64,000 bases of DNA from a virus (IMGVR_UViG_3300036857_000619:1-64000), one strand, 5' to 3'. Counted from the stretch's first letter, positions 1 to 64,000 are shown. A program made the numbers and translations. Notes: generated from the sequence alone by a model not told the origin.

Positions 1-20
1 TGGTGGTGGTGGTGGTGGTG
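1..20. repeat. (TGG)n microsatellite at the window edge
   Basis: tggtggtggtggtggtggtg read directly; it may continue beyond the window. Confidence 0.7.
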
Positions 21-131
21 TGGCCTCCGCACCTGGAGTTCCGACCGTTCGCCTGGACGCTCCAAAAAATATGCGCGTCGGTATTCCCCCGCCCTGGCGT
101 GACTTGACATAACGGGACAGGGGGGGGGTGG

Positions 132-163
132 TTGTCGTTTGGGTTCTGACGTGCTAGTAATGT
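132..163 (+). promoter_or_regulatory. Extended -10 promoter, copy 1 of the dispersed family
   Basis: TTGTCG-17 nt (TTTGGGTTCTGACGTGC)-TAGTAA; followed by a 7-bp hairpin (172-192) and an SD before the ATG at 219. Confidence 0.65.
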
Positions 164-218
164 TGGTGCATCGAGCGATGTGGTGTCGCTCGGATGACAT
201 CCCACACAGGAGATAGGA

Positions 219-863
219 ATGGACACCACGAGCATTCTCTCGAATATGAGCGCCAGTGAGCGCTCGGCGGCCGCCCGACTACTCGCGGCTCTGCTCGACG
301 ATTCCGCGCCAGCCGCGCCAGCCGCGCCAGCGGAGTCGATCTGGACAGCGGACAAGATTGTCCGTTGGGTCGACCGTGGCGGATCCGCTCGCAATGCGGC
401 CGGCGCCACGATTACGGATGGCGCATCCGACCCGGATGGACTGCTGGCCGTGGCGGCCAAGTTCCCCGGTCGGCCAGTGTTCACGGCCGCGTATCCCAAG
501 TCGGCCAGCGCTCGCGCGAAGTACCCGGACGCGGTTCTGGCTGGCACCACGCCAGCGCCGAAAGCGCCGGTAGCGCCACCAGCACCAGCCGCACCAGCGC
601 CGACGCTACGCGGCCGACTGCTGGAGACGCTTGGCTACGCGGCCGAGCCAGCGCCAGCGCCAGCGCCGAAAGCGGATCCGCTGGAGGAGTTGCTCGCAGA
701 CGTCGCTCGCGTGCGAGCGCTGCCGGGTGCAGACGTGGTGCTGCGAGCGCTCCGCATGGTGCACGACAAGCACGCGGCCAATCGTGGGAACTTCACCCAC
801 GCGGACGTGGACGTAGCGCTCGGACTGCGCGAGCCAGCTACCACGAGCGCTCGCACCAAGTAA
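219..863 (+). CDS. Ala/Pro-rich hypothetical protein A (214 aa); N-terminal domain paralogous to protein B
   Basis: SD CAGGAG; SIWTADKIVRWVDRGG..RN...ATITDGASDP motif shared with 2610..3203. Confidence 0.8.
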   Translation: MDTTSILSNMSASERSAAARLLAALLDDSAPAAPAAPAESIWTADKIVRWVDRGGSARNAAGATITDGASDPDGLLAVAAKFPGRPVFTAAYPKSASARAKYPDAVLAGTTPAPKAPVAPPAPAAPAPTLRGRLLETLGYAAEPAPAPAPKADPLEELLADVARVRALPGADVVLRALRMVHDKHAANRGNFTHADVDVALGLREPATTSARTK

Positions 864-914
864 CCGCACGCGGGACTGTCGCAGCAGTCCCGCCATTCTC
901 CCCAGGAGGTACGC

Positions 915-1118
915 ATGTTCGTTGTTCTGTTCTCTGCTCTCTGGAGCGCTTGGTGCTCCGTTGTCGATCTGTTCCAACACGTCGTCGTTCACGTGGTCGA
1001 GGTGCTGTTCTCGCGCGACTCGTTCCACACCAATTGCTGTACTGAGTGCTCGCTCGATCGCTGGGAGTCGACCGGCTTCATGGATCGCCGACGCGAGCGC
1101 TGGGGTAGCTACTCCTAA
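915..1118 (+). CDS. Small hypothetical protein (67 aa) with hydrophobic N-terminus
   Basis: CCCCAGGAGGT SD and a perfect 9-bp hairpin (870-893) upstream. Confidence 0.6.
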   Translation: MFVVLFSALWSAWCSVVDLFQHVVVHVVEVLFSRDSFHTNCCTECSLDRWESTGFMDRRRERWGSYS

Positions 1119-1360
1119 CCCGGACAGGCCGGCAGGCCTCAGCGCCTGCCTTAGGCCAGCCTAGGGACTTTGTGACCCCTGCCTCCCTAAGGAGGGACCA
1201 GGCAGGGTGAGCCATCACGGGAGCAGGCCCAGGGAGGGAGCTGCTCTCGAGGCAGGCTGCGTCCTCGGAGCGGGATGCGGTCGGAAGCACGGCAGGTCGC
1301 ATGCGTGCCTGCCTGCCTCAGGTCCAGGGCAGCGGGCCTGCCTACCTGCCTAGCGCGAGC
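1119..1360. repeat. Intergenic tract rich in GGCAGG/CCTGCC motifs
   Basis: About 10 copies of CCTGCC/GGCAGG-type motifs in both orientations; no credible ORF. Confidence 0.55.
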
Positions 1361-1368
1361 CTCATTGG

Positions 1369-1402
1369 ATGCCGTTAGGGTTCCGATGCGCTAGTAATCT
1401 CT
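1369..1402 (+). promoter_or_regulatory. Promoter family copy 2
   Basis: TTAGGGTTCCGATGCGC-TAGTAA-TCTCT, aligns with the other copies. Confidence 0.6.
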
Positions 1403-1476
1403 TGTCGGTTTGTCCGCCGGTGCCGCGCTCTGCGCGAGCGTTCACGTCTCGACCCTGGAGGTCTGAACACCCCACC

Positions 1477-1659
1477 ATGCAGTTCACCTGCGTCGCCTGC
1501 TCCAACGAGAGCACCAACCCTCGCCGATTCGCGATCGGCCTCGTCTGCCGTGCCTGTGCGGCGTTCCTCCGCCGCGAGGAGGCCACCTTCGAGGAGAAGG
1601 CCCTCCAGTTCGCGGAGGAGACCGCGCGCATCAAGCGTGCGTACCAGGCGGTCAGCTGA
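1477..1659 (+). CDS. Small zinc-ribbon protein ZnF1 (60 aa)
   Basis: FTCVACSNEST...GLVCRACAAFL; GGAGG SD; paralog of 2366 and 4187. Confidence 0.75.
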   Translation: MQFTCVACSNESTNPRRFAIGLVCRACAAFLRREEATFEEKALQFAEETARIKRAYQAVS

Positions 1660-1664
1660 CCGCA

Positions 1665-1748
1665 CAGCCCAGGAGGAATGCTCCGCAGGCAGGTCGCTCC
1701 TGCCCCTGGGCTCCAGCGCTTCGGCGCTGATATCCCACTCCGGAGGTG
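1665..1748 (+). ncRNA. Structured intergenic RNA repeat, copy 1 (cis-element)
   Basis: Stems GCCCAGG/CCTGGGC (1667-73/1705-11) and GGCAGG/CCTGCC (1688-93/1699-1704), a CAGCGC-TTCG-GCGCTG hairpin, then ATCCCAC..GGAGGTG. Confidence 0.55.
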
Positions 1749-1756
1749 AGGCTGTT

Positions 1757-2266
1757 ATGCCCACACCCCGCATTCACGCTGCGCCGTTCATCTGGACGGA
1801 AGGCAGCTACTCCGTCGGTACGGACGTTGACGTCCTGACCGGCATCGTCTTCCGCGCGGTCAAGGCTCCGTCCCGGCGCCGCGCGAAGACGCAAGCCTGG
1901 CGTAAGACCCAGGCCGCACGGTTCGAGCGCCGCCAGGAGCGGGCGCTCATCGCGGAGCACATCGAGGCTGAGGCCCCGGTGTACGACCGCCAGTTCGCGC
2001 GCTACGCCCGCGAGTATCGCCTGGCGCGTGCCGAGGAGGAGGAGCTCGACCTCCTCTACGGCAGCGAGGCCGAGCGGCGGCTCGAGGACCTGCGCTACGA
2101 GGCGCAGCTCGCGGCCTGGCGAGCCGGTGTCGCCGACAAGCGGGAGCGACTCGGCGCGCTCCGCCAGCAGATTGCCCAGCTCGTCGAGGAGGCCGATGAG
2201 CTGGAGGCGTCCATCGACTACCAGGTCGGTGGCGTCTGCGCCATCTGTGGCGACCCGCGCTGCTAG
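1757..2266 (+). CDS. Hypothetical coiled-coil protein with C-terminal CxxC (169 aa)
   Basis: GGAGG SD; long helical R/E/A-rich segment; ends CAICGDPRC. Confidence 0.75.
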   Translation: MPTPRIHAAPFIWTEGSYSVGTDVDVLTGIVFRAVKAPSRRRAKTQAWRKTQAARFERRQERALIAEHIEAEAPVYDRQFARYAREYRLARAEEEELDLLYGSEAERRLEDLRYEAQLAAWRAGVADKRERLGALRQQIAQLVEEADELEASIDYQVGGVCAICGDPRC

Positions 2267-2274
2267 CCACAGCG

Positions 2275-2360
2275 CAGCCCAGGAGGTTGACCGAAGGCGG
2301 GTCATTCCCGCCCCTGGGCACCAGCGCTTGTCAGAGCGCTGACATCCCACCCAGGAGGTG
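2275..2360 (+). ncRNA. Structured intergenic RNA repeat, copy 2
   Basis: Same outer stem; inner stem GGCGGG/CCCGCC is a compensatory change relative to copy 1; CAGCGCT/AGCGCTG hairpin; ATCCCACCCAGGAGGTG. Confidence 0.55.
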
Positions 2361-2365
2361 CGCGC

Positions 2366-2530
2366 ATGTTCACGTGTGCTGCCTGCCGGAACGAGAGCAC
2401 CAGACCGCTACGCATCAAGGGCGTCGGCCTGGTCTGCCGTCTCTGCGCAGCCTTCCTGATCCGCTCGGAGCTCTCGTTCGACGAGAGCGCCCTGCGCGAG
2501 CAGGAAGCCGTCCGTCGCCTCCGCGGCTAA
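2366..2530 (+). CDS. Small zinc-ribbon protein ZnF2 (54 aa; not in the ORF track)
   Basis: MFTCAACRNESTRP...GLVCRLCAAFL; strong SD; stop TAA at 2528-30. Confidence 0.75.
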   Translation: MFTCAACRNESTRPLRIKGVGLVCRLCAAFLIRSELSFDESALREQEAVRRLRG

Positions 2531-2609
2531 TCCCGCGCGCGACACCTCATCCGTCTCGCCCGGCCCGACTGACAGCGGGCCCGGCCGTTCTCCCCAGGAG
2601 GTGACCAGC

Positions 2610-3203
2610 ATGGTCATGCCTACCCTTTCCTCCCTTACTCCCGCCCAGCGCGCGGCTGCCGCGCAGCTGCTCGCCGCCCTGCTCGAGGATGTCGCTCCGG
2701 CGGCGCCCGAGCCTGCGGCGGCGTCCATCTGGACCGCTGACAAGGTGGTCCGCTGGGTGGACCGCGGAGGCCGCCCGCGCAACGACATGGCGGCCACGAT
2801 CACCGACGGCGCCAGCGATCCGCTGGGCCTGCTGCCGGTGGCCGCGCGCTACCCCGGCCGGCCGATCTTCCCGGAAGGCTTCCGCTTCAAGACGAAGCGG
2901 GACCTGCCGATGGACGCGGTGATCGTCCGCAAGGCGGGCACCGTGCGCAGCCCGCAGCCGGCCGACCTGCGGACCACCGCCCCTGCGTCGCAGCGCAGCG
3001 GCGGTTCGCAGGCCGCGTTCAAGGCGGGCCACGACCTGGGCTCGAACGCGCCCACGCGCACGGTCGTGGTGCGCGACCTGCTGCGCGCGGACGGGCCCTG
3101 GCTGCGCTGCCCGGAGTGCAGCGAGGCGTACTGGAGCGCGACGCGCGACGACGCCTGGCTCGAGACGAAGGTGCGCAAGCACATCGCCTCGAAGCACGCC
3201 TGA
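2610..3203 (+). CDS. Hypothetical protein B (197 aa): protein-A-type N domain plus C-terminal C2H2-like finger
   Basis: SIWTADKVVRWVDRGG motif; WLRCPECSEAYW...KHIASKH shared with 4385..5122. Confidence 0.8.
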   Translation: MVMPTLSSLTPAQRAAAAQLLAALLEDVAPAAPEPAAASIWTADKVVRWVDRGGRPRNDMAATITDGASDPLGLLPVAARYPGRPIFPEGFRFKTKRDLPMDAVIVRKAGTVRSPQPADLRTTAPASQRSGGSQAAFKAGHDLGSNAPTRTVVVRDLLRADGPWLRCPECSEAYWSATRDDAWLETKVRKHIASKHA

Positions 3204-3209
3204 GGCGCT

Positions 3210-3253
3210 GACCCCGATGGTCGTAAGGCGAGTTCGACTCTCGCCTGGGGTCC
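3210..3253 (+). ncRNA. tRNA-like minihelix (acceptor-like stem plus T-arm; no anticodon arm)
   Basis: GACCCCG/TGGGGTC 7-bp stem, linker ATGGTCGTAA, GGCGAG-TTCGACT-CTCGCC arm with a canonical T-loop. Confidence 0.45.
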
Positions 3254-3281
3254 CGGTGCGACATGCACCTGGAAGGAGGTC

Positions 3282-3473
3282 ATGACAGTCATGGCCAGGA
3301 AGAACGATCGGGTAGGCGGCAAGATCAGCCGCGGCACGTGTGAGGGCTGCGGCCTGGACCTGGGCAACCGCCTGGACCCGTACTGCTGGGCCTGCGCCAA
3401 GCAGCTCGAGCGCGTGATCGAGCAGCGCATGCGCGAACGGCGCCGCGAGCTGGCCGAGCAGGCCGCCTCGTGA
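3282..3473 (+). CDS. Small CxxC protein (63 aa)
   Basis: AAGGAGG SD; CEGC...CWAC. Confidence 0.65.
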   Translation: MTVMARKNDRVGGKISRGTCEGCGLDLGNRLDPYCWACAKQLERVIEQRMRERRRELAEQAAS

Positions 3474-3712
3474 CGGCCGACATCTACTACCACCCGGCGC
3501 CGGAGTGCGAGGCGTACGCGCGGCACTGCCGCGTGTGCCGCAAGCCCTGGTGCCCGATCTGCCTGCCGCAGTGCGACTGTGGCCCGCGCACGCTGGACTG
3601 GCGCCACGCCGTGTGCGGTGACGAGGTGTGGTGCCAGCTGTCCGCCGAGACCCTGACCTGCGTCGAGTACCTCGACGCGATGGACACGGCCGATGCTGCG
3701 ATCGGCCGCTAG
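3470..3712 (+). CDS. Cys-rich small protein (80 aa)
   Basis: GTGA overlap with the previous gene; several CxxC motifs. Confidence 0.6.
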   Translation: MTADIYYHPAPECEAYARHCRVCRKPWCPICLPQCDCGPRTLDWRHAVCGDEVWCQLSAETLTCVEYLDAMDTADAAIGR

Positions 3713-3764
3713 CGGCGCCTGAGGGCGCCACACGCCAACCCTGACGATAGGGAGGGAGGTCTGA

Positions 3765-3900
3765 AAATTAGGCCTGCCTGCCTGCCAGGCAGGGTGACGA
3801 GCCTCCCTGCCGGCCTATCGGCCTGCCTGCCACGCAGGGGGTTCAGGCCCCCGGAGCCTGCCCCAATCGCTGGGCCTGCGCATGGCCCTGCGCGCCTGCC
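3765..3900. repeat. Second GCCTGCC-rich intergenic tract
   Basis: GGCCTGCCTGCCTGCCAGGCAGGG and further CCTGCC copies upstream of promoter copy 3. Confidence 0.55.
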
Positions 3901-4042
3901 CATGCGCGCCCCTGATGCGGGCGCTGGCGTCCGATAACGGACGCTTAGCGGACCCCTCCCTGCAGGCCCATCCCGCGCGCCCGCATGCGCCCACACACGA
4001 GCGCACGGGCCACGCATGGCGAAGCCCCCATTCGAGTTCAGT

Positions 4043-4077
4043 TTGCTCGTTTGGGTTCCGACATGCTATCGTTTTTG
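4043..4077 (+). promoter_or_regulatory. Promoter family copy 3
   Basis: TTGCTC...TTTGGGTTCCGACATGC-TATCGT-TTTTGTCC. Confidence 0.65.
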
Positions 4078-4186
4078 TCCCGTTCGGTCGCTGGTCGCCA
4101 CGATCACGATCGGACGGCCCCGCCCCCGCGAGCGTGCACACACGTCGTGCGCATCGCGCATCCCACCTGAGGAGGTCTCGAGACCT

Positions 4187-4381
4187 ATGCCCACGTTCAC
4201 CGCGTCCTGCATCGCCTGTGGCGAGTTCACGTCGTCCGCCCGCTCCACTCGCAGCGGCCTGATGTGCCGCGCCTGCGCGCGCTTCATGCGCGCCCCGCTC
4301 GACGAGCTGGCGCCTGAGCCGCTCGTCCAGCCCTACGTCCCGCCCGCTCACCTGGAGCCCGAGCTCGAGGAGGTCGCCTAG
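4187..4381 (+). CDS. Small zinc-ribbon protein ZnF3 (64 aa)
   Basis: FTASCIACGEFT...GLMCRACARFM; SD in ATCCCACCTGAGGAGGT. Confidence 0.75.
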   Translation: MPTFTASCIACGEFTSSARSTRSGLMCRACARFMRAPLDELAPEPLVQPYVPPAHLEPELEEVA

Positions 4382-4384
4382 CCC

Positions 4385-5122
4385 ATGTCCGCCCCCGCCC
4401 TGTCCAGCGCGCGCCGTCGCCTGGCCGCCCAAGCGCTCGCCGCCACCGAGGCGCGTCTCGCCATGACCCCCGCCCAAGCCGATGAGGCCATTCGCACCCT
4501 GGAGGTTGCTCCCGTCATGACCGTCCCTACCACCGCGCCCGCCACCGTCGACCTCGCCGCATTCCTGGCTCAGGGCCAGGCGCTCCTCGCCTCGCTGCAG
4601 CCCGCCGCGCCGGTGGCGCCCGCTGCTCCGGCGCCCGCTGCTCCGGCGCCCGCTCCCGCGGCGCCCGCGCTGACGGGTCTGGCCAAGGCCCAGGCGTTCT
4701 GGAAGTCCGACTACGCGGGCAAGGGCGTGCCGGTACGCCAGCTCGCGAGCGGCACCTGGGTGGACGTCAAGGGCGCGTTCTGCAAGGCCCCCAAGGCGGC
4801 GCCGAAAACGCAACGCGCGCCAGAAGCGCCGCGTGTGGCGCCCGTTTCGGCGGTGCCGGCTGGGCCTGGCATCACGCTGGAGCAGCTGGAGCGGCTGCTG
4901 GCGGCGCTGGGTGGTGCGCCGGCGGTGGCTGCGGCTGCGGCGCCTGCTGCGGCGGCGGTGGTCGCGGCGGTGACGCCGGGCATCCGCGAGCAGCTGGTGG
5001 ACGACGGCAAGGGCTGGCTGCACTGCCCGGCCTGCGAGAGCGCGTACTGGGGCGCGTTCCGCTCGGACGACGAGCTGGCGCGCAAGTACGGCAAGCACGT
5101 GGCGAAGGCGCACGCCAGCTGA
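4385..5122 (+). CDS. Ala/Pro-rich hypothetical protein C (245 aa) with C2H2-like C-terminus
   Basis: WLHCPACESAYW...KHVAKAH paralogous to the C-terminus of protein B. Confidence 0.8.
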   Translation: MSAPALSSARRRLAAQALAATEARLAMTPAQADEAIRTLEVAPVMTVPTTAPATVDLAAFLAQGQALLASLQPAAPVAPAAPAPAAPAPAPAAPALTGLAKAQAFWKSDYAGKGVPVRQLASGTWVDVKGAFCKAPKAAPKTQRAPEAPRVAPVSAVPAGPGITLEQLERLLAALGGAPAVAAAAAPAAAAVVAAVTPGIREQLVDDGKGWLHCPACESAYWGAFRSDDELARKYGKHVAKAHAS

Positions 5123-5156
5123 GCCTGCACCCCACCGCGCTCCTGACCCTGGCCAT

Positions 5157-5190
5157 GACCCCCGCTCACAGCGAGCGGGGGTCGTTCTGT
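5157..5190 (+). terminator. 11-bp hairpin; possible terminator or processing site
   Basis: GACCCCCGCTC-ACAGC-GAGCGGGGGTC followed by GTTCTGT (only a weak U-tract). Confidence 0.45.
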
Positions 5191-5204
5191 CCCTGGGAGG
5201 ACCT

Positions 5205-5516
5205 ATGGACACGCTGATGACACCCGCGACTGAGACCTCAATCGACGCCCTGGCGCTGCACTGCGGCAAGTGTGGGCAGCGCCGCCAGGCGGTGGTGCTG
5301 GCGATGTACGAGGGGCTGTGCCGCCGCTGCCACGAGCGGGCGCAGCGCACGCTGTGCGGTGCCTGCCACAACGACGCCAGGCCGGAGGTGCTGTGGCGCT
5401 TTGGCGGGGTGTGCCGCGCCTGCCACTTCCGCGGGCGGTATCCGGCGGGCGGGCCGACGCTGGCGGAGTTCCGCGCCCAATCGGGCTGCGTCCACGACCA
5501 GGCGGAGGTGGCCTGA
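5205..5516 (+). CDS. Double zinc-ribbon protein (103 aa)
   Basis: Four CxxC pairs; GGAGG SD. Confidence 0.7.
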   Translation: MDTLMTPATETSIDALALHCGKCGQRRQAVVLAMYEGLCRRCHERAQRTLCGACHNDARPEVLWRFGGVCRACHFRGRYPAGGPTLAEFRAQSGCVHDQAEVA

Positions 5517-5518
5517 CC

Positions 5519-5980
5519 GTGGGCGTGCTGAAGGCCCAGCCGGTCGGGCGCAACTGGCAGTACCACCTGGCGTACGGGCAGACGCTGCTGCGCAACGTGG
5601 GCTCGGTCGACCCTGCCAACGACGGCTGGCAGGTGAGCAACCAGGACCCTCGGCTGGTGAGTGCCCACGTGCACATCAGCCCTGAGGTGGCGCTGCTGCT
5701 GCTCAAGGGGCTGCGGGCGCAGCAGCTCCGCGATCGCGACCCGGTGAACCTGCCGTGTGGTGCGGCCTACTGGGTCGACTTCCGCGGCAACGCCCACGAG
5801 GTCAGCTGCGGCTCGTGGCATGGCGGCGAGCGGAGCCTGTGCGAGGGCTGCACGGCGCGGGCTGAGCGGGACTACCCGCAAGGCTGGCGCGGCTACCCCG
5901 GCGACGTGTGCCGCCACGGGACCTACGTGGGTGGGTCCGGGCGGGACGTGCTGTGCGGGCGCTGCGAGATGGGCGACTAG
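5519..5980 (+). CDS. Hypothetical protein with Cys/His-rich C-terminus (153 aa)
   Basis: GC3-biased codons; CEGC...CRH...CGRC. Confidence 0.6.
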   Translation: MGVLKAQPVGRNWQYHLAYGQTLLRNVGSVDPANDGWQVSNQDPRLVSAHVHISPEVALLLLKGLRAQQLRDRDPVNLPCGAAYWVDFRGNAHEVSCGSWHGGERSLCEGCTARAERDYPQGWRGYPGDVCRHGTYVGGSGRDVLCGRCEMGD

Positions 5981-6248
5981 GGCTCGAGCGAGAGGGCGGC
6001 AGGCCTGGGTGCCTCGCCTGCCTGCCTTGAACCGAGGGCCGGAAGCCTGGGCCGCCGGCAAGCAATACGCGCACGTTGGCGCGCTATTCGAGGGAGGTTG
6101 CAGATGAGGGTTGTGGTTCGCGCGCGCGCGCGAGTGGCCGTACGAGCGCTGAGGGCGGCGTTTGGCACGCGGACGAGGCCGGGCACCTGGCGAACGAGCC
6201 CCGCCGGGCGGTCCGTGCGGCTGGTCCGCGTCGAGAGGAGGCTGGCGT

Positions 6249-6563
6249 ATGGCCGTTGAGGGCACCGTCTACCTGATTCACCTGGATCAGAAGCTGGCGC
6301 ACGCGGGCCACTACCTGGGGTGGGCGCATACCGAGCGACTGGAGGCTCGACTGGTGCACCACCGCAAGGGCTCGGGCGCGCGCTTCATGGCGGCGGTGTC
6401 CGAGGCGGGCATCGCGTGGAACGTGGTCAGGACGTGGCCTGGCGACCGCCACCTCGAGCGGTCCCTGAAGAACCGCAAGGGGGCAGCGAGGTTCTGCCCC
6501 ACGTGCAAAGCGGCAGCGCGCGCCAAGTCGCGCATTCCCACACAGGAGGTCAATCAGACCTGA
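6249..6563 (+). CDS. Small GIY-YIG-like nuclease (104 aa)
   Basis: VYLIHL...HYLGWA...RLEARLVHH...E...K pattern; GAGGAG SD. Confidence 0.65.
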   Translation: MAVEGTVYLIHLDQKLAHAGHYLGWAHTERLEARLVHHRKGSGARFMAAVSEAGIAWNVVRTWPGDRHLERSLKNRKGAARFCPTCKAAARAKSRIPTQEVNQT

Positions 6564-7244
6564 ATGGCTACGCAGACGAAGCAGCAGGACGAGCAGGCAG
6601 TGGTGACGGTGGACCTGAGCGCGCGCATCGCGGCGGCGATGGCCGAGCGCGAAAGCGCCAGGGAGCTGCTCAAGGCGGCGCGCATGCGCGGTGATCCGGC
6701 GGAGGTCGCCGTCGCGGAGGGCATGGTCAAGGACGCGCTGAAGGCGTACCGCCAGCTGGAGCGCGCGCCGACGGCGCAGGAGGCGCTGGCCGACGCGCTC
6801 CAGCGCATCAAGGCCGAGGAGGCGGCAAAGCCGGCGAGCGATACGACGCGGCTGAGCGGCACCGAGATGCGCCGCAAGGCCAAGGCGCGCACGACACCAA
6901 CGGTCGCGGCAGCCGAGAGCGACAAGGCCGCCGTCGTCAAGGAGCGCCAGGAGGTCGCCGAGGCCGCAGCCAGCGACGCGCAGATCGGCGCGTACCTCGA
7001 GCCGCGGATGCAGGAGCTGCTCGCCAACCAGACGCTGCGCGGTGAAGCCCTGCGCTGGACGCGGCGGCTGATCACCTGGCTGGCCGAGGCCGACGGCCAC
7101 TGCATCAGCAACCAGCCAGTGCTGGCGCGCAAGTTCCTGGGCCTGGTCAAGAGCGAGCTGATGGCCCAGGAGCAAGCGCTGAAGGACGCGCAGGCGGAGC
7201 GGCCCAGGGCCGCGAGCACCAAGAAGGGAAAGGGAGCCAAGTAG
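6564..7244 (+). CDS. Hypothetical helical protein (226 aa)
   Basis: TTCCCACACAGGAGGT SD motif; basic C-terminal tail. Confidence 0.75.
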   Translation: MATQTKQQDEQAVVTVDLSARIAAAMAERESARELLKAARMRGDPAEVAVAEGMVKDALKAYRQLERAPTAQEALADALQRIKAEEAAKPASDTTRLSGTEMRRKAKARTTPTVAAAESDKAAVVKERQEVAEAAASDAQIGAYLEPRMQELLANQTLRGEALRWTRRLITWLAEADGHCISNQPVLARKFLGLVKSELMAQEQALKDAQAERPRAASTKKGKGAK

Positions 7245-7274
7245 GCAATGCGACGACTCAGGACGATCGAGGGC

Positions 7275-7712
7275 ATGGCAACAGAGGTGACGGCAACGAC
7301 GACGGAGGCTGGATCAAGCCAGGTGGCCGCCGTTGCTCCGGTGACCCAGCTGCGCGGCAGCCTGGCCCGCCCGGCGCGTGAGCCGAAGCCAACACACGTG
7401 CTCGAGGGCCAGGTCGAGCGCACCAACACGCGCGGCTTCGTGGTCGCCGGCGAGTGGGCCAACGTGTCCCGCTACCGCCCGCTGGCCGTGCCGCCCAGGG
7501 GCGCCGAGGTCCGCGTCGAGGTCGACGAGGACGGCTGGATCCAGGACCTCGAGGTCCTCAGCCGCCCGCCAGTCGAGATCAGCGGCAGCGACCGCATCAA
7601 CCTGCGCCTGTCGGTGCTGCAGGCCGCGGCCAGCTTCGGCTCCGGCCAGGACTGGGCCGACAACGTCGTGATCGCCACCGCCGAGAAGTGGCTTGCCTGG
7701 GTGCAAGCCTGA
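7275..7712 (+). CDS. Putative OB-fold / ssDNA-binding-like protein (145 aa)
   Basis: Beta-rich core (EGQVERTNTRGFVVAGEWANVS...VRVEVDEDGWI) plus a helical C-terminus; the fold is inferred. Confidence 0.4.
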   Translation: MATEVTATTTEAGSSQVAAVAPVTQLRGSLARPAREPKPTHVLEGQVERTNTRGFVVAGEWANVSRYRPLAVPPRGAEVRVEVDEDGWIQDLEVLSRPPVEISGSDRINLRLSVLQAAASFGSGQDWADNVVIATAEKWLAWVQA

Positions 7713-7723
7713 AAGGAGGCTCG

Positions 7724-8608
7724 ATGAGCCGACCCGTGTACGCCGATACCCTGCCGCGCCCCCGGAATGGGCGCGGCTACCTGCGCGCACTCCACCAGGC
7801 ACCGAGCATCGAGTTCTGGTGCACCTGCTGCGCCTACTGCCGCCGCTGGGATGGCCCGCGCACCATCGGTGGCCGCCGCGACGCCAAGGCGCTGGCCAGC
7901 CGTTCGATCCGCCGCCAACTCGATCGCCAGCTCCGCGCCGAGCTGGCCTCTCTCCCGGAAGGAGCCTGACCCGTCATGACCCTGCCAGCCACCTGCTGCC
8001 ACCGCGAGGACATCTACCTCCGGCCTGCCCGACCCGTGCTTCGCCACCGCCAGCTACCGCCTGAGCTTCGACCAGGGCAACGGCTCGAGCGTCACGTTCG
8101 ACCTGTGCGATAGCCACGCCTGGGCGTACGTCGCCTTCAACGCCGACCAGGGCGGCCCCGGCGAGGGCGTCCAGGTCCAGGTCGAGCCCTGTCATGACCC
8201 CCGTGCCACCCACCGACGCCGAATCCGAGGCGGCACTCACCGCCTTCGCCGATGACCGCGCCTTCGCGCTCGCCCAGCTCACGCGCCTGGTCATGATCCG
8301 CCGCGCCGTCGCCGCCGGCTTCTACACCGACGCCCTCGAGGAGGCCGCCACGTCATGACCCGCAACCAGCCCTACGAACCGCTGTGCCAGCACGCCCTGC
8401 GCGTGCCGCTGTGCTGCGACCAGTGCGGCTTCGGCTTCGGCCTGTGCGCCGACTGCCCCGACCAGCCCTGCCCCGAGTGCGGCGCGCAGCTGGCGGCCTG
8501 CCTGCACACGAGCTACGTCCACGCGTGATCGGCCTCGAGCCATCCACGATTGCCCTGCTGCTGCTGCTGGCGCTCAGCCTCAGCTACATGCTCATCACCC
8601 GCGACTGA
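7724..8608 (+). other. Run of tiny coupled hypothetical ORFs, several with CxxC (e.g. 7724..7969)
   Basis: Stop/start overlaps and GC3 bias. Confidence 0.55.
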
Positions 8609-8621
8609 AAGGAGCCTGAGC

Positions 8622-8892
8622 TTGCATCATTCCCTGAGCACCGTGGCCACACCCGTCGCCAACCCCTACCTCGACTTCTACCGCCAGGCCGGCGTCCAGA
8701 GGTACAACCCGCGAGTGGACCGAGCTCGACGACAGGGTCTACATCCCGCAGTGGGACGGCATCCACGACTACCTGCAGGTCTACCAGCGCGCGCGCCGAC
8801 CGGCGCGGACCCTGCGCCGCTGCGCCGCCGCGTACGCCGAGGACTGCCCCCTCGAGACCTGCGCCCGCCACGGCCGCCGCATCGACCGCTAG
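8622..8892 (+). pseudogene. Hypothetical gene with an apparent +1 frameshift near 8710
   Basis: TTG start with AAGGAG SD; coding-like codons switch from one frame (...RYN) to the +1 frame (REWTELDDRVYIPQW...IDR*), which has no start codon of its own. Confidence 0.4.
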
Positions 8893-9096
8893 AGCCTCGT
8901 TTCGGACCGAAAACCTGGCAAGCCTGGGCCATTCCCTGCCTGCCGCCTGTGCGCACCTGTCACGCCCTGAGCCTGGCCTGTCACGGGCCTGTCATGCGCG
9001 CGTGACGGAGCGGTGCGCGCGCGCGAGCTACAACCAACCACCGCCTTACTCCGGCGTGACCACCGCCTACCCAGCCTGGGAGACACCAGCCCTGTC

Positions 9097-9561
9097 ATGA
9101 CGCTCCGTCCCTACCTCCTCATCGCGCCGCTGCTGCTGGCGAGCACGCTGGCCGCCTGCACGCCGGCACCACGCATCGAGCGCATCGCCACCAAGCTGGT
9201 GGCCGTCCCGCTTTTTCGCACCGAGGCCGACTTCCGCGCCGGCTGGCCGCGCGTGCTGACCGACGGTCCCTTCCAGTCCCCGCCCAGCCAGACGTGGATC
9301 GAAGGCACCGCGTCGATCCAGCCCCTCGAGCCCGAGCAGTTGGCTCGCACCGGCCAGTGCAAGGACCTGCCGCTGCACGTACGCGTCGGCGCCGATGGCG
9401 CGCTGGGTGTGCCGCCGCCCGCAACGCAGGAGCCAAGCGTGCTCCGCACCCAACGCGCGATGGACCCCAAGCTCATCGCGTACAGGGGCGACGAGGGCTG
9501 GATCAGCGTGTGCGATCTCGAGGGGCGCATGCGCACGAGCGGACCCAACGCGACCGCGTAA
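9097..9561 (+). CDS. Putative lipoprotein (154 aa)
   Basis: MTLRPYLLIAPLLLASTLAAC: hydrophobic signal peptide with lipobox LAAC. Confidence 0.65.
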   Translation: MTLRPYLLIAPLLLASTLAACTPAPRIERIATKLVAVPLFRTEADFRAGWPRVLTDGPFQSPPSQTWIEGTASIQPLEPEQLARTGQCKDLPLHVRVGADGALGVPPPATQEPSVLRTQRAMDPKLIAYRGDEGWISVCDLEGRMRTSGPNATA

Positions 9562-9584
9562 CACGCCCGCGCGGATCGGGGAGT

Positions 9585-9622
9585 TTGCAAGATAGCATCC
9601 CGATGTGCTACAGTTTCTGTCC
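9585..9622 (+). promoter_or_regulatory. Promoter family copy 4 (palindromic-spacer subtype)
   Basis: TTGCAA-18 nt-TACAGT with TG extension; TAGCA...TGCTA inverted repeat. Confidence 0.7.
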
Positions 9623-9737
9623 CGAGTTCGACTGAATTCGGCTCCGCCCCGCTTCGCGTGGGGCGCGTCCACTGCGCAAACCCGCGTCCGAGTGACGCCG
9701 CACGCCCCTGTCAGTCGCCCCCTGAAGGAGCACCTCG

Positions 9738-10061
9738 TTGCCGCACCTGACCAAGCACACCGCCGCGCACGTCGAAATCGCCGACGACAAGACCAAGGCT
9801 GTCACGCCGTATCTGGCCATCCGCCGCAGCTCGCACGAGCTCTCCAGCGGCGAGTTCCGCAAGAACATGAGCGGCGGCCTGTGGATCAACCTGTCGGCCG
9901 ATCGCCCCAACGCGGAGATCGTCCGCGACCTGACCGACGCCGCGATGGCCGCGCTGGCCTTCGTCGAGCTGGCCAAGGCCGAGATCGACGCCCGCTCGGC
10001 GCCCACGCCGATCGCCGCCAGCTCCAAGCCCGGCTCAAAGGGCAAGAAAGCCGCGGCCTGA
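9738..10061 (+). CDS. Putative PC4/YdbC-like ssDNA-binding protein (107 aa)
   Basis: PYLAIRR...GEFRK...GLWINL resembles the PC4 core; TTG start with AAGGAG SD. Confidence 0.35.
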   Translation: MPHLTKHTAAHVEIADDKTKAVTPYLAIRRSSHELSSGEFRKNMSGGLWINLSADRPNAEIVRDLTDAAMAALAFVELAKAEIDARSAPTPIAASSKPGSKGKKAAA

Positions 10062-11805
10062 GTGCCGCGCACCCTGTACCAGCTCGAGGGCCAGCAGCTT
10101 CGGCTGCTGGACTCGAAGGTCAACGCCGCCCGCGCGCACCTCATCCACATCGCGCGTGAGGCCGGCGACGTGCCCGAGTGGAACGCCGGCGGCCACGGCT
10201 ACGAGGCGCTCATGCTCCTCGAGAGCGCGCGCGAGCTGATCGACGCCTACCTCACCTCGAGCCAGACCCTCCAGGACGAGGACGACTAGGTGAGCCACCC
10301 CGCGGACTGCTTCGTCTGCGCCGACAAACGCGCCCGCTTCGCGCGGGCCTACCCCGCCAAGGAGGCAACCATCGCCATGACCATCCCTGAGCGCGAGTCT
10401 CGCTTCGACGAGAACCACGATGGTCCCGAGTGCATCAACTGCCAGCTGCCCATGCCCGAGGGCGCGCGCTGGCAGACGCTCGTCATCGCCAGGGTCACCA
10501 CCCAGGGCGAGATGGACACGCTCGACGACTGGGCGCTGTGCCCGGACTGCGAGACCGCCTCGCCCGATCAGCTCGGCAAGTTCGTGAGGTACGCCCTGTC
10601 GTGAAGCGCATCACGCTGCTGCTGACCGAGGACGAGGCCGACGCCCTGGTCGAGGACGTGACCTTCGACACCAACACCGCGGAAGAGTACGGAGGCCACC
10701 CGGCCTCCGACTCCCTGCTCCGCAAAATCCGCCGCGCCCTGAGTCTGCCCGAGATCCAGGACGCTCCGCTGGCTCAGTGCAGCATCTGCGGCGGCTACGG
10801 CGGCGAGCACGATTGGGAGGTTCATACGGCCGAGTTGAGGCAGGGTCATGACTGAACTGGACATGCAGCGCATCGCCGAGCTGGTCGCCCAGGCCGGCTT
10901 CACGGCCTACGTCGAGCACACCGGCGGCGGCGTCATGACCATCTACGCCTACCGTGAGCCCGGCGTGTCGCTGCCCTGCCGCACCCAGCCCGACGTCGAG
11001 GCCGGGCCGGGCTCGCTCGTCGAGGGGCGCTCGACCGGCTTCCGAGGCGACTTTTACGTCGGCCGCTCCGGCGACGACGCCGCACGCCAGGAGTGGGGCC
11101 AGGACGAGTACCGCACCGACCTGGTCACCGTCACCGACGAGACTCTCGAGCAGGTCGCCGAGCTCATCGTCCGCCAGCTGCGCCAGGCATTCGAGGAGTG
11201 GGGGCCGCGCCGCGAGCCGCCGCTGTGCCTGCGCTACCGGCCAGCGCGTTCCGCTCAGTGCCAGAACCTGGCGGTGTGGGACCTGGCCGCCGACGACGGC
11301 AGCGACGGCACCGTCGCGCGGGTGTCGTCGGTGTGCAACGACCACCTGGCCGAGCGTGTCCGGGAGTGGTACGACGGCGCGATCGTCAGCGACGAGACCG
11401 CCGTCCAGGTCCGCCCGTGGGACCCGGACCTGCGCGAGCCGGCCGACTAGCCGTGGCCGCCTCGAACCAGCCGATCCCCGTCTACGATCCGCCCGCCTTC
11501 TGCAAGGCGACGCAGCGCGACGCGAAGGGCGTCGCCCACCAGTGCACGGTCCTGGGCACGCACACGCGCCACGTGTGCACCCCGGCCTGCCGCTACACCT
11601 GGCAGGCGAACAAGCCCGGCAGCAAGCCCAGGGCGGAGCGATGACCGGCGACGAGTTCGTGCAACGTCTGGCGCGCCTGGTCGACGAGCTGTTCGAGGAC
11701 GAGGCCGACCTGCGGCTGTTCCGCGACTGGCTGCAGCTGTACCGGGCGCAGCGGCGCCGCCTACCACCGCCCGCGGCCAGGAGCGAGGCAACGCCCTCGA
11801 CCTGA
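10062..11805 (+). other. Cluster of hypothetical ORFs (10062..10289, 10290..10604, 10601..10855, 10848..11450, 11641..11805)
   Basis: Abutting or overlapping stop-start junctions, GC3 bias, several CxxC. Confidence 0.65.
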
Positions 11806-11861
11806 GCTCATAGCGCCACGCGCGGGCGCATCGCCACCGCGCCGCCGCATGCTCCGAGACG

Positions 11862-11895
11862 TTGCAGAAATGGTGCCGATGTGCTAGTATTTCTG
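11862..11895 (+). promoter_or_regulatory. Promoter family copy 5
   Basis: TTGCAG-17 nt (AAATGGTGCCGATGTGC)-TAGTAT-TTCT; followed by TTCCACCCAGGAGGT. Confidence 0.7.
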
Positions 11896-12469
11896 CGTTG
11901 AGTTTCGCCGACCGTTCCACCCAGGAGGTACCACCTATTTCTCGCTCAGTTCGCATGCGCACGCTGCGCGGCCGCGATCTCGGGCAACTGCTCGATCCGC
12001 AGCCTCCGTCCGCCGAGCCGCTCGACTGCGGCTGCACGCTCGCCGATCCGCGCACGTGGTGCGCCGTCCACGCCGACCTGCTCGGCGAAGTCCTGACTGC
12101 CTGGACCAGCGGCATCTCCTGGCAGCGCCGCGCCATCTGGCAGGAGGCCGACGGTCTGGGCGTGCGCGGCCACGTGCCGCCCGGCGGCCGCTTCGATCGA
12201 ACCGCCCTGGAGCGCTCCACGCCCCCCGCCGTCGAGAGGATGTGGCGTGTATGTCACGATCTCGGCCCGCTCGGCTGATGCGGCTCGCCTTGCTGCCGCC
12301 CGACCCCGAGACCATCGACGGCTGGCGCTGCCCGCACTGCGCCGAGAACCTGCCGCTCGCCGACGTGCGCGCTCACGTCCGCCTCCACGATTGCCCCGGC
12401 TGCATGCTGGAGCTGCTCGTGGTCGACGCCGTGATCGCCGAGCAGCGCCAGCGCAGGCGCAACTGAGCC

Positions 12470-12619
12470 GTGAACGCGCTCGGCTGTCTCGGCCTGCTGC
12501 TGCTGCTGGCGCTGGCCGTCGCCTTCCCGCCGTTGTTCGCGGGCGTCGGCTGCGCCCTGCTGCTCGTCGGCGGCTACTTCATCCTCCGCGGCCTGTCCGA
12601 GCCGCGCGAACGCCGCTAA
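12470..12619 (+). CDS. Small membrane protein (49 aa, about 2 TM)
   Basis: VNALGCLGLLLLLALAVAFPPLFAGVGCALLLVGGYFIL. Confidence 0.55.
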   Translation: MNALGCLGLLLLLALAVAFPPLFAGVGCALLLVGGYFILRGLSEPRERR

Positions 12620-12639
12620 GCCTCAGGAGAACCATCCAC

Positions 12640-12840
12640 GTGAATCGACTCCACCCACTCACCTTCGTCCTGCTCATCGGCCTCGCCGTGGCCGTCCTTG
12701 GCAACGCTGCCACGCACGCCATGACCTGGCTGGGCGTCAACCTGTTCGCCCTGTTCTACGACGACTGGCTGCTGATCGGCCTGTTCGTGGTCATGCTGGT
12801 CGCCAGCTTCCTGCTCGGACGCGCCCGCAGCCAGAGCTGA
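12640..12840 (+). CDS. Small membrane protein (66 aa, about 2 TM)
   Basis: AGGAG SD; two hydrophobic segments. Confidence 0.6.
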   Translation: MNRLHPLTFVLLIGLAVAVLGNAATHAMTWLGVNLFALFYDDWLLIGLFVVMLVASFLLGRARSQS

Positions 12841-12920
12841 GCAGTGCCCACATCGGAGGGATCCGCGGCCCGTTTTCGGGCCGCGCGCACGTCGCCAAGC
12901 ACCCTCAAGGAGAACCGCAA

Positions 12921-13748
12921 TTGCCTGCACGAGCCATCTGGAGCGGCGCTATCACGCTCAGCCTGCTGAGCATCCCCGTCAAGCTGTACGCGGCCACGGA
13001 AAGTAAGGACCTCGCCTTCAACACCCTGCACAGCCAGTGCAGCAGCCGCTTGAATCAGAAGCGCTGGTGCGCCACGTGCGACCGCGAGGTTCCCTCGGAG
13101 GAGACCGAGCGCGCCTACCAGTGGTCGAAGGGCGTCTACGTCCCGGTCAGCGACGACGACCTGGCCAGCGTGGCCGTCGAGTCGGCCCACACCATCGACC
13201 TCAAGCAGTTCGCCGGCGCCGAGGAGTTCGACCCGGTGTACTTCGAGAAGGCGTACTGGCTCGAGCCCGACAAGATCGGCGTGGGCCCCTACAACCTGCT
13301 CTACCGCGCCCTGCAGGAGCGCAACGTCTACGGCATTGGGACGGTGACCCTGCGCACCAAGGAGCGCCTGGTCGCGCTGCGTGCCGGCGGCGGGCCGCAG
13401 CCGGCGCTGATGCTCGACACCCTGTTCTACCCGGACGAGATCCGCGAGCGCGCCGCGCTCAGCATGCCCGCCGTCGACGCCCGCCAGCTCGAGGTCGCGC
13501 TGCAGCTGGTGGATGCCAAGACCGAGCCGTTCGTGCCGGCCGACAACGTCGACACCTACCGCGACGCGCTGCTAGCGCTCATCACTGCCAAGCAGAGCGG
13601 CCAGGCGATCGTCGCGCCCATCGCCACGGCCAAGCCCGAGGCTGGCATCCCGGACCTGATGTCCATGCTGCAAGCCGCCGTCGCCGACGCGCAGACCAAG
13701 GCGCGGCCGGACGCCATCCAGCCCAAGCGCAAGAAGGGAGCCGCTTAG
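12921..13748 (+). CDS. ku: Prokaryotic Ku (NHEJ DNA-end-binding protein), 275 aa
   Basis: RAIWSGAITLSLLSIPVKLY, DPVYFEKAYWLEP, LDTLFYPDEIR and a basic tail: typical YkoV/Ku; 8-bp hairpin at 12865-12884 upstream. Confidence 0.95.
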   Translation: MPARAIWSGAITLSLLSIPVKLYAATESKDLAFNTLHSQCSSRLNQKRWCATCDREVPSEETERAYQWSKGVYVPVSDDDLASVAVESAHTIDLKQFAGAEEFDPVYFEKAYWLEPDKIGVGPYNLLYRALQERNVYGIGTVTLRTKERLVALRAGGGPQPALMLDTLFYPDEIRERAALSMPAVDARQLEVALQLVDAKTEPFVPADNVDTYRDALLALITAKQSGQAIVAPIATAKPEAGIPDLMSMLQAAVADAQTKARPDAIQPKRKKGAA

Positions 13749-13753
13749 CCATC

Positions 13754-14353
13754 ATGCCCAACCATTGCGAATCCGACCTGATCGTCACCGGGCCTGCCGA
13801 GCAGATCGACGAGTTCCTGGCCAAGCACGTCGTCAAGGATGACGGGACCGTGCTCGACCTGAACACGATCCGCCCGTACCCGCAGGAGCTCGCGGAGCTC
13901 GACCGCGCCGAAAGAGAGTGGTCGAGCGGCTACGAGGCTGCCCGCGCCGCCGCGGGCGAGGGCGACAGCCCGCTGCCCAGGGAGCTGAGCATGGCCGTCT
14001 ACCAGGAGTACGTTCGCCAGCACGGCGAGCGCCCCAAGGACGGCTTCAACTCGGGCGGCTACGACTGGTGCGTCAAGAACTGGGGCACGAAGTGGGGCTG
14101 CTACCACCAGGGCTACACCGGCAAGCCGCCGCTCAGACGCACAAGCCGCGGGCGTGTCGAACTGCACTTCTCGACCGCCTGGGGGCCCTTTGATACGGGG
14201 CTGCTCGAGGAGGTCTCGACGAAGTTCCCCGCCCTCAAGTTCAAGATGGACTCGTACGAGCGCGGCATGGGCTTCCAGTGCCACGTCGTCGTCGAGGGCG
14301 GCGAGATCGCCGACGAAACGAGCGGCGACTACCACGGCTCTCGGGGAGGCTGA
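13754..14353 (+). CDS. DUF1281/YubB-like ferredoxin-fold protein (199 aa)
   Basis: MPNHCE...YDWCVKNWGTKW...FSTAWGP...YERGMGF pattern. Confidence 0.7.
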   Translation: MPNHCESDLIVTGPAEQIDEFLAKHVVKDDGTVLDLNTIRPYPQELAELDRAEREWSSGYEAARAAAGEGDSPLPRELSMAVYQEYVRQHGERPKDGFNSGGYDWCVKNWGTKWGCYHQGYTGKPPLRRTSRGRVELHFSTAWGPFDTGLLEEVSTKFPALKFKMDSYERGMGFQCHVVVEGGEIADETSGDYHGSRGG

Positions 14354-14359
14354 GCCCGG

Positions 14360-15470
14360 TGACGAGCCACTTCTCGCTTGGCAATTCTTCCCGAGGCCCG
14401 ATCGGCTTCTGCGCGCGCGTCGACGCGGGCAACAAGTCGGAGGCGGTCGAGAAGCTCAAGGAGTACATCGAGGACCTCAACCGCGAGGTCTCCGTCAGCA
14501 GCTACGACGACGACATCGAGTATTTCGAGGTCTATCTCAACCCGGACGTGATCAGCACGCGCCACATCGACGAGGTGGGCGGATGAGCGTCCAGCGCTGC
14601 GGCGCCACGGTCGACGTGCGCGACGGCCCGTACAGCGAACCGATCCCCTGGCAGCGGTGCGGCAAGCCCGTCGGCCACGAGGGCAGCTGCGATGTGGTGT
14701 TCACCGTCTACTACAGCGACGCTGACGGCAACGAAACCGACGTCGAGGATTTCCTCGCGCGCGACGAAGCTGAGCAGGCTGCCGAGTACCTGATGGGCAT
14801 TCGCGATGTCAGTCAGGTCCTGACGGGCTGCACATTCGAGGTTCGGGAGGCAACCGAAGAGTCATGACGCTCAAGAACCGTGAGGTCCAGATCACCATCC
14901 CGGATGACGCCTGGGAGCCGAACGACGGGTTAGCCGATCCACGCTCGCGGCTGCTGGCGACGATCAGCATCAACGACTGCCCGATGCACCTCGAGGCGTG
15001 GGAAGTCCGCGTCAACGAGGAGGGCATCCAGGAACCCACGGCGATCGAGGACGACGGCGACTTCTGGAATCTGTACGCGGCCGTGGGCGCCGACGGCCAC
15101 TTCCAGACCGTGGAGATCGGCGGGCGCGAGTACATCCTCGTGGCCAGCCCCTACTGCTGAGGAGAACATGCAGCAAATCACCACCACGACGGTCATCCGC
15201 CAGCTCGAACGCCCGCCGTGCCCAAAGTGCGGCGGCAGGCTCGACTTCACACGCCGCTACATCGGCACCGAATCGCGCGGCATCCAGGCGCTTGAGCGCC
15301 AGCTGCCGATCGCGACAGGCCCGGATGCGCGCGGTCCCGACACGTGGCGCCTCACCGTCGACGACGAGGTCGCCAGCGACGAGTACGACGAGATCCTCGA
15401 GGAGCGCGTGTTCTGCCTCGACGACGCCTGCGGCTTCGCCGTGAGCGGCGACCGACTGGAGGTCGAGTAG
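14360..15470 (+). other. Four short hypothetical ORFs (about 14360..14586, 14583..14867, 14864..15160, 15168..15470)
   Basis: Coupled junctions and acidic composition. Confidence 0.6.
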
Positions 15471-16160
15471 TTGATCTACCTGTCCGGCGTGGTGCGCCCC
15501 GAGATCCTGGGCGCGCGCGCCGACCTGGGCGTCATGATGACGCCGCGGGCGGGCAACCGCCCCGACCTGAGCCGGACGTACTGGGCCCTGGACAACGGCC
15601 TGTACCACGACACCGACGAGCCCGAGCGGCAGTTCGACGACGACCGCTTCTTCCGCCTGCTGGATGCTACCGAGCGCTACAAGCCGACGTGCCTGTTCCT
15701 GGTCTGCCCGGACGTGCCCTACGAGGACGTGAACACCATCACGCTGTCGATGCTGTGGTGGCCGGCCCTGAGAAAGACGGGCTACCCGCTGGCGCTGGCC
15801 GCGCAGAACGGCATGGAGCGCTGGCGCATCCCCTGGGAGTGCTACGACTGGCTGTTCCTGGGTGGCACCGTCGACTGGAAGTTTTCTCCAGGCGCCGCCG
15901 GCATGGTCCGCCAGGCGAAGGCGCGCGGGCTGAGAGTACATCTCGGCAAGTGCAACTCGCTCAAACGGCTTGTTTGGGCGAAGGCGCTCGGCTGCGATAC
16001 CGCCGATGGCACCTACGTCGCGTTCCGTGCGCGCGGCGGCGGCAAGGGCCGCGGCGTGCGCGAGATCGCCGGCTGGCTCGATCAAATCAATGGGAGGCCA
16101 CCATCCCCACCAACTTCGAGGCTCGCGACGTTCTCGCCGCCGCCCGCCGTGGCGGCCTAG
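15471..16160 (+). CDS. TGT/DpdA-like TIM-barrel protein (229 aa)
   Basis: WALDNG, CPDVP, AQNG, FLGG, VHLG and DTADGT motifs resemble the tRNA-guanine transglycosylase-like family. Confidence 0.5.
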   Translation: MIYLSGVVRPEILGARADLGVMMTPRAGNRPDLSRTYWALDNGLYHDTDEPERQFDDDRFFRLLDATERYKPTCLFLVCPDVPYEDVNTITLSMLWWPALRKTGYPLALAAQNGMERWRIPWECYDWLFLGGTVDWKFSPGAAGMVRQAKARGLRVHLGKCNSLKRLVWAKALGCDTADGTYVAFRARGGGKGRGVREIAGWLDQINGRPPSPPTSRLATFSPPPAVAA

Positions 16161-16381
16161 AGCGCGAAGTACACCGCACCGTGCCGATCGCCGAGCTCGC
16201 CACTCCCGATCCGAACGCCCTGGTCCAGCAGGTTCTGACTGTCTGGGCCCAGTGCCTGGAGCTGCTCCAGGCGCGCATGGAAGGAGCCTGAGCTTTGACG
16301 CTGCTACTGCACGCGCTACACCCGCCGACGATCCCCGGTGTCCGTCCCCTGGAAGCGGAGTGGTCCACCTAGCCGGCTCCC

Positions 16382-17257
16382 GTGGAAGCCTTCGGTCTGT
16401 GCGCGCGCGCCGAGCGCCTGCCAGACCGACTGCAGGATTGGCTCATGGAGCCCAAGCTGGACGGCGTGCGCGTGCATGTCCGCGCCGGCGGTGGGCGCGT
16501 GGACGTCATGACGCGCCGCGGCCAGCGTTTCAACGGCCGCCTGCCGCGCATCGAGTCGCGGCTAGAGTCCCTCGAGCTCGTGCTCGACGGCGAGGTGGTG
16601 TGGTTCGACCGCTCGGGCCAGGTCGACTTTCACCACGGCTCGGGCCTGTTCCGCGCCGAGCCGACGCTCAGCCTGCGGCGGCAGCTGGCCGAGGGGCCGC
16701 TGGTGCTGATGGCCTGGGACATCCTGTCGTTGGCGGGCAATGACCTGCGCGGGCTGCCGATCGAGGAGCGCCGCGAGGTGGTAGCCAAGCTGGTCGAAAT
16801 CCTCGAGCTCGACGAGCTGCGGCTGGTCGACCAGGTGCCCGCCAGTCCCGAGGCCCAGGCGTACTTCGTGTCCGTCTACCACGAGGGCGTGGTGCTCAAA
16901 CGGCGAGGCAGTGCCTATCCCCGCGGCCGCGGCGGCAGCTGGCTGAAGCTCAAGGAGGTCTTCGACGAGGACGTGGTGATCATGGGCCTGGTCGAAGGCA
17001 AGAACTCGCTGACCGGCACCACCGGCGCGGTCGCCTTCGGCCAATACCGCGACGGGGTGTTGGTGCAGCGTGGCACCTGCAGCGGCATGGACGACCGGAC
17101 CCGTCATGACCTGTGGGCGAATTTTCCCGAGCGCTACGAGAGCCGCGTACTCGTGATTCGCCACATGGGACATGACGGAGCCGGCTTCCGTCACCCGCAA
17201 TGGCAGTATCTGCGCCCGCTGGATGACAAAGCCCCGGAGGAGTGCCTTTGGACGTAA
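16382..17257 (+). CDS. Minimal ATP-dependent DNA ligase (adenylation + OB domain); true start uncertain
   Basis: Motif I EPKLDGVR, III LDGEVV, IIIa AWDIL, IV EGVVLK, V WLKLK. Confidence 0.9.
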   Translation: MEAFGLCARAERLPDRLQDWLMEPKLDGVRVHVRAGGGRVDVMTRRGQRFNGRLPRIESRLESLELVLDGEVVWFDRSGQVDFHHGSGLFRAEPTLSLRRQLAEGPLVLMAWDILSLAGNDLRGLPIEERREVVAKLVEILELDELRLVDQVPASPEAQAYFVSVYHEGVVLKRRGSAYPRGRGGSWLKLKEVFDEDVVIMGLVEGKNSLTGTTGAVAFGQYRDGVLVQRGTCSGMDDRTRHDLWANFPERYESRVLVIRHMGHDGAGFRHPQWQYLRPLDDKAPEECLWT

Positions 17258-17781
17258 CACCCGAGCAGATCGCCTGGGCGGCGGGTTTGTTTGAGGGTGA
17301 GGGCAGCATTTCGCTGGCTTACAAACTCAGCGGCCCGGCTCGCACGAGGCTCGGCTACGGCCGCATGGTGGTGGCCATGACCGATCGCGATGTTGTGGAA
17401 CGGTTTCACAAGGTCATGGGCTGTGGGACGGTCCGCACCGCAAAGCGCCCACCGCATAAGGACATCCATATCTGGAGCACCACAAGCCGCGCGTCGTTCG
17501 TGAAGGTCAGTGAGGCGCTCGGACCATGGCTTGGCGCGCGTCGCCGCGAGCGTCTCGAAGCAGTCATAGCCGCCTCGTCTCCAGTGCGCCGCCGCCCACC
17601 GAAGCGGCAGTTGTGCCGTCGCGGACACTGGCTGCACGGTGACAACGCAAAGCCCAATGGGCTCGCCGCGAACGGGCTGCCGAAGATCGCCTGCCGCAAA
17701 TGCATCAACGAAGCGCAGCGAGCGCGCTACGCGCGGAGAACGCGTGACGACAAGTCCGCCCTGGATTGCACCTGGAGCTAA
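17248..17781 (+). CDS. Free-standing single-motif LAGLIDADG homing endonuclease with C-terminal Zn domain (177 aa)
   Basis: WAAGLFEGEGSI motif; V.MTD..V; CRRGH...CRKC; overlaps the ligase stop. Confidence 0.8.
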   Translation: MDVTPEQIAWAAGLFEGEGSISLAYKLSGPARTRLGYGRMVVAMTDRDVVERFHKVMGCGTVRTAKRPPHKDIHIWSTTSRASFVKVSEALGPWLGARRRERLEAVIAASSPVRRRPPKRQLCRRGHWLHGDNAKPNGLAANGLPKIACRKCINEAQRARYARRTRDDKSALDCTWS

Positions 17782-17791
17782 GGAGGGCTCA

Positions 17792-18754
17792 ATGACTCTA
17801 CTGACCATCTACGTCCCCGCGGGCGAGGACACGCTCGGCATCAAGCCTGGCAGCGGCATCGTCGGTTCCAGCGAACCGACCTCGTCGAGCATCGTGCAAG
17901 GGCTGGCAGCAGCGATGGACCGCGTGCGCATCGACTACGAGGGCAACCTGCACGGCGCGGTCAACATCGTGACCTGGGAGGACCGGGTCAAGCACGCCGC
18001 CGGCCGCCACGTGTGGAACGAGGGCCGCGGCTACCCGACCGTCGCTCGCCGGTGGGTCGAACCCGAGAAGCTGCACGCCGTGGGCACCTACGACACCGAC
18101 ACCTGGAGCATCGTGGAGATCACCGATCTGGCCGCGGTCGCCGCCTGGGACGCGCAGTATCGCGAGGGGCGGTGAGCGACTACGACTACGGCCCGCTGGC
18201 CGAACAACGATTGCAACAGGGCTACTCCACCACGTGCGCGAACGGAGGACACCCACGCTGCAAGGGCAGTCGTCTCCAGAACCGCGGCACCGGCCCACGC
18301 GTGCGGTGCACGTGTCAGTGCCACACGCCGCAGGCTGTCGCAGCTGATGAGCGCGAGGAGCTCGAGCGCTCGATTGACGAGACGATCAGCGAGGTCGCGC
18401 AGCACATCGAACGGCTGGAGTACCTCCAGCGAAAACTCGTGGCCTTACGAGCCCTCGTCAGGCGGAGGAGCTTGAGCTTGACCCCTTCCTGTGAGCCTAT
18501 CTACAAGGAGGGCCGCTGAGGTGGCTACCTTCATCACCGTCCTGGCGCAGGGCTACGGCAGCATCGAGCTGAACCTGGATCAGGTGCGCTGGATGCACGC
18601 GCTCGACAAGGCGACGACAGTCGTCCATTTCGGGCCTGAGACGGACGATCTGCGCGTGGCCGAAAGCCTGGCAAGCCTGAGCGATCGCCTGCCTGGGCCT
18701 GAGGACCGCCTGATCGCCGCCCACGAGCGCTCGGCCGCGCCCGCGCAGCCCTAA
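17792..18754 (+). other. Three hypothetical ORFs (17792..18175, 18172..18519, 18521..18754)
   Basis: SD motifs and coupled junctions. Confidence 0.65.
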
Positions 18755-18831
18755 GCCCTCGCTCGCGCTCATACGCACACGCGCGGCTGCATGCGGCTCG
18801 GGTATCCGTGCGCCCGCGCGCCGTTCTGAGT

Positions 18832-18869
18832 TTGACAGATAGCATTCCGATATGCTACAGTTTCTGTCC
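18832..18869 (+). promoter_or_regulatory. Promoter family copy 6 (palindromic-spacer subtype)
   Basis: Perfect TTGACA-18 nt-TACAGT with TG extension; TAGCAT-N6-ATGCTA palindrome. Confidence 0.8.
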
Positions 18870-18982
18870 AACGTGTTCCAACTTCAGTTCGTGTTCGACA
18901 CCCCATCACCCCACTCACACTCGTGACGCGCCGCACCCGTGCTCGTAAGAGCGCCGTTCCCACCCAGGAGGTCGATGCCACT

Positions 18983-20074
18983 GTGGCCGTAGATCCCGCA
19001 CCCGGTCCCGCTCCCGATACCGCGCCGGTCGAGTTGAGCTCGCGGCGCGCCTCGCGCAAGATCGCCAGGCCCGCGCCAGCCACGGACGACGCCGACGCGG
19101 CCCTCGCCGCGGCCGCCCGCGTCGCCGCCAGCACGCCCGACGAGCCCGCCGCCCCGAGCGAGCGCTGGCTCGCGCCCATCGACAAGCTGCGCGTCGCTGC
19201 CGAGCCGCTCAGCCTGGTCCGCCACCGCGTCAGCAAGGCGCTGGTCGGCAGCTTCGCCAACGCCGACTGCGGCTACACGCTGATGGTCGACCCCAAGGCC
19301 CCGCTGTCGGCCGCCGAGGTCGATCTCGAGCGCTGCGGCTGGTGCGTCAAGCTCGCCGCGGGCGAGCAGATCCCGCCCTACAACAAGGGCCAGCGCCGCC
19401 CGGTGCTGCCCGACGACAATCTCGTCCGCGTTCGCCAGCGCACGCCCGAGCCGCGCAAGGTCGAGGTCGCGCCCGAGATCGCCGCGCTGCTCGACGAGAG
19501 CGCGTTCAACGCCGCCCTGGGCGAGGTCCAGACCGCCATGCAGCGGATCCTGGGCGGCGAGTGGGCGCCGAACGCCGAGGAGATGGCGCGCCTGAACACG
19601 CTCAGCGCCAACCTGAAGCTGGCCGCCGAGACGCGCGGCAAGGCGACCGTCACGAAGGAGCCCGACGGCACGCTGACGCTCACCTCGACGGCGGTTGCGC
19701 CCACCCGCACGCGCTCCGAAGCGGCCGCTCAGGTGCGTGGTCCGCGCGGCCCGCTGGTGCGCGTGGCCAAGCAGACAGTGGACGGCGAGGCCGCCACGCT
19801 GCCGGACGTGCGCAAGGACGGCAAGCTGCTCGGCGTGCTGTTCCGCACCTTCGACCCGCAGGGCCCGTTCCTGCTCGGCGACGGCAACAAGCGCTGGACC
19901 GTGCGCGACATCCGCACCAACGAGGATCGCTACTTCGGCAAGGACAAGAAGGGCGCTATCGACTACCTGAACGAGCGTCTGGCCGAGCTCAGCATGGAAG
20001 AGCGCGCGTCTGGCGCGGCCCTGGCCCGCGCGCGCATGCAAGCCAGTGACCCGACCCACCGCCGCTCGCGCTGA
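18983..20074 (+). CDS. Hypothetical protein (about 363 aa) heading the AAA operon
   Basis: GTG start placed after TTCCCACCCAGGAGGT (the ORF track starts at 18923); C..G..CGWC motif. Confidence 0.7.
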   Translation: MAVDPAPGPAPDTAPVELSSRRASRKIARPAPATDDADAALAAAARVAASTPDEPAAPSERWLAPIDKLRVAAEPLSLVRHRVSKALVGSFANADCGYTLMVDPKAPLSAAEVDLERCGWCVKLAAGEQIPPYNKGQRRPVLPDDNLVRVRQRTPEPRKVEVAPEIAALLDESAFNAALGEVQTAMQRILGGEWAPNAEEMARLNTLSANLKLAAETRGKATVTKEPDGTLTLTSTAVAPTRTRSEAAAQVRGPRGPLVRVAKQTVDGEAATLPDVRKDGKLLGVLFRTFDPQGPFLLGDGNKRWTVRDIRTNEDRYFGKDKKGAIDYLNERLAELSMEERASGAALARARMQASDPTHRRSR

Positions 20075-20103
20075 GCGAGCGGCCATTCCCTCAAGGAGCC
20101 ACC

Positions 20104-20517
20104 ATGCCCTGTAACTCGATCGCCGTCATCTCGATCAAGCTCGCCGTCGGCACGCTCAACGAGCTGCGCGGCAACGCCGACGCGCTGCAAGCCCTGCACA
20201 CCGCCCTCGAGCAGATCACGGGCGAGAAGATCCGCGTGCAGCTCAGCGGCAGCGCCCCGAGCATCGACTGCTACTTCATCACCGAGGGCCGCAACTACCG
20301 CTACGTGCTGCTCGGCGCGAACGGCCTGCAGCTGTATGGCAGCTTCAGCGCCCAGGAGCGCGCCGCGATCGAGGCCTTCGTGAACGCGCTGCCGGCCGCG
20401 ATGGCCGAGCAGGCGCTGGTCACCGCCCTCGCCACGCAGCTCACGCTGCTCGACGACCAGCCCACCTACAACGAGCTTGGTCAGCAGGTTGGCCGCACGC
20501 TCGTCGTCCGCGTCTAA
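20104..20517 (+). CDS. Small AAA-associated protein (DUF1257/Ycf35-like by position), 137 aa
   Basis: MPCNS start; AAGGAG SD; the family guess rests on synteny only. Confidence 0.45.
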   Translation: MPCNSIAVISIKLAVGTLNELRGNADALQALHTALEQITGEKIRVQLSGSAPSIDCYFITEGRNYRYVLLGANGLQLYGSFSAQERAAIEAFVNALPAAMAEQALVTALATQLTLLDDQPTYNELGQQVGRTLVVRV

Positions 20518-20532
20518 GCCCAGGAGGAACCC

Positions 20533-20769
20533 ATGGCAGACATCAAGATCCAGATCGACCGCTCCGACCCGGACGCACCCGGCGTGATCATCAGCGCGCT
20601 GCCTGGCACCGACTCGGCCACGTACGAACTGGCCAAGCCCAAGATCCAGGCGGTGCTCGAAGCCCTCGGCATCGCTGGCGTGCGCTTCAGTCCGCTCACG
20701 GACATCGAGCAGCACGTCCACGGCGAGCAGACGCTCGTCGTCGATCAGATGAACCTGCGACAGCGCTGA
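20533..20769 (+). CDS. DUF2997-like small protein (78 aa)
   Basis: IKIQID...G...LEALG...E..Q pattern, immediately before the AAA gene. Confidence 0.45.
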   Translation: MADIKIQIDRSDPDAPGVIISALPGTDSATYELAKPKIQAVLEALGIAGVRFSPLTDIEQHVHGEQTLVVDQMNLRQR

Positions 20770-20791
20770 CAGCGCTAAGGAGAGCAGCAGC

Positions 20792-22714
20792 TTGACCCTG
20801 TCCCCCACCGCACCCTCCACCGAGCTCGTGGACAACGCCACCGAGGCTCGTCGCAACCCGGACTGGTACGCCAAGCTGGCGGCGGACCTGACGGCCAACG
20901 TCGCCACGACCTTCATCGTCCACGGCGCGGGCGTACACGACTACCAGTCGGGCACCGACCTGCTGCCCGACTACCTGTCGGACAAGCTGGAGCGCTTCTT
21001 CGAGACCGTGGTGCGCTTCAACGTGGGCAGCCTGGACGCCGAGCCGCTGGCGTTCTCGGGCGCCAACGCGCGCGACGCCAGGGGCAACAAGCCCGATCCC
21101 AACAAGCCCGATCCGCGCGAGCGCTTCGAGATCGTGACCGGCCTGCGCATGCCGCAGGGCGCGGGCGCCGCGCAGCCGGGCGTGCCCGATCCGTTCCAGG
21201 CGCTGCGCCAGAACCAGCCCGCCGGCGCGGCTGGCCCGCCCATGGCGCGGCCGCTGCCGACCAGCAACACCGATCTGGTGCGCCTGCTGATGCGCTTCCT
21301 GCGGGCGAGCGGGCGCATGCAAGCCGCCGTCATCATCGAGCGGGCCGACCTGCTGGTGCCGCCCGCTGACCTGGGCACGCTGCCGGACGGCCGCGCGGCG
21401 GTGCTCGGCATGATCGGCAACGCGGGCACCGACACGGTGCTCATCGACAAGGGCAATCCGCTGATCCTGCTGGCGCCCACGATCGAGAGCATCCACCAGG
21501 ACCTGCCGTCGGCCAAGACGGGCATCCAGTCGATCGAGGTCACGCTGCCCGATCAGACCGAGCGGCTGGCGTTCGCGCAGCTGGTCGAGCAGTCCAAGGG
21601 CAAGGGCTCGGTGCGCATGGAGGTCAGCGTCAAGGAGATCGCCAATCTCACGGCTGGCCTGTATCGCCGACACATCCTGGACATCTGGCTGCGCGGCGAG
21701 CAGGTGGGCGCCATCACCAAGCCGCTGGTCATCGCCCGCAAGAACGAGATCATGCGCGGCGAGTACGCCGAGGTGCTGGAGACGATGGAGCCGCGCTTCT
21801 CGTTCGACGACATTGGCGGCAACGTCGCCCTCAAGGAGTACCTACTCGAGTACGTCGTGCAGCGCATGAAGACGGGCAAGGTGAAGCGGCTTAGCAAGGG
21901 CATCGTGTTCACCGGTCCGTCGGGCACGGGCAAGTCGCTGTTCGCCGAGGCGCTGGCGATGGAGTTGCAGATCAACGTCGTGCTGCTGCGCCCGGAGAAG
22001 ATCAAGGGCTCGCTCTACGGCCAGTCGGAGCAGAATCTTGCCCGCGCGCTGGCGGGTATCCGGGCGAACTCGCCGTGCGTCGTGTTCATCGACGAGATCG
22101 ACCAGCGCTTCAGGCGCGGCGGCGGCGGGGCTGGCGGCGCTGCGGACGCGGCCGAGAACAACATCTTCGGCCGCATGCTGGAGGAGGTCGGTGATCCTGG
22201 CTCGCGCGGCCAGATCATGTGGATCGGCGCGACCAACCGTCCCGACACCTGCGACGCGGCGCTGTTCCGGCCTGGCCGCTTCGACGACAAGCTGCCGGTG
22301 TTGCCGCCGCCCGCCGCCGAGCGCGAGGGCATCTTCCGCACGCTGGTGGCGCGGCACGCCGACGGGCCGCTGCCGGCCCTCGACGGCGCGGACTGGAAGA
22401 CGATCGTCAACACGAGCGACGGCTGGACGGGCGCCGAGATCGAGCAAGCGGTCATCACCGCGTACGACCTGAACGAGCTGCGCAACGTGGCCATGCCGGC
22501 CGCGCTGCTGCAGGCGACCGAAGAGCTGATCCCGTCGACGCGGGACATCAAGCTGCACACCGACCTGGCGATCGCGGCGTGCAACCGTCGCGAGCTGATG
22601 CCAGTGGAGTACCGCGAGCGAGCCAGAGACGAGGAAGCCCTGGCCAAGAGCGCCGAGGAGGTCGACCGCCGGAGCGGCGGGCTGCGCGCTCGCCGCGATC
22701 GCGAGATCGACTAA
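20792..22714 (+). CDS. AAA+ ATPase, Ycf46/CDC48-like (degenerate N-terminal AAA + active C-terminal AAA), 640 aa
   Basis: Walker A GPSGTGKS, Walker B VFIDEID, SRH GATNRPD...AL.RPGRFD. Confidence 0.9.
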   Translation: MTLSPTAPSTELVDNATEARRNPDWYAKLAADLTANVATTFIVHGAGVHDYQSGTDLLPDYLSDKLERFFETVVRFNVGSLDAEPLAFSGANARDARGNKPDPNKPDPRERFEIVTGLRMPQGAGAAQPGVPDPFQALRQNQPAGAAGPPMARPLPTSNTDLVRLLMRFLRASGRMQAAVIIERADLLVPPADLGTLPDGRAAVLGMIGNAGTDTVLIDKGNPLILLAPTIESIHQDLPSAKTGIQSIEVTLPDQTERLAFAQLVEQSKGKGSVRMEVSVKEIANLTAGLYRRHILDIWLRGEQVGAITKPLVIARKNEIMRGEYAEVLETMEPRFSFDDIGGNVALKEYLLEYVVQRMKTGKVKRLSKGIVFTGPSGTGKSLFAEALAMELQINVVLLRPEKIKGSLYGQSEQNLARALAGIRANSPCVVFIDEIDQRFRRGGGGAGGAADAAENNIFGRMLEEVGDPGSRGQIMWIGATNRPDTCDAALFRPGRFDDKLPVLPPPAAEREGIFRTLVARHADGPLPALDGADWKTIVNTSDGWTGAEIEQAVITAYDLNELRNVAMPAALLQATEELIPSTRDIKLHTDLAIAACNRRELMPVEYRERARDEEALAKSAEEVDRRSGGLRARRDREID

Positions 22715-22893
22715 CCACCGCACGTGCAGCCGCTGCGCCTGATCGTGCGCGACCGCGACGGCACGCCCATCGCTGTCGTCGAGCTGAATCCAGGCCCAGG
22801 TGAATCCTGGGCCACCGCAGAGGCGTGGGCGTACATAGCGTGGAAGCGCTATCAGGAGCAGCAAGAACAAGCGCCCGATCGCGAGATCGACTA
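22696..22893 (+). repeat. 18-bp direct repeat CGATCGCGAGATCGACTA (22696..22713 and 22876..22893)
   Basis: Exact match with a 180-bp period. Confidence 0.85.
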
Positions 22894-22894
22894 G
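22724..22894 (+). CDS. Small ORF (56 aa) ending DREID*, in frame with the AAA gene
   Basis: VQPLRLIVRDRDG...EQAPDREID*; no SD. Confidence 0.45.
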   Translation: MQPLRLIVRDRDGTPIAVVELNPGPGESWATAEAWAYIAWKRYQEQQEQAPDREID

Positions 22895-22967
22895 CCCTCA
22901 GCGTCCGTCCCGACCGACCGAGCACGGCCGCGCGATCCGAGGTAACTGCCTTGGGACCGCGCGGCCG

Positions 22968-22994
22968 TTTGGTTGCCGATGTAGTAGAATTTCT
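22968..22994 (+). promoter_or_regulatory. Promoter family copy 7
   Basis: TTTGGTTGCCGATGTAG-TAGAAT-TTCT, then GAGGAGG SD. Confidence 0.6.
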
Positions 22995-23018
22995 AGCACC
23001 AAGAGGAGGCCAACACTC

Positions 23019-24491
23019 TTGACCACGACCGTGACCGAACCACGTCCCGGCAAGCCGCGCAATCGGCGCGGCCGCCCGCCGTCCGAGATCGCTCAGGCGC
23101 TGAGCGAACAGCCCGCTGCCAACCGGCTCGCCGACGAGGCGCGCGCCGAGTACGCGGAGGCGATGCAGCAGGACGCTGCCAGCGTCGACTTCCTGAGGGT
23201 CAACTGGTCGGCTGTTATGCAGCGCGGCGGCCGCGCCAGCATCAGCTTCGGCTACTGGCGCGCGGTGCGCGCGCTGACGCTCGAGGACATCGGCCTGGTG
23301 CCGCAGACGCCCCAGGAGCGCGAGGCGCTGCAGCGCGTCATCAAGCTGCCCAAGGGCCGGCTGCTGGTCGGCCGCGAGGACTTCGACCCGATCGCCGAGG
23401 CGGCCAGCGTCGAGAGCCGTGGCCGTACCCTGCTCAAGCTGTACAGCGTGCCGACCGCGCTCGGTCCGTACGTGCCGCTCGGCGAGATCGACGACCAGCA
23501 CCCCGAGGCGGGCTGGCATTACCGCGAGCTCAAGGCCGCGATCGCCGCTGTCGAGCGCGATTTCCTGGCCGTCCGCGACAAGATGGGCGAGCCCGAGCAG
23601 TGGGACGCCCTGGTCAGCCAGACGATCGGCTACTGGGCCACGATCGCCGACCGGCTGTACGGCGACATGCTCAGCGCCGGTCGGCTGCCTACGCGCGGCG
23701 ACATCGGCGTGCGCTTCGCCCCGCGCAAGCCGGAATTCCCGGTCACCGAGCCCGAGGCCGCTAGTCGGGAGACGTATCTCGCCGAGACGCCCTCGCAGGA
23801 ACAGTGGGTCGACTGGTTCCTGAACACGCGGGTGAAGCCCTTCATGCGCAGCCGCGAAGAGGCCATGGCGAGCTTCCGCTTCGCGTGGGGCATGCAGCCG
23901 ATCCTGCCGCCCCAGGCGCTGCTGCAAGCGCAGGCCGAAGACGCCCTGGACGCGGCCGAGCTGGAGCTGCGGCAGGACATGCTGGCCAAGTCGCGCGACG
24001 CGGTCGACTCGTTCTATCGCGACGTGGTCGGCGAGCTGCGCGCGCGCCTGCTCGAGAACTGCACCCAGGCGCTCGAGGCGATGGACAAAAACGACGGCAA
24101 GCTGCCGTCGCGAACGCAGACGGGCATCCGCACGCTGATCGAGTACATCGAAGCCGTCAAGGTGTGGCCCGACTCGACGCTCGAGGGGCAGATCGCCGAG
24201 ATGCGCGCCGCGCTCGATTTGCCGGTCGCGGTGCGCGAGGTGGCCGCCGACGAGATCAAGGCGCTGTTCCGCCGCATCGCCGCGGAGGCGCAGCTGACGC
24301 TGCAGGAACTCGATCGCGCCGAGATGCGTTCGAGCCGCGACCTGAAGCTCGAAGAGCTTGGCATCCCCGAGGACGGGCCTGAGCTGGAAGCGCTGGCCGG
24401 TCGCTCGCGCCGCACGCTGGATATCGGGGCCGACACCGGCCCTGCGGACATCACGATCGCCCGCGCCGCACGTGGGCGGTCGCTCAACTGA
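23019..24491 (+). CDS. DUF3150-like helical protein (490 aa)
   Basis: LL..E.FDPI...ESRGRTLL..YS..TALGPYVP...L...E.DF pattern; adjacent to the AAA gene. Confidence 0.45.
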   Translation: MTTTVTEPRPGKPRNRRGRPPSEIAQALSEQPAANRLADEARAEYAEAMQQDAASVDFLRVNWSAVMQRGGRASISFGYWRAVRALTLEDIGLVPQTPQEREALQRVIKLPKGRLLVGREDFDPIAEAASVESRGRTLLKLYSVPTALGPYVPLGEIDDQHPEAGWHYRELKAAIAAVERDFLAVRDKMGEPEQWDALVSQTIGYWATIADRLYGDMLSAGRLPTRGDIGVRFAPRKPEFPVTEPEAASRETYLAETPSQEQWVDWFLNTRVKPFMRSREEAMASFRFAWGMQPILPPQALLQAQAEDALDAAELELRQDMLAKSRDAVDSFYRDVVGELRARLLENCTQALEAMDKNDGKLPSRTQTGIRTLIEYIEAVKVWPDSTLEGQIAEMRAALDLPVAVREVAADEIKALFRRIAAEAQLTLQELDRAEMRSSRDLKLEELGIPEDGPELEALAGRSRRTLDIGADTGPADITIARAARGRSLN

Positions 24492-24523
24492 GGGGAGAAC
24501 TCAATTGGGTTACGACCAGTTCT

Positions 24524-24545
24524 TGGGAGTTGATTGGGAGTTGAT
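24524..24545. repeat. Tandem 11-mer (TGGGAGTTGAT)x2 next to a promoter-spacer half-motif
   Basis: Read directly; CAATTGGGTTACGA at 24502-24515 is identical to 30849-30862. Confidence 0.6.
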
Positions 24546-24551
24546 TCCGTC

Positions 24552-27104
24552 ATGACCAGCTACGACTGCCCGGCGTGCAAGGCGCCAGAGAGCATCACCA
24601 TCGTTGAGCTCGCCGATCAGCGACTGCAGCAGTTCGCAGTCGACATGATGGGCGCACCAGTGCGGCGGATAGTGTGCTCGGCCTGCGACAGAGACGGCCG
24701 ATTGATGCCCGGCATGAACGATCAAGAGGGCTTGCGCTTATTCGCTCATTGCTTCGCAGACGATGCCGGGCTCGGTATGGAGTCCGGGAAGCGCTATCGC
24801 ATCGTGTGGCGGGGCGAGATGCACCGCAAGGACCACGAATCCGTCGTCGACTTCCTGGGTCGCGCGAAAGGTACGCCAGTCGCGCTCAACTTCAGCGGCT
24901 CGACCATGATCCTTGCCAATGACATCAAGTCTGTTAGCGCAGTGCCGCAGAGCAGCAGGATCGTGCTCGACAGGGTGGTGTCATGACCGCGACCAAACTC
25001 ACGCCCCGCATCGAGGCGCTGCTGCAACGCATCGAGGAGGCAGCCGCGTCCGATGACATGGCGAGTTGGGATAGCGATCCGATTCGCGAGGCCGTGGCCG
25101 AGCTGCGCGAGCGGCTCGGCGGCGACGGCGAGCGCGACTTCGAGGTCGGCTGGGCGATGCCGGTGACCGCCAGCAACCCGATCGCCGCGGCCCTGCTCGC
25201 CCGCGACATCCACCAGGACCCGGCCAACATCGCCACGATCTACACCGTCACCGACCTGAACGGCGCCACGCGCTACGTGATCGACCTCGATCCGGACAAC
25301 AACGGCGGGCCGCTGATCATGCACCAGGAGTCATTGACATGACGACGCCTGAGTCCTGCCCGAACTGCGGCGGGCGCGGCTACACCACGGAGACGCGTCG
25401 CGTGCGGGGCTATGGCGCCCTGCACAACGAGCGTGTCCGCAACTACCGGGGCGGTCCCAGGCCGAACCTGCGCACGGACTACAACGAGTCGTACCGCGAG
25501 CGCTGCCCGCTGTGCGATGGCGGCCGACGCTGGCAGGAGGACGAGTAATGCAAGAGCCGATGCCACTCGATATGGCGGAGGTGCGCGCAGCTGCGCAAGC
25601 GCAGTCAGACCTGGAGCCGGTCGGCGCAGACATTCCCGCGCCGCCGATTACCGAGGTCCAGCTCACGCGGCTGGTGACGTTCATCGTCGACACCGAGGCG
25701 ATCCGCTCGGACGACGACGAGCCCGACGACACGTGGGACCCGGAACGGGCCGCGAGCGACTTCGTCTACGGCCTGGACGGCGCGGACGTCGATAACTACG
25801 CGACGATCGACTACGTCTATCCGGCGCTGGATCGGGACATCCTGGCCGCGCTCGACTTCGCGATCAAGCGCGTCGAGGACAACGCCGTCGGCGTCCCGCA
25901 AACGACGATCGACTTCTACCTGCGCCAGCTCGGGAAACTGCGCGAGCTGGTCGCCGGAGGCACGCGCTCGTGACGACTATCCAGACGAGGCAGCCTGACC
26001 CGAGCTTCGAGTTCAGCGAGTCCGAATCCGTGCGCTGGATGCACCTGCAACTGGTCACCAGGCGGCTGGAGACGCTGGACGCCATCGCCGCGCAGTTCAA
26101 CGCGGAAGGCCGCTTTCCTGGCCTGGCGGTGATCGGTCGGCTCCGCGCCAGACAGCAGCGGCTGGCCCTGGTCCAGTTGCACAACATCGACCGCACGCCG
26201 GTCGAGGGCTACATCGCGGAGGACGCGAGATGAGCTTCGACAACATTGCCGACATCGTCGAGCAGGCGGCCGGACTGGCCATGCAGGTCCGCCGCGCGCA
26301 GCGCAAAGACCTGGCGCCGATGTTGCACCTGGTCACGTTCTCGGGCCAGGTCGAGATCGCGGCCCTGGCGTTCACCGGCGACGGGCACATGATGGCGCAC
26401 ACCATGCGCCAGGCGCTGCTGCTCCGCCAGCCCAAGCACGCGGTGCTGATGATGGAAGGCTGGACGGCGCGCAAGGATCTCAGCCGCGACGATCCGGACA
26501 TGCGCGCGCTCATGGCGGGCGTACTCACGCCCAGCCGGCTGCCGCCGCACAAACGCGGCGAGATGCTGACGGCCATCGGCGAGAGCGCCTCGGGCGAGCA
26601 GGCGTACGCGATGAACTACATCGAGCCGGACGGCAGCTTCTCCGAGATGATGGCCTCGTGGAAGCTGACGAAGGAACAGCACCAGGCGCAGGACGGCCTG
26701 GCGACGCACATGTACCCGATGTTCCTGGACCACTACCTCCTGCGCCAGATCCCCTCGGAGCTGCGCGCGGTGCTGGTCGAACACCTGGGCTCGGAGAAGA
26801 AACTGCTGCACATGGTGAACCGCGCCTGCCGCAAGTGGCTGGCGAGCGTGGGCCCGGAGGCGGAGCCGGCCGAGTACAGCAAGCGTATGGACGAGCTGGT
26901 CACGCGCATGCGCGAGGACATTGGCTGGCGCAAGCGCGACGCGTCATGACGTGGGGCCACGCCTTCGTCGAACGCGGCGACGGAATGTGCCGCGTGTGCG
27001 GCAGGCCCGCGGACGCACCGGGCCAGCACTACTGCTGCAAGCACCGCGCGGACGAGACGCCGGAGTCGATGGCGCGCCGCTGCGAGTGCGCGTGTCACCG
27101 CTGA
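24552..27104 (+). other. Hypothetical ORF cluster (24552..24986, 24983..25342, 25339..25548, 25548..25973, 25970..26233, 26230..26949, 26946..27104)
   Basis: ATGA/GTGA overlaps throughout. Confidence 0.65.
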
Positions 27105-27116
27105 GCTACCTGACCA

Positions 27117-27143
27117 ATTGCTTGCGGTTATGCTAGGATTTAT
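27117..27143 (+). promoter_or_regulatory. Promoter family copy 8
   Basis: ATTGCTTGCGGTTATGC-TAGGAT-TTAT; ATG 10 nt downstream with no SD. Confidence 0.6.
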
Positions 27144-27149
27144 TGACCG

Positions 27150-28010
27150 ATGCCAACCACTGCCAATGCCGCCAGAGGCGTGCTGGCGGTCGCGCGAGCC
27201 GTTCTCGCGCAGTTCCCCGACACCACGCTCGACGACCTCGCCGCTCAGCTCGCCAGCGGGCTCGGCGGCAAGCGCCCCGAGATGCGCCAGGTCCTGCTCG
27301 ATGCCGGCCTGTTCAACGTCACCATCCCGCCGCCCGACGGCGAGCGCGAGCCGCTGCCGCGCTACGTCGTGCACTTCGAGCGGATCAAGGGCGTCCAACC
27401 CTTCGTCGTCGCGTCCACCGATCCGCCGCGGCCGATCATGCCGTTCGATCACCTGCGCGACGCGCAGATGGTGTGCGACGGGCTGAACCTCGAGCTGCCG
27501 ATTGGGCGCGCCCTGGACCGCGCCCGACTGCTGGACGAGCTCGTCCACGGCGACGGTGGCCTGATTCGCTTCGACCGTCCAATCCCCACCAACCCGTCCA
27601 AACGCGAAGCGTTCGCGTGCGATCTCTTGCAACCCCGCGCCTGGGGCCCGTTCGAGTCCGTCGACGACGCCGATCTCTGGCGCGAGCGTGACGACCGCAT
27701 CCGCGTGTGGGCCGTCACGTCGCACTGGCCGTTCAGCCGGTACTACCCGCCCGCGCTGTACGGCCTGTTCCGCAACAAGGAGCACCCGTTGCGTTCTCAG
27801 AACCCCTGGCTGAACAAGCCCCAGGAAGCCCCCAAACGGTCCGAGACCGATGCCAAGGACATGACGCCGGTCATCCTCGAGGCGGTGCGCCAGTACATGG
27901 CGTTCCAGTCCGAGACCGACCGCATGTACGGCCCGTGCCGCGAGGCCTTCGAGCGACTGCGCGCACTGCTGCAAGCCGGAGGTGCGAGCGAATCCGCCGG
28001 ACAGTCATGA
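27150..28010 (+). CDS. Hypothetical protein (286 aa)
   Basis: Long GC3-biased ORF after a promoter. Confidence 0.75.
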   Translation: MPTTANAARGVLAVARAVLAQFPDTTLDDLAAQLASGLGGKRPEMRQVLLDAGLFNVTIPPPDGEREPLPRYVVHFERIKGVQPFVVASTDPPRPIMPFDHLRDAQMVCDGLNLELPIGRALDRARLLDELVHGDGGLIRFDRPIPTNPSKREAFACDLLQPRAWGPFESVDDADLWRERDDRIRVWAVTSHWPFSRYYPPALYGLFRNKEHPLRSQNPWLNKPQEAPKRSETDAKDMTPVILEAVRQYMAFQSETDRMYGPCREAFERLRALLQAGGASESAGQS

Positions 28011-28531
28011 CCGAGACGACCACGGACCGCCTCGAGCAGATCGAGACGCGCTACGCCGTGACGTCGCAGGGGATGCTGATCCTGCCGCCCGGCGTCCGCG
28101 AGGACATCCAGTGGCTGGTGGCCGAGCTCAAGCGGCGCCGCGTCGAGAGCGAGCCGGGCGACCCGACGCCCATCCTCGAGATGCTTCGCGATCGCGTGAA
28201 AGAGCTTCAGGAGGCCGATGACCCGGACCCGATCACCCAACTGCTGATCCGCACCGACAAGTGGGAGAACGGTTACTTCTACTCGCTGGCGTCGGTTCTG
28301 GGCCGCACGCCCAAGGGCGAGCTGTGGTGGATTGAGACGGAGATGAGCGAGTGGGAGGCCGAGCTCGGCGAGGCGGTGTGCGACGGCCGGCTGTGGGACG
28401 AATCCGCGCTGGTGGTCACCTTCGATTGGGAGGCCGGCAGCGTCGAGTGGGACGACGAGCCCGATTGGGGCACGCTCAAAAGCTTCGAGGGGCAGCCGCA
28501 AGGCACGCTCACCACGGGGGAGGACTCGTGA
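28007..28531 (+). CDS. Acidic hypothetical protein (174 aa)
   Basis: ATGA overlap with the previous gene. Confidence 0.65.
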   Translation: MTETTTDRLEQIETRYAVTSQGMLILPPGVREDIQWLVAELKRRRVESEPGDPTPILEMLRDRVKELQEADDPDPITQLLIRTDKWENGYFYSLASVLGRTPKGELWWIETEMSEWEAELGEAVCDGRLWDESALVVTFDWEAGSVEWDDEPDWGTLKSFEGQPQGTLTTGEDS

Positions 28532-28712
28532 CAACGCAATCGTTACCGCCGCATCGTGAGCGGCAGATTGTCCACGTGGCGCAGGGCTGGGTCGCCGAAT
28601 GTGCCTGCCACTTCCAGACACGCGCGCTGGCGTCCGAGGACCTGGCGCGCGAGCAACTGGACGACCACATCGGCTATCTCACCACCGTCGGGCTCAACGA
28701 GGTGCCGCGGTC

Positions 28713-29186
28713 GTGAGCGTCTACTCGAAGATCCGCGCCCGCGTCGAGGACGACATCCGGCGGACCGGATGGCACGTCACAGGCGTATTTCCGAGCGAGG
28801 ACGGGGGCGTGCCGACGTACTTCGTCTACACGGCTGGTTTGTGGGGCACGCTGCAGCACCCCGAGCTGATCGTGTTCGGGCTGCGCCCTGAGGTCGCCCA
28901 CGGCATCTTCAGCGGCGTGCGCGAGCGCATCCTCAAGGGCGAGCGCTTCGAGGACGGCCAGTTCGCCGATCGCGTAGTGCGCAACTACCGCGTCTATTTC
29001 CACCGCGTGCGCAACGACGACGACATGTATCCGACGACGTCGGCCACCGCCTACTACGGGCATCGCGACTACGAGGTGCTGCAGATCGTGCTGCCCGACA
29101 TGCAGGACCGCTTCCCCTGGGATCCAGCGTGCGACGAGAAGATGCGCCTGACGCAGCAGCTGTTGGGCGCGATCAAGGAGCCATGA
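28713..29186 (+). CDS. DUF4262-family protein (157 aa)
   Basis: I...GWHV..V......F.YT.GL...HPELIVFGL and LQIVLPD..DRFPWD motifs. Confidence 0.75.
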   Translation: MSVYSKIRARVEDDIRRTGWHVTGVFPSEDGGVPTYFVYTAGLWGTLQHPELIVFGLRPEVAHGIFSGVRERILKGERFEDGQFADRVVRNYRVYFHRVRNDDDMYPTTSATAYYGHRDYEVLQIVLPDMQDRFPWDPACDEKMRLTQQLLGAIKEP

Positions 29187-30011
29187 GCACAGCGAGCGAT
29201 AGGCCAGGAGGTCCAAGCCAATGCGACCCGACTACGTCAGCTACGACGTGACGTTCGCGGTGTCATTCACCAGCCCGCAACAGCTGGCTGCATTCGACAA
29301 GGCGCTCGAGGACCTGCTCGCGAAAGCGAATGCCTTCGACATCGAGATCGAGTGCATCCCGATCGACAGCAAGGAGATCAAGTGACCGATAAGCCAGGCC
29401 ACCGCCTGCTCATCGTCGAACGGAGTGGGCCGCCGCGGCGCACGTTCTTCTCGGAATGCGCCTGCAGCTACACAGGCCCGGAGCGCACCCAGTACGCCCT
29501 GGCGCAGGACAACGGGCGCGAGCATCTCGCGTCGATTCCGACGCTCGACATCGCGTTCTTCGTTCGTGCCGGCTTCAGTGAGGACCAGGCCGCGGCGCTC
29601 GAACGAGCATTCACGGAGGTCAACCGCTAATGGCCCGTAGAGCAGCGCACGCCGAGGAAGATCGGCTGCGCGACGAGCAGGATCGCGCCGAGCGCGAAGC
29701 CGCAGAGGCCGAGGAGCGCGCCGCCCAAGCGGAAGCGAGCACGATCGAGATCGGCGAGGTCCGCACGCTGCCGATCGAAGCGGCGAGCTACGCCGGTGGC
29801 GTCGCGGCGTGGACCCGCGACCACCCGAACGACTGAGCGATGGTCAAGTACGACAAGCTGCGGATCAGTTACGAGTGCATGTACGGCCAGCACCACGGTT
29901 GCCAGGGCTACGACAACACGCGCACTGGCCGCCACTATCGGTGCCAGTGCGCGCATCACACGCCCACGCCGAAGCCAACACTGCCCGTGAAACGGAGGAA
30001 CTGACAGCGTC

Positions 30012-30842
30012 ATGACCCAAGTCTGGACAGACGGCCAACCCTGGACAGACGCGAATCCCTGGACGGACGAGTACCTCGAGCGTGAGCTCGCGAGCATGCA
30101 GCATCTGGCGCCCTACGACGACGGGCGCCTGGTGCTCATTCCCGACAAGCACCGGCCGTTCACCGACGGCCCGATCCGCTGCTACATGCGCAGCGACCTC
30201 GTCGAGTGGGGACCGTTCCCGCTACTCGGCGAGCGCAACCCCGCGCCGATGGACGACCTGGTGTGGATGTCCATCACGCCGATGGAGATCGAAAGCCAGT
30301 ACATGCCGATCGCGCTCGCCGAGGGGTGCGTCGGCATCGGCGGGCTCGGCCTGGGCTACGCGACGCAGCGCATCCTGTCGAAGCCGAACGTCGATCGCGT
30401 CACTGTCTTTGAGGTCAACCCGCGGATCATCGCGCTGTTCCAGCAGAACTTCCCGGAGCAGGCGGACGATCCGCGCCTGGAGATCTCCGAGCAGGATGTC
30501 GGCACAGTCCAGGGCAAGAGCTTCGACGTGTTCTTCAACGACGTGTACGCGCGCATGCTCGAGGACCTGACGTTCGAGCACTGGCGCGTGCTGATCGAGC
30601 GCAACGAGATCGGCGTCTACCACCCGTGGGGACTCGAGGCGATGCTGATGAGCTTTGTGCGCTACGACGCGAGGAACGATGTGCCCTTCGGGCTGCGCTA
30701 CACGTACTTCCCGTTCCTCAAGCAGCTGCTCGCGGCCATCACAGAGGGCCACGGCGCCTTCAGCGACGACTACATCCCGCCCCTGGAGCTGGCCCGCAAG
30801 GACGCGATCGCGCTCGGCTACGACGTGTGGCCCGTTGATTAG
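30012..30842 (+). CDS. Spermidine-synthase-like class I SAM-dependent transferase (276 aa)
   Basis: WMSITPMEIES, GIGGLGLGY (motif I), VTVFEVNP, FDVFFNDVY. Confidence 0.7.
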   Translation: MTQVWTDGQPWTDANPWTDEYLERELASMQHLAPYDDGRLVLIPDKHRPFTDGPIRCYMRSDLVEWGPFPLLGERNPAPMDDLVWMSITPMEIESQYMPIALAEGCVGIGGLGLGYATQRILSKPNVDRVTVFEVNPRIIALFQQNFPEQADDPRLEISEQDVGTVQGKSFDVFFNDVYARMLEDLTFEHWRVLIERNEIGVYHPWGLEAMLMSFVRYDARNDVPFGLRYTYFPFLKQLLAAITEGHGAFSDDYIPPLELARKDAIALGYDVWPVD

Positions 30843-30848
30843 GCGATG

Positions 30849-30878
30849 CAATTGGGTTACGATGTGCTATCATTTCTG
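30849..30878 (+). promoter_or_regulatory. Promoter family copy 9
   Basis: ATTGGGTTACGATGTGC-TATCAT-TTTCT. Confidence 0.7.
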
Positions 30879-30892
30879 CATGGAGTTTCTCG

Positions 30893-32013
30893 ATGACCAC
30901 CACCGATGACTACGTGAGCTACGAGCCGAACGAGGACGGCGGCGTGAACGTGTACGTCGACGATCGCCACGCGGGCAGCTACGACCGCGGCCAGTACCAG
31001 GCCGGCCGCTACGTGGACGACGCGCCTGGTTTCACGCTCAGCTACGGCCCCGAGTGGGCGCAGCGCCACTGGGAGCCCGATGAAGGCTCCATGCGCTCGT
31101 GGATCGAAGCCCACGCCGACGACGTCAACGAAACCGAGGACTGAGGTGACAGACAACACCCTTATCCACGCCGAGAGCCCGCATTGGCACGGACGCGAGC
31201 AGTGCACTATCAACCACGGCGCGACGTTCGTGGCGCGTGACGAGGCCGCGCGCGAGCAGTTGCCGTCCGCGTTCGCCGAATTGAAGGAGGCCGAAGCCGC
31301 GCTCGCCGCGGCCACGCAACGTGTGGATACCGCCCAGGCACAGCTCAGGGAATTGCTGCGCGACGTGATCAAGGACCACCGAAAGGCGGGCGAGATCGGC
31401 GTCACGACGATGGCCAGCGGCGCGGTGGTCTGCTGGATCCCCGAAAACCTGGGCGTGTGACAGCTAGTCTGTCGCGCCCACGACGCGCCCGCTTCAGGCG
31501 TCGGCCGACCAAAACGGAGGTCGCCGAATTGCTCGACGGCGTGCGCGCGCTCTACCCGCGCATCCGGGCGCTTCGCGATTACGAGCGCAACGCCCGCGAC
31601 TCCGAATGGGCCGACCTGGGCGACCAGTTCTCCACGTTCGCCATGTTCGCCGACAGCGACGCGCGCAGTCTCATGCTGCGCCTCGAGCAGGCGCTGGTGG
31701 AAGCGCGATGAGCGATCCCACCGATCGCAAGTCGCTGCCCAGAGGCGCCTGCGGCTTCCACCGCAGCGACGGCTCGTACTGCACCAAACCGCAGGAGTTC
31801 AAGCTGATCTTCTTTCACTTCTCCGAGGGCACGGCCCCCGAGACCCGTCACCGCATCACCGTGTGTCGCCAGCACCTGGGGCGCACCGTGTTCCGCGTCG
31901 CCACCCGCTACAAGGCGGACAAGATCACCATCTTCCCGCGCACCGCGCCCGAGACCGCCGAGGAGGCGGGCGCCGAGCCCGCGGACGAGCTGCTGGAGGA
32001 AGCCGAGGCGTGA
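30893..32013 (+). other. Hypothetical ORF cluster (30893..31144, about 31146..31460, 31457..31711, 31708..32013)
   Basis: Coupled junctions after a promoter. Confidence 0.6.
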
Positions 32014-32543
32014 CTCTCCCGCGCTGGACGCCGTTCGTGCGCGGCACCCGGCCGCGCCAGACGCTCGTCGAGAGGATCGAGTTCATCGAGAAGGTCGCGC
32101 GCGACTTCGGCGTGAGCGTCGAGCAGGCGCGCACCATGATGGACGACATTGACGCCAACGAGGACGTGTGGGTCAACAGCCGCTATCAGGTCAACGTCCG
32201 CCGTACCCCACCGCCCAACGAGACGACCGGCCCTGGCTGGCCGGACATGATCCACCTGTCGATCAAGCGTCATGACCGGGCGCCCATCGGACCCGAGCGG
32301 TACAGGGACTTCATGCTCATTCGCGACGAGCTGGTCGGCCCGAAGCACGAAGCCGTCGAGCTCTATCCGCGCCGATCGCGCGAGGTCGACTCCAGCAACC
32401 AGTACCACCTGTGGGTACTAGCGGACGACAGCATCAATTTCCCGTTCGGCTTCCGCGACGGCCGCCACGTGCGCGACCTGCCGAACGGCGTGGGCAGCGC
32501 TGGCGCACGCCAGAACCCGTTCGAGGAGCACCACCCCCGATGA
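32010..32543 (+). CDS. Conserved phage hypothetical protein (DUF7694-like), 177 aa
   Basis: HLSIKRHD..PI...RD...IRDELVG...EAVELYP.....VD..NQYHLWV. Confidence 0.55.
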   Translation: MTLPRWTPFVRGTRPRQTLVERIEFIEKVARDFGVSVEQARTMMDDIDANEDVWVNSRYQVNVRRTPPPNETTGPGWPDMIHLSIKRHDRAPIGPERYRDFMLIRDELVGPKHEAVELYPRRSREVDSSNQYHLWVLADDSINFPFGFRDGRHVRDLPNGVGSAGARQNPFEEHHPR

Positions 32544-32761
32544 CCAGCACCAATCTGCACCGCTACGTGGTGCAGGAACGCCACCCGCGTACCGAGCCGC
32601 GCTCGTGTTATCGCGACAACTGCGAGAGCGCCGCGACCTACGACGTCGCGCTCGATCTGATCACCCTCTCGGGCGGCACCAGCGCCGGCCCCAGGACGCC
32701 GCTGTGCTTTCCGCACGCGGTCGAATGGCTCAGCTTTTCCTTGTAGGAGTTTCATCCACCT

Positions 32762-33784
32762 ATGACCGACAGCAGCCCCACGTCCGCCAACCGCGTGGTG
32801 GCCAGCGACGAACAGGGCGACGACGCCGACGCGATCTCCAGCGCGCTGCGTCCTCGCGACCTCGAAGAGTTTGTCGGGCAGCCCGAGCTTCGCGAGCAGC
32901 TCGGCATCGCCCTGGAAGCTGCCCGCCGCCGTGACGAGCCGCTCGAGCACGTGCTGCTCAAGGGCCCGCCTGGGCTCGGCAAGACCACGCTCAGCAACAT
33001 CATCGCCAAGAGCATGCGCGGCAACCTGGTGACCACCTCGGGCCCGGCGCTCGAGCGTACCGCCGACCTGATGGGCATGCTCACCGGCCTGCAGCGCGGC
33101 GACGTGCTGTTCATCGACGAGATCCACCGCCTGCCGCGGCCGGTCGAGGAGTACCTGTACCCGGCCATGGAGGACGGCCGGGTCGACTTCGTGCTCGACA
33201 AGGGCCCGTTCGCACGTTCGGTGCAGATCAACCTGGAGCAGTTCACGCTGGTCGGCGCCACCACGCGCGCGGGCATGCTCTCCTCGCCGCTGCGCGACCG
33301 CTTCGGGCTGCTGTTTGACCTGGAGTTCTATTCCAGCGCTGACCTGATGCTGATCGTGCGCCGCTCGGCCGGGCTGCTCGGCGTGCGCATCGAACCCGAG
33401 GCGGCGGCCGAGATCGGCAACCGCTCGCGGGGCACGCCGCGGATCGCCAACCGGCTGCTGCGCCGCGTGCGCGACTACGCCGTGGTCAAGGATCGGGTCA
33501 CGGTCGATCGCGCCACGGTTAACGACGCGCTGGCCGTCGCGGGCGTGGACGCCAGGGGCCTTGACCGGCTGGACCGCCGCTATCTGGAGACACTGTGCGA
33601 CGCGTACCAGGGCGGACCGGCTGGCGTGCAGGCGATCGCCTCGAGCATGCAGCAGGAGGTCGAGACGCTCGAAGAGATGGTCGAGCCGTTCCTGCTGTAC
33701 GCCGGCTTCCTGCTGCGGACGCCCCAGGGGCGTCGGGCCAGCCCGAAAGCCTTCGCTCATCTCCAGCGCGCTGTCGCTGCGTAA
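32762..33784 (+). CDS. ruvB: Holliday junction branch-migration ATPase RuvB (340 aa)
   Basis: LRP..LEEFVGQ, GPPGLGKTTL, TSGPALE, FIDEIHRL, GATTRAG, RGTPRIANRLLRRVRD, EPFL...G...RTPQGR. Confidence 0.97.
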   Translation: MTDSSPTSANRVVASDEQGDDADAISSALRPRDLEEFVGQPELREQLGIALEAARRRDEPLEHVLLKGPPGLGKTTLSNIIAKSMRGNLVTTSGPALERTADLMGMLTGLQRGDVLFIDEIHRLPRPVEEYLYPAMEDGRVDFVLDKGPFARSVQINLEQFTLVGATTRAGMLSSPLRDRFGLLFDLEFYSSADLMLIVRRSAGLLGVRIEPEAAAEIGNRSRGTPRIANRLLRRVRDYAVVKDRVTVDRATVNDALAVAGVDARGLDRLDRRYLETLCDAYQGGPAGVQAIASSMQQEVETLEEMVEPFLLYAGFLLRTPQGRRASPKAFAHLQRAVAA

Positions 33785-33810
33785 GCCCCATCACACCCGA
33801 GGAGAACCGC

Positions 33811-35102
33811 ATGACCGCCTACCCGTATGGCTTCCGCGAGCAGCCCATGTGCAACTGTGGGCAGCTGTTCAACACCACCCAGGCCCTCAACAGCCACATC
33901 ACCGAGCTGATCGACGACGTGCAGCAGTGGCCGAATGGCAACCGTGGCCACGGCAATTTCACCCAGAAGATCGCCATCACCGAGCGCGAGCACGAGCAGG
34001 AGCAGCTCGAGCTCGAGCGGCTGCAGGACCAGCGCCTGCGCAGCACGCCCGGTGTGCGCGGGAGGAAGCCGTCATGACCGAGGTCGCCACCGCGCTGCGC
34101 GACATCGAGCAGGCCCTCATCCTCCTCGCCCACCACGTGAGCCGTGTCGCCATCCTCGACTACGACGCCCGCGACGAGCTCGACCGAGCGCTGAACGACG
34201 TGTCCAGCAGCGTGCGCGCCGTGCGCGAGGAGGTGCGGCCATGAGCCCACGCCGATCGTCCAACACACCGCACAAGAACTGGGTCCCTGCCGACCAGGAA
34301 GACCCGGTCGTTAAGGTCGAAGAGAACGAGACGATCTACTACCCGGAGTCGCAGCACAGCGGGCGCTCGTTCGCCCGACCGAAGTGCGACCTGAACGAGG
34401 GTCGCTGGTACTGCGCCACGCATCGCGAGCGCTTCGACAACCAGATGCAGAAAGACATCCACATCGAGCAGCACAAGCACCGCCTGGCGTGGCTGTGTTT
34501 CGAGCACGGCTTCGAGGTGCCCTGAGACGATGACCGGCCGCGATCAGAGCGAGCTTCTGCGTCGACGTGAGCTCGACAACGACGCCATGACCCTGCTCGG
34601 CCGCGTCTGGTACGCGCTGCACGCCGCGGGCCGCTCTGATAAGGAGATCGGCGACTGGCTCGCGCTCAAGGGCCGCAACATCGCCGACGGGCGTATCCCG
34701 CTGCTGTGGATCGCCGAAAACGAGCCCGAAGGTCAGTGACGCGTCATGACCAACGTCGTCGCCTTTCCTGGCGCCGAATCCCCCGTCCAGTTTCCGAGCC
34801 GCTCGCCGACGGCGGGCTGCCAGTGGCTGAGCGCCACCGATCCGCCGCGGCGCTGTCCGCGGCGGGCGTTCTACGCGCTCGAGGTGCGCGAGCTGCCGAA
34901 TCAGCCCGAGGTGCTGTGCGCGCTGCACCTGGACCTGGCGCTGCAGCAGGCGGTCGTCGCGCCGGGCGAGATGCAGATCAGCCCGCTGGTGATCGACCGC
35001 TCGAGCTGGCTGGTCGGCCGCTGGGCCTGGCGGCTGAAAGAGAAACGGCGGCTGCTGGAGATGCTCGCGGCCGTCGGCATTGAGGAGCAAAGGAGTGCCT
35101 GA
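33811..35102 (+). other. Short hypothetical ORFs (33811..34077, 34074..34244, 34241..34525, 34530..34739, 34746..35102)
   Basis: Coupled junctions and GC3 bias. Confidence 0.6.
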
Positions 35103-35642
35103 GTGAGCCCTTCCCGACGCGAGTTCCTACTGAGTGTCGGCGCGGCTGGCGCCATCTACGTCGTCCTGCCGTCGGGTGTCGCGACCGCGGCGGCGACGGC
35201 AGCAACGTCCGTCCCGCCGCCACTGCTCGATCGTCACGGGCTGCCGCCCTGCACGCGACTGGAGCAGCTGCGCTGCGCCGAGTGCGGCCAGCTGATCGGC
35301 GAGGCGCTGATCGACTTCGCGTACAGCTCGGGCGCGTCGTTGGTCGTATGCCGCGACTGCTATCGCAGCATGGAGAAGGACCTCGAGGAGGCCGAGGCCG
35401 ACCAGCACCTCGCCAACGACGACCTCGAGCGCGAGGATCTGCAGGACGAGCTGGACGAGCTGCAGGAAAAGCACGAGAGGCTCAGAGCAAAGCACACGTC
35501 GCTGCAGGGCGCCTATGACCGGCTGCGCTGGCAGCTGCGCGATGTCGAGCTGGACCTGCGCAACCGCGAGCCGGGCCTTGCGCGCGCTGTCGAGCGGCTG
35601 CGCGAAGGGCTCGAGGATGTCGCGCTGCCACTGGAAGCATAG
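35103..35642 (+). CDS. Protein with Tat-like signal, Zn ribbon and coiled coil (179 aa)
   Basis: MSPSRREFLLSVGAAGAIYVVLP; CAEC...CRDC; heptad-rich C-terminus. Confidence 0.55.
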   Translation: MSPSRREFLLSVGAAGAIYVVLPSGVATAAATAATSVPPPLLDRHGLPPCTRLEQLRCAECGQLIGEALIDFAYSSGASLVVCRDCYRSMEKDLEEAEADQHLANDDLEREDLQDELDELQEKHERLRAKHTSLQGAYDRLRWQLRDVELDLRNREPGLARAVERLREGLEDVALPLEA

Positions 35643-35905
35643 GTCATTCGGGCTAGCCCACTTGACCGGTATCGAGCGACCCTTGCCGGATGCGTTAGCC
35701 TTCGACGTTATGCAGTCGCCTCGGCGTGTCCGACGGGTGTGGACGGCCAACCCCGCACCTCTCGGCGCATCCACGCCGCGCTGCATCCCACCGCCGAGCA
35801 ACCGTAATCGACGTGGGCGCGCGCGCTGCGCTGGCGGGGGAGCTGTGGGCCGCCGCGCTAACTGTCCGATCGGGTTGGCCGACCTTTGGCCCCGGAGGTC
35901 GCCCT

Positions 35906-36568
35906 ATGCAGTGCCTCGGCACGCACCTGGAGGCGGAGCTCGAACGCACCGACCCACGCGAACTCACCGATCTTCCTGACGACAGCGAACTCGAAGAAGA
36001 CGGCTACCCGAGCCTCTACGTCGGGCCGGCGCTGCGCATGTTGCGCATGCGGGCGGGGGTGCGCCAGAGCGAGATCGCGCGGCATCTCGGCGTCGACTCG
36101 TCGATCCCCTCGCGCTGGGAGGGCTTCGATTCGACGCACAACGGCCAGACGACGCGCTACAAACCGGTGCCTGGCAAATACTTCGAGCCGCTGGCCAGCC
36201 TGCTGCGCTGCTCAGTCGGCGACCTCGCGCCCGAGCTGCTCGAGCAGAGCAACGGGACGACGACGAGCTGCGCGTTCATGGCGACGACCACGGCGAATGG
36301 GCTGGCACACGGCCAAACCATTGCGACGATTTCGGGCTACATGGTCGGCGGGGCGATGACAACGACCCCGAGCCCGGTGCCTGGCATGCCACCCGAGGAC
36401 CTTCGGGCGCTCGGCATGTGGCGGCGTTGGTGCCCGAAGTGCAAGAAGGTGTTTCTCGAAAGCGCCGACGTCAGGGCGCCGTACGTGTGCGACGTGTGCG
36501 AGGCGCCCGTTCGAGCGCACGTCACCGTGACGTCTCCGACGTCTCCGACGTCACCCGAAAGCTCATAG
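35906..36568 (+). CDS. XRE-family HTH regulator with C-terminal Zn ribbon (220 aa)
   Basis: LRMLRMRAGVRQSEIARHLGVDSSIPSRWE; CPKC...CDVC; GGAGG SD. Confidence 0.7.
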   Translation: MQCLGTHLEAELERTDPRELTDLPDDSELEEDGYPSLYVGPALRMLRMRAGVRQSEIARHLGVDSSIPSRWEGFDSTHNGQTTRYKPVPGKYFEPLASLLRCSVGDLAPELLEQSNGTTTSCAFMATTTANGLAHGQTIATISGYMVGGAMTTTPSPVPGMPPEDLRALGMWRRWCPKCKKVFLESADVRAPYVCDVCEAPVRAHVTVTSPTSPTSPESS

Positions 36569-36687
36569 CACCGTACGCGGGCGCATGGCCTGCAGAGTTC
36601 ATAACGTCGCGCGCGGCTACATGACGTCGGACGAACGTCTGCCGCGTGTGATTCCCGGTCTCTGAGTGAGATCGTGCTGCCTCAAAG

Positions 36688-36714
36688 ATTGCTTGTGAAT
36701 ATGCTATAGTTTCT
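36688..36714 (+). promoter_or_regulatory. Promoter family copy 10 (leaderless gene follows)
   Basis: ATTGCTTGTGAATATGC-TATAGT-TTCT; ATG 8 nt after the -10. Confidence 0.7.
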
Positions 36715-36718
36715 TTCG

Positions 36719-37096
36719 ATGGCCAACCATACCCCACCCCATCCCGATGTCATCTTGCCGCCCCGTGGCGTGTGTGATTTCTGTTCCGACGGGTCTCCCG
36801 CGTGGGCGTACCCCGCGACGTCGTTCACCCTGCCCGGTCCCGACGGGCGCCTGTACACGTCCGCGGGCGCGTGGGCCGCGTGCGACGCGTGCTCCGCGCT
36901 CATCGAGCGCGACGATCGCCGCGCCCTGTTCGATCGCTATCTCGCCGATAAGCCCGCCCACGTCCGCCCGTTCCTGCGGCCATGGGGCACGGCGCTCCAC
37001 GAGCGTTTCTTCGCTCATCGCACCGGCCCGTGCGTGCCGACTACGCCGCAGTACGGCTTCACTCCACAACCCCAGGAAGGGCGAGCATCTCATTGA
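36719..37096 (+). CDS. CxxC protein (125 aa), paralog of 41599..42030
   Basis: CDFC...GAWAACDAC..LIE.D....L.DR. Confidence 0.7.
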   Translation: MANHTPPHPDVILPPRGVCDFCSDGSPAWAYPATSFTLPGPDGRLYTSAGAWAACDACSALIERDDRRALFDRYLADKPAHVRPFLRPWGTALHERFFAHRTGPCVPTTPQYGFTPQPQEGRASH

Positions 37097-37130
37097 CCGC
37101 GAATAGTTGCAGAGGCGATAGAATTTCGCC

Positions 37131-37790
37131 GTGAACTGGACCCAGGACCGGCTCCAGCAGCTGGCCAATTGCTGCTGGGGCGAGGTCACGCGCTTCCTCA
37201 AGCCGGACTCGTGCGTGCTGGCCACGCGCGTGTTCGTGGACGCGCTCAACGCGCTCGGCGAACAGGGCGCCGACGGCATGGTCGCCCTGGCCATCGTCAT
37301 GAGCCCGAACGCCGCCGAGCACAGCCTCGAGCATGGCTGTAACCAGCGCATCACGGAATGCCCCGAGCGAGGCGATCGCGCCGTCGCCATCCTGGGCTGG
37401 GAGCCCAACGCGCCAGCGCGTGGCTTCACCGAAGTCTGGTCCGGGCACCTCGTGGCCGTCGTCCGCCGCCAGTGGCTGGTCGATCTGAGCCTACCCCAGG
37501 TGCATCGCCCCGAGCTCGGGCTGGTCATCGACAGCCCGCTGGTGGTCGAGCTGCCACGCGACTTCTTCAAGGGCGGCAAGAGCGCCGATCTGCACGAGGA
37601 CAGCGGTATGCGGCTGCTCTACACCGCCATGCCCAACGCCAGGGCCGACTGGCGGCAGAGTCCCGATTGGGCGTGGGGCTCGCAGGTCCGCCGCGAGCTC
37701 GGGCTCGGCACGCTGGCGCGCTTCCGGGGCCAGGACTATCACTACCCGGACTCGCTGCTGCGCATCTTCGCGTTCACGGGGAAGATCTGA
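37131..37790 (+). CDS. Hypothetical protein, possible Cys-His-Asp papain/transglutaminase-like fold (219 aa)
   Basis: DSCVLAT...SGHLVAVV....LVDLS; TAGAAT lies 6 nt before the GTG. Confidence 0.45.
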   Translation: MNWTQDRLQQLANCCWGEVTRFLKPDSCVLATRVFVDALNALGEQGADGMVALAIVMSPNAAEHSLEHGCNQRITECPERGDRAVAILGWEPNAPARGFTEVWSGHLVAVVRRQWLVDLSLPQVHRPELGLVIDSPLVVELPRDFFKGGKSADLHEDSGMRLLYTAMPNARADWRQSPDWAWGSQVRRELGLGTLARFRGQDYHYPDSLLRIFAFTGKI

Positions 37791-38419
37791 TGGCCGAGGA
37801 CGTCGAACTCTTTCGCGTCCAGGCGATGCGCTTCAACGGCCCATCCGCCACCAAGGGCGGCTGGTCCGACAAGGTATGGGCCGGCGTCATGCTCAAGCGG
37901 GTCGGTCCGGCCACCAGCACGTTGCCACGTGGCGAAGCGTGGCGCTTCGTCCCCGTGTGGGGACCGACCGGCGGCACGCTGCAGCACAAGCCCCAGCCGT
38001 GGACAAGCGCGACCGAGGCGACCAGGCGCTACGAGGACGAGCTGCGCAAAAAACAGCTCGAGGGCTACCAGCCGATCGAATGGCGCAACACCGTCAACAT
38101 GCAGCCGTTCATCGACGACTTGCCGAGGCGCATGGCCGACCCCGTCACGAGCGGCGACACCGCGCGCAAGGCGTGGCAGACCCGCAAGAACAATGAGCCG
38201 CTGCGCACCGCCGAAGGCGAGCGGGCCGCACGCGTGCTTGGCGACGGGCCGCTGGCCAGGGACATCGACGCCGCCGCGGCCCGCGACTCGGCCGCCTTCA
38301 AAGCCGCCAACGATGCCCTGCGCGACATCCAGTTGGACGTGCCGCCCCGGCCGAAACCAGCCGAAGAGCCGCCGGCCAGGGGCATGCGCAGCGTGCGGCG
38401 CGACATGAAACTCGAATGA
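37790..38419 (+). CDS. WGR-domain protein (209 aa)
   Basis: SDKVW...VWGPTGG.LQ.K......EA...L.KK..EGY pattern. Confidence 0.6.
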   Translation: MAEDVELFRVQAMRFNGPSATKGGWSDKVWAGVMLKRVGPATSTLPRGEAWRFVPVWGPTGGTLQHKPQPWTSATEATRRYEDELRKKQLEGYQPIEWRNTVNMQPFIDDLPRRMADPVTSGDTARKAWQTRKNNEPLRTAEGERAARVLGDGPLARDIDAAAARDSAAFKAANDALRDIQLDVPPRPKPAEEPPARGMRSVRRDMKLE

Positions 38420-38585
38420 GCCGCGACCACATCCTGGTGCACGATCGCGACATGAGCGTGCACTGCACGATCTGCGGCGACCGCATGCGCCTGGACTTGC
38501 CGGTCCATATCGACGTGTGGCTCGCCGCCGCGCAGAAGTTCACCGAGCTGCACGCCGGCTGCGCACCCAGGACGGAGGCGACGTC

Positions 38586-39212
38586 ATGACGCGTCAGCCG
38601 CTGCGTGGCGTGTATGCCATCGTGCACACCGCCAGTCGCCAGGCGTACGTCGGCTGCACTGACGACATCGAGTCGCGCTGGCGCTGGCACCTGCTGCACC
38701 TGGCCGCCGGCAAACACCACAGCCCGGCGCTGCTGGCAGCCTGGACCGAGCACGGCCGCGACGCTTTCGACTTCCGCATCCTCGAGCTCGTGCTCCCCGC
38801 GCGCCCGCTGCGACCGCGCGAGGAGTTCTGGATGAAGGCGTTCGGCGGGCGGCTCTACAACGCCATGCCCGACAACCGTCACGGCCCCGAGAGCCGCGCC
38901 GCCATGAGCCGCGCCCAGCTGCTCGCCTGGGAGCGGCGCTACCTCGAGGGCCGCGACACGCTGAGTCTCGAGACGCGCCGCGAGATCGCGCGCACCACTG
39001 CGCGCTGGGCGCGCCAGCTCGTCGTTCGCGCGCAGAAGCACCTGTCCGCCATCCGCCAGGACGCCGCGGCCAACTTCCGCTCGCCCGAGGCGATCGCCAA
39101 GAACGCCGCCGCCCTGCGCGGCGTACCCAAAAGCCCGTCACATCGCGCCGCGATGCAAGCCCGACATACCAGCGGGACGTGTAAATGTCACCCGCGAAAG
39201 GACCCATCGTGA
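38586..39212 (+). CDS. GIY-YIG homing-type endonuclease (208 aa)
   Basis: GVYAIV.....AYVGCT.DI..RW..H...L....H.S..L..AW..HG...F.F.ILE...RE; NUMOD-like basic tail. Confidence 0.8.
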   Translation: MTRQPLRGVYAIVHTASRQAYVGCTDDIESRWRWHLLHLAAGKHHSPALLAAWTEHGRDAFDFRILELVLPARPLRPREEFWMKAFGGRLYNAMPDNRHGPESRAAMSRAQLLAWERRYLEGRDTLSLETRREIARTTARWARQLVVRAQKHLSAIRQDAAANFRSPEAIAKNAAALRGVPKSPSHRAAMQARHTSGTCKCHPRKDPS

Positions 39213-39427
39213 GTACCGACGACTCGCGTATCGAGCAACGATTGGGCCGCATCGAGCAACGTCTCGACAGCGTTGACCGTGTGCTGGACCGCCATCTGGA
39301 ACTGCTCACCGAGATCTCGACGCGCATGGCGACCAGCTTCGCCCGCATCGAGGGGCGGCTGGAGCAGATCGACCAGCGCCTGGGCCGCATCGAACTCCAC
39401 TTTCAGGCCCCGGAGCAAGCAGCGTGA
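39209..39427 (+). CDS. Short coiled-coil protein (72 aa)
   Basis: Repeated RIEQRLGRIE heptads. Confidence 0.6.
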   Translation: MSTDDSRIEQRLGRIEQRLDSVDRVLDRHLELLTEISTRMATSFARIEGRLEQIDQRLGRIELHFQAPEQAA

Positions 39428-39880
39428 CCGAGATCGAAACAACGCCTTGCGGCAATCCGAACTGTCCCTGGTACGGCGCAGACGGGACGCACTATGCGCT
39501 GGATGCGCCGTGGTGTGGCCGCTGCGCACGGCTGGGCGAGACGCTGCTGGCCATCATGCGCCACGCCTTTGCATCCGCGTGGAGTCAGGCCGATCGGTCG
39601 TGACTGACGCGCCGACCTGTCGCGACTGCGCGATCCCGATCGACCCGACCGGGGCGAGCGTGCCCACGCTGTGCCCGGAGTGCTACGCCAAACACCGCGC
39701 GCGCATCCAGACCGAGCTGCTGGCGCTGATCGAGCGCGGCACGAGCCTCGACCAGCTGCTCGACGAGCTGCGCTGGCAGCTGCTCGAGCTCGGCATGCAC
39801 CGCGAGACCGCCGACCGCTCCGTCGACCGCATGCGCGTTTCGATGCTGCTCAATCTGCCCTGGGAAGCCGTCGCCACGTC

Positions 39881-40474
39881 TTGACCACCACCCCGAGCGC
39901 CCCCGACTGGCGCAAGATCGTTCCACCGCCCCGCCTGGCGCGCCGCCCGCGCGATCAGCGTGGATTCGTCATCCCCTTCTCCGTCGATGACGGGACCGAC
40001 CACCCGGACTTCCGCATCACGCAGGCCGACAAGCTGCGCGAGCTGCTCAACAAGCACCTGTGCTGGCTGTGCGGCGAGGCGCTCGACTACTGGATGTGCT
40101 TCATCGGCGGGCCGCTGTCGATCACGAATCGGAGCTTCACCGATGGCCCGATGCACGAGGCGTGCGCGGTCTACGCGCTGCGCGTGTGCCCGTTCCTGGC
40201 CAGCCCGAACGGCCGCTACACCTCGAGCGAAGACAACATCCCCGAGGGCGGCGGCTACAACCAGCTCGTCGCCGACACGCGCCCGGAGCTCTTCGGACTC
40301 GGCTTCACGCACGGCTACAAGACGGGCGTCGCGCCCAACGGCATGCTGTTCATGCGCGCCGAGTCCTGGCGCAAGGTGATCTGGTACAGCCACGCCGGCC
40401 AGGTCGTGCGCCGCCAGATCTTCGACAACGCCACCCGCACCGACCGCAAGAAACCTCGCAATCGCCACGGCTAG
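39881..40474 (+). CDS. Conserved Zn-binding hypothetical protein (197 aa)
   Basis: LCWLCG...FIGGP...MHEACA.YAL.VCPFL. Confidence 0.65.
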   Translation: MTTTPSAPDWRKIVPPPRLARRPRDQRGFVIPFSVDDGTDHPDFRITQADKLRELLNKHLCWLCGEALDYWMCFIGGPLSITNRSFTDGPMHEACAVYALRVCPFLASPNGRYTSSEDNIPEGGGYNQLVADTRPELFGLGFTHGYKTGVAPNGMLFMRAESWRKVIWYSHAGQVVRRQIFDNATRTDRKKPRNRHG

Positions 40475-40501
40475 ATAAGCCGTTGATCTGCTAGAATTTC
40501 T
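40475..40501 (+). promoter_or_regulatory. Promoter family copy 11
   Basis: ATAAGCCGTTGATCTGC-TAGAAT-TTCT. Confidence 0.6.
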
Positions 40502-40630
40502 TTACGAGATGTCTCCCGCGTGCTCGTCGAACACATCGTCTCCGCCGAGACGATTGACGACGCGCTCGTCGCAGCCCGCTTATCGCAGGGCGTCGTGACC
40601 ACCGCGGCGCGCCTTGACCCCTGAGGACCC

Positions 40631-41602
40631 GTGCCAAGCTCCTACCGGAGGATTCGCTGTTTGACCCATGACATGACGCCGGGCGGCAAACGACCCGACG
40701 ACCGACACCCTGGCCCATCTCGCCAGTGGCCCGCTGACATGACACCCCCGCCCGTCGGGTATGACGAGGACGGCCCGATCCCGGCCGATCCGCGCCACAT
40801 CACCGGCCAGGTCTTCGTCCGCGAGACCGGCGCTGTCACGCTCGACGGACGCCGCCTCGTGCAGTTCGCCGGCGTGATCGCGCTCGACCAGCGCGCGCTC
40901 GAAGGCGAGCACCAGTACGTCGTGCTCGGCCGCGTCGACCCCGAGACCGACATCGTCCGCCTGAGCGTCATCTCGCGCGAGGCGGTGCACGACCGCACCG
41001 AGCTGGCGCGCGGCAAGAGCATCGACGACCTGCTCGGCGAGCCGATCTGGACGACGTAGATGAGCATGCAAGCCGTGCATGTCGCCAAGCGCTTCCACGG
41101 ACTCGAGTCGCCGTACTTTCAGGAGGCGCTCAAGCTGGTGCCGATGGACGACCAGCAACTGCTCGCCTGCGAACTGTGCGGCCATCAGGTCTTCGTCCAG
41201 CACAGCGCGCGGGCAATCACCGCTCCGCAAGGAGCACCCGTGTGGTGCATCCAGTGCGTGAGCGTCGATCACCCCGTGCCGGGTCTGGAGTTGGAGGCCT
41301 GTCCGTCGCCATGTGTGTTTGCGCTCGGTGCGCTGCGCGTGTGGGAGATCGAGGCCCGCACCCGCTACCGCGTCGCCGCGCATTCGGCGCACGCCGCACT
41401 CCAGGTACTGCACGAGCTGGATGAGTGCACGCCGCTCGACGAGCACATTTCTCAGGAGGTCGATGTCCAGTTCATCGCCTCCTGCTCGGTTGACGAATCG
41501 ACCATCGAGGACGTCAGCGACGAGCACGACCACGATCACCCGCTGTGGGTAAGCCACCGCGACGCCTGTTCGATCTGCCGGGGGGAAACGTCGGGCAAGT
41601 GA
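40631..41602 (+). other. Two hypothetical ORFs (40631..41059, 41060..41602)
   Basis: GC3 bias; the second has several CxxC. Confidence 0.55.
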
Positions 41603-42030
41603 CACTCAACTGCGACTTTTGCTGTTCCGGAGCACCGAGCGCGGTGTATCTCGTCAGCGGTTTCACCACCGACACGCCGCTTATGCGCTTCGTCAACGCC
41701 GACGGCGCGTGGGGCGCGTGCGAGTTCTGCGCGAAGATGATCGACGCCGACCGCCTCGGCGATCTCGTTGATCGCGTCCTTCGCCTCGGCACGTTCCGCG
41801 AGATGATCCGCGATCCACGCTTCGTCCCAATCGTCAAGCTGCACGTGCGCCAGGTCTACGCCGAGATCCTGCGCCACCGCTCCGATGGGATCACCACCGA
41901 CGATCCGCGCGCGGTCGCCCTGGCGCACCCGGACGACAGCCCCATCGGCGTCGCGTGGCGGCACAATCGCGACGGCTCGCTGGACATCGCGCCCATCCCA
42001 CCGGCCCCGCCGCATCCGCTGCGACCATGA
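41599..42030 (+). CDS. CxxC protein (143 aa), paralog of 36719..37096
   Basis: CDFC...GAWGACEFC..MID.D....L.DR. Confidence 0.7.
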   Translation: MTLNCDFCCSGAPSAVYLVSGFTTDTPLMRFVNADGAWGACEFCAKMIDADRLGDLVDRVLRLGTFREMIRDPRFVPIVKLHVRQVYAEILRHRSDGITTDDPRAVALAHPDDSPIGVAWRHNRDGSLDIAPIPPAPPHPLRP

Positions 42031-42620
42031 ATCCGTCAGCAGCCACGCCCAGCCACATCTCCGGGCCCGCACACCGCGTGCGGGCTCCGCGACGTGTATC
42101 CGACCATCCGCGCAGAAACGCGCCAGAATCGCGTCTACGCGCGTTCTGGGGGCATGCGCCGTGAGCCGCCAGCCACACTCGGTCCGCATGGCGCAGCAGG
42201 AGGAGCTGTTGCAGCTGCGCCTGGAGTTGGACCGCCGACTGAATCTCTACCACTCGATCGTGGTCGGCTACCTGGGCGATTCCCCGAAAGCCACGCGGGA
42301 TCGCATCGAGGAGCTGGAACGTGACGCTCGCTCCGCCTGGGACGGCTATTGCGGCGCGCTGAGCCGCGCCTGGTACGCCGAGCTTCAGCACGACCAGCAC
42401 GACGAATTGGAGTTCGAGAACTGATGGGAGGATCCCCCGTGACTGTTCGTGAGTTGCTCAAATCGCTTCTTGAGCTGGACAACCTCGATCTTGAGATCGT
42501 CGTCAGTGTCGATGTCCATCCAATCGCTCGGGTCGATACCGACTATGTGCCCGGCCGGGTCGTCATCATGACAGGGCCAATCTGAGATGGGGCATTCAAT
42601 GACACGGATGGAGGAGTGAC

Positions 42621-43196
42621 GTGGCGATCGTCAGCACCGAGCCGATGTCGCGGGCCGAGTTCCGGCAACTGCTCAAGAACGATGATCGTCGCTTGGAGCT
42701 CTGGCCCGATGGACTCGTGCGCGAGAAACCACCTGTGACGCTCGGCCACAGTCGGCTGGCATCGAGACTGGTCGAATTTCTCGAGGCTGGTCTGCCGGCT
42801 CGACGAGCGGTACTCGTCGAGGCGTACGCCGATTGGGCCGATCGTCCGATGCTTCGCCCTGACGCGATGGTCTACGCACAGGACGAGTATCTGGCCATGT
42901 GGGAGCGGGTTGGCCAGGCGGGCTATGCCGACGTCCCTCCGGCCGTTGCGATCGAGATTCGTTCGCCCGATCAGAACTGGACCGAACTCGTCAACAAGTG
43001 CCGCTACTTTGTCCAGCACGGCGCCCAACGCGCACTCATCATCGACCCGCAGCAACGCGTGGTCATCCTCGTGCGCCAGGACGAGCCGGACGAAGTCGGT
43101 CTGTATATCGAGGATGATGCGCGCGCACTGGATCTCGGACCGCTCTTCGACGATCGCGACGTGCATGTCCGCGAGTTGTTCGCGCTGCTCGGGTGA
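42621..43196 (+). CDS. Uma2 (DUF820) family PD-(D/E)xK nuclease (191 aa)
   Basis: H.RL..RL, PDAMVY, PAVAIEIRSPD, NKCRYF..HG.....IIDP. Confidence 0.85.
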   Translation: MAIVSTEPMSRAEFRQLLKNDDRRLELWPDGLVREKPPVTLGHSRLASRLVEFLEAGLPARRAVLVEAYADWADRPMLRPDAMVYAQDEYLAMWERVGQAGYADVPPAVAIEIRSPDQNWTELVNKCRYFVQHGAQRALIIDPQQRVVILVRQDEPDEVGLYIEDDARALDLGPLFDDRDVHVRELFALLG

Positions 43197-43202
43197 AAGC
43201 GA

Positions 43203-43619
43203 ATGCTGGATAGACGCGTCAACGGCCCGGCCGAGCTGGTCGAGTCGGTGCGCTTCCTGAGCGAGCACGGCGCGTACCGCGACGCGCTGGTGACCGCCAG
43301 CGTGTGGGCGCCGCGCTACGCCGGGCAGTTCTCAGCCGAGCAGCAGACCGAGCTCAACGCACTGCTCGGCCAGGCTGAGGAAGCTGCCGATGTCGAGGTC
43401 GCGCGCACCAACCGTGTCGAGCTGGACCGCACCGATCTGCAGCAGCTGGAGTGGGCGCTCGAAGAGCTGCGCCTGTTGCACGACGACCAGATCGGCCAGC
43501 ACCTGATGACGCAGCCGATACTCCGTTGCCAGTGTGCGGTCGCCAGCCGCTACCGCAAGGCGCGCGACGTCACCGATCGGCTGCGTGGCGACCTGGGGCT
43601 CCGGCCGCGCATCCTGTAG
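43203..43619 (+). CDS. Hypothetical protein (138 aa)
   Basis: ORF track; GC3 bias. Confidence 0.55.
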   Translation: MLDRRVNGPAELVESVRFLSEHGAYRDALVTASVWAPRYAGQFSAEQQTELNALLGQAEEAADVEVARTNRVELDRTDLQQLEWALEELRLLHDDQIGQHLMTQPILRCQCAVASRYRKARDVTDRLRGDLGLRPRIL

Positions 43620-43661
43620 CCCAGGCCCTACCACACCCCACCCCACCGGAAGGAGCCAACC

Positions 43662-44096
43662 GTGCCCCGCCGCAAACGCCAGGACCTGCTTCACCCGCGC
43701 GAGAACGAGATCGTCACCGCCTACCAAGCCGGCACTCCGACCAAAGACATCCTCGCCGACCTGCACATCAGCACCAACACGCTCGCGCAGGTGCGCCACA
43801 AGCACGGCCTGGGCCGACGGCGCGCCTCGCGCCCGACGCTCACCGTCGCGTCCGCGCCCGCCGAACAGTTCGCCGAGCCGGATCTCGAGCGGCTCAATGC
43901 GGGTACCGGCTTCGCCACGCCGCAGCTGCCGCCGTCGGACGGCCAGGCCCCGCCGGCGCCGCTCTGGGAGATCTCCTACGTCAGCACGACCACCGAAGGC
44001 GTGGTCGCCCCCGACATCGACACGGCATTGCGGCTGCTGCGCGAGCGCCACGGGGCGTCGATTGATATTCGCTTGGTACGCCGCGCGGAATCATGA
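43662..44096 (+). CDS. HTH DNA-binding protein (144 aa)
   Basis: EIVTAYQAG.PTKDILADLHISTNTLAQV; GAAGGAG SD. Confidence 0.6.
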   Translation: MPRRKRQDLLHPRENEIVTAYQAGTPTKDILADLHISTNTLAQVRHKHGLGRRRASRPTLTVASAPAEQFAEPDLERLNAGTGFATPQLPPSDGQAPPAPLWEISYVSTTTEGVVAPDIDTALRLLRERHGASIDIRLVRRAES

Positions 44097-44137
44097 ATTT
44101 GCCTATGAACGCTTCCATCTCACTAGAATTTCCCGAC

Positions 44138-44539
44138 GTGATCGACGCTGCTCGCCGGACGCATATGAGCGTGCGCGAAGCCGCGCAGCTGCTGGGGCTG
44201 GCACCACAGCGCGTCGGCTTCTACATTCGACGCGGCGACCTGCCCGCGACCAGCGTCAACGGCCTCGACTACGTCCTGCTGCGCAAGGACGTCTTGCAGT
44301 TCGACCGCGAGCGGCGCTCCGGCAAACGCCAGACGACCCCTGGCCGACCCGGTCGCGAGAAACTTGCCCGGCTGCAGGCCGAACGCGAACTGGCCGACGA
44401 GCGTGCCGCGCAGCTCCGCAAGCTGCGGCCAACGCGCCCGATCCCCACCCGCGAAGAACTGCAGCGCATGCAGCGCGAGAACGCCGCCCGCCGCCGCGCC
44501 CGGCGACGCGCCGAAGCTCAGGCCGCCTCGTCCGCCTGA
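44138..44539 (+). CDS. Excisionase/MerR-like HTH protein (probably leaderless GTG start; ORF extends to 44093)
   Basis: MSVREAAQLLGLAPQRVGFYIRRGDLPA...Y.L...DV; TAGAAT at 44124-29. Confidence 0.7.
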   Translation: MIDAARRTHMSVREAAQLLGLAPQRVGFYIRRGDLPATSVNGLDYVLLRKDVLQFDRERRSGKRQTTPGRPGREKLARLQAERELADERAAQLRKLRPTRPIPTREELQRMQRENAARRRARRRAEAQAASSA

Positions 44540-44706
44540 AGCGGCCGCGGCCGCGGCACCTCGAAGCGGTTCAGGTCGTGGTCGTACACCACGTAGGTGT
44601 CGGCCAGCAGCCCGTCGCGCGCGATCGCGTACAGCACGATCTCTTCAGGCGTCTCGGCATTGCCGACGAAGCCTCGCTCGCCGACGCGCACGATCCAGGT
44701 CTTCAC
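44518..44706 (-). CDS. Small hypothetical protein (62 aa), last gene of the late arm
   Basis: Overlaps the 3' end of the + strand HTH gene by 22 bp. Confidence 0.55.
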   Translation of the reverse strand: MKTWIVRVGERGFVGNAETPEEIVLYAIARDGLLADTYVVYDHDLNRFEVPRPRPLQADEAA

Positions 44707-44939
44707 ACGTGGGCCACCGCCATGAGCCGCACCTTCGTTTTCCAGGGCACGCGCACCACGCGGCCGCGTTTGCCGGCGACGAAGGCGGTGCTCATCAGCA
44801 AGGCTTTGGCCGTCTCGGCGTCGCCCTCGGTGTCGAACTCGTAGACCACCGCCTCGCGCGCATCGGGAAACCGATTCAGGAACTCGAGCTCGGGCTCGAC
44901 GCGCTTTTCGACCAGCTGCTCGGGGTTCGGGATCGTCAT
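44703..44939 (-). CDS. Small hypothetical protein (78 aa)
   Basis: MTIPNPEQL...; coupled to the MTase stop. Confidence 0.6.
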   Translation of the reverse strand: MTIPNPEQLVEKRVEPELEFLNRFPDAREAVVYEFDTEGDAETAKALLMSTAFVAGKRGRVVRVPWKTKVRLMAVAHV

Positions 44940-45586
44940 CAGCACCTGGCTCCTTTCTTGGCCACTGCCCAATATGCGTGGGCTCTTCTCGAGTGATGCA
45001 CCACCTGCCAGTTGTGGCCAGTCATCGTTTCGGCCCGCCGCTCTTCTTTGATCAGCGGCTCGCACGCCACGAGCCCCGGCGTCGCGCGCACCGCCAGGAT
45101 GTAGTCGACGTACTGGTGGCGGTAGCGGCCGCGGTGCACCTGGTCGATGACCTTGCACAGGATCGTGCCGCGGCGTTTGAGCACGCGCGCCGCCTCGAGC
45201 AGGAACGGCGCAAACAGGTGGCAGATGTCCGGCGCGTGCTGCAAGTCATCATTCCGCGCGCCGAAGTGGCTCGCGTAGCGGCTCCTGGCCCCCGCCTCGG
45301 CGATGTGCGGCGGGTCGAAGACGACCACGTCGAAGGTGCCCGTCCACTCCTCAGGTAGCTCCCTGAAGTCGTAGTGGCTGTCCGCCTCCAGCTCGGGGTT
45401 GCTGTCGTTGCGCCACGGCTGGTACTCGAGGCCGCGCCACATGCTGCCGCGGCCGAAGGTCGCGTCGAGAATCCGCGGCTGGGCTGGCGCGTGCAACTCG
45501 AGCAGCTGGCGCAGGCAATCCTGGTCGGTGCCGTGCAGGATCGAGCGCGGCCGTGTCGTGACTGCCACCCGACCGACGATAGCCAC
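44939..45586 (-). CDS. DNA amino-methyltransferase (N6-A/N4-C type), 215 aa
   Basis: ILDATFGRGSMW (motif I) and FDVVVFDPPH (motif IV variant). Confidence 0.75.
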   Translation of the reverse strand: MAIVGRVAVTTRPRSILHGTDQDCLRQLLELHAPAQPRILDATFGRGSMWRGLEYQPWRNDSNPELEADSHYDFRELPEEWTGTFDVVVFDPPHIAEAGARSRYASHFGARNDDLQHAPDICHLFAPFLLEAARVLKRRGTILCKVIDQVHRGRYRHQYVDYILAVRATPGLVACEPLIKEERRAETMTGHNWQVVHHSRRAHAYWAVAKKGARC

Positions 45587-45621
45587 CGCGTCTGGCGTTG
45601 TCCCGGCCTGGGCCGGCAGGG

Positions 45622-46038
45622 TCAGACTTCGTTCCGATTCGCCGTCAACACCACGCTGCCGTCCTCAAAGGCAAACGTGTAGCTGCCCGTACCGTCCGGC
45701 CACTCGTAGCCCAGGCAATGCACCGTTGGCCAGTGGGACTGCTGACCTGCCAGATTGAGCTCAATGGCGCGCCGCCGGAAAAAGACGGGCCGCATGCTGG
45801 GATGCGTGATGCGCACGGCTAGCTGCGACAGACCCTCACGTCGCGGCAGCAGCACCATGGTCTGCACGCGCGGCACGTCGATGTGCGCCCAGGCGGCGTG
45901 CGAGGCGCTCGAGCCTTCGCACTCAAACAGCCCGGTGTTGTCGTGGTACACCGCGACCCACGTCCACGCGTCCTTACAGTGCGTGCAGACGGGCGGGTGC
46001 CACCCATCGGGAGCACCCCGTCGGGCGAGCATGGTCAT
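45622..46038 (-). CDS. Hypothetical protein (138 aa)
   Basis: ATGA coupling with the upstream gene. Confidence 0.6.
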   Translation of the reverse strand: MTMLARRGAPDGWHPPVCTHCKDAWTWVAVYHDNTGLFECEGSSASHAAWAHIDVPRVQTMVLLPRREGLSQLAVRITHPSMRPVFFRRRAIELNLAGQQSHWPTVHCLGYEWPDGTGSYTFAFEDGSVVLTANRNEV

Positions 46039-46343
46039 GGGGACACGTCAAGAGCGATGACGATCGGCGCGGTCGGCGCGATGGCCCCAGCGTCGGTCGT
46101 GAAATCCATCGCACCGCTGAAGTTCGGCAGCGTGGGATCGCTGTCACACGTCACTGTCACCGTGACGGGCGCCAGCGCGCGCAGCGTGGCCTGTGCCTGA
46201 TTGGAACCGTCAACCAGCGTAATGGTGGACTGGTCCGGATCACTGGTGGTCCACGCGGGCGGTCCGGTCCAGTCCGTTTCGCCCGATGGGAATGCAACCT
46301 CCAGCAGCACGTCGGTGTCGGGCGGGATCGTGGACATCGTCAT
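46035..46343 (-). CDS. Ig-like small virion protein (102 aa)
   Basis: PAWTTSDP..., VTVTVT, F.G...F beta pattern. Confidence 0.45.
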   Translation of the reverse strand: MTMSTIPPDTDVLLEVAFPSGETDWTGPPAWTTSDPDQSTITLVDGSNQAQATLRALAPVTVTVTCDSDPTLPNFSGAMDFTTDAGAIAPTAPIVIALDVSP

Positions 46344-46485
46344 GGTTCGTCGTAATTGTTCGGCTCAGCCTCCGGTCGGGCCAAGCGCCGGGCCGGCGCG
46401 ATGTGCTTCGACCCACGCCGCCGCCGCGGCTTTGCCCTCATCGGTGTAGGGGAAACGCTTCTGGTGCTCATAGATTCGCGAGCCC

Positions 46486-47031
46486 TTATGCTTCGTCGTA
46501 CCCAAGCACGATGTTGCCCAGTGACGCACTGCCAGGTCCGCCCGCGTAGGTCGAATCCACCGCGAGCTCAATGCCTAGCAACAGCGTCGTCCCGATACCC
46601 GTGCTTGCCGTTGATTGGGACGTGTTGTCGTACTGCACAGCCGTTGGGGTGATGGCCGTATAGCCACTCGGTGCCGTTGGCCCGGAATTCGACGTGGTCT
46701 GGTCAGCCGTAGCTTTCGACGTCGTCTGCTGGTTGAACGTCGTCGGCCAGTTGGCCTGGGTATCCGTTTTCCAGTGCATACCGAGCCCTGCGGCGAAGGC
46801 CGATGAAATGCGCACGGTCCGGTTGCTGATCGTGGTGGTGCTTGTCGCCGTGACAGCGAGCTGCAGCGCCTTGAGGTAGGAGTAATTGGTGCCAGTCGAG
46901 GTGGGGATCGGAATCGGCGTCGTGCCGGTCTGCGTATCGACCTTATTCCACGTCACACCCGTTTCGGCATTCACGCCCGCGGGGAGCGTGGCTGATGCCC
47001 CGAAGAACTGGGCTTGGACGGTCGCAGGCAT
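46486..47031 (-). CDS. Thr/Ser-rich virion protein (181 aa), paralog of 47135..47896
   Basis: PIPIPTSTGTNYSYLKALQL ... LGYDEA*. Confidence 0.65.
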   Translation of the reverse strand: MPATVQAQFFGASATLPAGVNAETGVTWNKVDTQTGTTPIPIPTSTGTNYSYLKALQLAVTATSTTTISNRTVRISSAFAAGLGMHWKTDTQANWPTTFNQQTTSKATADQTTSNSGPTAPSGYTAITPTAVQYDNTSQSTASTGIGTTLLLGIELAVDSTYAGGPGSASLGNIVLGYDEA

Positions 47032-47134
47032 CCTCAGACTCCTTCCACGAGGCATTGTCCGGGTGGCCTGCCGCGGCGCCAAGCGCCGGGCCGGCAGGCG
47101 GCCGGCGCCACCTGAGCTCACCCGGTTCGGCCCA

Positions 47135-47896
47135 TCAGAATTCGTCGTAGGAGACGATCAGGTTCGGCACCGCCGCCGTGCCCGGTGTGGTGCCGTATGC
47201 CGTGGAGATAGCGCCGATCACGACCACGAACGGACCAATGCGGCCCTTGTTCAGGACGCTCAACCCCAGCGGGGAGAACTGGGTCGGAGTCGTCAGTGGC
47301 AGCGCATAGCTGGGTGGGACGAACGGCTGTCCGCCAGTCTCCGAAGGCACGTCTGCCGGTCCTGCCGTGTTGAACTGCGCAATCTGTGCGCCGATGGAGT
47401 GATTGAACGCCAGAATTCGATCCACGGTCAGCGTGTAGGGGCCCGTGCCCGTGACGGCCAACACCTGACGTAGCTCAGCCGTCGCGCCCTCATCAATCTG
47501 GACAAAGGCGTTGATGGCATATGCGAAGGATGCGACCAGCGTTACATCGCCGCCTGTGGCACCGGCCGCCAGCGACGATGTGAGCGACAGTTGCGGGATG
47601 TACGTGGGACTGGACGAAAACATCCAGGCCGCGCCGGTGGGCATGCTCGCCGCTGCCCGTACCGTGCCGTTCACCAGCGTGGTCGGTGGCGACGGCAACG
47701 GGTCGAGCACTTCGAGGGCGATCTGCTTGATGGCGCTATACGACGTCCTCGGGCCGGTGGTCGGCACGGGCAGCGGTTCGGTCCCCGTCTGAATGTCCGA
47801 CCGATCCAGACTGACGCCCGTCGATGCGTCGGACCCGACCAGTGGCTCGGTGGCCTCCCCTCCGTACCAACTCGCCCGAATGTTTGCAGTAGGCAT
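47135..47896 (-). CDS. Virion protein (253 aa)
   Basis: PLPVPTTGPRTSYSAIKQIAL ... VSYDEF*; AAAGGAG SD. Confidence 0.7.
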   Translation of the reverse strand: MPTANIRASWYGGEATEPLVGSDASTGVSLDRSDIQTGTEPLPVPTTGPRTSYSAIKQIALEVLDPLPSPPTTLVNGTVRAAASMPTGAAWMFSSSPTYIPQLSLTSSLAAGATGGDVTLVASFAYAINAFVQIDEGATAELRQVLAVTGTGPYTLTVDRILAFNHSIGAQIAQFNTAGPADVPSETGGQPFVPPSYALPLTTPTQFSPLGLSVLNKGRIGPFVVVIGAISTAYGTTPGTAAVPNLIVSYDEF

Positions 47897-47911
47897 GCTG
47901 TCTCCTTTCTC

Positions 47912-49693
47912 CTAGCCGACCATCTGGCCATACGGCGTCGGCTGTAGCCTCGGCGCGATCACCTCGATGACAAACTGCGTCACCGCCAGCTCATCCTCGT
48001 GCGTGGTCAGCACGTCCAGGAACATCTGCGTCACGTGAATGCCTGGACGGGTGTCGCCGACCGGAATGCTGAGCGGGACCGTGAACGTGCTGGTGAGCAG
48101 TAGCCGTCCAACGGCGACGACCCACTCGCCGGCGCGGCCAGACCCGCGTCCCTTGACGATCAGCGTCAGCGGGACGGCCCGATCGGGCCGTCTGACGAAC
48201 CGCGCCAGGACGGGTACGTCCTGCGACGGTCTGGTGAACCCGACCGGTATCGACAGCGGGACCGGGAGGTTGGTTTCGACCTGCACCGGAATCCGCAGCG
48301 GGACGACCGTTCGAAGTGAGGTGAAGACGGCCTGGATCGGAATCCAGCCCGCCCGGTACAACTGCGTCCGCGCCGGGACGCTGCGCGGGGTGGCGTAGGT
48401 CTTGACCCACAGCTGGAGCGGAACCGTCAGGGCGTGCGGGGTGGGTTGGACGATCTGTCCCGTGGCAGGCACGGAGCGCGACCGACGGGTGCCGCCAAAG
48501 CACGCGGTGACCGGGATGTAGCGGTCCCAGTGCGCGATGAATCGAGCGGGGACACTGCGTTGCTGGTGCCAACGGAAGGCGGGATAGACCGGGACCGGGC
48601 GTTCCCTGGCAGGCAGGAACCACGCCGTGCCTGGAACCGACCGCTCGATCTGAGGTCGCGGGAGAGCCTCGACGTTCAGCGCGAAGCTGCCGATGCGGCG
48701 GCTGGGGACGGCGCGAACCTCGACGTTGAGCGCGAAGCTGCCAATGCGGCGCGGCGTGGGCGGCGTGGCGAAAACGACGGTGACTGGAACGACGCGGGTC
48801 GCGACGGGCCGGTAATCGACAAGGAAACCGAACGACCCAAGCTGGCGTGCCGGTGGCGGTGAGGCGAAGTCAACGACAAACCCAAACCCACCCAGTTGTC
48901 GCTGGGGTGGCGTGGGCTGGTAGTCGACGACGAACCCGAAAGCACCGACCTGGCGGAGTGGTCCTGCGGAGAAGCTCGCCGTAATGGGTACGCTGCGGAA
49001 GTTGCTGACGACCGTGGACAGCAGCGCCGTGGCAGGCACGCTGCGGGAGTTGGTGCTGATCGCCCCGTACCACCAGCGCTGGGCAGCGCTCGCATCCGTG
49101 ACGGCAACCACCACCGCGGCGGTGTCCAGTGACGCGGCGGCGGTAGGCGCAGTCGCCCTAATCCAGGGCGGGAATAGCCCGGAGAATTGCGCGAGCGCTA
49201 CGACGTTGCGCGACAGCCGCTGACCGCCGAATTGCGCGGTCGCCGGCACGCTGCGTCCCAGAAGCTGGGGCGGGACGTAGAAGTCGACGCTGACGCCCGC
49301 GGCGCCGACCTGGGGATACCCCGTGGCCGGACGGGCGAACTCGACGCTGATCCCCGCGCCACCCACCAGCGCGGCGGGCGGGTAGCGGTCGATCTGGAGC
49401 GCGACGCCGCCGATCTGGCGCGGCGCGGTGGTGACGATGTCCGGCTGCAGCCCGACGCCGCCCACCTGACGTCCGATGCCAGGCGTGATCTCGACGTTCA
49501 GCGCGACACTGCCGACTTGACGCGCGGGCGCCGTGGCCTGCACGTCCACGTTCAGCACGACACTGCCGACCCGACGCGCGGGCGCCGTGGCCTGCACGTC
49601 CACGTTCAGGGCATCGCCGCCTACTTGACGTACAGGCGGGGCCGCGACGATCTCGACGTTCAGCCCGACACTGCCAGCTCGGCGGTCGGTCAC
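47912..49693 (-). CDS. Beta-strand repeat protein (593 aa), putative fibre/scaffold
   Basis: About 13 R[QR][VIL]G[SGA]x[AG][LF]xV[DE] repeats and about 17 RSVP[AV]T-type repeats. Confidence 0.7.
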   Translation of the reverse strand: MTDRRAGSVGLNVEIVAAPPVRQVGGDALNVDVQATAPARRVGSVVLNVDVQATAPARQVGSVALNVEITPGIGRQVGGVGLQPDIVTTAPRQIGGVALQIDRYPPAALVGGAGISVEFARPATGYPQVGAAGVSVDFYVPPQLLGRSVPATAQFGGQRLSRNVVALAQFSGLFPPWIRATAPTAAASLDTAAVVVAVTDASAAQRWWYGAISTNSRSVPATALLSTVVSNFRSVPITASFSAGPLRQVGAFGFVVDYQPTPPQRQLGGFGFVVDFASPPPARQLGSFGFLVDYRPVATRVVPVTVVFATPPTPRRIGSFALNVEVRAVPSRRIGSFALNVEALPRPQIERSVPGTAWFLPARERPVPVYPAFRWHQQRSVPARFIAHWDRYIPVTACFGGTRRSRSVPATGQIVQPTPHALTVPLQLWVKTYATPRSVPARTQLYRAGWIPIQAVFTSLRTVVPLRIPVQVETNLPVPLSIPVGFTRPSQDVPVLARFVRRPDRAVPLTLIVKGRGSGRAGEWVVAVGRLLLTSTFTVPLSIPVGDTRPGIHVTQMFLDVLTTHEDELAVTQFVIEVIAPRLQPTPYGQMVG

Positions 49694-49703
49694 CGCATTG
49701 GCC

Positions 49704-50780
49704 TTAGCGGACCGTGACGCCCGCTTCTACAGCATTGACCGCGGCTGAGGTCCAGGCAGCGCCGGTGTTGGGATCTGTTTCCCAGCGGCTCACGACGTAG
49801 TTGGCGCTGGTTCCCAGCGCGGCGGCGGCCGCTTCGCTGGTGGTCGCGCCGCTTTTGAGAGTGGGCGCCAGCGATCCCGCGCCCGCGTCCGAGTTCTGCG
49901 CCAGCGCGATGGCCTCCACCACGTTGATGGAAAACCCCGCGGGCACATCCGTCATCGCATACAGATCGCGGTCACCCACGTTGGCCGACATCACGTAGTC
50001 GGACATGGACGGCGGCACCTCGTCCACCTGGCTCCAGTTGGCGCCGGAGTCCGTGCCGCCTCGCGTCAGCACGGTGCTGCTGCCCGCGCCGCTGGGTGTG
50101 AGCAGAATGACGCGCCCGTCGCCGGGACGGCCGTTATTGAGTGTGCCGTTGGTGTCGTTGACGGCCAGATCGTCGTACGCGTAGTAGGTGCCGGTCGTCG
50201 GAGCAACCCCACTGAGCAGCGTCAAGCCCACCTGAAGCACCTGGACGTTCAGCGTGCTGCTGGCCGTGTTGTCCACGCCGCTCACGTTGATGACCTGGCT
50301 CCCATCCAGCCAGAGCTCGCTGGTGCCGCTGGTCGCGCTGGTGATCTGCGTGCGCCATTCGATCACGTGCCAGCTGTCGGGCGGGCAAGCCGCGTTGGAC
50401 GAGGCAATAGAACCTCCCGAAGCGAGTGAGCCCGGCGCGCGGTAGATGCGCAGCAGACCATCAGTCGCCGACCAGCTCAACTGGGTCTGCTGTTGCCCGG
50501 TTGACTCAAGCCACTGCGCGATGGCTTCTTCCGTCGAATTTGTGGCGTGCGCGTAGAACGCAAACCGAACCCACACGTCCGTCTTCGGTGCGGGAAGCAC
50601 GAAGCTCTTGTAGGTCAGAGCGGCGCCGGACGCGATCTGGGCGTATTTCAGGCAGAACGTGCCCGCGCGAGGCGTCGGCGTGGTGCTGACGACCGTGAGC
50701 GTCGTGTTACCCCCGATGGTTGAGGTGCCAGCCTCGTTGACGTCGCCGGTCTCCCAGCCACATGTGAGTAAACGCGTCAT
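49704..50780 (-). CDS. ConA/LamG-like virion protein P1 (358 aa)
   Basis: MTRLLTCGWETGD...WHVIEWR...WLDG...DDLAVNDTNGTLNNGRPGDGR...GVTVR*. Confidence 0.75.
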   Translation of the reverse strand: MTRLLTCGWETGDVNEAGTSTIGGNTTLTVVSTTPTPRAGTFCLKYAQIASGAALTYKSFVLPAPKTDVWVRFAFYAHATNSTEEAIAQWLESTGQQQTQLSWSATDGLLRIYRAPGSLASGGSIASSNAACPPDSWHVIEWRTQITSATSGTSELWLDGSQVINVSGVDNTASSTLNVQVLQVGLTLLSGVAPTTGTYYAYDDLAVNDTNGTLNNGRPGDGRVILLTPSGAGSSTVLTRGGTDSGANWSQVDEVPPSMSDYVMSANVGDRDLYAMTDVPAGFSINVVEAIALAQNSDAGAGSLAPTLKSGATTSEAAAAALGTSANYVVSRWETDPNTGAAWTSAAVNAVEAGVTVR

Positions 50781-51838
50781 CGCACCGTAACCCCCGCTTC
50801 CGCGCCGTTGACGCCGGCGAACGTCCAGGGCTGCCCCGTATTCGGGTCGGTCTCGCGTGCCAGCCGCGGGTAGGCGGGCCACATGCCCAGCGTCACGGCC
50901 GAGCCTTCCAGCACGGCGGCGCCACTTTTGAGCGTGGCCGCGGCCGCGGCTTCGCCCGCGTCGCCCTTTTGCGCCTGGGCGACCACGTCTACCGCGTAGA
51001 TCACCACTGGCGGAGCCGCCAGGTCGGTGATGGCGTACAGGTCGCGGTCGCCGGGCGTGGCGGACTGGACGTAGTCCGCCACGGACATCGGCGACTCGTC
51101 CACCTGGCTCCAGTTGGCGCCGCTGTCGGTCCCGCCGCGCGTCAGCATCGTGCTGCTGCCAGTCCCACTCGGCGGCAGAAAGACCACCCGGCCGTCACCC
51201 GGCCGCCCGTTGTTGATCGTGCCGGTCGTGTCGTTGATGGCCAGGTCGTCGAAACAGTGGTAGCTAGCCCCCCGCACTACGCCGATACACCCGATACGCA
51301 GCTGCCCGATCGTCAGCAGCGTGGTCGCCGCGTTGTTGTCGCCGGAGAAGAGGATGATCTGCATGCCATCCAGCCACACCTCGGTGATGCCGCTGGTAGT
51401 GCTGCTCATCTGATGCCGCCATTCGAGGGTGTGCCAAACAGCCAGCGACACGCTCACGCTGGACGTCGCGACCACCGTGCCGTTGCTCCCCTGACACGCG
51501 TCGATGAATTGAGTGCTGCGCAAGCACAGCGAGGCCAGCGCCACGCCGTTTGGATCGCGCAACTCGCAGAACGGCGCGATGCTATCGCCGGAGGCGCCGC
51601 CGTTGTATAGCTGGAAGTTTCCCGACCACCGTACCCAGACTTCGTTTGCAGCCGGACCGAACACAATCGTTTTGTAGGAACTATCGAAGGACGCGCTTGG
51701 CGTCCACGCCTTGATGCAGTACGCCGTGCGCGGCGTCGGGGACGTGTTGACCGCCGTCACGCTGCCGATGTTGGTGTAATCGAAGCCCAGCTCGCTGGAG
51801 TCACCCGATTCCCAGCCGCACGTCACCAGGCGGCTCAT
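50777..51838 (-). CDS. ConA/LamG-like virion protein P2 (353 aa)
   Basis: Same conserved termini; ATGA overlap. Confidence 0.75.
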   Translation of the reverse strand: MSRLVTCGWESGDSSELGFDYTNIGSVTAVNTSPTPRTAYCIKAWTPSASFDSSYKTIVFGPAANEVWVRWSGNFQLYNGGASGDSIAPFCELRDPNGVALASLCLRSTQFIDACQGSNGTVVATSSVSVSLAVWHTLEWRHQMSSTTSGITEVWLDGMQIILFSGDNNAATTLLTIGQLRIGCIGVVRGASYHCFDDLAINDTTGTINNGRPGDGRVVFLPPSGTGSSTMLTRGGTDSGANWSQVDESPMSVADYVQSATPGDRDLYAITDLAAPPVVIYAVDVVAQAQKGDAGEAAAAATLKSGAAVLEGSAVTLGMWPAYPRLARETDPNTGQPWTFAGVNGAEAGVTVR

Positions 51839-52893
51839 CGCGCCGTGATCCCAACTTCCGCGGCGTTCACCGCCGCCGGCGTCCACGCCGCGGAAGTATT
51901 CGGATCGGTTTCGTACTGGGTGCGGACATACGCGGGCGTGGTGGTGAGCGCTGAGGCAGCCGCCTCGTTGATCGTCGTTCCGCTTTTGATGGTCGGCGCC
52001 AGACTGGCCCCCACGTCCACGGCCTGCGCCAGCACGAGGTTGTCCACCGCGTTCACGCTCGTGGTGATGGCAGGTAGATCGGCCACGGCGTACAGATCGC
52101 GGTCCCCGATGGTGAAGGATTCGACGTAGTCGGTCATCGCCATGGGGTTGTCGTCGACCTGACTCCAGTTCGCGCCGCTATCCGGCCCGGAGAGCCGCAG
52201 CCACGTGGTGGAGCTGCCCACAGCGTTCGGAGTGAGCAGCACCACCCGGCCATCGCCGGGGCGGCCGTTGTTGATGGCGCCGGTCGTGTCGTTGATCGCC
52301 AGATCGTCGACCGCGTGCCACCAGTAGCGGGTGGACCCCCAGACGCCGAGGTCCAACTGCGCGACGTTCAGCAGCGTGCCGGCCGAGTTGTCGCCGGAGA
52401 AGCTGATCTGCTGGCTGCCGTTGACCCACAGCTCGGTGATGCCCTGCGTCAGGCTGGTCATCTGGTGCCGCCATTCGAGCGTATGCCACACCAACAGCGG
52501 CGCCGACTGGCTGGTGCCGAGTAGTGTGGTGTTGGTCGCGCCACCCTGGCGTGCGCGGATGAACCCGTCGACCCTCGAGTACGTGAGGCACGCCACCGCC
52601 GTCCCGCCGCTATCTCGCAGTCGGGCCACCATCCACTCGGTGCCACCCGCTAGCTGCGGACTGCGAAATTGCGCCGCCCAGCGGACCCACACCTCGGTGC
52701 GCGCTCCGAAGTTGAACGTCTTGTAGACGTCCGCGCCCGAGATCGAATTGATGCCCATGCGACAGCACCAGTTGCCCGCGCGCGGCACCGGCGTGCTGTT
52801 GACCGCGAAGATCTCGGCGCTGGGGCCCAGGAAGTTGGTGCCCGCCTCGTTGGGGTCGCCAGTTTCCCAGCCGCACGTCAGCAGGCGGGCCAT
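51835..52893 (-). CDS. ConA/LamG-like virion protein P3 (352 aa)
   Basis: MARLLTCGWETGD; same C-terminal block. Confidence 0.75.
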   Translation of the reverse strand: MARLLTCGWETGDPNEAGTNFLGPSAEIFAVNSTPVPRAGNWCCRMGINSISGADVYKTFNFGARTEVWVRWAAQFRSPQLAGGTEWMVARLRDSGGTAVACLTYSRVDGFIRARQGGATNTTLLGTSQSAPLLVWHTLEWRHQMTSLTQGITELWVNGSQQISFSGDNSAGTLLNVAQLDLGVWGSTRYWWHAVDDLAINDTTGAINNGRPGDGRVVLLTPNAVGSSTTWLRLSGPDSGANWSQVDDNPMAMTDYVESFTIGDRDLYAVADLPAITTSVNAVDNLVLAQAVDVGASLAPTIKSGTTINEAAASALTTTPAYVRTQYETDPNTSAAWTPAAVNAAEVGITAR

Positions 52894-53954
52894 CAGTGCA
52901 CCGTCACTCCAGCCTCGAGCGCATTCAGGTCGGCTACCGTCCAGCCGGCGGTGGTGTCCGGGTTGGTCTGGTACTGCTGGCGGAAATATTGCGGGCTGAT
53001 TGCGAGCGCTTGCGCAGCGCCTTCGGCTGTCGTGGCGCCCGTCTTGAGCGTGGGCGCCACCGACATCGAGCCGACGTCGCTGGTCTGGGCGTAGGCGAGC
53101 GCCTCGACGGTGTTCACCGACCAGCCGCTGGCCGCCGAGGGGACGTCCTGCAACGTGTACAGATCGCGGTGGCCAGCGGTGGCGTCGTACACGAAGTCTG
53201 TCATGGACATGGGCACATCGTCGACCTGCGACCAGTTCGCGCCGCTGTCGGTCCCGCCCCGCAGCAGCTGCGTGCTGCTGCCAGCTCCACTCGGACTCAG
53301 CAGCACCACGCGGCCGTCACCCGGCCGCCCGTTGTTGACCGTCCCGTTGGTATCGTTGATCGCCAGGTCATCGAACGCGTAGTACGGGCCTCCAGAGAGC
53401 ATGGCAGCACCCGTCCCCACAAGAACATTGCCTATATTCAGAGCCGAAGTCTGTGTGTTATCGACGCCGACGAGGTTGAGTGTCTGGGCGCCGTCGAGCC
53501 AGACCTCAACCGTGCCGACGGTCAGCGACGTCATTTGCCAGCGCACTTCGAGTGTGTGCCACTGATCGGCGCTCATTTGCAGCGCACTGGTCCCGAGCAA
53601 GAAGACGGTCGACCGATAGGCGCGTAACAGCGAGTCGCTGGTGGTCCAGGTCACGCGGCCTTGCAACGAGCCAGCGTTGTCGGAGAAGCTGACCAGCGCG
53701 TTTTCGCTGTTCGGGTTCGCGTGCATGAGCACTCCCAGGCGAACCCACACATCCGTCAGCGGGTTGGGGAGAACCCAGTTGACATTGGCGATGTTGACAG
53801 CGCCGATCGCCATGAGCTTCAGACAGTGCGCACCTGGAGCACGTGGCGTTGGTCCGCTGGATACCACCGTCGCGACACCTGGCCCATTCACCGAGAGCAA
53901 GCCCGACTCGTTCGGGTCACCAGTCTCCCAGCCGCAGGTGAACAGCCGCGTCAT
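52893..53954 (-). CDS. ConA/LamG-like virion protein P4 (353 aa)
   Basis: MTRLFTCGWETGD; same C-terminal block. Confidence 0.75.
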   Translation of the reverse strand: MTRLFTCGWETGDPNESGLLSVNGPGVATVVSSGPTPRAPGAHCLKLMAIGAVNIANVNWVLPNPLTDVWVRLGVLMHANPNSENALVSFSDNAGSLQGRVTWTTSDSLLRAYRSTVFLLGTSALQMSADQWHTLEVRWQMTSLTVGTVEVWLDGAQTLNLVGVDNTQTSALNIGNVLVGTGAAMLSGGPYYAFDDLAINDTNGTVNNGRPGDGRVVLLSPSGAGSSTQLLRGGTDSGANWSQVDDVPMSMTDFVYDATAGHRDLYTLQDVPSAASGWSVNTVEALAYAQTSDVGSMSVAPTLKTGATTAEGAAQALAISPQYFRQQYQTNPDTTAGWTVADLNALEAGVTVH

Positions 53955-54874
53955 TGGGTCGGCACCGCAAGCACGGGATAGTTGTTCGTGTTGGCCGTCG
54001 ACCCCCAGCCAAAGGGCGTGCGCACCTGTTGCGCGCTCACCGTATGGCGAGTGACCAGGACGAGAATGTAGTTTTCGGCGTTGTAGACCAGCCGCCCGTA
54101 AATCGGCGCCGGGAAGTCGTTCGCCGACGAGGCGTTCCACAAACTCATCGCAAAGCCCGCGGAAAAACACTTGCCGATACGACCCCGGATGCCCGCGGCG
54201 TCCTCGATCACCACGTATGGCCAGAGATAGTTGTTGCCGTCCACCAGACACGCGCGTTGCGGGTTGAGCCATGCCGCTCCTGCCTGTGACCCTCCGTTCG
54301 GCATGGACAGCGTGGCCAGCTTGGCGGTCACCCAGGAGGCAGTGTCGGCCCGATTGCGCGATACCCAGCAGGTGTCGACATCCATCTGGGTGGTCGCGGT
54401 CGGGTTGGCGATGAGCACGACGATGGGATTCGGCTCGCCCGCAAAGTAGGGCACCACATCGCCGAGAAAGAAAACCTGGCGCATGGACCCAAGTGACGCC
54501 GAATCCGCGTTCGTCTCGCCCGCACGCGGGCCTTCAATCGACATGAGCAAATGGTCCTGGCCGGCGCTGACCATCGCATGGATCGTGTCGGTGGTCGCAC
54601 CGGTCACCGAGTGCCAGCACAGATACCGCGTGAGCTTGTCGGTGCCGGAACCGGCGCTGTAGCTGCGGTAGACCCCCAGTTGCATGCGCTGCGCGGTCGC
54701 CGCCGCATCCGCCAGATCGACGTTCATCTGCGCCCCGCGCGAGGTCACGGCCTGCATGACGTTGCCCGTGCCGCCCGAGATGTTCGCCCAGTTGGAGGAG
54801 TTGAGAATGCGCGCCTTCATATCGGCGACGATGTTGGCCGGGGTCGAATTAAATTCTGCGAAGTAATTCGGCAT
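53951..54874 (-). CDS. Virion-associated hypothetical protein (307 aa)
   Basis: AAGGAG SD; lies within the structural operon. Confidence 0.7.
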   Translation of the reverse strand: MPNYFAEFNSTPANIVADMKARILNSSNWANISGGTGNVMQAVTSRGAQMNVDLADAAATAQRMQLGVYRSYSAGSGTDKLTRYLCWHSVTGATTDTIHAMVSAGQDHLLMSIEGPRAGETNADSASLGSMRQVFFLGDVVPYFAGEPNPIVVLIANPTATTQMDVDTCWVSRNRADTASWVTAKLATLSMPNGGSQAGAAWLNPQRACLVDGNNYLWPYVVIEDAAGIRGRIGKCFSAGFAMSLWNASSANDFPAPIYGRLVYNAENYILVLVTRHTVSAQQVRTPFGWGSTANTNNYPVLAVPTQ

Positions 54875-54883
54875 GCGGTCTCC

Positions 54884-55606
54884 TTACGCCACCACGCCCG
54901 CGTCGGCGGTATTGCTGTCGCGCCCCTTGTAGACAAACGCCGCCACCGGCGTCGGCGATGCGGGAAAATGGCTCAGATTGACGATCAACCCCAGCCAGGC
55001 CGCCGACGTGATCGTCCACTGCAGTCGCGACAGATTCGCCGCGGTGGCCGAGGCGTACGCCACGGCCGTTCTGATCGTCGTGCTCGAGCCGCTTTCGCCG
55101 TTGTTGACGAAGGTGTTGCCCGTCGACGCGCGAGCCGTCGAGGCGGTGTTGTTGGCCCAGGTGGTGGCCGCGATCACCAGATCGCCGACCGCCGGCGTGA
55201 TCGTCCCACTATCCGCGGTCACGCTCGTGCCGGACGTGGGCGTCCCGGCGGTGGCCGTCGGGGCTCCCTGCGACAGATCGGAGTCCACCCAGACGCAGCT
55301 GACGCCCGAGGCCGCCGTTCCGCCGCCGGTGAAATTGACCGTGTAGGAGGTCGGCGCGCCACCGCTGAAGTTGTAGGCAATCCAGATTTCGAGCGCCCGC
55401 GCGCCGCTAGTCGTAAACGCCAGACGCGTCGTCGTCGCGGTGCCGCTGGGAAAGGTGATGCTGGTGACCGCACCGGCCGTCGGCAGCGCGATGGTGAAGA
55501 TCAACAGCGTGGTCAACGGCGAGGGCGGCGTTAGCCCTCCGGCGGCGACGGCCACGCCCGTGGCGGCGGCACCTCCGGTTTGCGAACCGAGTTGGACCGC
55601 GGGCAT
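54884..55606 (-). CDS. Thr/Ala-rich beta-sandwich virion protein (240 aa)
   Basis: Two repeated beta modules (LLIFTIA / LVIAATT). Confidence 0.65.
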   Translation of the reverse strand: MPAVQLGSQTGGAAATGVAVAAGGLTPPSPLTTLLIFTIALPTAGAVTSITFPSGTATTTRLAFTTSGARALEIWIAYNFSGGAPTSYTVNFTGGGTAASGVSCVWVDSDLSQGAPTATAGTPTSGTSVTADSGTITPAVGDLVIAATTWANNTASTARASTGNTFVNNGESGSSTTIRTAVAYASATAANLSRLQWTITSAAWLGLIVNLSHFPASPTPVAAFVYKGRDSNTADAGVVA

Positions 55607-55640
55607 CAGCGCGTCTGCACCTTCACCATGTACAGCACCA

Positions 55641-56696
55641 CTACCGAACAGTCACACCGCCTTCAAGCGCATCGACGGCAGCCTGAGTCCACGCGGCACC
55701 GGTGTTTGGGTCAATCTCCCAGCGCGCGCCGATGTACGCCGGGCTGGTGCTCAAGTTTTGCGCAGTTGCTTCATCGATCGTCGAACCACTTTTCATCGTG
55801 AGCCCAAACGCGCCCACACCCGGAGCGGCGTTCTGCGCAAACGCCACGGCTTCGATCACATTGATGGGGCCGACACCGCTAGCAGGGGTATCGTTCATCG
55901 TGTAGAGATCGCGATCAGCCACCACGCCGGAACTGACGTACTGCGCCATCGACGGCGGCAGCTCGTTTTCCTGACTCCAGTTCGCACCCGTATCGGTCCC
56001 ACCCCGACTCAAGGTCGTAACCGAACCCGCACCATTGGGCACCAGCAGCACGATGCGCCCGTCACCGGGTCTGCCGTTATTGACCGTGCCGTTGGTGTCG
56101 TTGATGGCGATGTCATCAAACCCGTGGTAAACCGAGCCTCCAGTCCCAGGATTACCCAAGCCCCCAAGTTTGAGGCCAGCTAGATTGAGCGTGGCTGTCG
56201 CGGAATTGTCGCCGCTAAAGTTGACGACCCGCGCCCCATCGAGCCAAAGCTCCGTGGTGCCGGTGCTCGTCGTGAGTAATTGCGTACGCCACTCGATCAG
56301 GTGCCAGGTATCGATGGGAAAGCTGACGGTAGACGTTCCCAGCAGTGCAGGGCCGTACACACGCAGCAACCCGTCTGGCGGGTTATAGCTCAGGTATGTC
56401 TGGACCGCAGCACTGGCATCGGTCAGTTGCGCGAATGGGTACTCTGACAGGGTGCCTGTGGATGGATGTGTGAGAAACGCGAAGCGAACCCAGAGTTCTG
56501 TCCGTGCAGGCAGCACAAAGTTCTTGTAGCCAGTGTTCCCGATAGTGGTCGCCGCGGCTACTTTCAGGCAGTACGCACCGGATCGAGGCGACGGCGTGTT
56601 TGAGACCACCGTCGACGTAGCGTTGGAGTTGTTGACGGTGATCCCCGCTTCATTCACGTCCCCGGTCTCGTAGCCCGTCGTCAGCAGTCTGGCCAT
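55641..56696 (-). CDS. ConA/LamG-like virion protein P5 (351 aa)
   Basis: MARLLTTGYETGD...DDIAINDTNGTVNNGRPGDGR...GGVTVR*. Confidence 0.75.
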   Translation of the reverse strand: MARLLTTGYETGDVNEAGITVNNSNATSTVVSNTPSPRSGAYCLKVAAATTIGNTGYKNFVLPARTELWVRFAFLTHPSTGTLSEYPFAQLTDASAAVQTYLSYNPPDGLLRVYGPALLGTSTVSFPIDTWHLIEWRTQLLTTSTGTTELWLDGARVVNFSGDNSATATLNLAGLKLGGLGNPGTGGSVYHGFDDIAINDTNGTVNNGRPGDGRIVLLVPNGAGSVTTLSRGGTDTGANWSQENELPPSMAQYVSSGVVADRDLYTMNDTPASGVGPINVIEAVAFAQNAAPGVGAFGLTMKSGSTIDEATAQNLSTSPAYIGARWEIDPNTGAAWTQAAVDALEGGVTVR

Positions 56697-58027
56697 CAGT
56701 TGCTCACCCGGTAACCGAACGTGTCGGTCGTGAAGTCACTCGCCAGCCAGCCGCGATGGGCAAACGGATTGCGCTCGAGCGTGGCCGTGGTCAACGCCCA
56801 GCCAGCGTTGAGCGGGCCGTACGTCACCCAGGACGGAACTTCAATGGGCTTCCCTGGCTGGTCAATCGTCAACGTTGGTCCGAGCGCCTGCACGGCTGCC
56901 TCGCCAATCACCGTCTCCAGCGTGGAGTTGATCGTGCCCAGGCGTTTCGTGACGGCAGCGAACTGGACGGCGATGATCCGCCCGTGCGCTGTCAGCGCCT
57001 CCATCGTGTATTGATCCGTAGCCCCGAAGGTGCTGCTCGCCACGTTGGTCGCGTCGTCATCGCTTGTTACGTCAGCCACGTCCTGCCAGTTCTGAGTTGT
57101 CGGCGGCATGGGCGCAAACTGCGTGCGTGGTCCGGCTCCAGTAGGCCGCAGGGTGGTCGTCTTGACCACGCCCAGGAAGTCCGTCACATCTCCAGCCTGC
57201 GTATCAGCGATATACACATCGTCGTAGTCGTAGCACCATTCCCAGATGTCGAGGTCCCCTCCGCCAAGTCCCCAGGTGACGGCCCCGCGACCACCGATCG
57301 CGCCCAGATAGACCCACGGATAGCCGAAGCCGTAGCGGTTCGTTTCCAGTCCACTCTCGTTCAGGATTTCTTCGCCGTCCTGGCGAATCACGATGGTCCC
57401 GTCGGTGGAGATCCTGAATTCCAGGTACGACCAGATGCCTTCGCGCATGACCGGGCGCCTGGTGCGGGCGATCTCCTCACAGAAACGGTCCGCTGCATGT
57501 TGGACGTCGATGGCCAGGAAGTTGCCGCGTGTGATGCGAAATCCCAGATTCAACCGCAGATAGGTGTTCGGTGGATACGGACCACCCAACCCGAATTCCC
57601 ACCTGCTGTCGAAAAAATCCCACGTCTCCGGTCGGCCCAGGCTCAGAAAGTGCATGTCGAAGGAAGAATTCGGATTCCCCAGATAGACGAACACCCCCAG
57701 CGGATGTCCCGCTGTTCGTCTCCAACGCAACGCCATACCGATGACGAGGGTGGTGGCACCTGGCGTCGGGTGGCCGACGAGATAGTACGCCGCACCCCAT
57801 GATTGGTAGTGCATCCGCAGATAATTGCCGTCGCCTGTCCAGCCTGTTGGCCCGACGATGGTCTCTGGTGGAAACGGACCACCTGGCGGAAGCGGGTAAC
57901 CAACTCCGCCCCGGTTGTTACCCGGAATCGAATTCCAATCGTACGTACCCCACTTGGCTACCAGCGCGGTTGGGTCAGCGTTGGTAGCCGTGTACGTGTC
58001 GAAGGAGTCGAAGAAGAGCAGCGTCAC
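56696..58027 (-). CDS. Divergent ConA-like virion protein P6 (443 aa)
   Basis: VTLLFFDSFDTY...WSYLEFR...YDYDDVYIAD...FLG.V....LRP...NWQDV. Confidence 0.7.
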   Translation of the reverse strand: MTLLFFDSFDTYTATNADPTALVAKWGTYDWNSIPGNNRGGVGYPLPPGGPFPPETIVGPTGWTGDGNYLRMHYQSWGAAYYLVGHPTPGATTLVIGMALRWRRTAGHPLGVFVYLGNPNSSFDMHFLSLGRPETWDFFDSRWEFGLGGPYPPNTYLRLNLGFRITRGNFLAIDVQHAADRFCEEIARTRRPVMREGIWSYLEFRISTDGTIVIRQDGEEILNESGLETNRYGFGYPWVYLGAIGGRGAVTWGLGGGDLDIWEWCYDYDDVYIADTQAGDVTDFLGVVKTTTLRPTGAGPRTQFAPMPPTTQNWQDVADVTSDDDATNVASSTFGATDQYTMEALTAHGRIIAVQFAAVTKRLGTINSTLETVIGEAAVQALGPTLTIDQPGKPIEVPSWVTYGPLNAGWALTTATLERNPFAHRGWLASDFTTDTFGYRVSN

Positions 58028-59379
58028 GTGCTCGCCATCCCGTGTTCGGCGTCGGGGGCGTTGAAGTCGTCGGCAACCCACGGCACGCCCGTCAATGGAT
58101 TCAGACCGTAGGGCACCGAATACACCGTGTAGTTGGCGGGCGATGGTCTGACCGACTGCCCGACGAGCTGCCCGGCCCGACGCGTCACGGTCGCGAGCTT
58201 GAAGCTGGTTCCGCTCACATTTTTGGTCGTGTAGACGTACTGCGCACCGAGAATGCGCCGCGGCACGTGCTCCATCGGATAGGTGTCGATCAACCCCGTC
58301 TCCCTGGCGGACACCAGCCCGTTGTCGAAGTCTGGCGTGGGTCGATCACTGACCAGTTGCCAGTTCGCGCCGTCCGGCTGGGGTGTCCAGCCCGTGGTCG
58401 TACCTACCGCACGGGGCCGGATCGCGGTGACCTGAACATCTCCCAGGAACGACACCGGGTCCGGCTCAATCGTATCCAGCATGTACACATCGTCGTAGTC
58501 GTACCGAAAGTTGAACAGAAACGGCCAACTGCTCTGACCACCGATCTTGCCCAGATAAATCGTGTCGTACTGGTTGCCCACGTCGCCTTCCCAGGAGCCG
58601 TAGAGTCTGCCATCGCGCTGCACGGTCATTCTTCCGTTGCCGATACGGAACTCCCAGTAGTGCCACTCGCCAGGCAACGCGGTGTCGGGCGGACCGTTGC
58701 CAAGCTGATTGCCCCACACCGCTTCCTCGAACCCCGACGTGGGCAATCCAGGGCCGTTCGGCTCGAAATGCAGTCCTTCAAACACGACACCGAGCCCGGT
58801 GGAGCCCTGGGCTTCGTCGTAGCTGAATGTCGTGTAGCCCGTGCCGTACGGGTGCCACAGGGCGACAATCGCGGCGTACATCGCTTTGACCGCCTCGCCC
58901 AGACCGATCAGGCCACCATGACCGGGCGGCGGCGGGATGTACACCCGATCCCGTCGGCCGATGCCGATGACCTCGTTGTGGTAGCCAATCAGCGCGCTGG
59001 CCTGGCAGATCCCACGCCGACTGAGGCCCATGAAGTCCCACCCGTAAATGGCTGGCGGGCTTGTCCCAAGCGCCCCGCCGACATCACTGACGTTGACATA
59101 CGGGCGCATGGCGAAACCGACGATCACTTCGTCCTTCGGTTGGGCCAGGTATTTTCCGAGAAAGTTGTACTGGCCGAACTGGTCGTGATAGTTCAGCTCG
59201 AGATAACCCAGACCGTTTCGGCCACCCGTGGCGTGCGTGCGCACTTGTGGTAAATCGCCCCGGCCAGCGAACTGCATGATGCCCCACTTGCTGGCAAGCG
59301 GCCACGCGTTCAGGTTCTCCGGATCGAGCGACAGGTCCATCGTGTAATGGTCGAACGAGTCGGTGAACAGCAAGCTCAC
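58024..59379 (-). CDS. Divergent ConA-like virion protein P7 (451 aa)
   Basis: VSLLFTDSFDHY...WHYWEFR...YDYDDVYMLD...FLGDVQV.AIRP...NWQLV. Confidence 0.7.
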   Translation of the reverse strand: MSLLFTDSFDHYTMDLSLDPENLNAWPLASKWGIMQFAGRGDLPQVRTHATGGRNGLGYLELNYHDQFGQYNFLGKYLAQPKDEVIVGFAMRPYVNVSDVGGALGTSPPAIYGWDFMGLSRRGICQASALIGYHNEVIGIGRRDRVYIPPPPGHGGLIGLGEAVKAMYAAIVALWHPYGTGYTTFSYDEAQGSTGLGVVFEGLHFEPNGPGLPTSGFEEAVWGNQLGNGPPDTALPGEWHYWEFRIGNGRMTVQRDGRLYGSWEGDVGNQYDTIYLGKIGGQSSWPFLFNFRYDYDDVYMLDTIEPDPVSFLGDVQVTAIRPRAVGTTTGWTPQPDGANWQLVSDRPTPDFDNGLVSARETGLIDTYPMEHVPRRILGAQYVYTTKNVSGTSFKLATVTRRAGQLVGQSVRPSPANYTVYSVPYGLNPLTGVPWVADDFNAPDAEHGMAST

Positions 59380-59903
59380 GTCGGCTGCCCTCGCATCCGG
59401 AGCAGTTGCTCCTGGTCGCCGACCGCGATCGGCTGCACGGTGAGCTGCGGCTGCTCCTTCATGTACAGCACCAGCGTCAACTGCTCGACCACGGCGGCGT
59501 CGCGAGGCTGGATCAGAATGGCGTCGCGGCGGTTGAGCTGGAGCGGTCCATTCCAGCTGGAGAGATCCGTGGAGTTGATGTTCGTCGTGCCTGGCAGATA
59601 CGGCGCCGGGCCATCGCCGATCATGTCGCGCCACACCCGCGGCGTCTGCCAGTCCGACCAGGACAGCGCGAAGCGAACCTCGCCGGGCACCGTCGAGTCG
59701 ATCGACCATTCCACCAGCACGCACGGTTTGGTCACCACCAGAATCGCCTGTTCGTCGCCGGTGAAGAAGTAGCCTGGCGCGCCGAATTGCTGCTCCAGAC
59801 CGTGCGCGTCGGCGGGCATGGGCGGGCTGTTCGGCCGCGTGCGGGCAAGAAAGCTCTCTGCGGCACGCTGCAGATCGCGATCAGGCAGGATTTGCTGGGG
59901 CAC
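59376..59903 (-). CDS. Hypothetical tail-region protein (175 aa)
   Basis: GGAGG SD before the GTG at 59903. Confidence 0.6.
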   Translation of the reverse strand: MPQQILPDRDLQRAAESFLARTRPNSPPMPADAHGLEQQFGAPGYFFTGDEQAILVVTKPCVLVEWSIDSTVPGEVRFALSWSDWQTPRVWRDMIGDGPAPYLPGTTNINSTDLSSWNGPLQLNRRDAILIQPRDAAVVEQLTLVLYMKEQPQLTVQPIAVGDQEQLLRMRGQPT

Positions 59904-61593
59904 CGGACCTCCGCATTTGGGTGGGAATGATGGGATTGCCGTTCTGATCGAGCTCCAGACCACCGCCCAGGTACGTCGGCGTCTGGGTCAGCACCGGCGC
60001 GCCGGCGCGGACTTCGAGCTCGAAGTCGTTACCCTGGCACCACAAGGGCTCGCCGGTGCCCAGCCGGTCGGGGAGGCCCGCCGGCCCCTGGACGAGATGG
60101 ATCTGGCCGGGCGCGATCAGCGTGTCCTGCGCGGTGGTGAGCGAGCCGGTGACCGTCTCGCGCGCGATCTCGAGCAGCCGCGCCTTTGCGACCGTCTCGC
60201 AATCCATGCCGAAGCGCTGGGTGGGATCAATGTCCTGGGGCGGCCCGTTCAGCGTGAAGCCGGCATTGATGGCCTTGGCGTCCGAGCCGTCCTGGCCCCG
60301 GTCGACCGTCCAGCTGCTGCCAGCGACGTCAGTCACCAGCATCGACTCGGCCGTCTCCGCGCAAAAAAGCGTGAAGGGCGGGTCCGGGAAGCGGTCCATG
60401 CTGTCGGGGGTGATCGACGTGGCGTCCGCGGTGGCGGCGGCCGCCGCCTTGGCCGAGACCGAGCGCTGGGTGTAGCTGAGTTGCCCGCTCACGCTCATCC
60501 AGTCGATCCAGTCGCTCGAGGGCGGCGACGGATCGTAGTGGTAGGTCGTGGGCCCTGGTGGCCCGATCGGCATGAAGATCGGGATGTTCGTCGCGGCCTC
60601 CCAGTGCATCTGGAAGGGCCCCAGCTCGGTGCCCATCACCAGCGTGCGATTGCCGAGCGGATAGTCGCGCTGGAAACTCGCCGACAGGATGTTCGGCGTG
60701 CCGGGCGCGGGCGGAAACTGGTTGCCATCGGCGTCGCGGATCTCCGTCGAGCCGCCCTCGGTGAAGATGATGTCGGTGCCGTCGAGGTCCTGCGAGTACG
60801 GGCCGCTCGGGTGACCGCCGACGAGTTTGACCACGACGTCGCCCGACGGCATCTCGAACAGGCGGAAGAAGCCGATGCGATTCGGCGGCCCGAGATCGTA
60901 CAGCGCTTCGATCTGGGAGTATTTCTGGAGATAACTGAGCGCGGACTCACCCGCGCGGCGGTAGGCGTTTTCGACGTTGACGTCCCCACCCGCAGACAGG
61001 CCGCCGGTGCCGGAGTGCCAGATGAAGCGCAACCCGACCGGATCGGCGATGCCGAAGCCATAAACGCGGCCCGTGGACTGGAGGTTGGCCAGCGTGTGCG
61101 GCACGTTCGCCCGCAGCAGCACCGCGTGGGCGATCTCCGTGTACGTCGCGCAACCGGCGAAGTGGCCAGAGCTGGGCACCAGGTCCTGGACGCGCAGACC
61201 CCCGATCCCGATCGAGTAGGTGGTGTTGCCGAAGGTCAGATTGGGGATCGTCCGTCCGGGGATGCTGGTGCTCTCCTGCCAGTTGATGTATTCGTCGGCT
61301 CGCGACAGCTCGCCGACGCAGTCCATGACGACGTTGCGCGGCAAGAGGTCGTAGTGCGCCTTGCGGCGGCGGCCCTTGAAGCGCGTGATGAGCCCATTAC
61401 CCCCGTCAGCTACGGCGACACCGCACTTGATCTCGACCGGAGAGTCGTACGTGCCGTAGGCGTAGGGCGCGACGATGGTGGCGCGCGCGACGGCGTCCGT
61501 CAGTGAGTGGCTGGCGCGAAACGCCAGGAAGTCGTGCACAGTCTGATTGCCGACGGTCAACTGCGCCTGGATCTGGCGGCGCACGATCGGCAT
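59881..61593 (-). CDS. Tail hub / baseplate-like protein (570 aa)
   Basis: Second gene after the tape measure; MPIVRRQIQAQLTVG...ATIVAP...VEIKCG...RFKG resembles hub-protein N-termini. Confidence 0.55.
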   Translation of the reverse strand: MPIVRRQIQAQLTVGNQTVHDFLAFRASHSLTDAVARATIVAPYAYGTYDSPVEIKCGVAVADGGNGLITRFKGRRRKAHYDLLPRNVVMDCVGELSRADEYINWQESTSIPGRTIPNLTFGNTTYSIGIGGLRVQDLVPSSGHFAGCATYTEIAHAVLLRANVPHTLANLQSTGRVYGFGIADPVGLRFIWHSGTGGLSAGGDVNVENAYRRAGESALSYLQKYSQIEALYDLGPPNRIGFFRLFEMPSGDVVVKLVGGHPSGPYSQDLDGTDIIFTEGGSTEIRDADGNQFPPAPGTPNILSASFQRDYPLGNRTLVMGTELGPFQMHWEAATNIPIFMPIGPPGPTTYHYDPSPPSSDWIDWMSVSGQLSYTQRSVSAKAAAAATADATSITPDSMDRFPDPPFTLFCAETAESMLVTDVAGSSWTVDRGQDGSDAKAINAGFTLNGPPQDIDPTQRFGMDCETVAKARLLEIARETVTGSLTTAQDTLIAPGQIHLVQGPAGLPDRLGTGEPLWCQGNDFELEVRAGAPVLTQTPTYLGGGLELDQNGNPIIPTQMRRSGAPANPA

Positions 61594-62102
61594 CAGGGAC
61601 CTATTCCATTCGGCGACGGAGCGCCCGTCTCCTCGTGCGTCTGGGCGGTCTTCGCGGTCCCACCGATCGCCCCGTCTGGGGCACTGGCGGGATCGACCAG
61701 CAGGAGGAAGTCGGCTTCCGCCTTGTGGACCGCCATCGGCAGCGCCTCGTTGCGGCTCAGGCTGACCAGGATGGCCGTGTAGGTGACTGGCTCCGTGATG
61801 ACAGGCCGGTTGGCGATGCCAGAGCGGACCTGCAGGCTCATGTTGAGCGGACCACTGGGGTCCGGCCCCCAGTGATCGACATACACGACACCGCCCACGC
61901 TCGGATCGCCAGCCACGCGCACGGAGCATGGGCGCACGTAGCTGAACAGCGCGTCGAGCTCGACGATGTCGTACACGAGGATGGATCCCGACAGGTGCAG
62001 GGCGCCGTCCTGGATGGTGCGTTTCGGGTTGCCGTATTCCCAGTCGAAGCCCGTGCCGCGGAAACTTGAGACCGGGGAGTAGTAGGGCGAGGGCATCGTC
62101 AT
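61593..62102 (-). CDS. Distal tail-like protein (169 aa)
   Basis: Immediately follows the tape measure; beta-rich. Confidence 0.5.
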   Translation of the reverse strand: MTMPSPYYSPVSSFRGTGFDWEYGNPKRTIQDGALHLSGSILVYDIVELDALFSYVRPCSVRVAGDPSVGGVVYVDHWGPDPSGPLNMSLQVRSGIANRPVITEPVTYTAILVSLSRNEALPMAVHKAEADFLLLVDPASAPDGAIGGTAKTAQTHEETGAPSPNGIGP

Positions 62103-64000
62103 CGCTGAGCGACTCCCGACATCGTGCCGTTGACGTTGCCCTGAGCGGTGCGGAACACGTAGACGAGCTGATTGCGCACCTGTTCGTAGGTCTGATCGCC
62201 GGCTTGATCGGCGGCGGCGCGGGCGATGCGTTCGATGTCCTCCTGGGAATTGATCGTCGCGCCGCTCAGATCGACGCTGATCGACGGCGCGGTCGACGGC
62301 ATCATCGCCGCGTGGTACACCTCGGCCTGCTCGGGTTCGGCCGCGGGTGTGATCGGCGCCTGGACGTAGCTCTGAATCGGGCGAACGTCGGGCCCCTGCG
62401 GAAACAGCCGCCGCAGCACCTGGTCGCTCGCGCCGCTGAAGATCTGCCGGATCTCGGGCGTGAGCGTGTCGCCGAAGCCCTGCATCGCTGCCTGGAGCTG
62501 CTGTTTGGTCGCGACCGGCGCCTGGGCGGGTGGTGGCGCCGGCTGCGGCTGCGGTTGGGCCTCGAGACTGCGGAGCGCGGCGACGATCTGGGCGAACTCG
62601 CTCAGCTCTTCGGGCGTCGGCTGGGTCTGGTAGGGATCTCGGCCTGGGACGAGGATGCCCTGGCGCACGCCCTCCTGTTGGGCCCGCGCGAAGGCCGTCG
62701 GCAGATCGAGCAAACCCGATTCGATGGCCCCGAGATCGTTGTGCACGAACTCCGGCGCAAGCCCGAGGTGGCGCAGCGCCGCATTGGTCACTTCCTGCGC
62801 GGAGGGCGGTGCTGCCGCGGGTGGGGGCTGGGACGGTTGTCCGCCGCCGCCTGCGCCGCCACCCGGCCGCTGGTCCGGATACTCGCCGCGCTCGCCGCGC
62901 CGCTGGTCCTCGAGCGCGCGCTGGTTGGCTTGCTTGGTCTGCTCGTCGGTGATCTGCTTCTGAATATCCAGGCGCGCCTGGTCCGCCACGAGCTGCAGCG
63001 CCGTCGTCTTCAGCAGGTCGTTGGCGACATTCAGCAGGTCGGTCTCGGCTGCCAACCCGGCGTTTTCGAGGATCGCGGCGCGTTCGGCGGCCGTTGCCTG
63101 ACGCTCGAGCGCGTCAGCCCCCAGCACCTGCCGCTCGGCGATCTCGCGTTCCGGTTCGCGCTGCAGATCGCGCAGATCGAGGGCCGTCTGGATGTGTAGT
63201 TGCTGGTTCTGCAGACTCGCCGCGATCTGCTGTTGCTGGAGCTGGACGTCCTCGAGCGCGCGCTGCTCGTTGCTCAGTTGATTCAGGATCAGGTCGCGCG
63301 CGATCTGCTCGTCCTCAAGCTGGCGTTGGGGGCCGACCAGCGAGCGTTGCGCTTCCAGGGACTGGGGCAGTTGGGCCTGCGCTTCGAGCGTGGCCTGGAT
63401 CTGTTCCTGCACCAGACCAGGGATCGCCCCAAAGTCCGCGCCGCGGCCGAGCAGCACATTGGCGCCGATCGCACGCAACCGCGCGCCGGCGATCGTGGCG
63501 CGATACTGCAGGTCCTCCTGCTCGCGCGTGGCAGCCAACGAGCCCTGACGGGCCAGGAGCAGCTGTCGCTCAGTCTCCAGGTTGGTGCGCTGGGCGATGG
63601 TGACCCTTGCCTGGAGCTGAGTCTGTTGCAACTGGTTGTCGGAGATGGCCAGCTCGAGTTGGAGTTGCTGCGCCTTGAGATTGGTGAGCTCCTGCTGGCG
63701 GCTGATGCCATTGGCCTGGACGTCGAGCAAGTCGTGCTGGTGCTGGGCGGAGAGCTCGTCGAGTTGCGCCTGGGCCTGGGCACGGCCCATGGCGATGTAG
63801 GCGCGCGCCTGCTCGATCTGTTTGAGCTGCGCCTGGGCGCCGGCCTGGCGCTGAAGATCGGCCAGCTCCTCCGCGGCTGGCCGCGTGCCGGGCTGACCCT
63901 GGATCGTCGCGACCGCGCCGGGTCCCTGTGCCGCGGCGCGGACCAGCGGCGGCAGCACTTCCAGGTTCTGGGCCTGCAGCGCCGTCGCCGCGTTGCGCTG
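62099..64000 (-). CDS. Tape measure protein, C-terminal part (frame open to the window edge)
   Basis: Long Q/A/L/E-rich helical ORF; C-terminal ISVDLSGATINSQEDIERIA motif typical of TMP ends. Confidence 0.7.
   Translation of the reverse strand, partial: QRNAATALQAQNLEVLPPLVRAAAQGPGAVATIQGQPGTRPAAEELADLQRQAGAQAQLKQIEQARAYIAMGRAQAQAQLDELSAQHQHDLLDVQANGISRQQELTNLKAQQLQLELAISDNQLQQTQLQARVTIAQRTNLETERQLLLARQGSLAATREQEDLQYRATIAGARLRAIGANVLLGRGADFGAIPGLVQEQIQATLEAQAQLPQSLEAQRSLVGPQRQLEDEQIARDLILNQLSNEQRALEDVQLQQQQIAASLQNQQLHIQTALDLRDLQREPEREIAERQVLGADALERQATAAERAAILENAGLAAETDLLNVANDLLKTTALQLVADQARLDIQKQITDEQTKQANQRALEDQRRGERGEYPDQRPGGGAGGGGQPSQPPPAAAPPSAQEVTNAALRHLGLAPEFVHNDLGAIESGLLDLPTAFARAQQEGVRQGILVPGRDPYQTQPTPEELSEFAQIVAALRSLEAQPQPQPAPPPAQAPVATKQQLQAAMQGFGDTLTPEIRQIFSGASDQVLRRLFPQGPDVRPIQSYVQAPITPAAEPEQAEVYHAAMMPSTAPSISVDLSGATINSQEDIERIARAAADQAGDQTYEQVRNQLVYVFRTAQGNVNGTMSGVAQR

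Follow-up and report, generated by a model that had tools for sequence, protein, structure and literature searches.

The window, i.e., the whole stretch of 64,000 nucleotides analysed here (IMGVR_UViG_3300036857_000619:1-64000), belongs to a phage from soil with a complete genome of 124.8 kb. On its minus strand, positions 49704-59379 harbor seven intact ORFs, in the order P7 to P1, all of which belong to one family (phrog_2448). P1-P7 are paralogs that diverged long ago, and their family of two-domain phage tail proteins is very widespread. In the explanation that we favor, with confidence only a little better than even, they would act as glycan-binding heads, dock onto an adjacent repeat protein (R) and be displayed together.

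The P Genes Form a Coupled Array in the Distal Tail Module

The genes of the array and those discussed with it are the following:

U1, 59881..61929, minus strand: 682 aa, post-tape-measure tail protein; weak match to a tail-fibre family (phrog_38058, E 2e-4)
P7, 58024..59379, minus strand: 451 aa, GTG start, 4-nt overlap into P6; ConA-like N-domain with insertions plus the family C-domain; distant subfamily
P6, 56696..58027, minus strand: 443 aa, GTG start, distant subfamily; start overlaps P7, end overlaps P5
P5, 55641..56696, minus strand: 351 aa, core subfamily
X2, 54884..55606, minus strand: 240 aa, Gly/Ala/Thr-rich, unrelated to P, between P5 and P4
X1, 53951..54874, minus strand: 307 aa, unrelated to P, between P5 and P4
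P4, 52893..53954, minus strand: 353 aa, core subfamily
P3, 51835..52893, minus strand: 352 aa, core subfamily
P2, 50777..51838, minus strand: 353 aa, core subfamily
P1, 49704..50780, minus strand: 358 aa, core subfamily; directly upstream of R
R, 47912..49693, minus strand: 593 aa, repeat protein, candidate docking partner of the P C-domain by modelling

The original prediction had placed seven paralogs in this interval, and so it proved, with the addition of X1 and X2, which it had not mentioned and which interrupt the array between P5 and P4. E-values against the phrog_2448 profile were 5e-33 to 1e-25 for P1-P5, 2.9e-21 for P6 and 4.5e-15 for P7; P6 and P7 match over part of the profile. P6 and P7 had been described as a more distant subfamily, in line with their identity to P1 (22-23%) and to each other (31%). 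Most of the genes had likewise been described as translationally coupled, and overlaps of 1 or 4 nt were indeed found at six junctions (P7/P6, P6/P5, X1/P4, P4/P3, P3/P2 and P2/P1). No promoter or terminator signals above chance were detected in the array. Co-translation of the seven P genes from one late operon is part of the favored explanation and shares its slightly better than even standing. With regard to base composition, GC3 is lowest in P5 among the array genes (0.70).

Neither Pfam nor PHROG contained a match to X2, whose look-alikes in the Atlas are viral hypothetical proteins. X1 is probably a minor tail protein; the Atlas cluster nearest to it (score 0.97) bears the name 'putative Minor tail protein', and its stop overlaps the P4 start. 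Both genes have homologues in another contig (L009; E 6e-104 for X1), where they occur in the identical X2-X1-P order.

The array belongs to the distal tail module and is preceded, in this order, by portal, tail tube, two overlapping ORFs, a 2609-aa ORF, U1 and U0; the 2609-aa ORF, with no PHROG or Pfam match, is presumed from its position and size to encode the tape-measure protein. In the phages Lucius, Pam4 and AchV4, P homologues likewise come after the tape-measure gene, closing the tail module or lying close to its end. Gp21 of Lucius and Kharn (Sphingomonas phages; 'putative tail fiber', 527 aa) and gp35 of Pam4 (Pseudanabaena) are homologues of P1 (E 3e-20 and 6e-18, respectively), and structural comparison gave a TM of 0.82 for Kharn gp21. 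Each of these phages has a single copy; those of Lucius and Kharn continue into a fused C-terminal extension instead of having a separate partner gene.

The closest parallel in arrangement is AchV4 (Casjensviridae), an isolated phage in which AchV4_0025, 0026 and 0027 are, as here, tandem two-domain homologues at the end of the tail module (E 5e-24, 1.4e-25 and 2.5e-20). They are followed by AchV4_0028, an R-like protein with two kinds of short strand repeats. AchV4 differs in having three copies instead of seven, a proteobacterial host and a low identity to the array proteins (about 25-30%). The AchV4 paper lists these genes as 'virion structural protein' or 'hypothetical protein' and discusses no function, paralogy or partner (PMC7996906). 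LC-MS/MS of AchV4 virions detected AchV4_0025 and 0026 (PMC7996906, Table 1), and by analogy we infer that the P proteins are present in the virion, which, with the tail-module position, is consistent with their earlier designation as virion proteins. AchV4_0027 and AchV4_0028 are absent from the same proteome table (PMC7996906); because AchV4_0028 is missing there, R-type proteins may be assembly factors rather than virion scaffolds.

Conserved Ends Flank a Variable Core on a ConA-Type Jelly Roll

A conserved C-terminal block and a diverging centre had been noted in the P proteins. Within the core (residues 21-195), P1-P5 show an amino acid identity of 29-48%, a figure that rises to 52-66% for the C-terminal half. 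Since the family at large displays this contrast too (44% vs. 66%), it is a family property and not peculiar to this array. The C-domain is under purifying selection, with a dN/dS of about 0.2.

Structure prediction, which had been suggested as a check on the proposed ConA/LamG-like fold, gave an AlphaFold2 model of P1 with a pLDDT of 94.3, in which a ConA-type jelly roll (residues 1-224) is followed by a small beta sandwich (residues 225-358). The N-domain superposed on the PL20 glucuronan lyase 2zzj (Z 20.2, rmsd 3.0 over 203 residues) and on Cip1 (3zyp; Z 20.0, rmsd 2.5 over 189 residues), and 267 chains reached a Z of at least 8, which places it in the concanavalin A-like lectin/glucanase fold. 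No solved full-length relative was found, the Foldseek and VIA matches covering the N-domain only. The family profile matched Cip1 with an E-value of 5.6e-9 and the PL20 lyase with one of 2e-3. Modules from the host-recognition devices of long-tailed phages that share the broad jelly roll, such as the receptor-binding domain of TM4 gp23 (9n6a), the baseplate of mycobacteriophage Douge (8zdo) and the CBM2 of J-1 Dit (5ly8), were much more distant (Z 13.5-13.8) than the lyases and Cip1, and are domains within Dit or fibre proteins, not free-standing two-domain proteins in arrays.

The comparison with Cip1 and with the endo-beta-1,4-glucuronan lyase 2zzj, both of Trichoderma reesei, indicates which parts of the jelly roll are conserved. 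These proteins share the fold, together with a calcium 'grip' made of an N-terminal loop, a 'bent fingers' loop and the last strand, and differ in being without the C-terminal beta sandwich of the phage proteins. Positions that hardly vary in the P family are E10, the R38/G40 loop and D203/D204, which align with Glu7, loop 32-41 and Asp206 of Cip1, a calcium site that has been called structural (PMC3764139). The conserved ends of the P N-domain are thus predicted to form a Cip1-like structural calcium 'grip'. The residues of the Cip1 cleft, by contrast, are not conserved in the phage family: the matching positions differ among P1-P5 and show high column entropy, the variable positions being those that a remote alignment pairs with Cip1 His83, Thr85, His98, Arg100, Gln104, Glu194 and Tyr196. 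The variable centre, regarded in the original prediction as a putative ligand-binding part, therefore includes positions that line the Cip1 ligand cleft, and the picture from the model is that of a ConA-type jelly roll with a hypervariable putative cleft.

This kinship with lyases also raises the possibility, which we rate as unlikely, that the P proteins are virion-borne depolymerases (jelly-roll lyases of the PL20/PL14/PL7 type), each with a different substrate, stripping capsule or exopolysaccharide; docking and display could then work as in the favored explanation. Besides 2zzj, the top structural matches are lyases (Aly36B, vAL-1 and PL14), Pam4 gp35 carries a polysaccharide lyase annotation, and P1 passes the cut-off of Pfam PF14099 (Polysacc_lyase) with 39.7 vs. 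29.9 bits. P4 (22.8), P5 (17.6) and P2 (17.4) remain below this threshold, however, and neither PF14099 nor any other Pfam family matched P3, P6 or P7. In addition, the invariant residues are those of the calcium site and not the cleft-equivalent positions, which are conserved neither in the family nor among the paralogs. Cip1, which among proteins of solved structure is the nearest by sequence, has itself shown no convincing lyase or hydrolase activity (PMC3764139). In the favored explanation, the cleft would most likely bind, or possibly cut, cell-envelope polysaccharide. We know of no enzymatic activity in the phage family.

The C-Terminal Domain Is Predicted to Dock onto the Repeat Protein R

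Modelled alone, the P C-domain reached a pLDDT of 93.7. No fold relative at a meaningful level was found for it among 48,161 chains, and since the best match (CBM27 and similar modules) had a Z of only 6.8, we do not assign it to a fold family. R contains 13 copies of the strand motif G-x-x-x-L-x-V-(D/E) and at least 11 RSVPxT motifs, and is homologous to small proteins encoded 3' of P in relatives (profile E 4.5e-34). In 15 related viral contigs, among them L001-L013 without exception, P is directly followed by a protein starting with MTDR... repeats; analogues with N-terminal short repeats adjoin the P genes of AchV4 (0028), Pam4 (gp36), L033, L036, L041, L065 and L068, and in L024 P is fused to a repeat tail. 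R is thus one of a class of repeat-motif partners that adjoin P genes in numerous phages.

A complex model of P1 with R residues 1-160 gave a score of 0.78 (median of three runs), compared with 0.00 for the best control. Of 80 solved complexes, 58 attain such a score, which is the model's own confidence and not a measurement, and of 110 mismatched pairs, 2 do so; this calibration is approximate, as our own alignments were used. The runs agreed in at least 97% of contacts, with a partner pLDDT of at least 53, and the predicted interface joins R residues 1-18 to P1 residues 220-229, 251-266, 272-304 and 348-358. The interface residues in tightest contact are conserved or conservatively replaced across P1-P5; the predicted interface as a whole was not more conserved than the remaining C-domain (0.57 vs. 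0.56, p 0.74). Similarly, no simple relation was found between the partner's repeat count and P copy number, partners in single-copy phages having about 125 to 456 aa and 2-5 repeats. The complex model suggests that the P C-domain docks onto the R strand motif MTDRxxGxxGLxVDL and its internal repeats. Such docking would also provide a mechanism for the simultaneous display of several P proteins, which had been proposed for this array and which we find plausible.

The Duplications Are Old

The original prediction had offered recombinational shuffling of the lectin repertoire as a second option, citing an exact 28-bp identity between copies (51189-51216 = 53311-53338). The identity is real, and a second 28-bp run was found between P1 and P2; both are only marginally above chance. 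Redrawing codons according to the usage of these genes, with the proteins kept fixed, gave a longest run of 20.8 ± 3.5 bp on average, and one of at least 28 bp in 3.9% of the redraws (p 0.039).

A cassette system, in which homologous recombination between copies would shuffle lectin cores and yield host-range variants, could draw on these two runs and on the dS of P2-P4 in the conserved block (0.51), which is below that of other pairs. We nevertheless consider it very improbable. The 28-bp runs sit in the most conserved peptide, in a genome with 70-88% G+C at third codon positions, and synonymous divergence ranges from 0.5 to >2 in every region and pair, being saturated throughout, conserved block included. 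The duplications behind P1-P7 are therefore old, and recent gene conversion is ruled out by the same saturation. Neither long identical tracts nor near-identical repeat pairs were found among the copies, and comparison of N-domain and C-domain nearest neighbours revealed no clear chimeras or domain mosaic. Moreover, all copies are complete and of expressed type, none being silent.

Dedicated diversification devices were absent as well. Searches of the complete 124.8-kb genome detected no reverse transcriptase (RVT_1) and no member of the resolvase/invertase family, although control genomes were matched in both cases, which extends to the whole genome the earlier remark that neither was visible. 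A diversity-generating retroelement is ruled out by the lack of RVT_1 and of near-identical repeat pairs; invertible cassettes of the Gin/Cin/Min type are ruled out by the lack of a Resolvase match and by all copies lying on one strand, with just two weak inverted repeats (77-78% complementary).

In line with this, phylogenetic placement does not treat the array as a recent, self-contained group. The grouping of P1-P5 as a single clade was rejected (AU p 0.032), and the distances among the paralogs are as large as those to homologues in unrelated phages. P2 and P3 form a sister pair (97% SH-like support); P4 groups with the metagenomic P0112 (together with P0091 in a larger tree) and not with its array neighbours; P5 falls inside a large metagenomic clade; and P1, with up to 63-65% identity to metagenomic homologues, stands nearer than any other copy to the homologues that other phages carry singly. 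The shuffling proposal is thus not supported, given saturated synonymous sites, the lack of a P1-P5 clade and the lack of clear chimeras.

Copy Number across the P Family

The family comprises 35,652 clusters at 50% identity, its PHROG function being 'unknown', and no structural or functional study of it was found in the literature on Pam4, Casjensviridae and flagellotropic siphophages. Among 80 loci of relatives, 69 carry one P copy. Besides the three copies of AchV4, other viral contigs repeatedly show arrays of 2-4 copies; the seven copies, the largest array among those seen, thus represent an expansion of recurrent arrays and not something new in kind; the suggestion of a distinct host-range strategy does not hold in that respect. 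No second contig with an orthologous seven-gene array was found among the viral contigs searched, and an exact-pattern scan of viral contigs for close relatives via P6 returned nothing. Matches in bacterial genomes were limited to two MAGs and gave no clue to the host.

These data bear on a further alternative, in which the paralogs are fixed parts of the tail tip, each with its own position, their divergence being drift under constraint with no receptor role, and R an assembly chaperone that leaves the finished particle. Old, saturated duplications, intact copies with a C-domain under purifying selection, and the fact that AchV4_0027 and the R-like AchV4_0028 were unreported in virions all agree with it. 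Extra copies are, however, not architecturally required, given the 69 single-copy loci, and the array has no orthologue in any other contig searched. Furthermore, variation concentrates in the lectin-type cleft, and giant cellular proteins bearing signal peptides contain the two-domain P unit two to three times (with up to nine HMM stretches listed for one protein), which fits an adhesive module. On balance, we regard the fixed-part explanation as improbable.

Discussion

In the explanation that we favor, the N-domain would be a jelly roll of the PL20/Cip1 kind with a calcium 'grip' and a hypervariable cleft, and the C-terminal beta sandwich a docking domain that captures the R strand motif and its repeats. 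With seven heads co-translated and one common adaptor, the virion would carry several different glycan-binding heads at once, and such mixed heads would broaden or strengthen adsorption. Glycan binding is predicted from the fold, and an influence on host range would follow from it.

The display of multiple receptor-binding proteins is established in other phages, such as CBA120 with its four tailspikes and the Klebsiella phage PhiK64-1 with its many depolymerases. As proposed here, binding proteins encoded side by side are thought to be mounted together in these phages, with a conserved attachment and a variable binding part. They differ in that they employ trimeric beta-helix tailspikes with conserved N-terminal anchors that branch from one another, whereas the P proteins have ConA-type heads, are conserved at the C-terminal end and would be anchored by a second protein made up of linear repeat motifs. 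The gene arrangement and the conserved/variable split of the P array match such a display; attachment is suggested by the complex model, and virion presence by the AchV4 homologues.

A broader and rather doubtful reading is that the P C-domain and R-type repeats are a general plug-and-socket of phage tails, not described before and comparable to cohesin/dockerin, with R as a multivalent rail that would hold many copies of up to seven different heads in a mixed 'lectin brush'. Duplication of genes on the P side and of repeats on the R side might then adjust the number and type of heads. If true, this would give a function to a great many tail genes that now lack annotation, the P family being one of the larger unannotated tail-gene groups of phages.

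Should docking fail, the locus would still be an old, stable multi-paralog receptor-binding set and no shuffling device. If docking is confirmed, a two-part model would apply, with the variable ConA-type head serving glycan recognition and the conserved C-domain acting as the socket for a linear motif of a partner that accompanies it in widely differing phages. This would provide an annotation rule for thousands of 'hypothetical' tail genes, as well as a handle with which binding heads could be swapped in laboratory studies of phages and their hosts.

Genomic setting and organization of the array

The virus record is complete (124,823 bp, with direct terminal repeats; IMG/VR), and its first 64 kb, which make up the window, have a G+C content of about 67%. 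Genes lie on the minus strand from about 45 kb onward and, read from the start of that strand, follow the order below, in which L081 is the same genome beyond the window, P1–P7 are the seven paralogues, and U1 and U0 are the genes ahead of them.

87.7–89.6 kb, minus: portal gene
L081:14421–17009, minus: collagen-like fibre gene, 863 aa (phrog_5073, E 1e-101)
After the collagen-like fibre gene, minus: tail-completion gene
71.3–71.9 kb, minus: tail-tube-like gene with an Ig domain
70294–70725 and 70632–71303 of the genome (L081:8294–9303), minus: two overlapping small ORFs, between the tail-tube-like gene and the 2609-aa ORF
62.1–69.9 kb (window 62099–64000, then L081:102–7928), minus: 2609-aa ORF
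After the 2609-aa ORF, minus: U1, 682 aa, with a weak tail-fibre match
After U1, minus: U0
49704–59379, minus: P7 to P1
53951–55606, minus: X2 and X1, unrelated to the P family, splitting the array between P5 and P4
47912–49693, minus: R, the repeat-protein gene, beginning 10 nt past the end of P1
After R, minus: two small unknown genes, then a DNA methyltransferase gene that ends the block

The 2609-aa ORF matched no family in PHROG or Pfam; its location is the one expected of a tape-measure gene, whose product would then be unusually long. The two overlapping ORFs lie where a frameshifted pair of tail-assembly chaperone genes is usually encoded, and the collagen-like fibre gene sits amid head and neck genes, distant from the tail-tip module. 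This gene order places the array among the distal-tail genes for host recognition of a long-tailed phage.

All seven genes were found where the original prediction had placed them, with matching sizes, and each product matched phrog_2448. Identity to P1 was 46–57% within P1–P5 and 22–23% for P6 and P7, the latter two being 31% identical to each other. Six gene junctions showed overlaps of 1 or 4 nt, promoter-like or terminator-like sites did not exceed shuffled expectation, and P7–P1 look like one translationally coupled operon. The X2 and X1 genes had been missed in the original prediction. Since the order X2-X1-P recurs in another viral contig (L009, 8256–11095), with homologues of both X genes, these three genes may have moved together as one block; the Atlas cluster found next to X1 bears the name 'putative Minor tail protein'. 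The conserved ends and variable core described for the paralogues are real, with the core 29–48% and the C-terminal half 52–66% identical, and the same contrast across the whole family (44% versus 66%) makes this a family property and not one specific to the array.

Predicted fold of P1

A confident AlphaFold2 model of P1, built from 45 homologues (pLDDT 94.3, pTM 0.91), showed a ConA-type jelly roll at residues 1–224. Its top structural match was the PL20 glucuronan lyase 2zzj (Z 20.2, rmsd 3.0, 203 residues), followed by Cip1 3zyp (Z 20.0, rmsd 2.5, 189 residues), sialidase lectin domains and PL14, PL36 and PL7 lyases. Cip1 was also retrieved by sequence with the family profile (E 5.6e-9), and P1 alone passed the Pfam Polysacc_lyase threshold. 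The calcium site of Cip1, regarded as structural by its authors, is built from Glu7, loop 32–41 and Asp206 of the last strand (PMC3764139). The near-invariant family residues E10, R38, G40, D203 and D204 align onto exactly these elements, which accounts for the conservation noted at the N terminus and where the C-terminal block begins: each of these supplies one half of a clasp that is structural in the jelly roll. Variability is among the highest at the positions aligning with cleft residues of Cip1, and these positions differ between P1–P5; the ligand cleft falls within the variable core. Residues 225–358 form a separate small beta sandwich, again confident when modelled alone, with no clear relative among solved structures (best Z 6.8).

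Age and origin of the paralogues

Synonymous sites were at or near saturation in all regions and pairs (corrected dS 0.5 to >2), with pS across all pairs of 0.37–0.77 in three large regions and two C sub-blocks and 0.21–0.90 in the 20-codon N motif. The conserved C-terminal block was likewise near-saturated, with dN/dS of about 0.2, so that its conservation reflects protein-level selection and not recent gene conversion. Trees that included 113 metagenomic homologues made P2 and P3 sisters, grouped P4 with foreign sequences and nested P1 and P5 in the large clade of single-copy homologues; forcing a single P1–P5 clade cost 89 log-likelihood units (AU p 0.032). P1 was closer to its best foreign match (63–65%) than to any paralogue. 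Third-position G+C was 0.70, 0.74 and 0.79 in P5, P6 and P7, respectively, and 0.81–0.88 in P1–P4, and window G+C falls to 0.61 at 56–58 kb; P5–P7 (55641–59379, minus) may accordingly have arisen separately or more recently. Taken together, the trees, the AU test, the foreign identity of P1 and the third-position G+C point to ancient duplications mixed with probably separate acquisitions.

The original prediction had also proposed recombinational shuffling of a lectin repertoire through exact DNA identity. Two such 28-bp identities exist, yet their length is marginal (p 0.039); they fall in the most conserved peptide, in a genome whose third codon positions are 70–88% G+C. Comparing the closest sequences to each N-domain with those to its C-domain revealed no clear chimeras, and a search of the genome, bearing out the earlier observation, found no reverse transcriptase or invertase, nor meaningful inverted repeats. 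With synonymous divergence saturated as well, shuffling was rejected.

Distribution of the family

Searching 1.84 billion representatives with the family profile returned 35,652 clusters at E ≤0.001 and 11,610 at ≤1e-30. Among bacterial genomes, just two MAGs carried a relative. Whole-protein structural relatives (TM about 0.7–0.84) occur in many isolated phages, among them Sphingomonas phage Kharn, Achromobacter phages AchV4 and Motura, Serratia phage JS26, Vibrio phage VpV262, Cronobacter phage JC01 and Providencia phage Kokobel1, with a weaker relative in Hafnia phage Enc34 (TM 0.38). In Lucius, Pam4 and AchV4 the homologue is encoded beyond the tape-measure gene, where the tail module ends or close to that point. 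AchV4_0025, 0026 and 0027 are all sequence homologues (E 5e-24, 1.4e-25 and 2.5e-20), so that AchV4, a cultured phage, has three copies in tandem; LC-MS/MS of purified virions detected AchV4_0025 and 0026 (PMC7996906 Table 1). Among 80 related viral contigs, 69 carried one copy, seven two, one three and three four. The seven-copy array is therefore the largest encountered, arrays themselves are not new, and the suggestion of a strategy distinct in kind does not hold, given AchV4 and the multi-copy contigs.

The P unit is also present two to three times inside giant proteins of 1,000–5,500 aa. The proteins P0121, P0132 and P0207 (about 3,000–5,500 aa) carry several full units each, with nine HMM stretches listed for P0207, and P0121, the one giant protein read through, has a signal-peptide-like start followed by long repeat regions. 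Judged from such sequences, the unit seems to be used in cellular surface proteins too, which fits an adhesive module.

The partner protein R and its predicted docking

In R (593 aa), a G-x-x-x-L-x-V-(D/E) strand motif occurs 13 times at intervals of about 17–18 residues, alongside at least 11 RSVPxT motifs. Its DNA shows recent internal duplications, with 54-nt units at 49491–49706 and 51-nt units at 48664–48751. Directly after P, 15 related viral contigs (every one of L001–L013 among them) have a gene whose product starts with the same near-invariant MTDRxxGxxGLxVDL, followed by 2–5 further repeats and a variable C-terminal part; these partners range from about 125 to 456 aa, their C-terminal parts are mutually unrelated, and the small-form profile matches R at E 4.5e-34. 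In far more distant phages, P adjoins a protein with an N-terminal run of short strand repeats (AchV4_0028, Pam4 gp36, and ORFs with RVTQxxVEVL-type repeats in contigs L033, L036, L041, L065 and L068). In contig L024 (4105–6171, plus), one protein joins a P unit to about 17 tandem motifs of about 19 residues (AG.A.L.S.TPD..L...R), a fused counterpart of the separate genes, and the P unit of Lucius carries a fused extension.

Since this pairing is conserved, the complex of P1 with R residues 1–160 was predicted with an alignment supplied for each, in three runs and three controls. The score was 0.78 (median of 0.79, 0.78 and 0.68; best control 0.00), a mark that 58 of 80 solved complexes attain, as do 2 of 110 mismatched pairs; these counts are approximate because custom alignments were used. 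The runs shared at least 97% of contacts, with partner pLDDT of at least 53. The predicted interface comprises residues 1–18 of R, the invariant motif, and residues 220–229, 251–266, 272–304 and 348–358 of P1, plus 6–11, 204 and 206, so that the motif is predicted to contact the conserved C-domain; the model supports binding rather than demonstrating it. Structural searches found no solved full-length relative, which makes a score from a memorised structure unlikely.

The residues in tightest contact are conserved or conservatively replaced in P1–P5 and partly changed in P6 and P7. Predicted interface residues are no more conserved than the rest of the C-domain, the number of R-type repeats shows no simple relation to how many P copies are present, and AchV4_0027 and 0028 are absent from the virion proteome list (PMC7996906); all three weigh against R being a scaffold. 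Given the last of these, R-type proteins could instead be assembly factors. A role of R as docking scaffold is partly supported by the modelling.

The array is best read as seven glycan-recognition heads that are old, diverged and expressed together, from a very common, unstudied family, in which each P would carry a conserved socket for the linear motif of the adjacent R. On this reading the locus would be a new form of multi-receptor-binding-protein display; it is neither a new type of system nor a recombination device. Its chief value lies in a testable rule for P–R docking across a family that numbers over 35,000 clusters.
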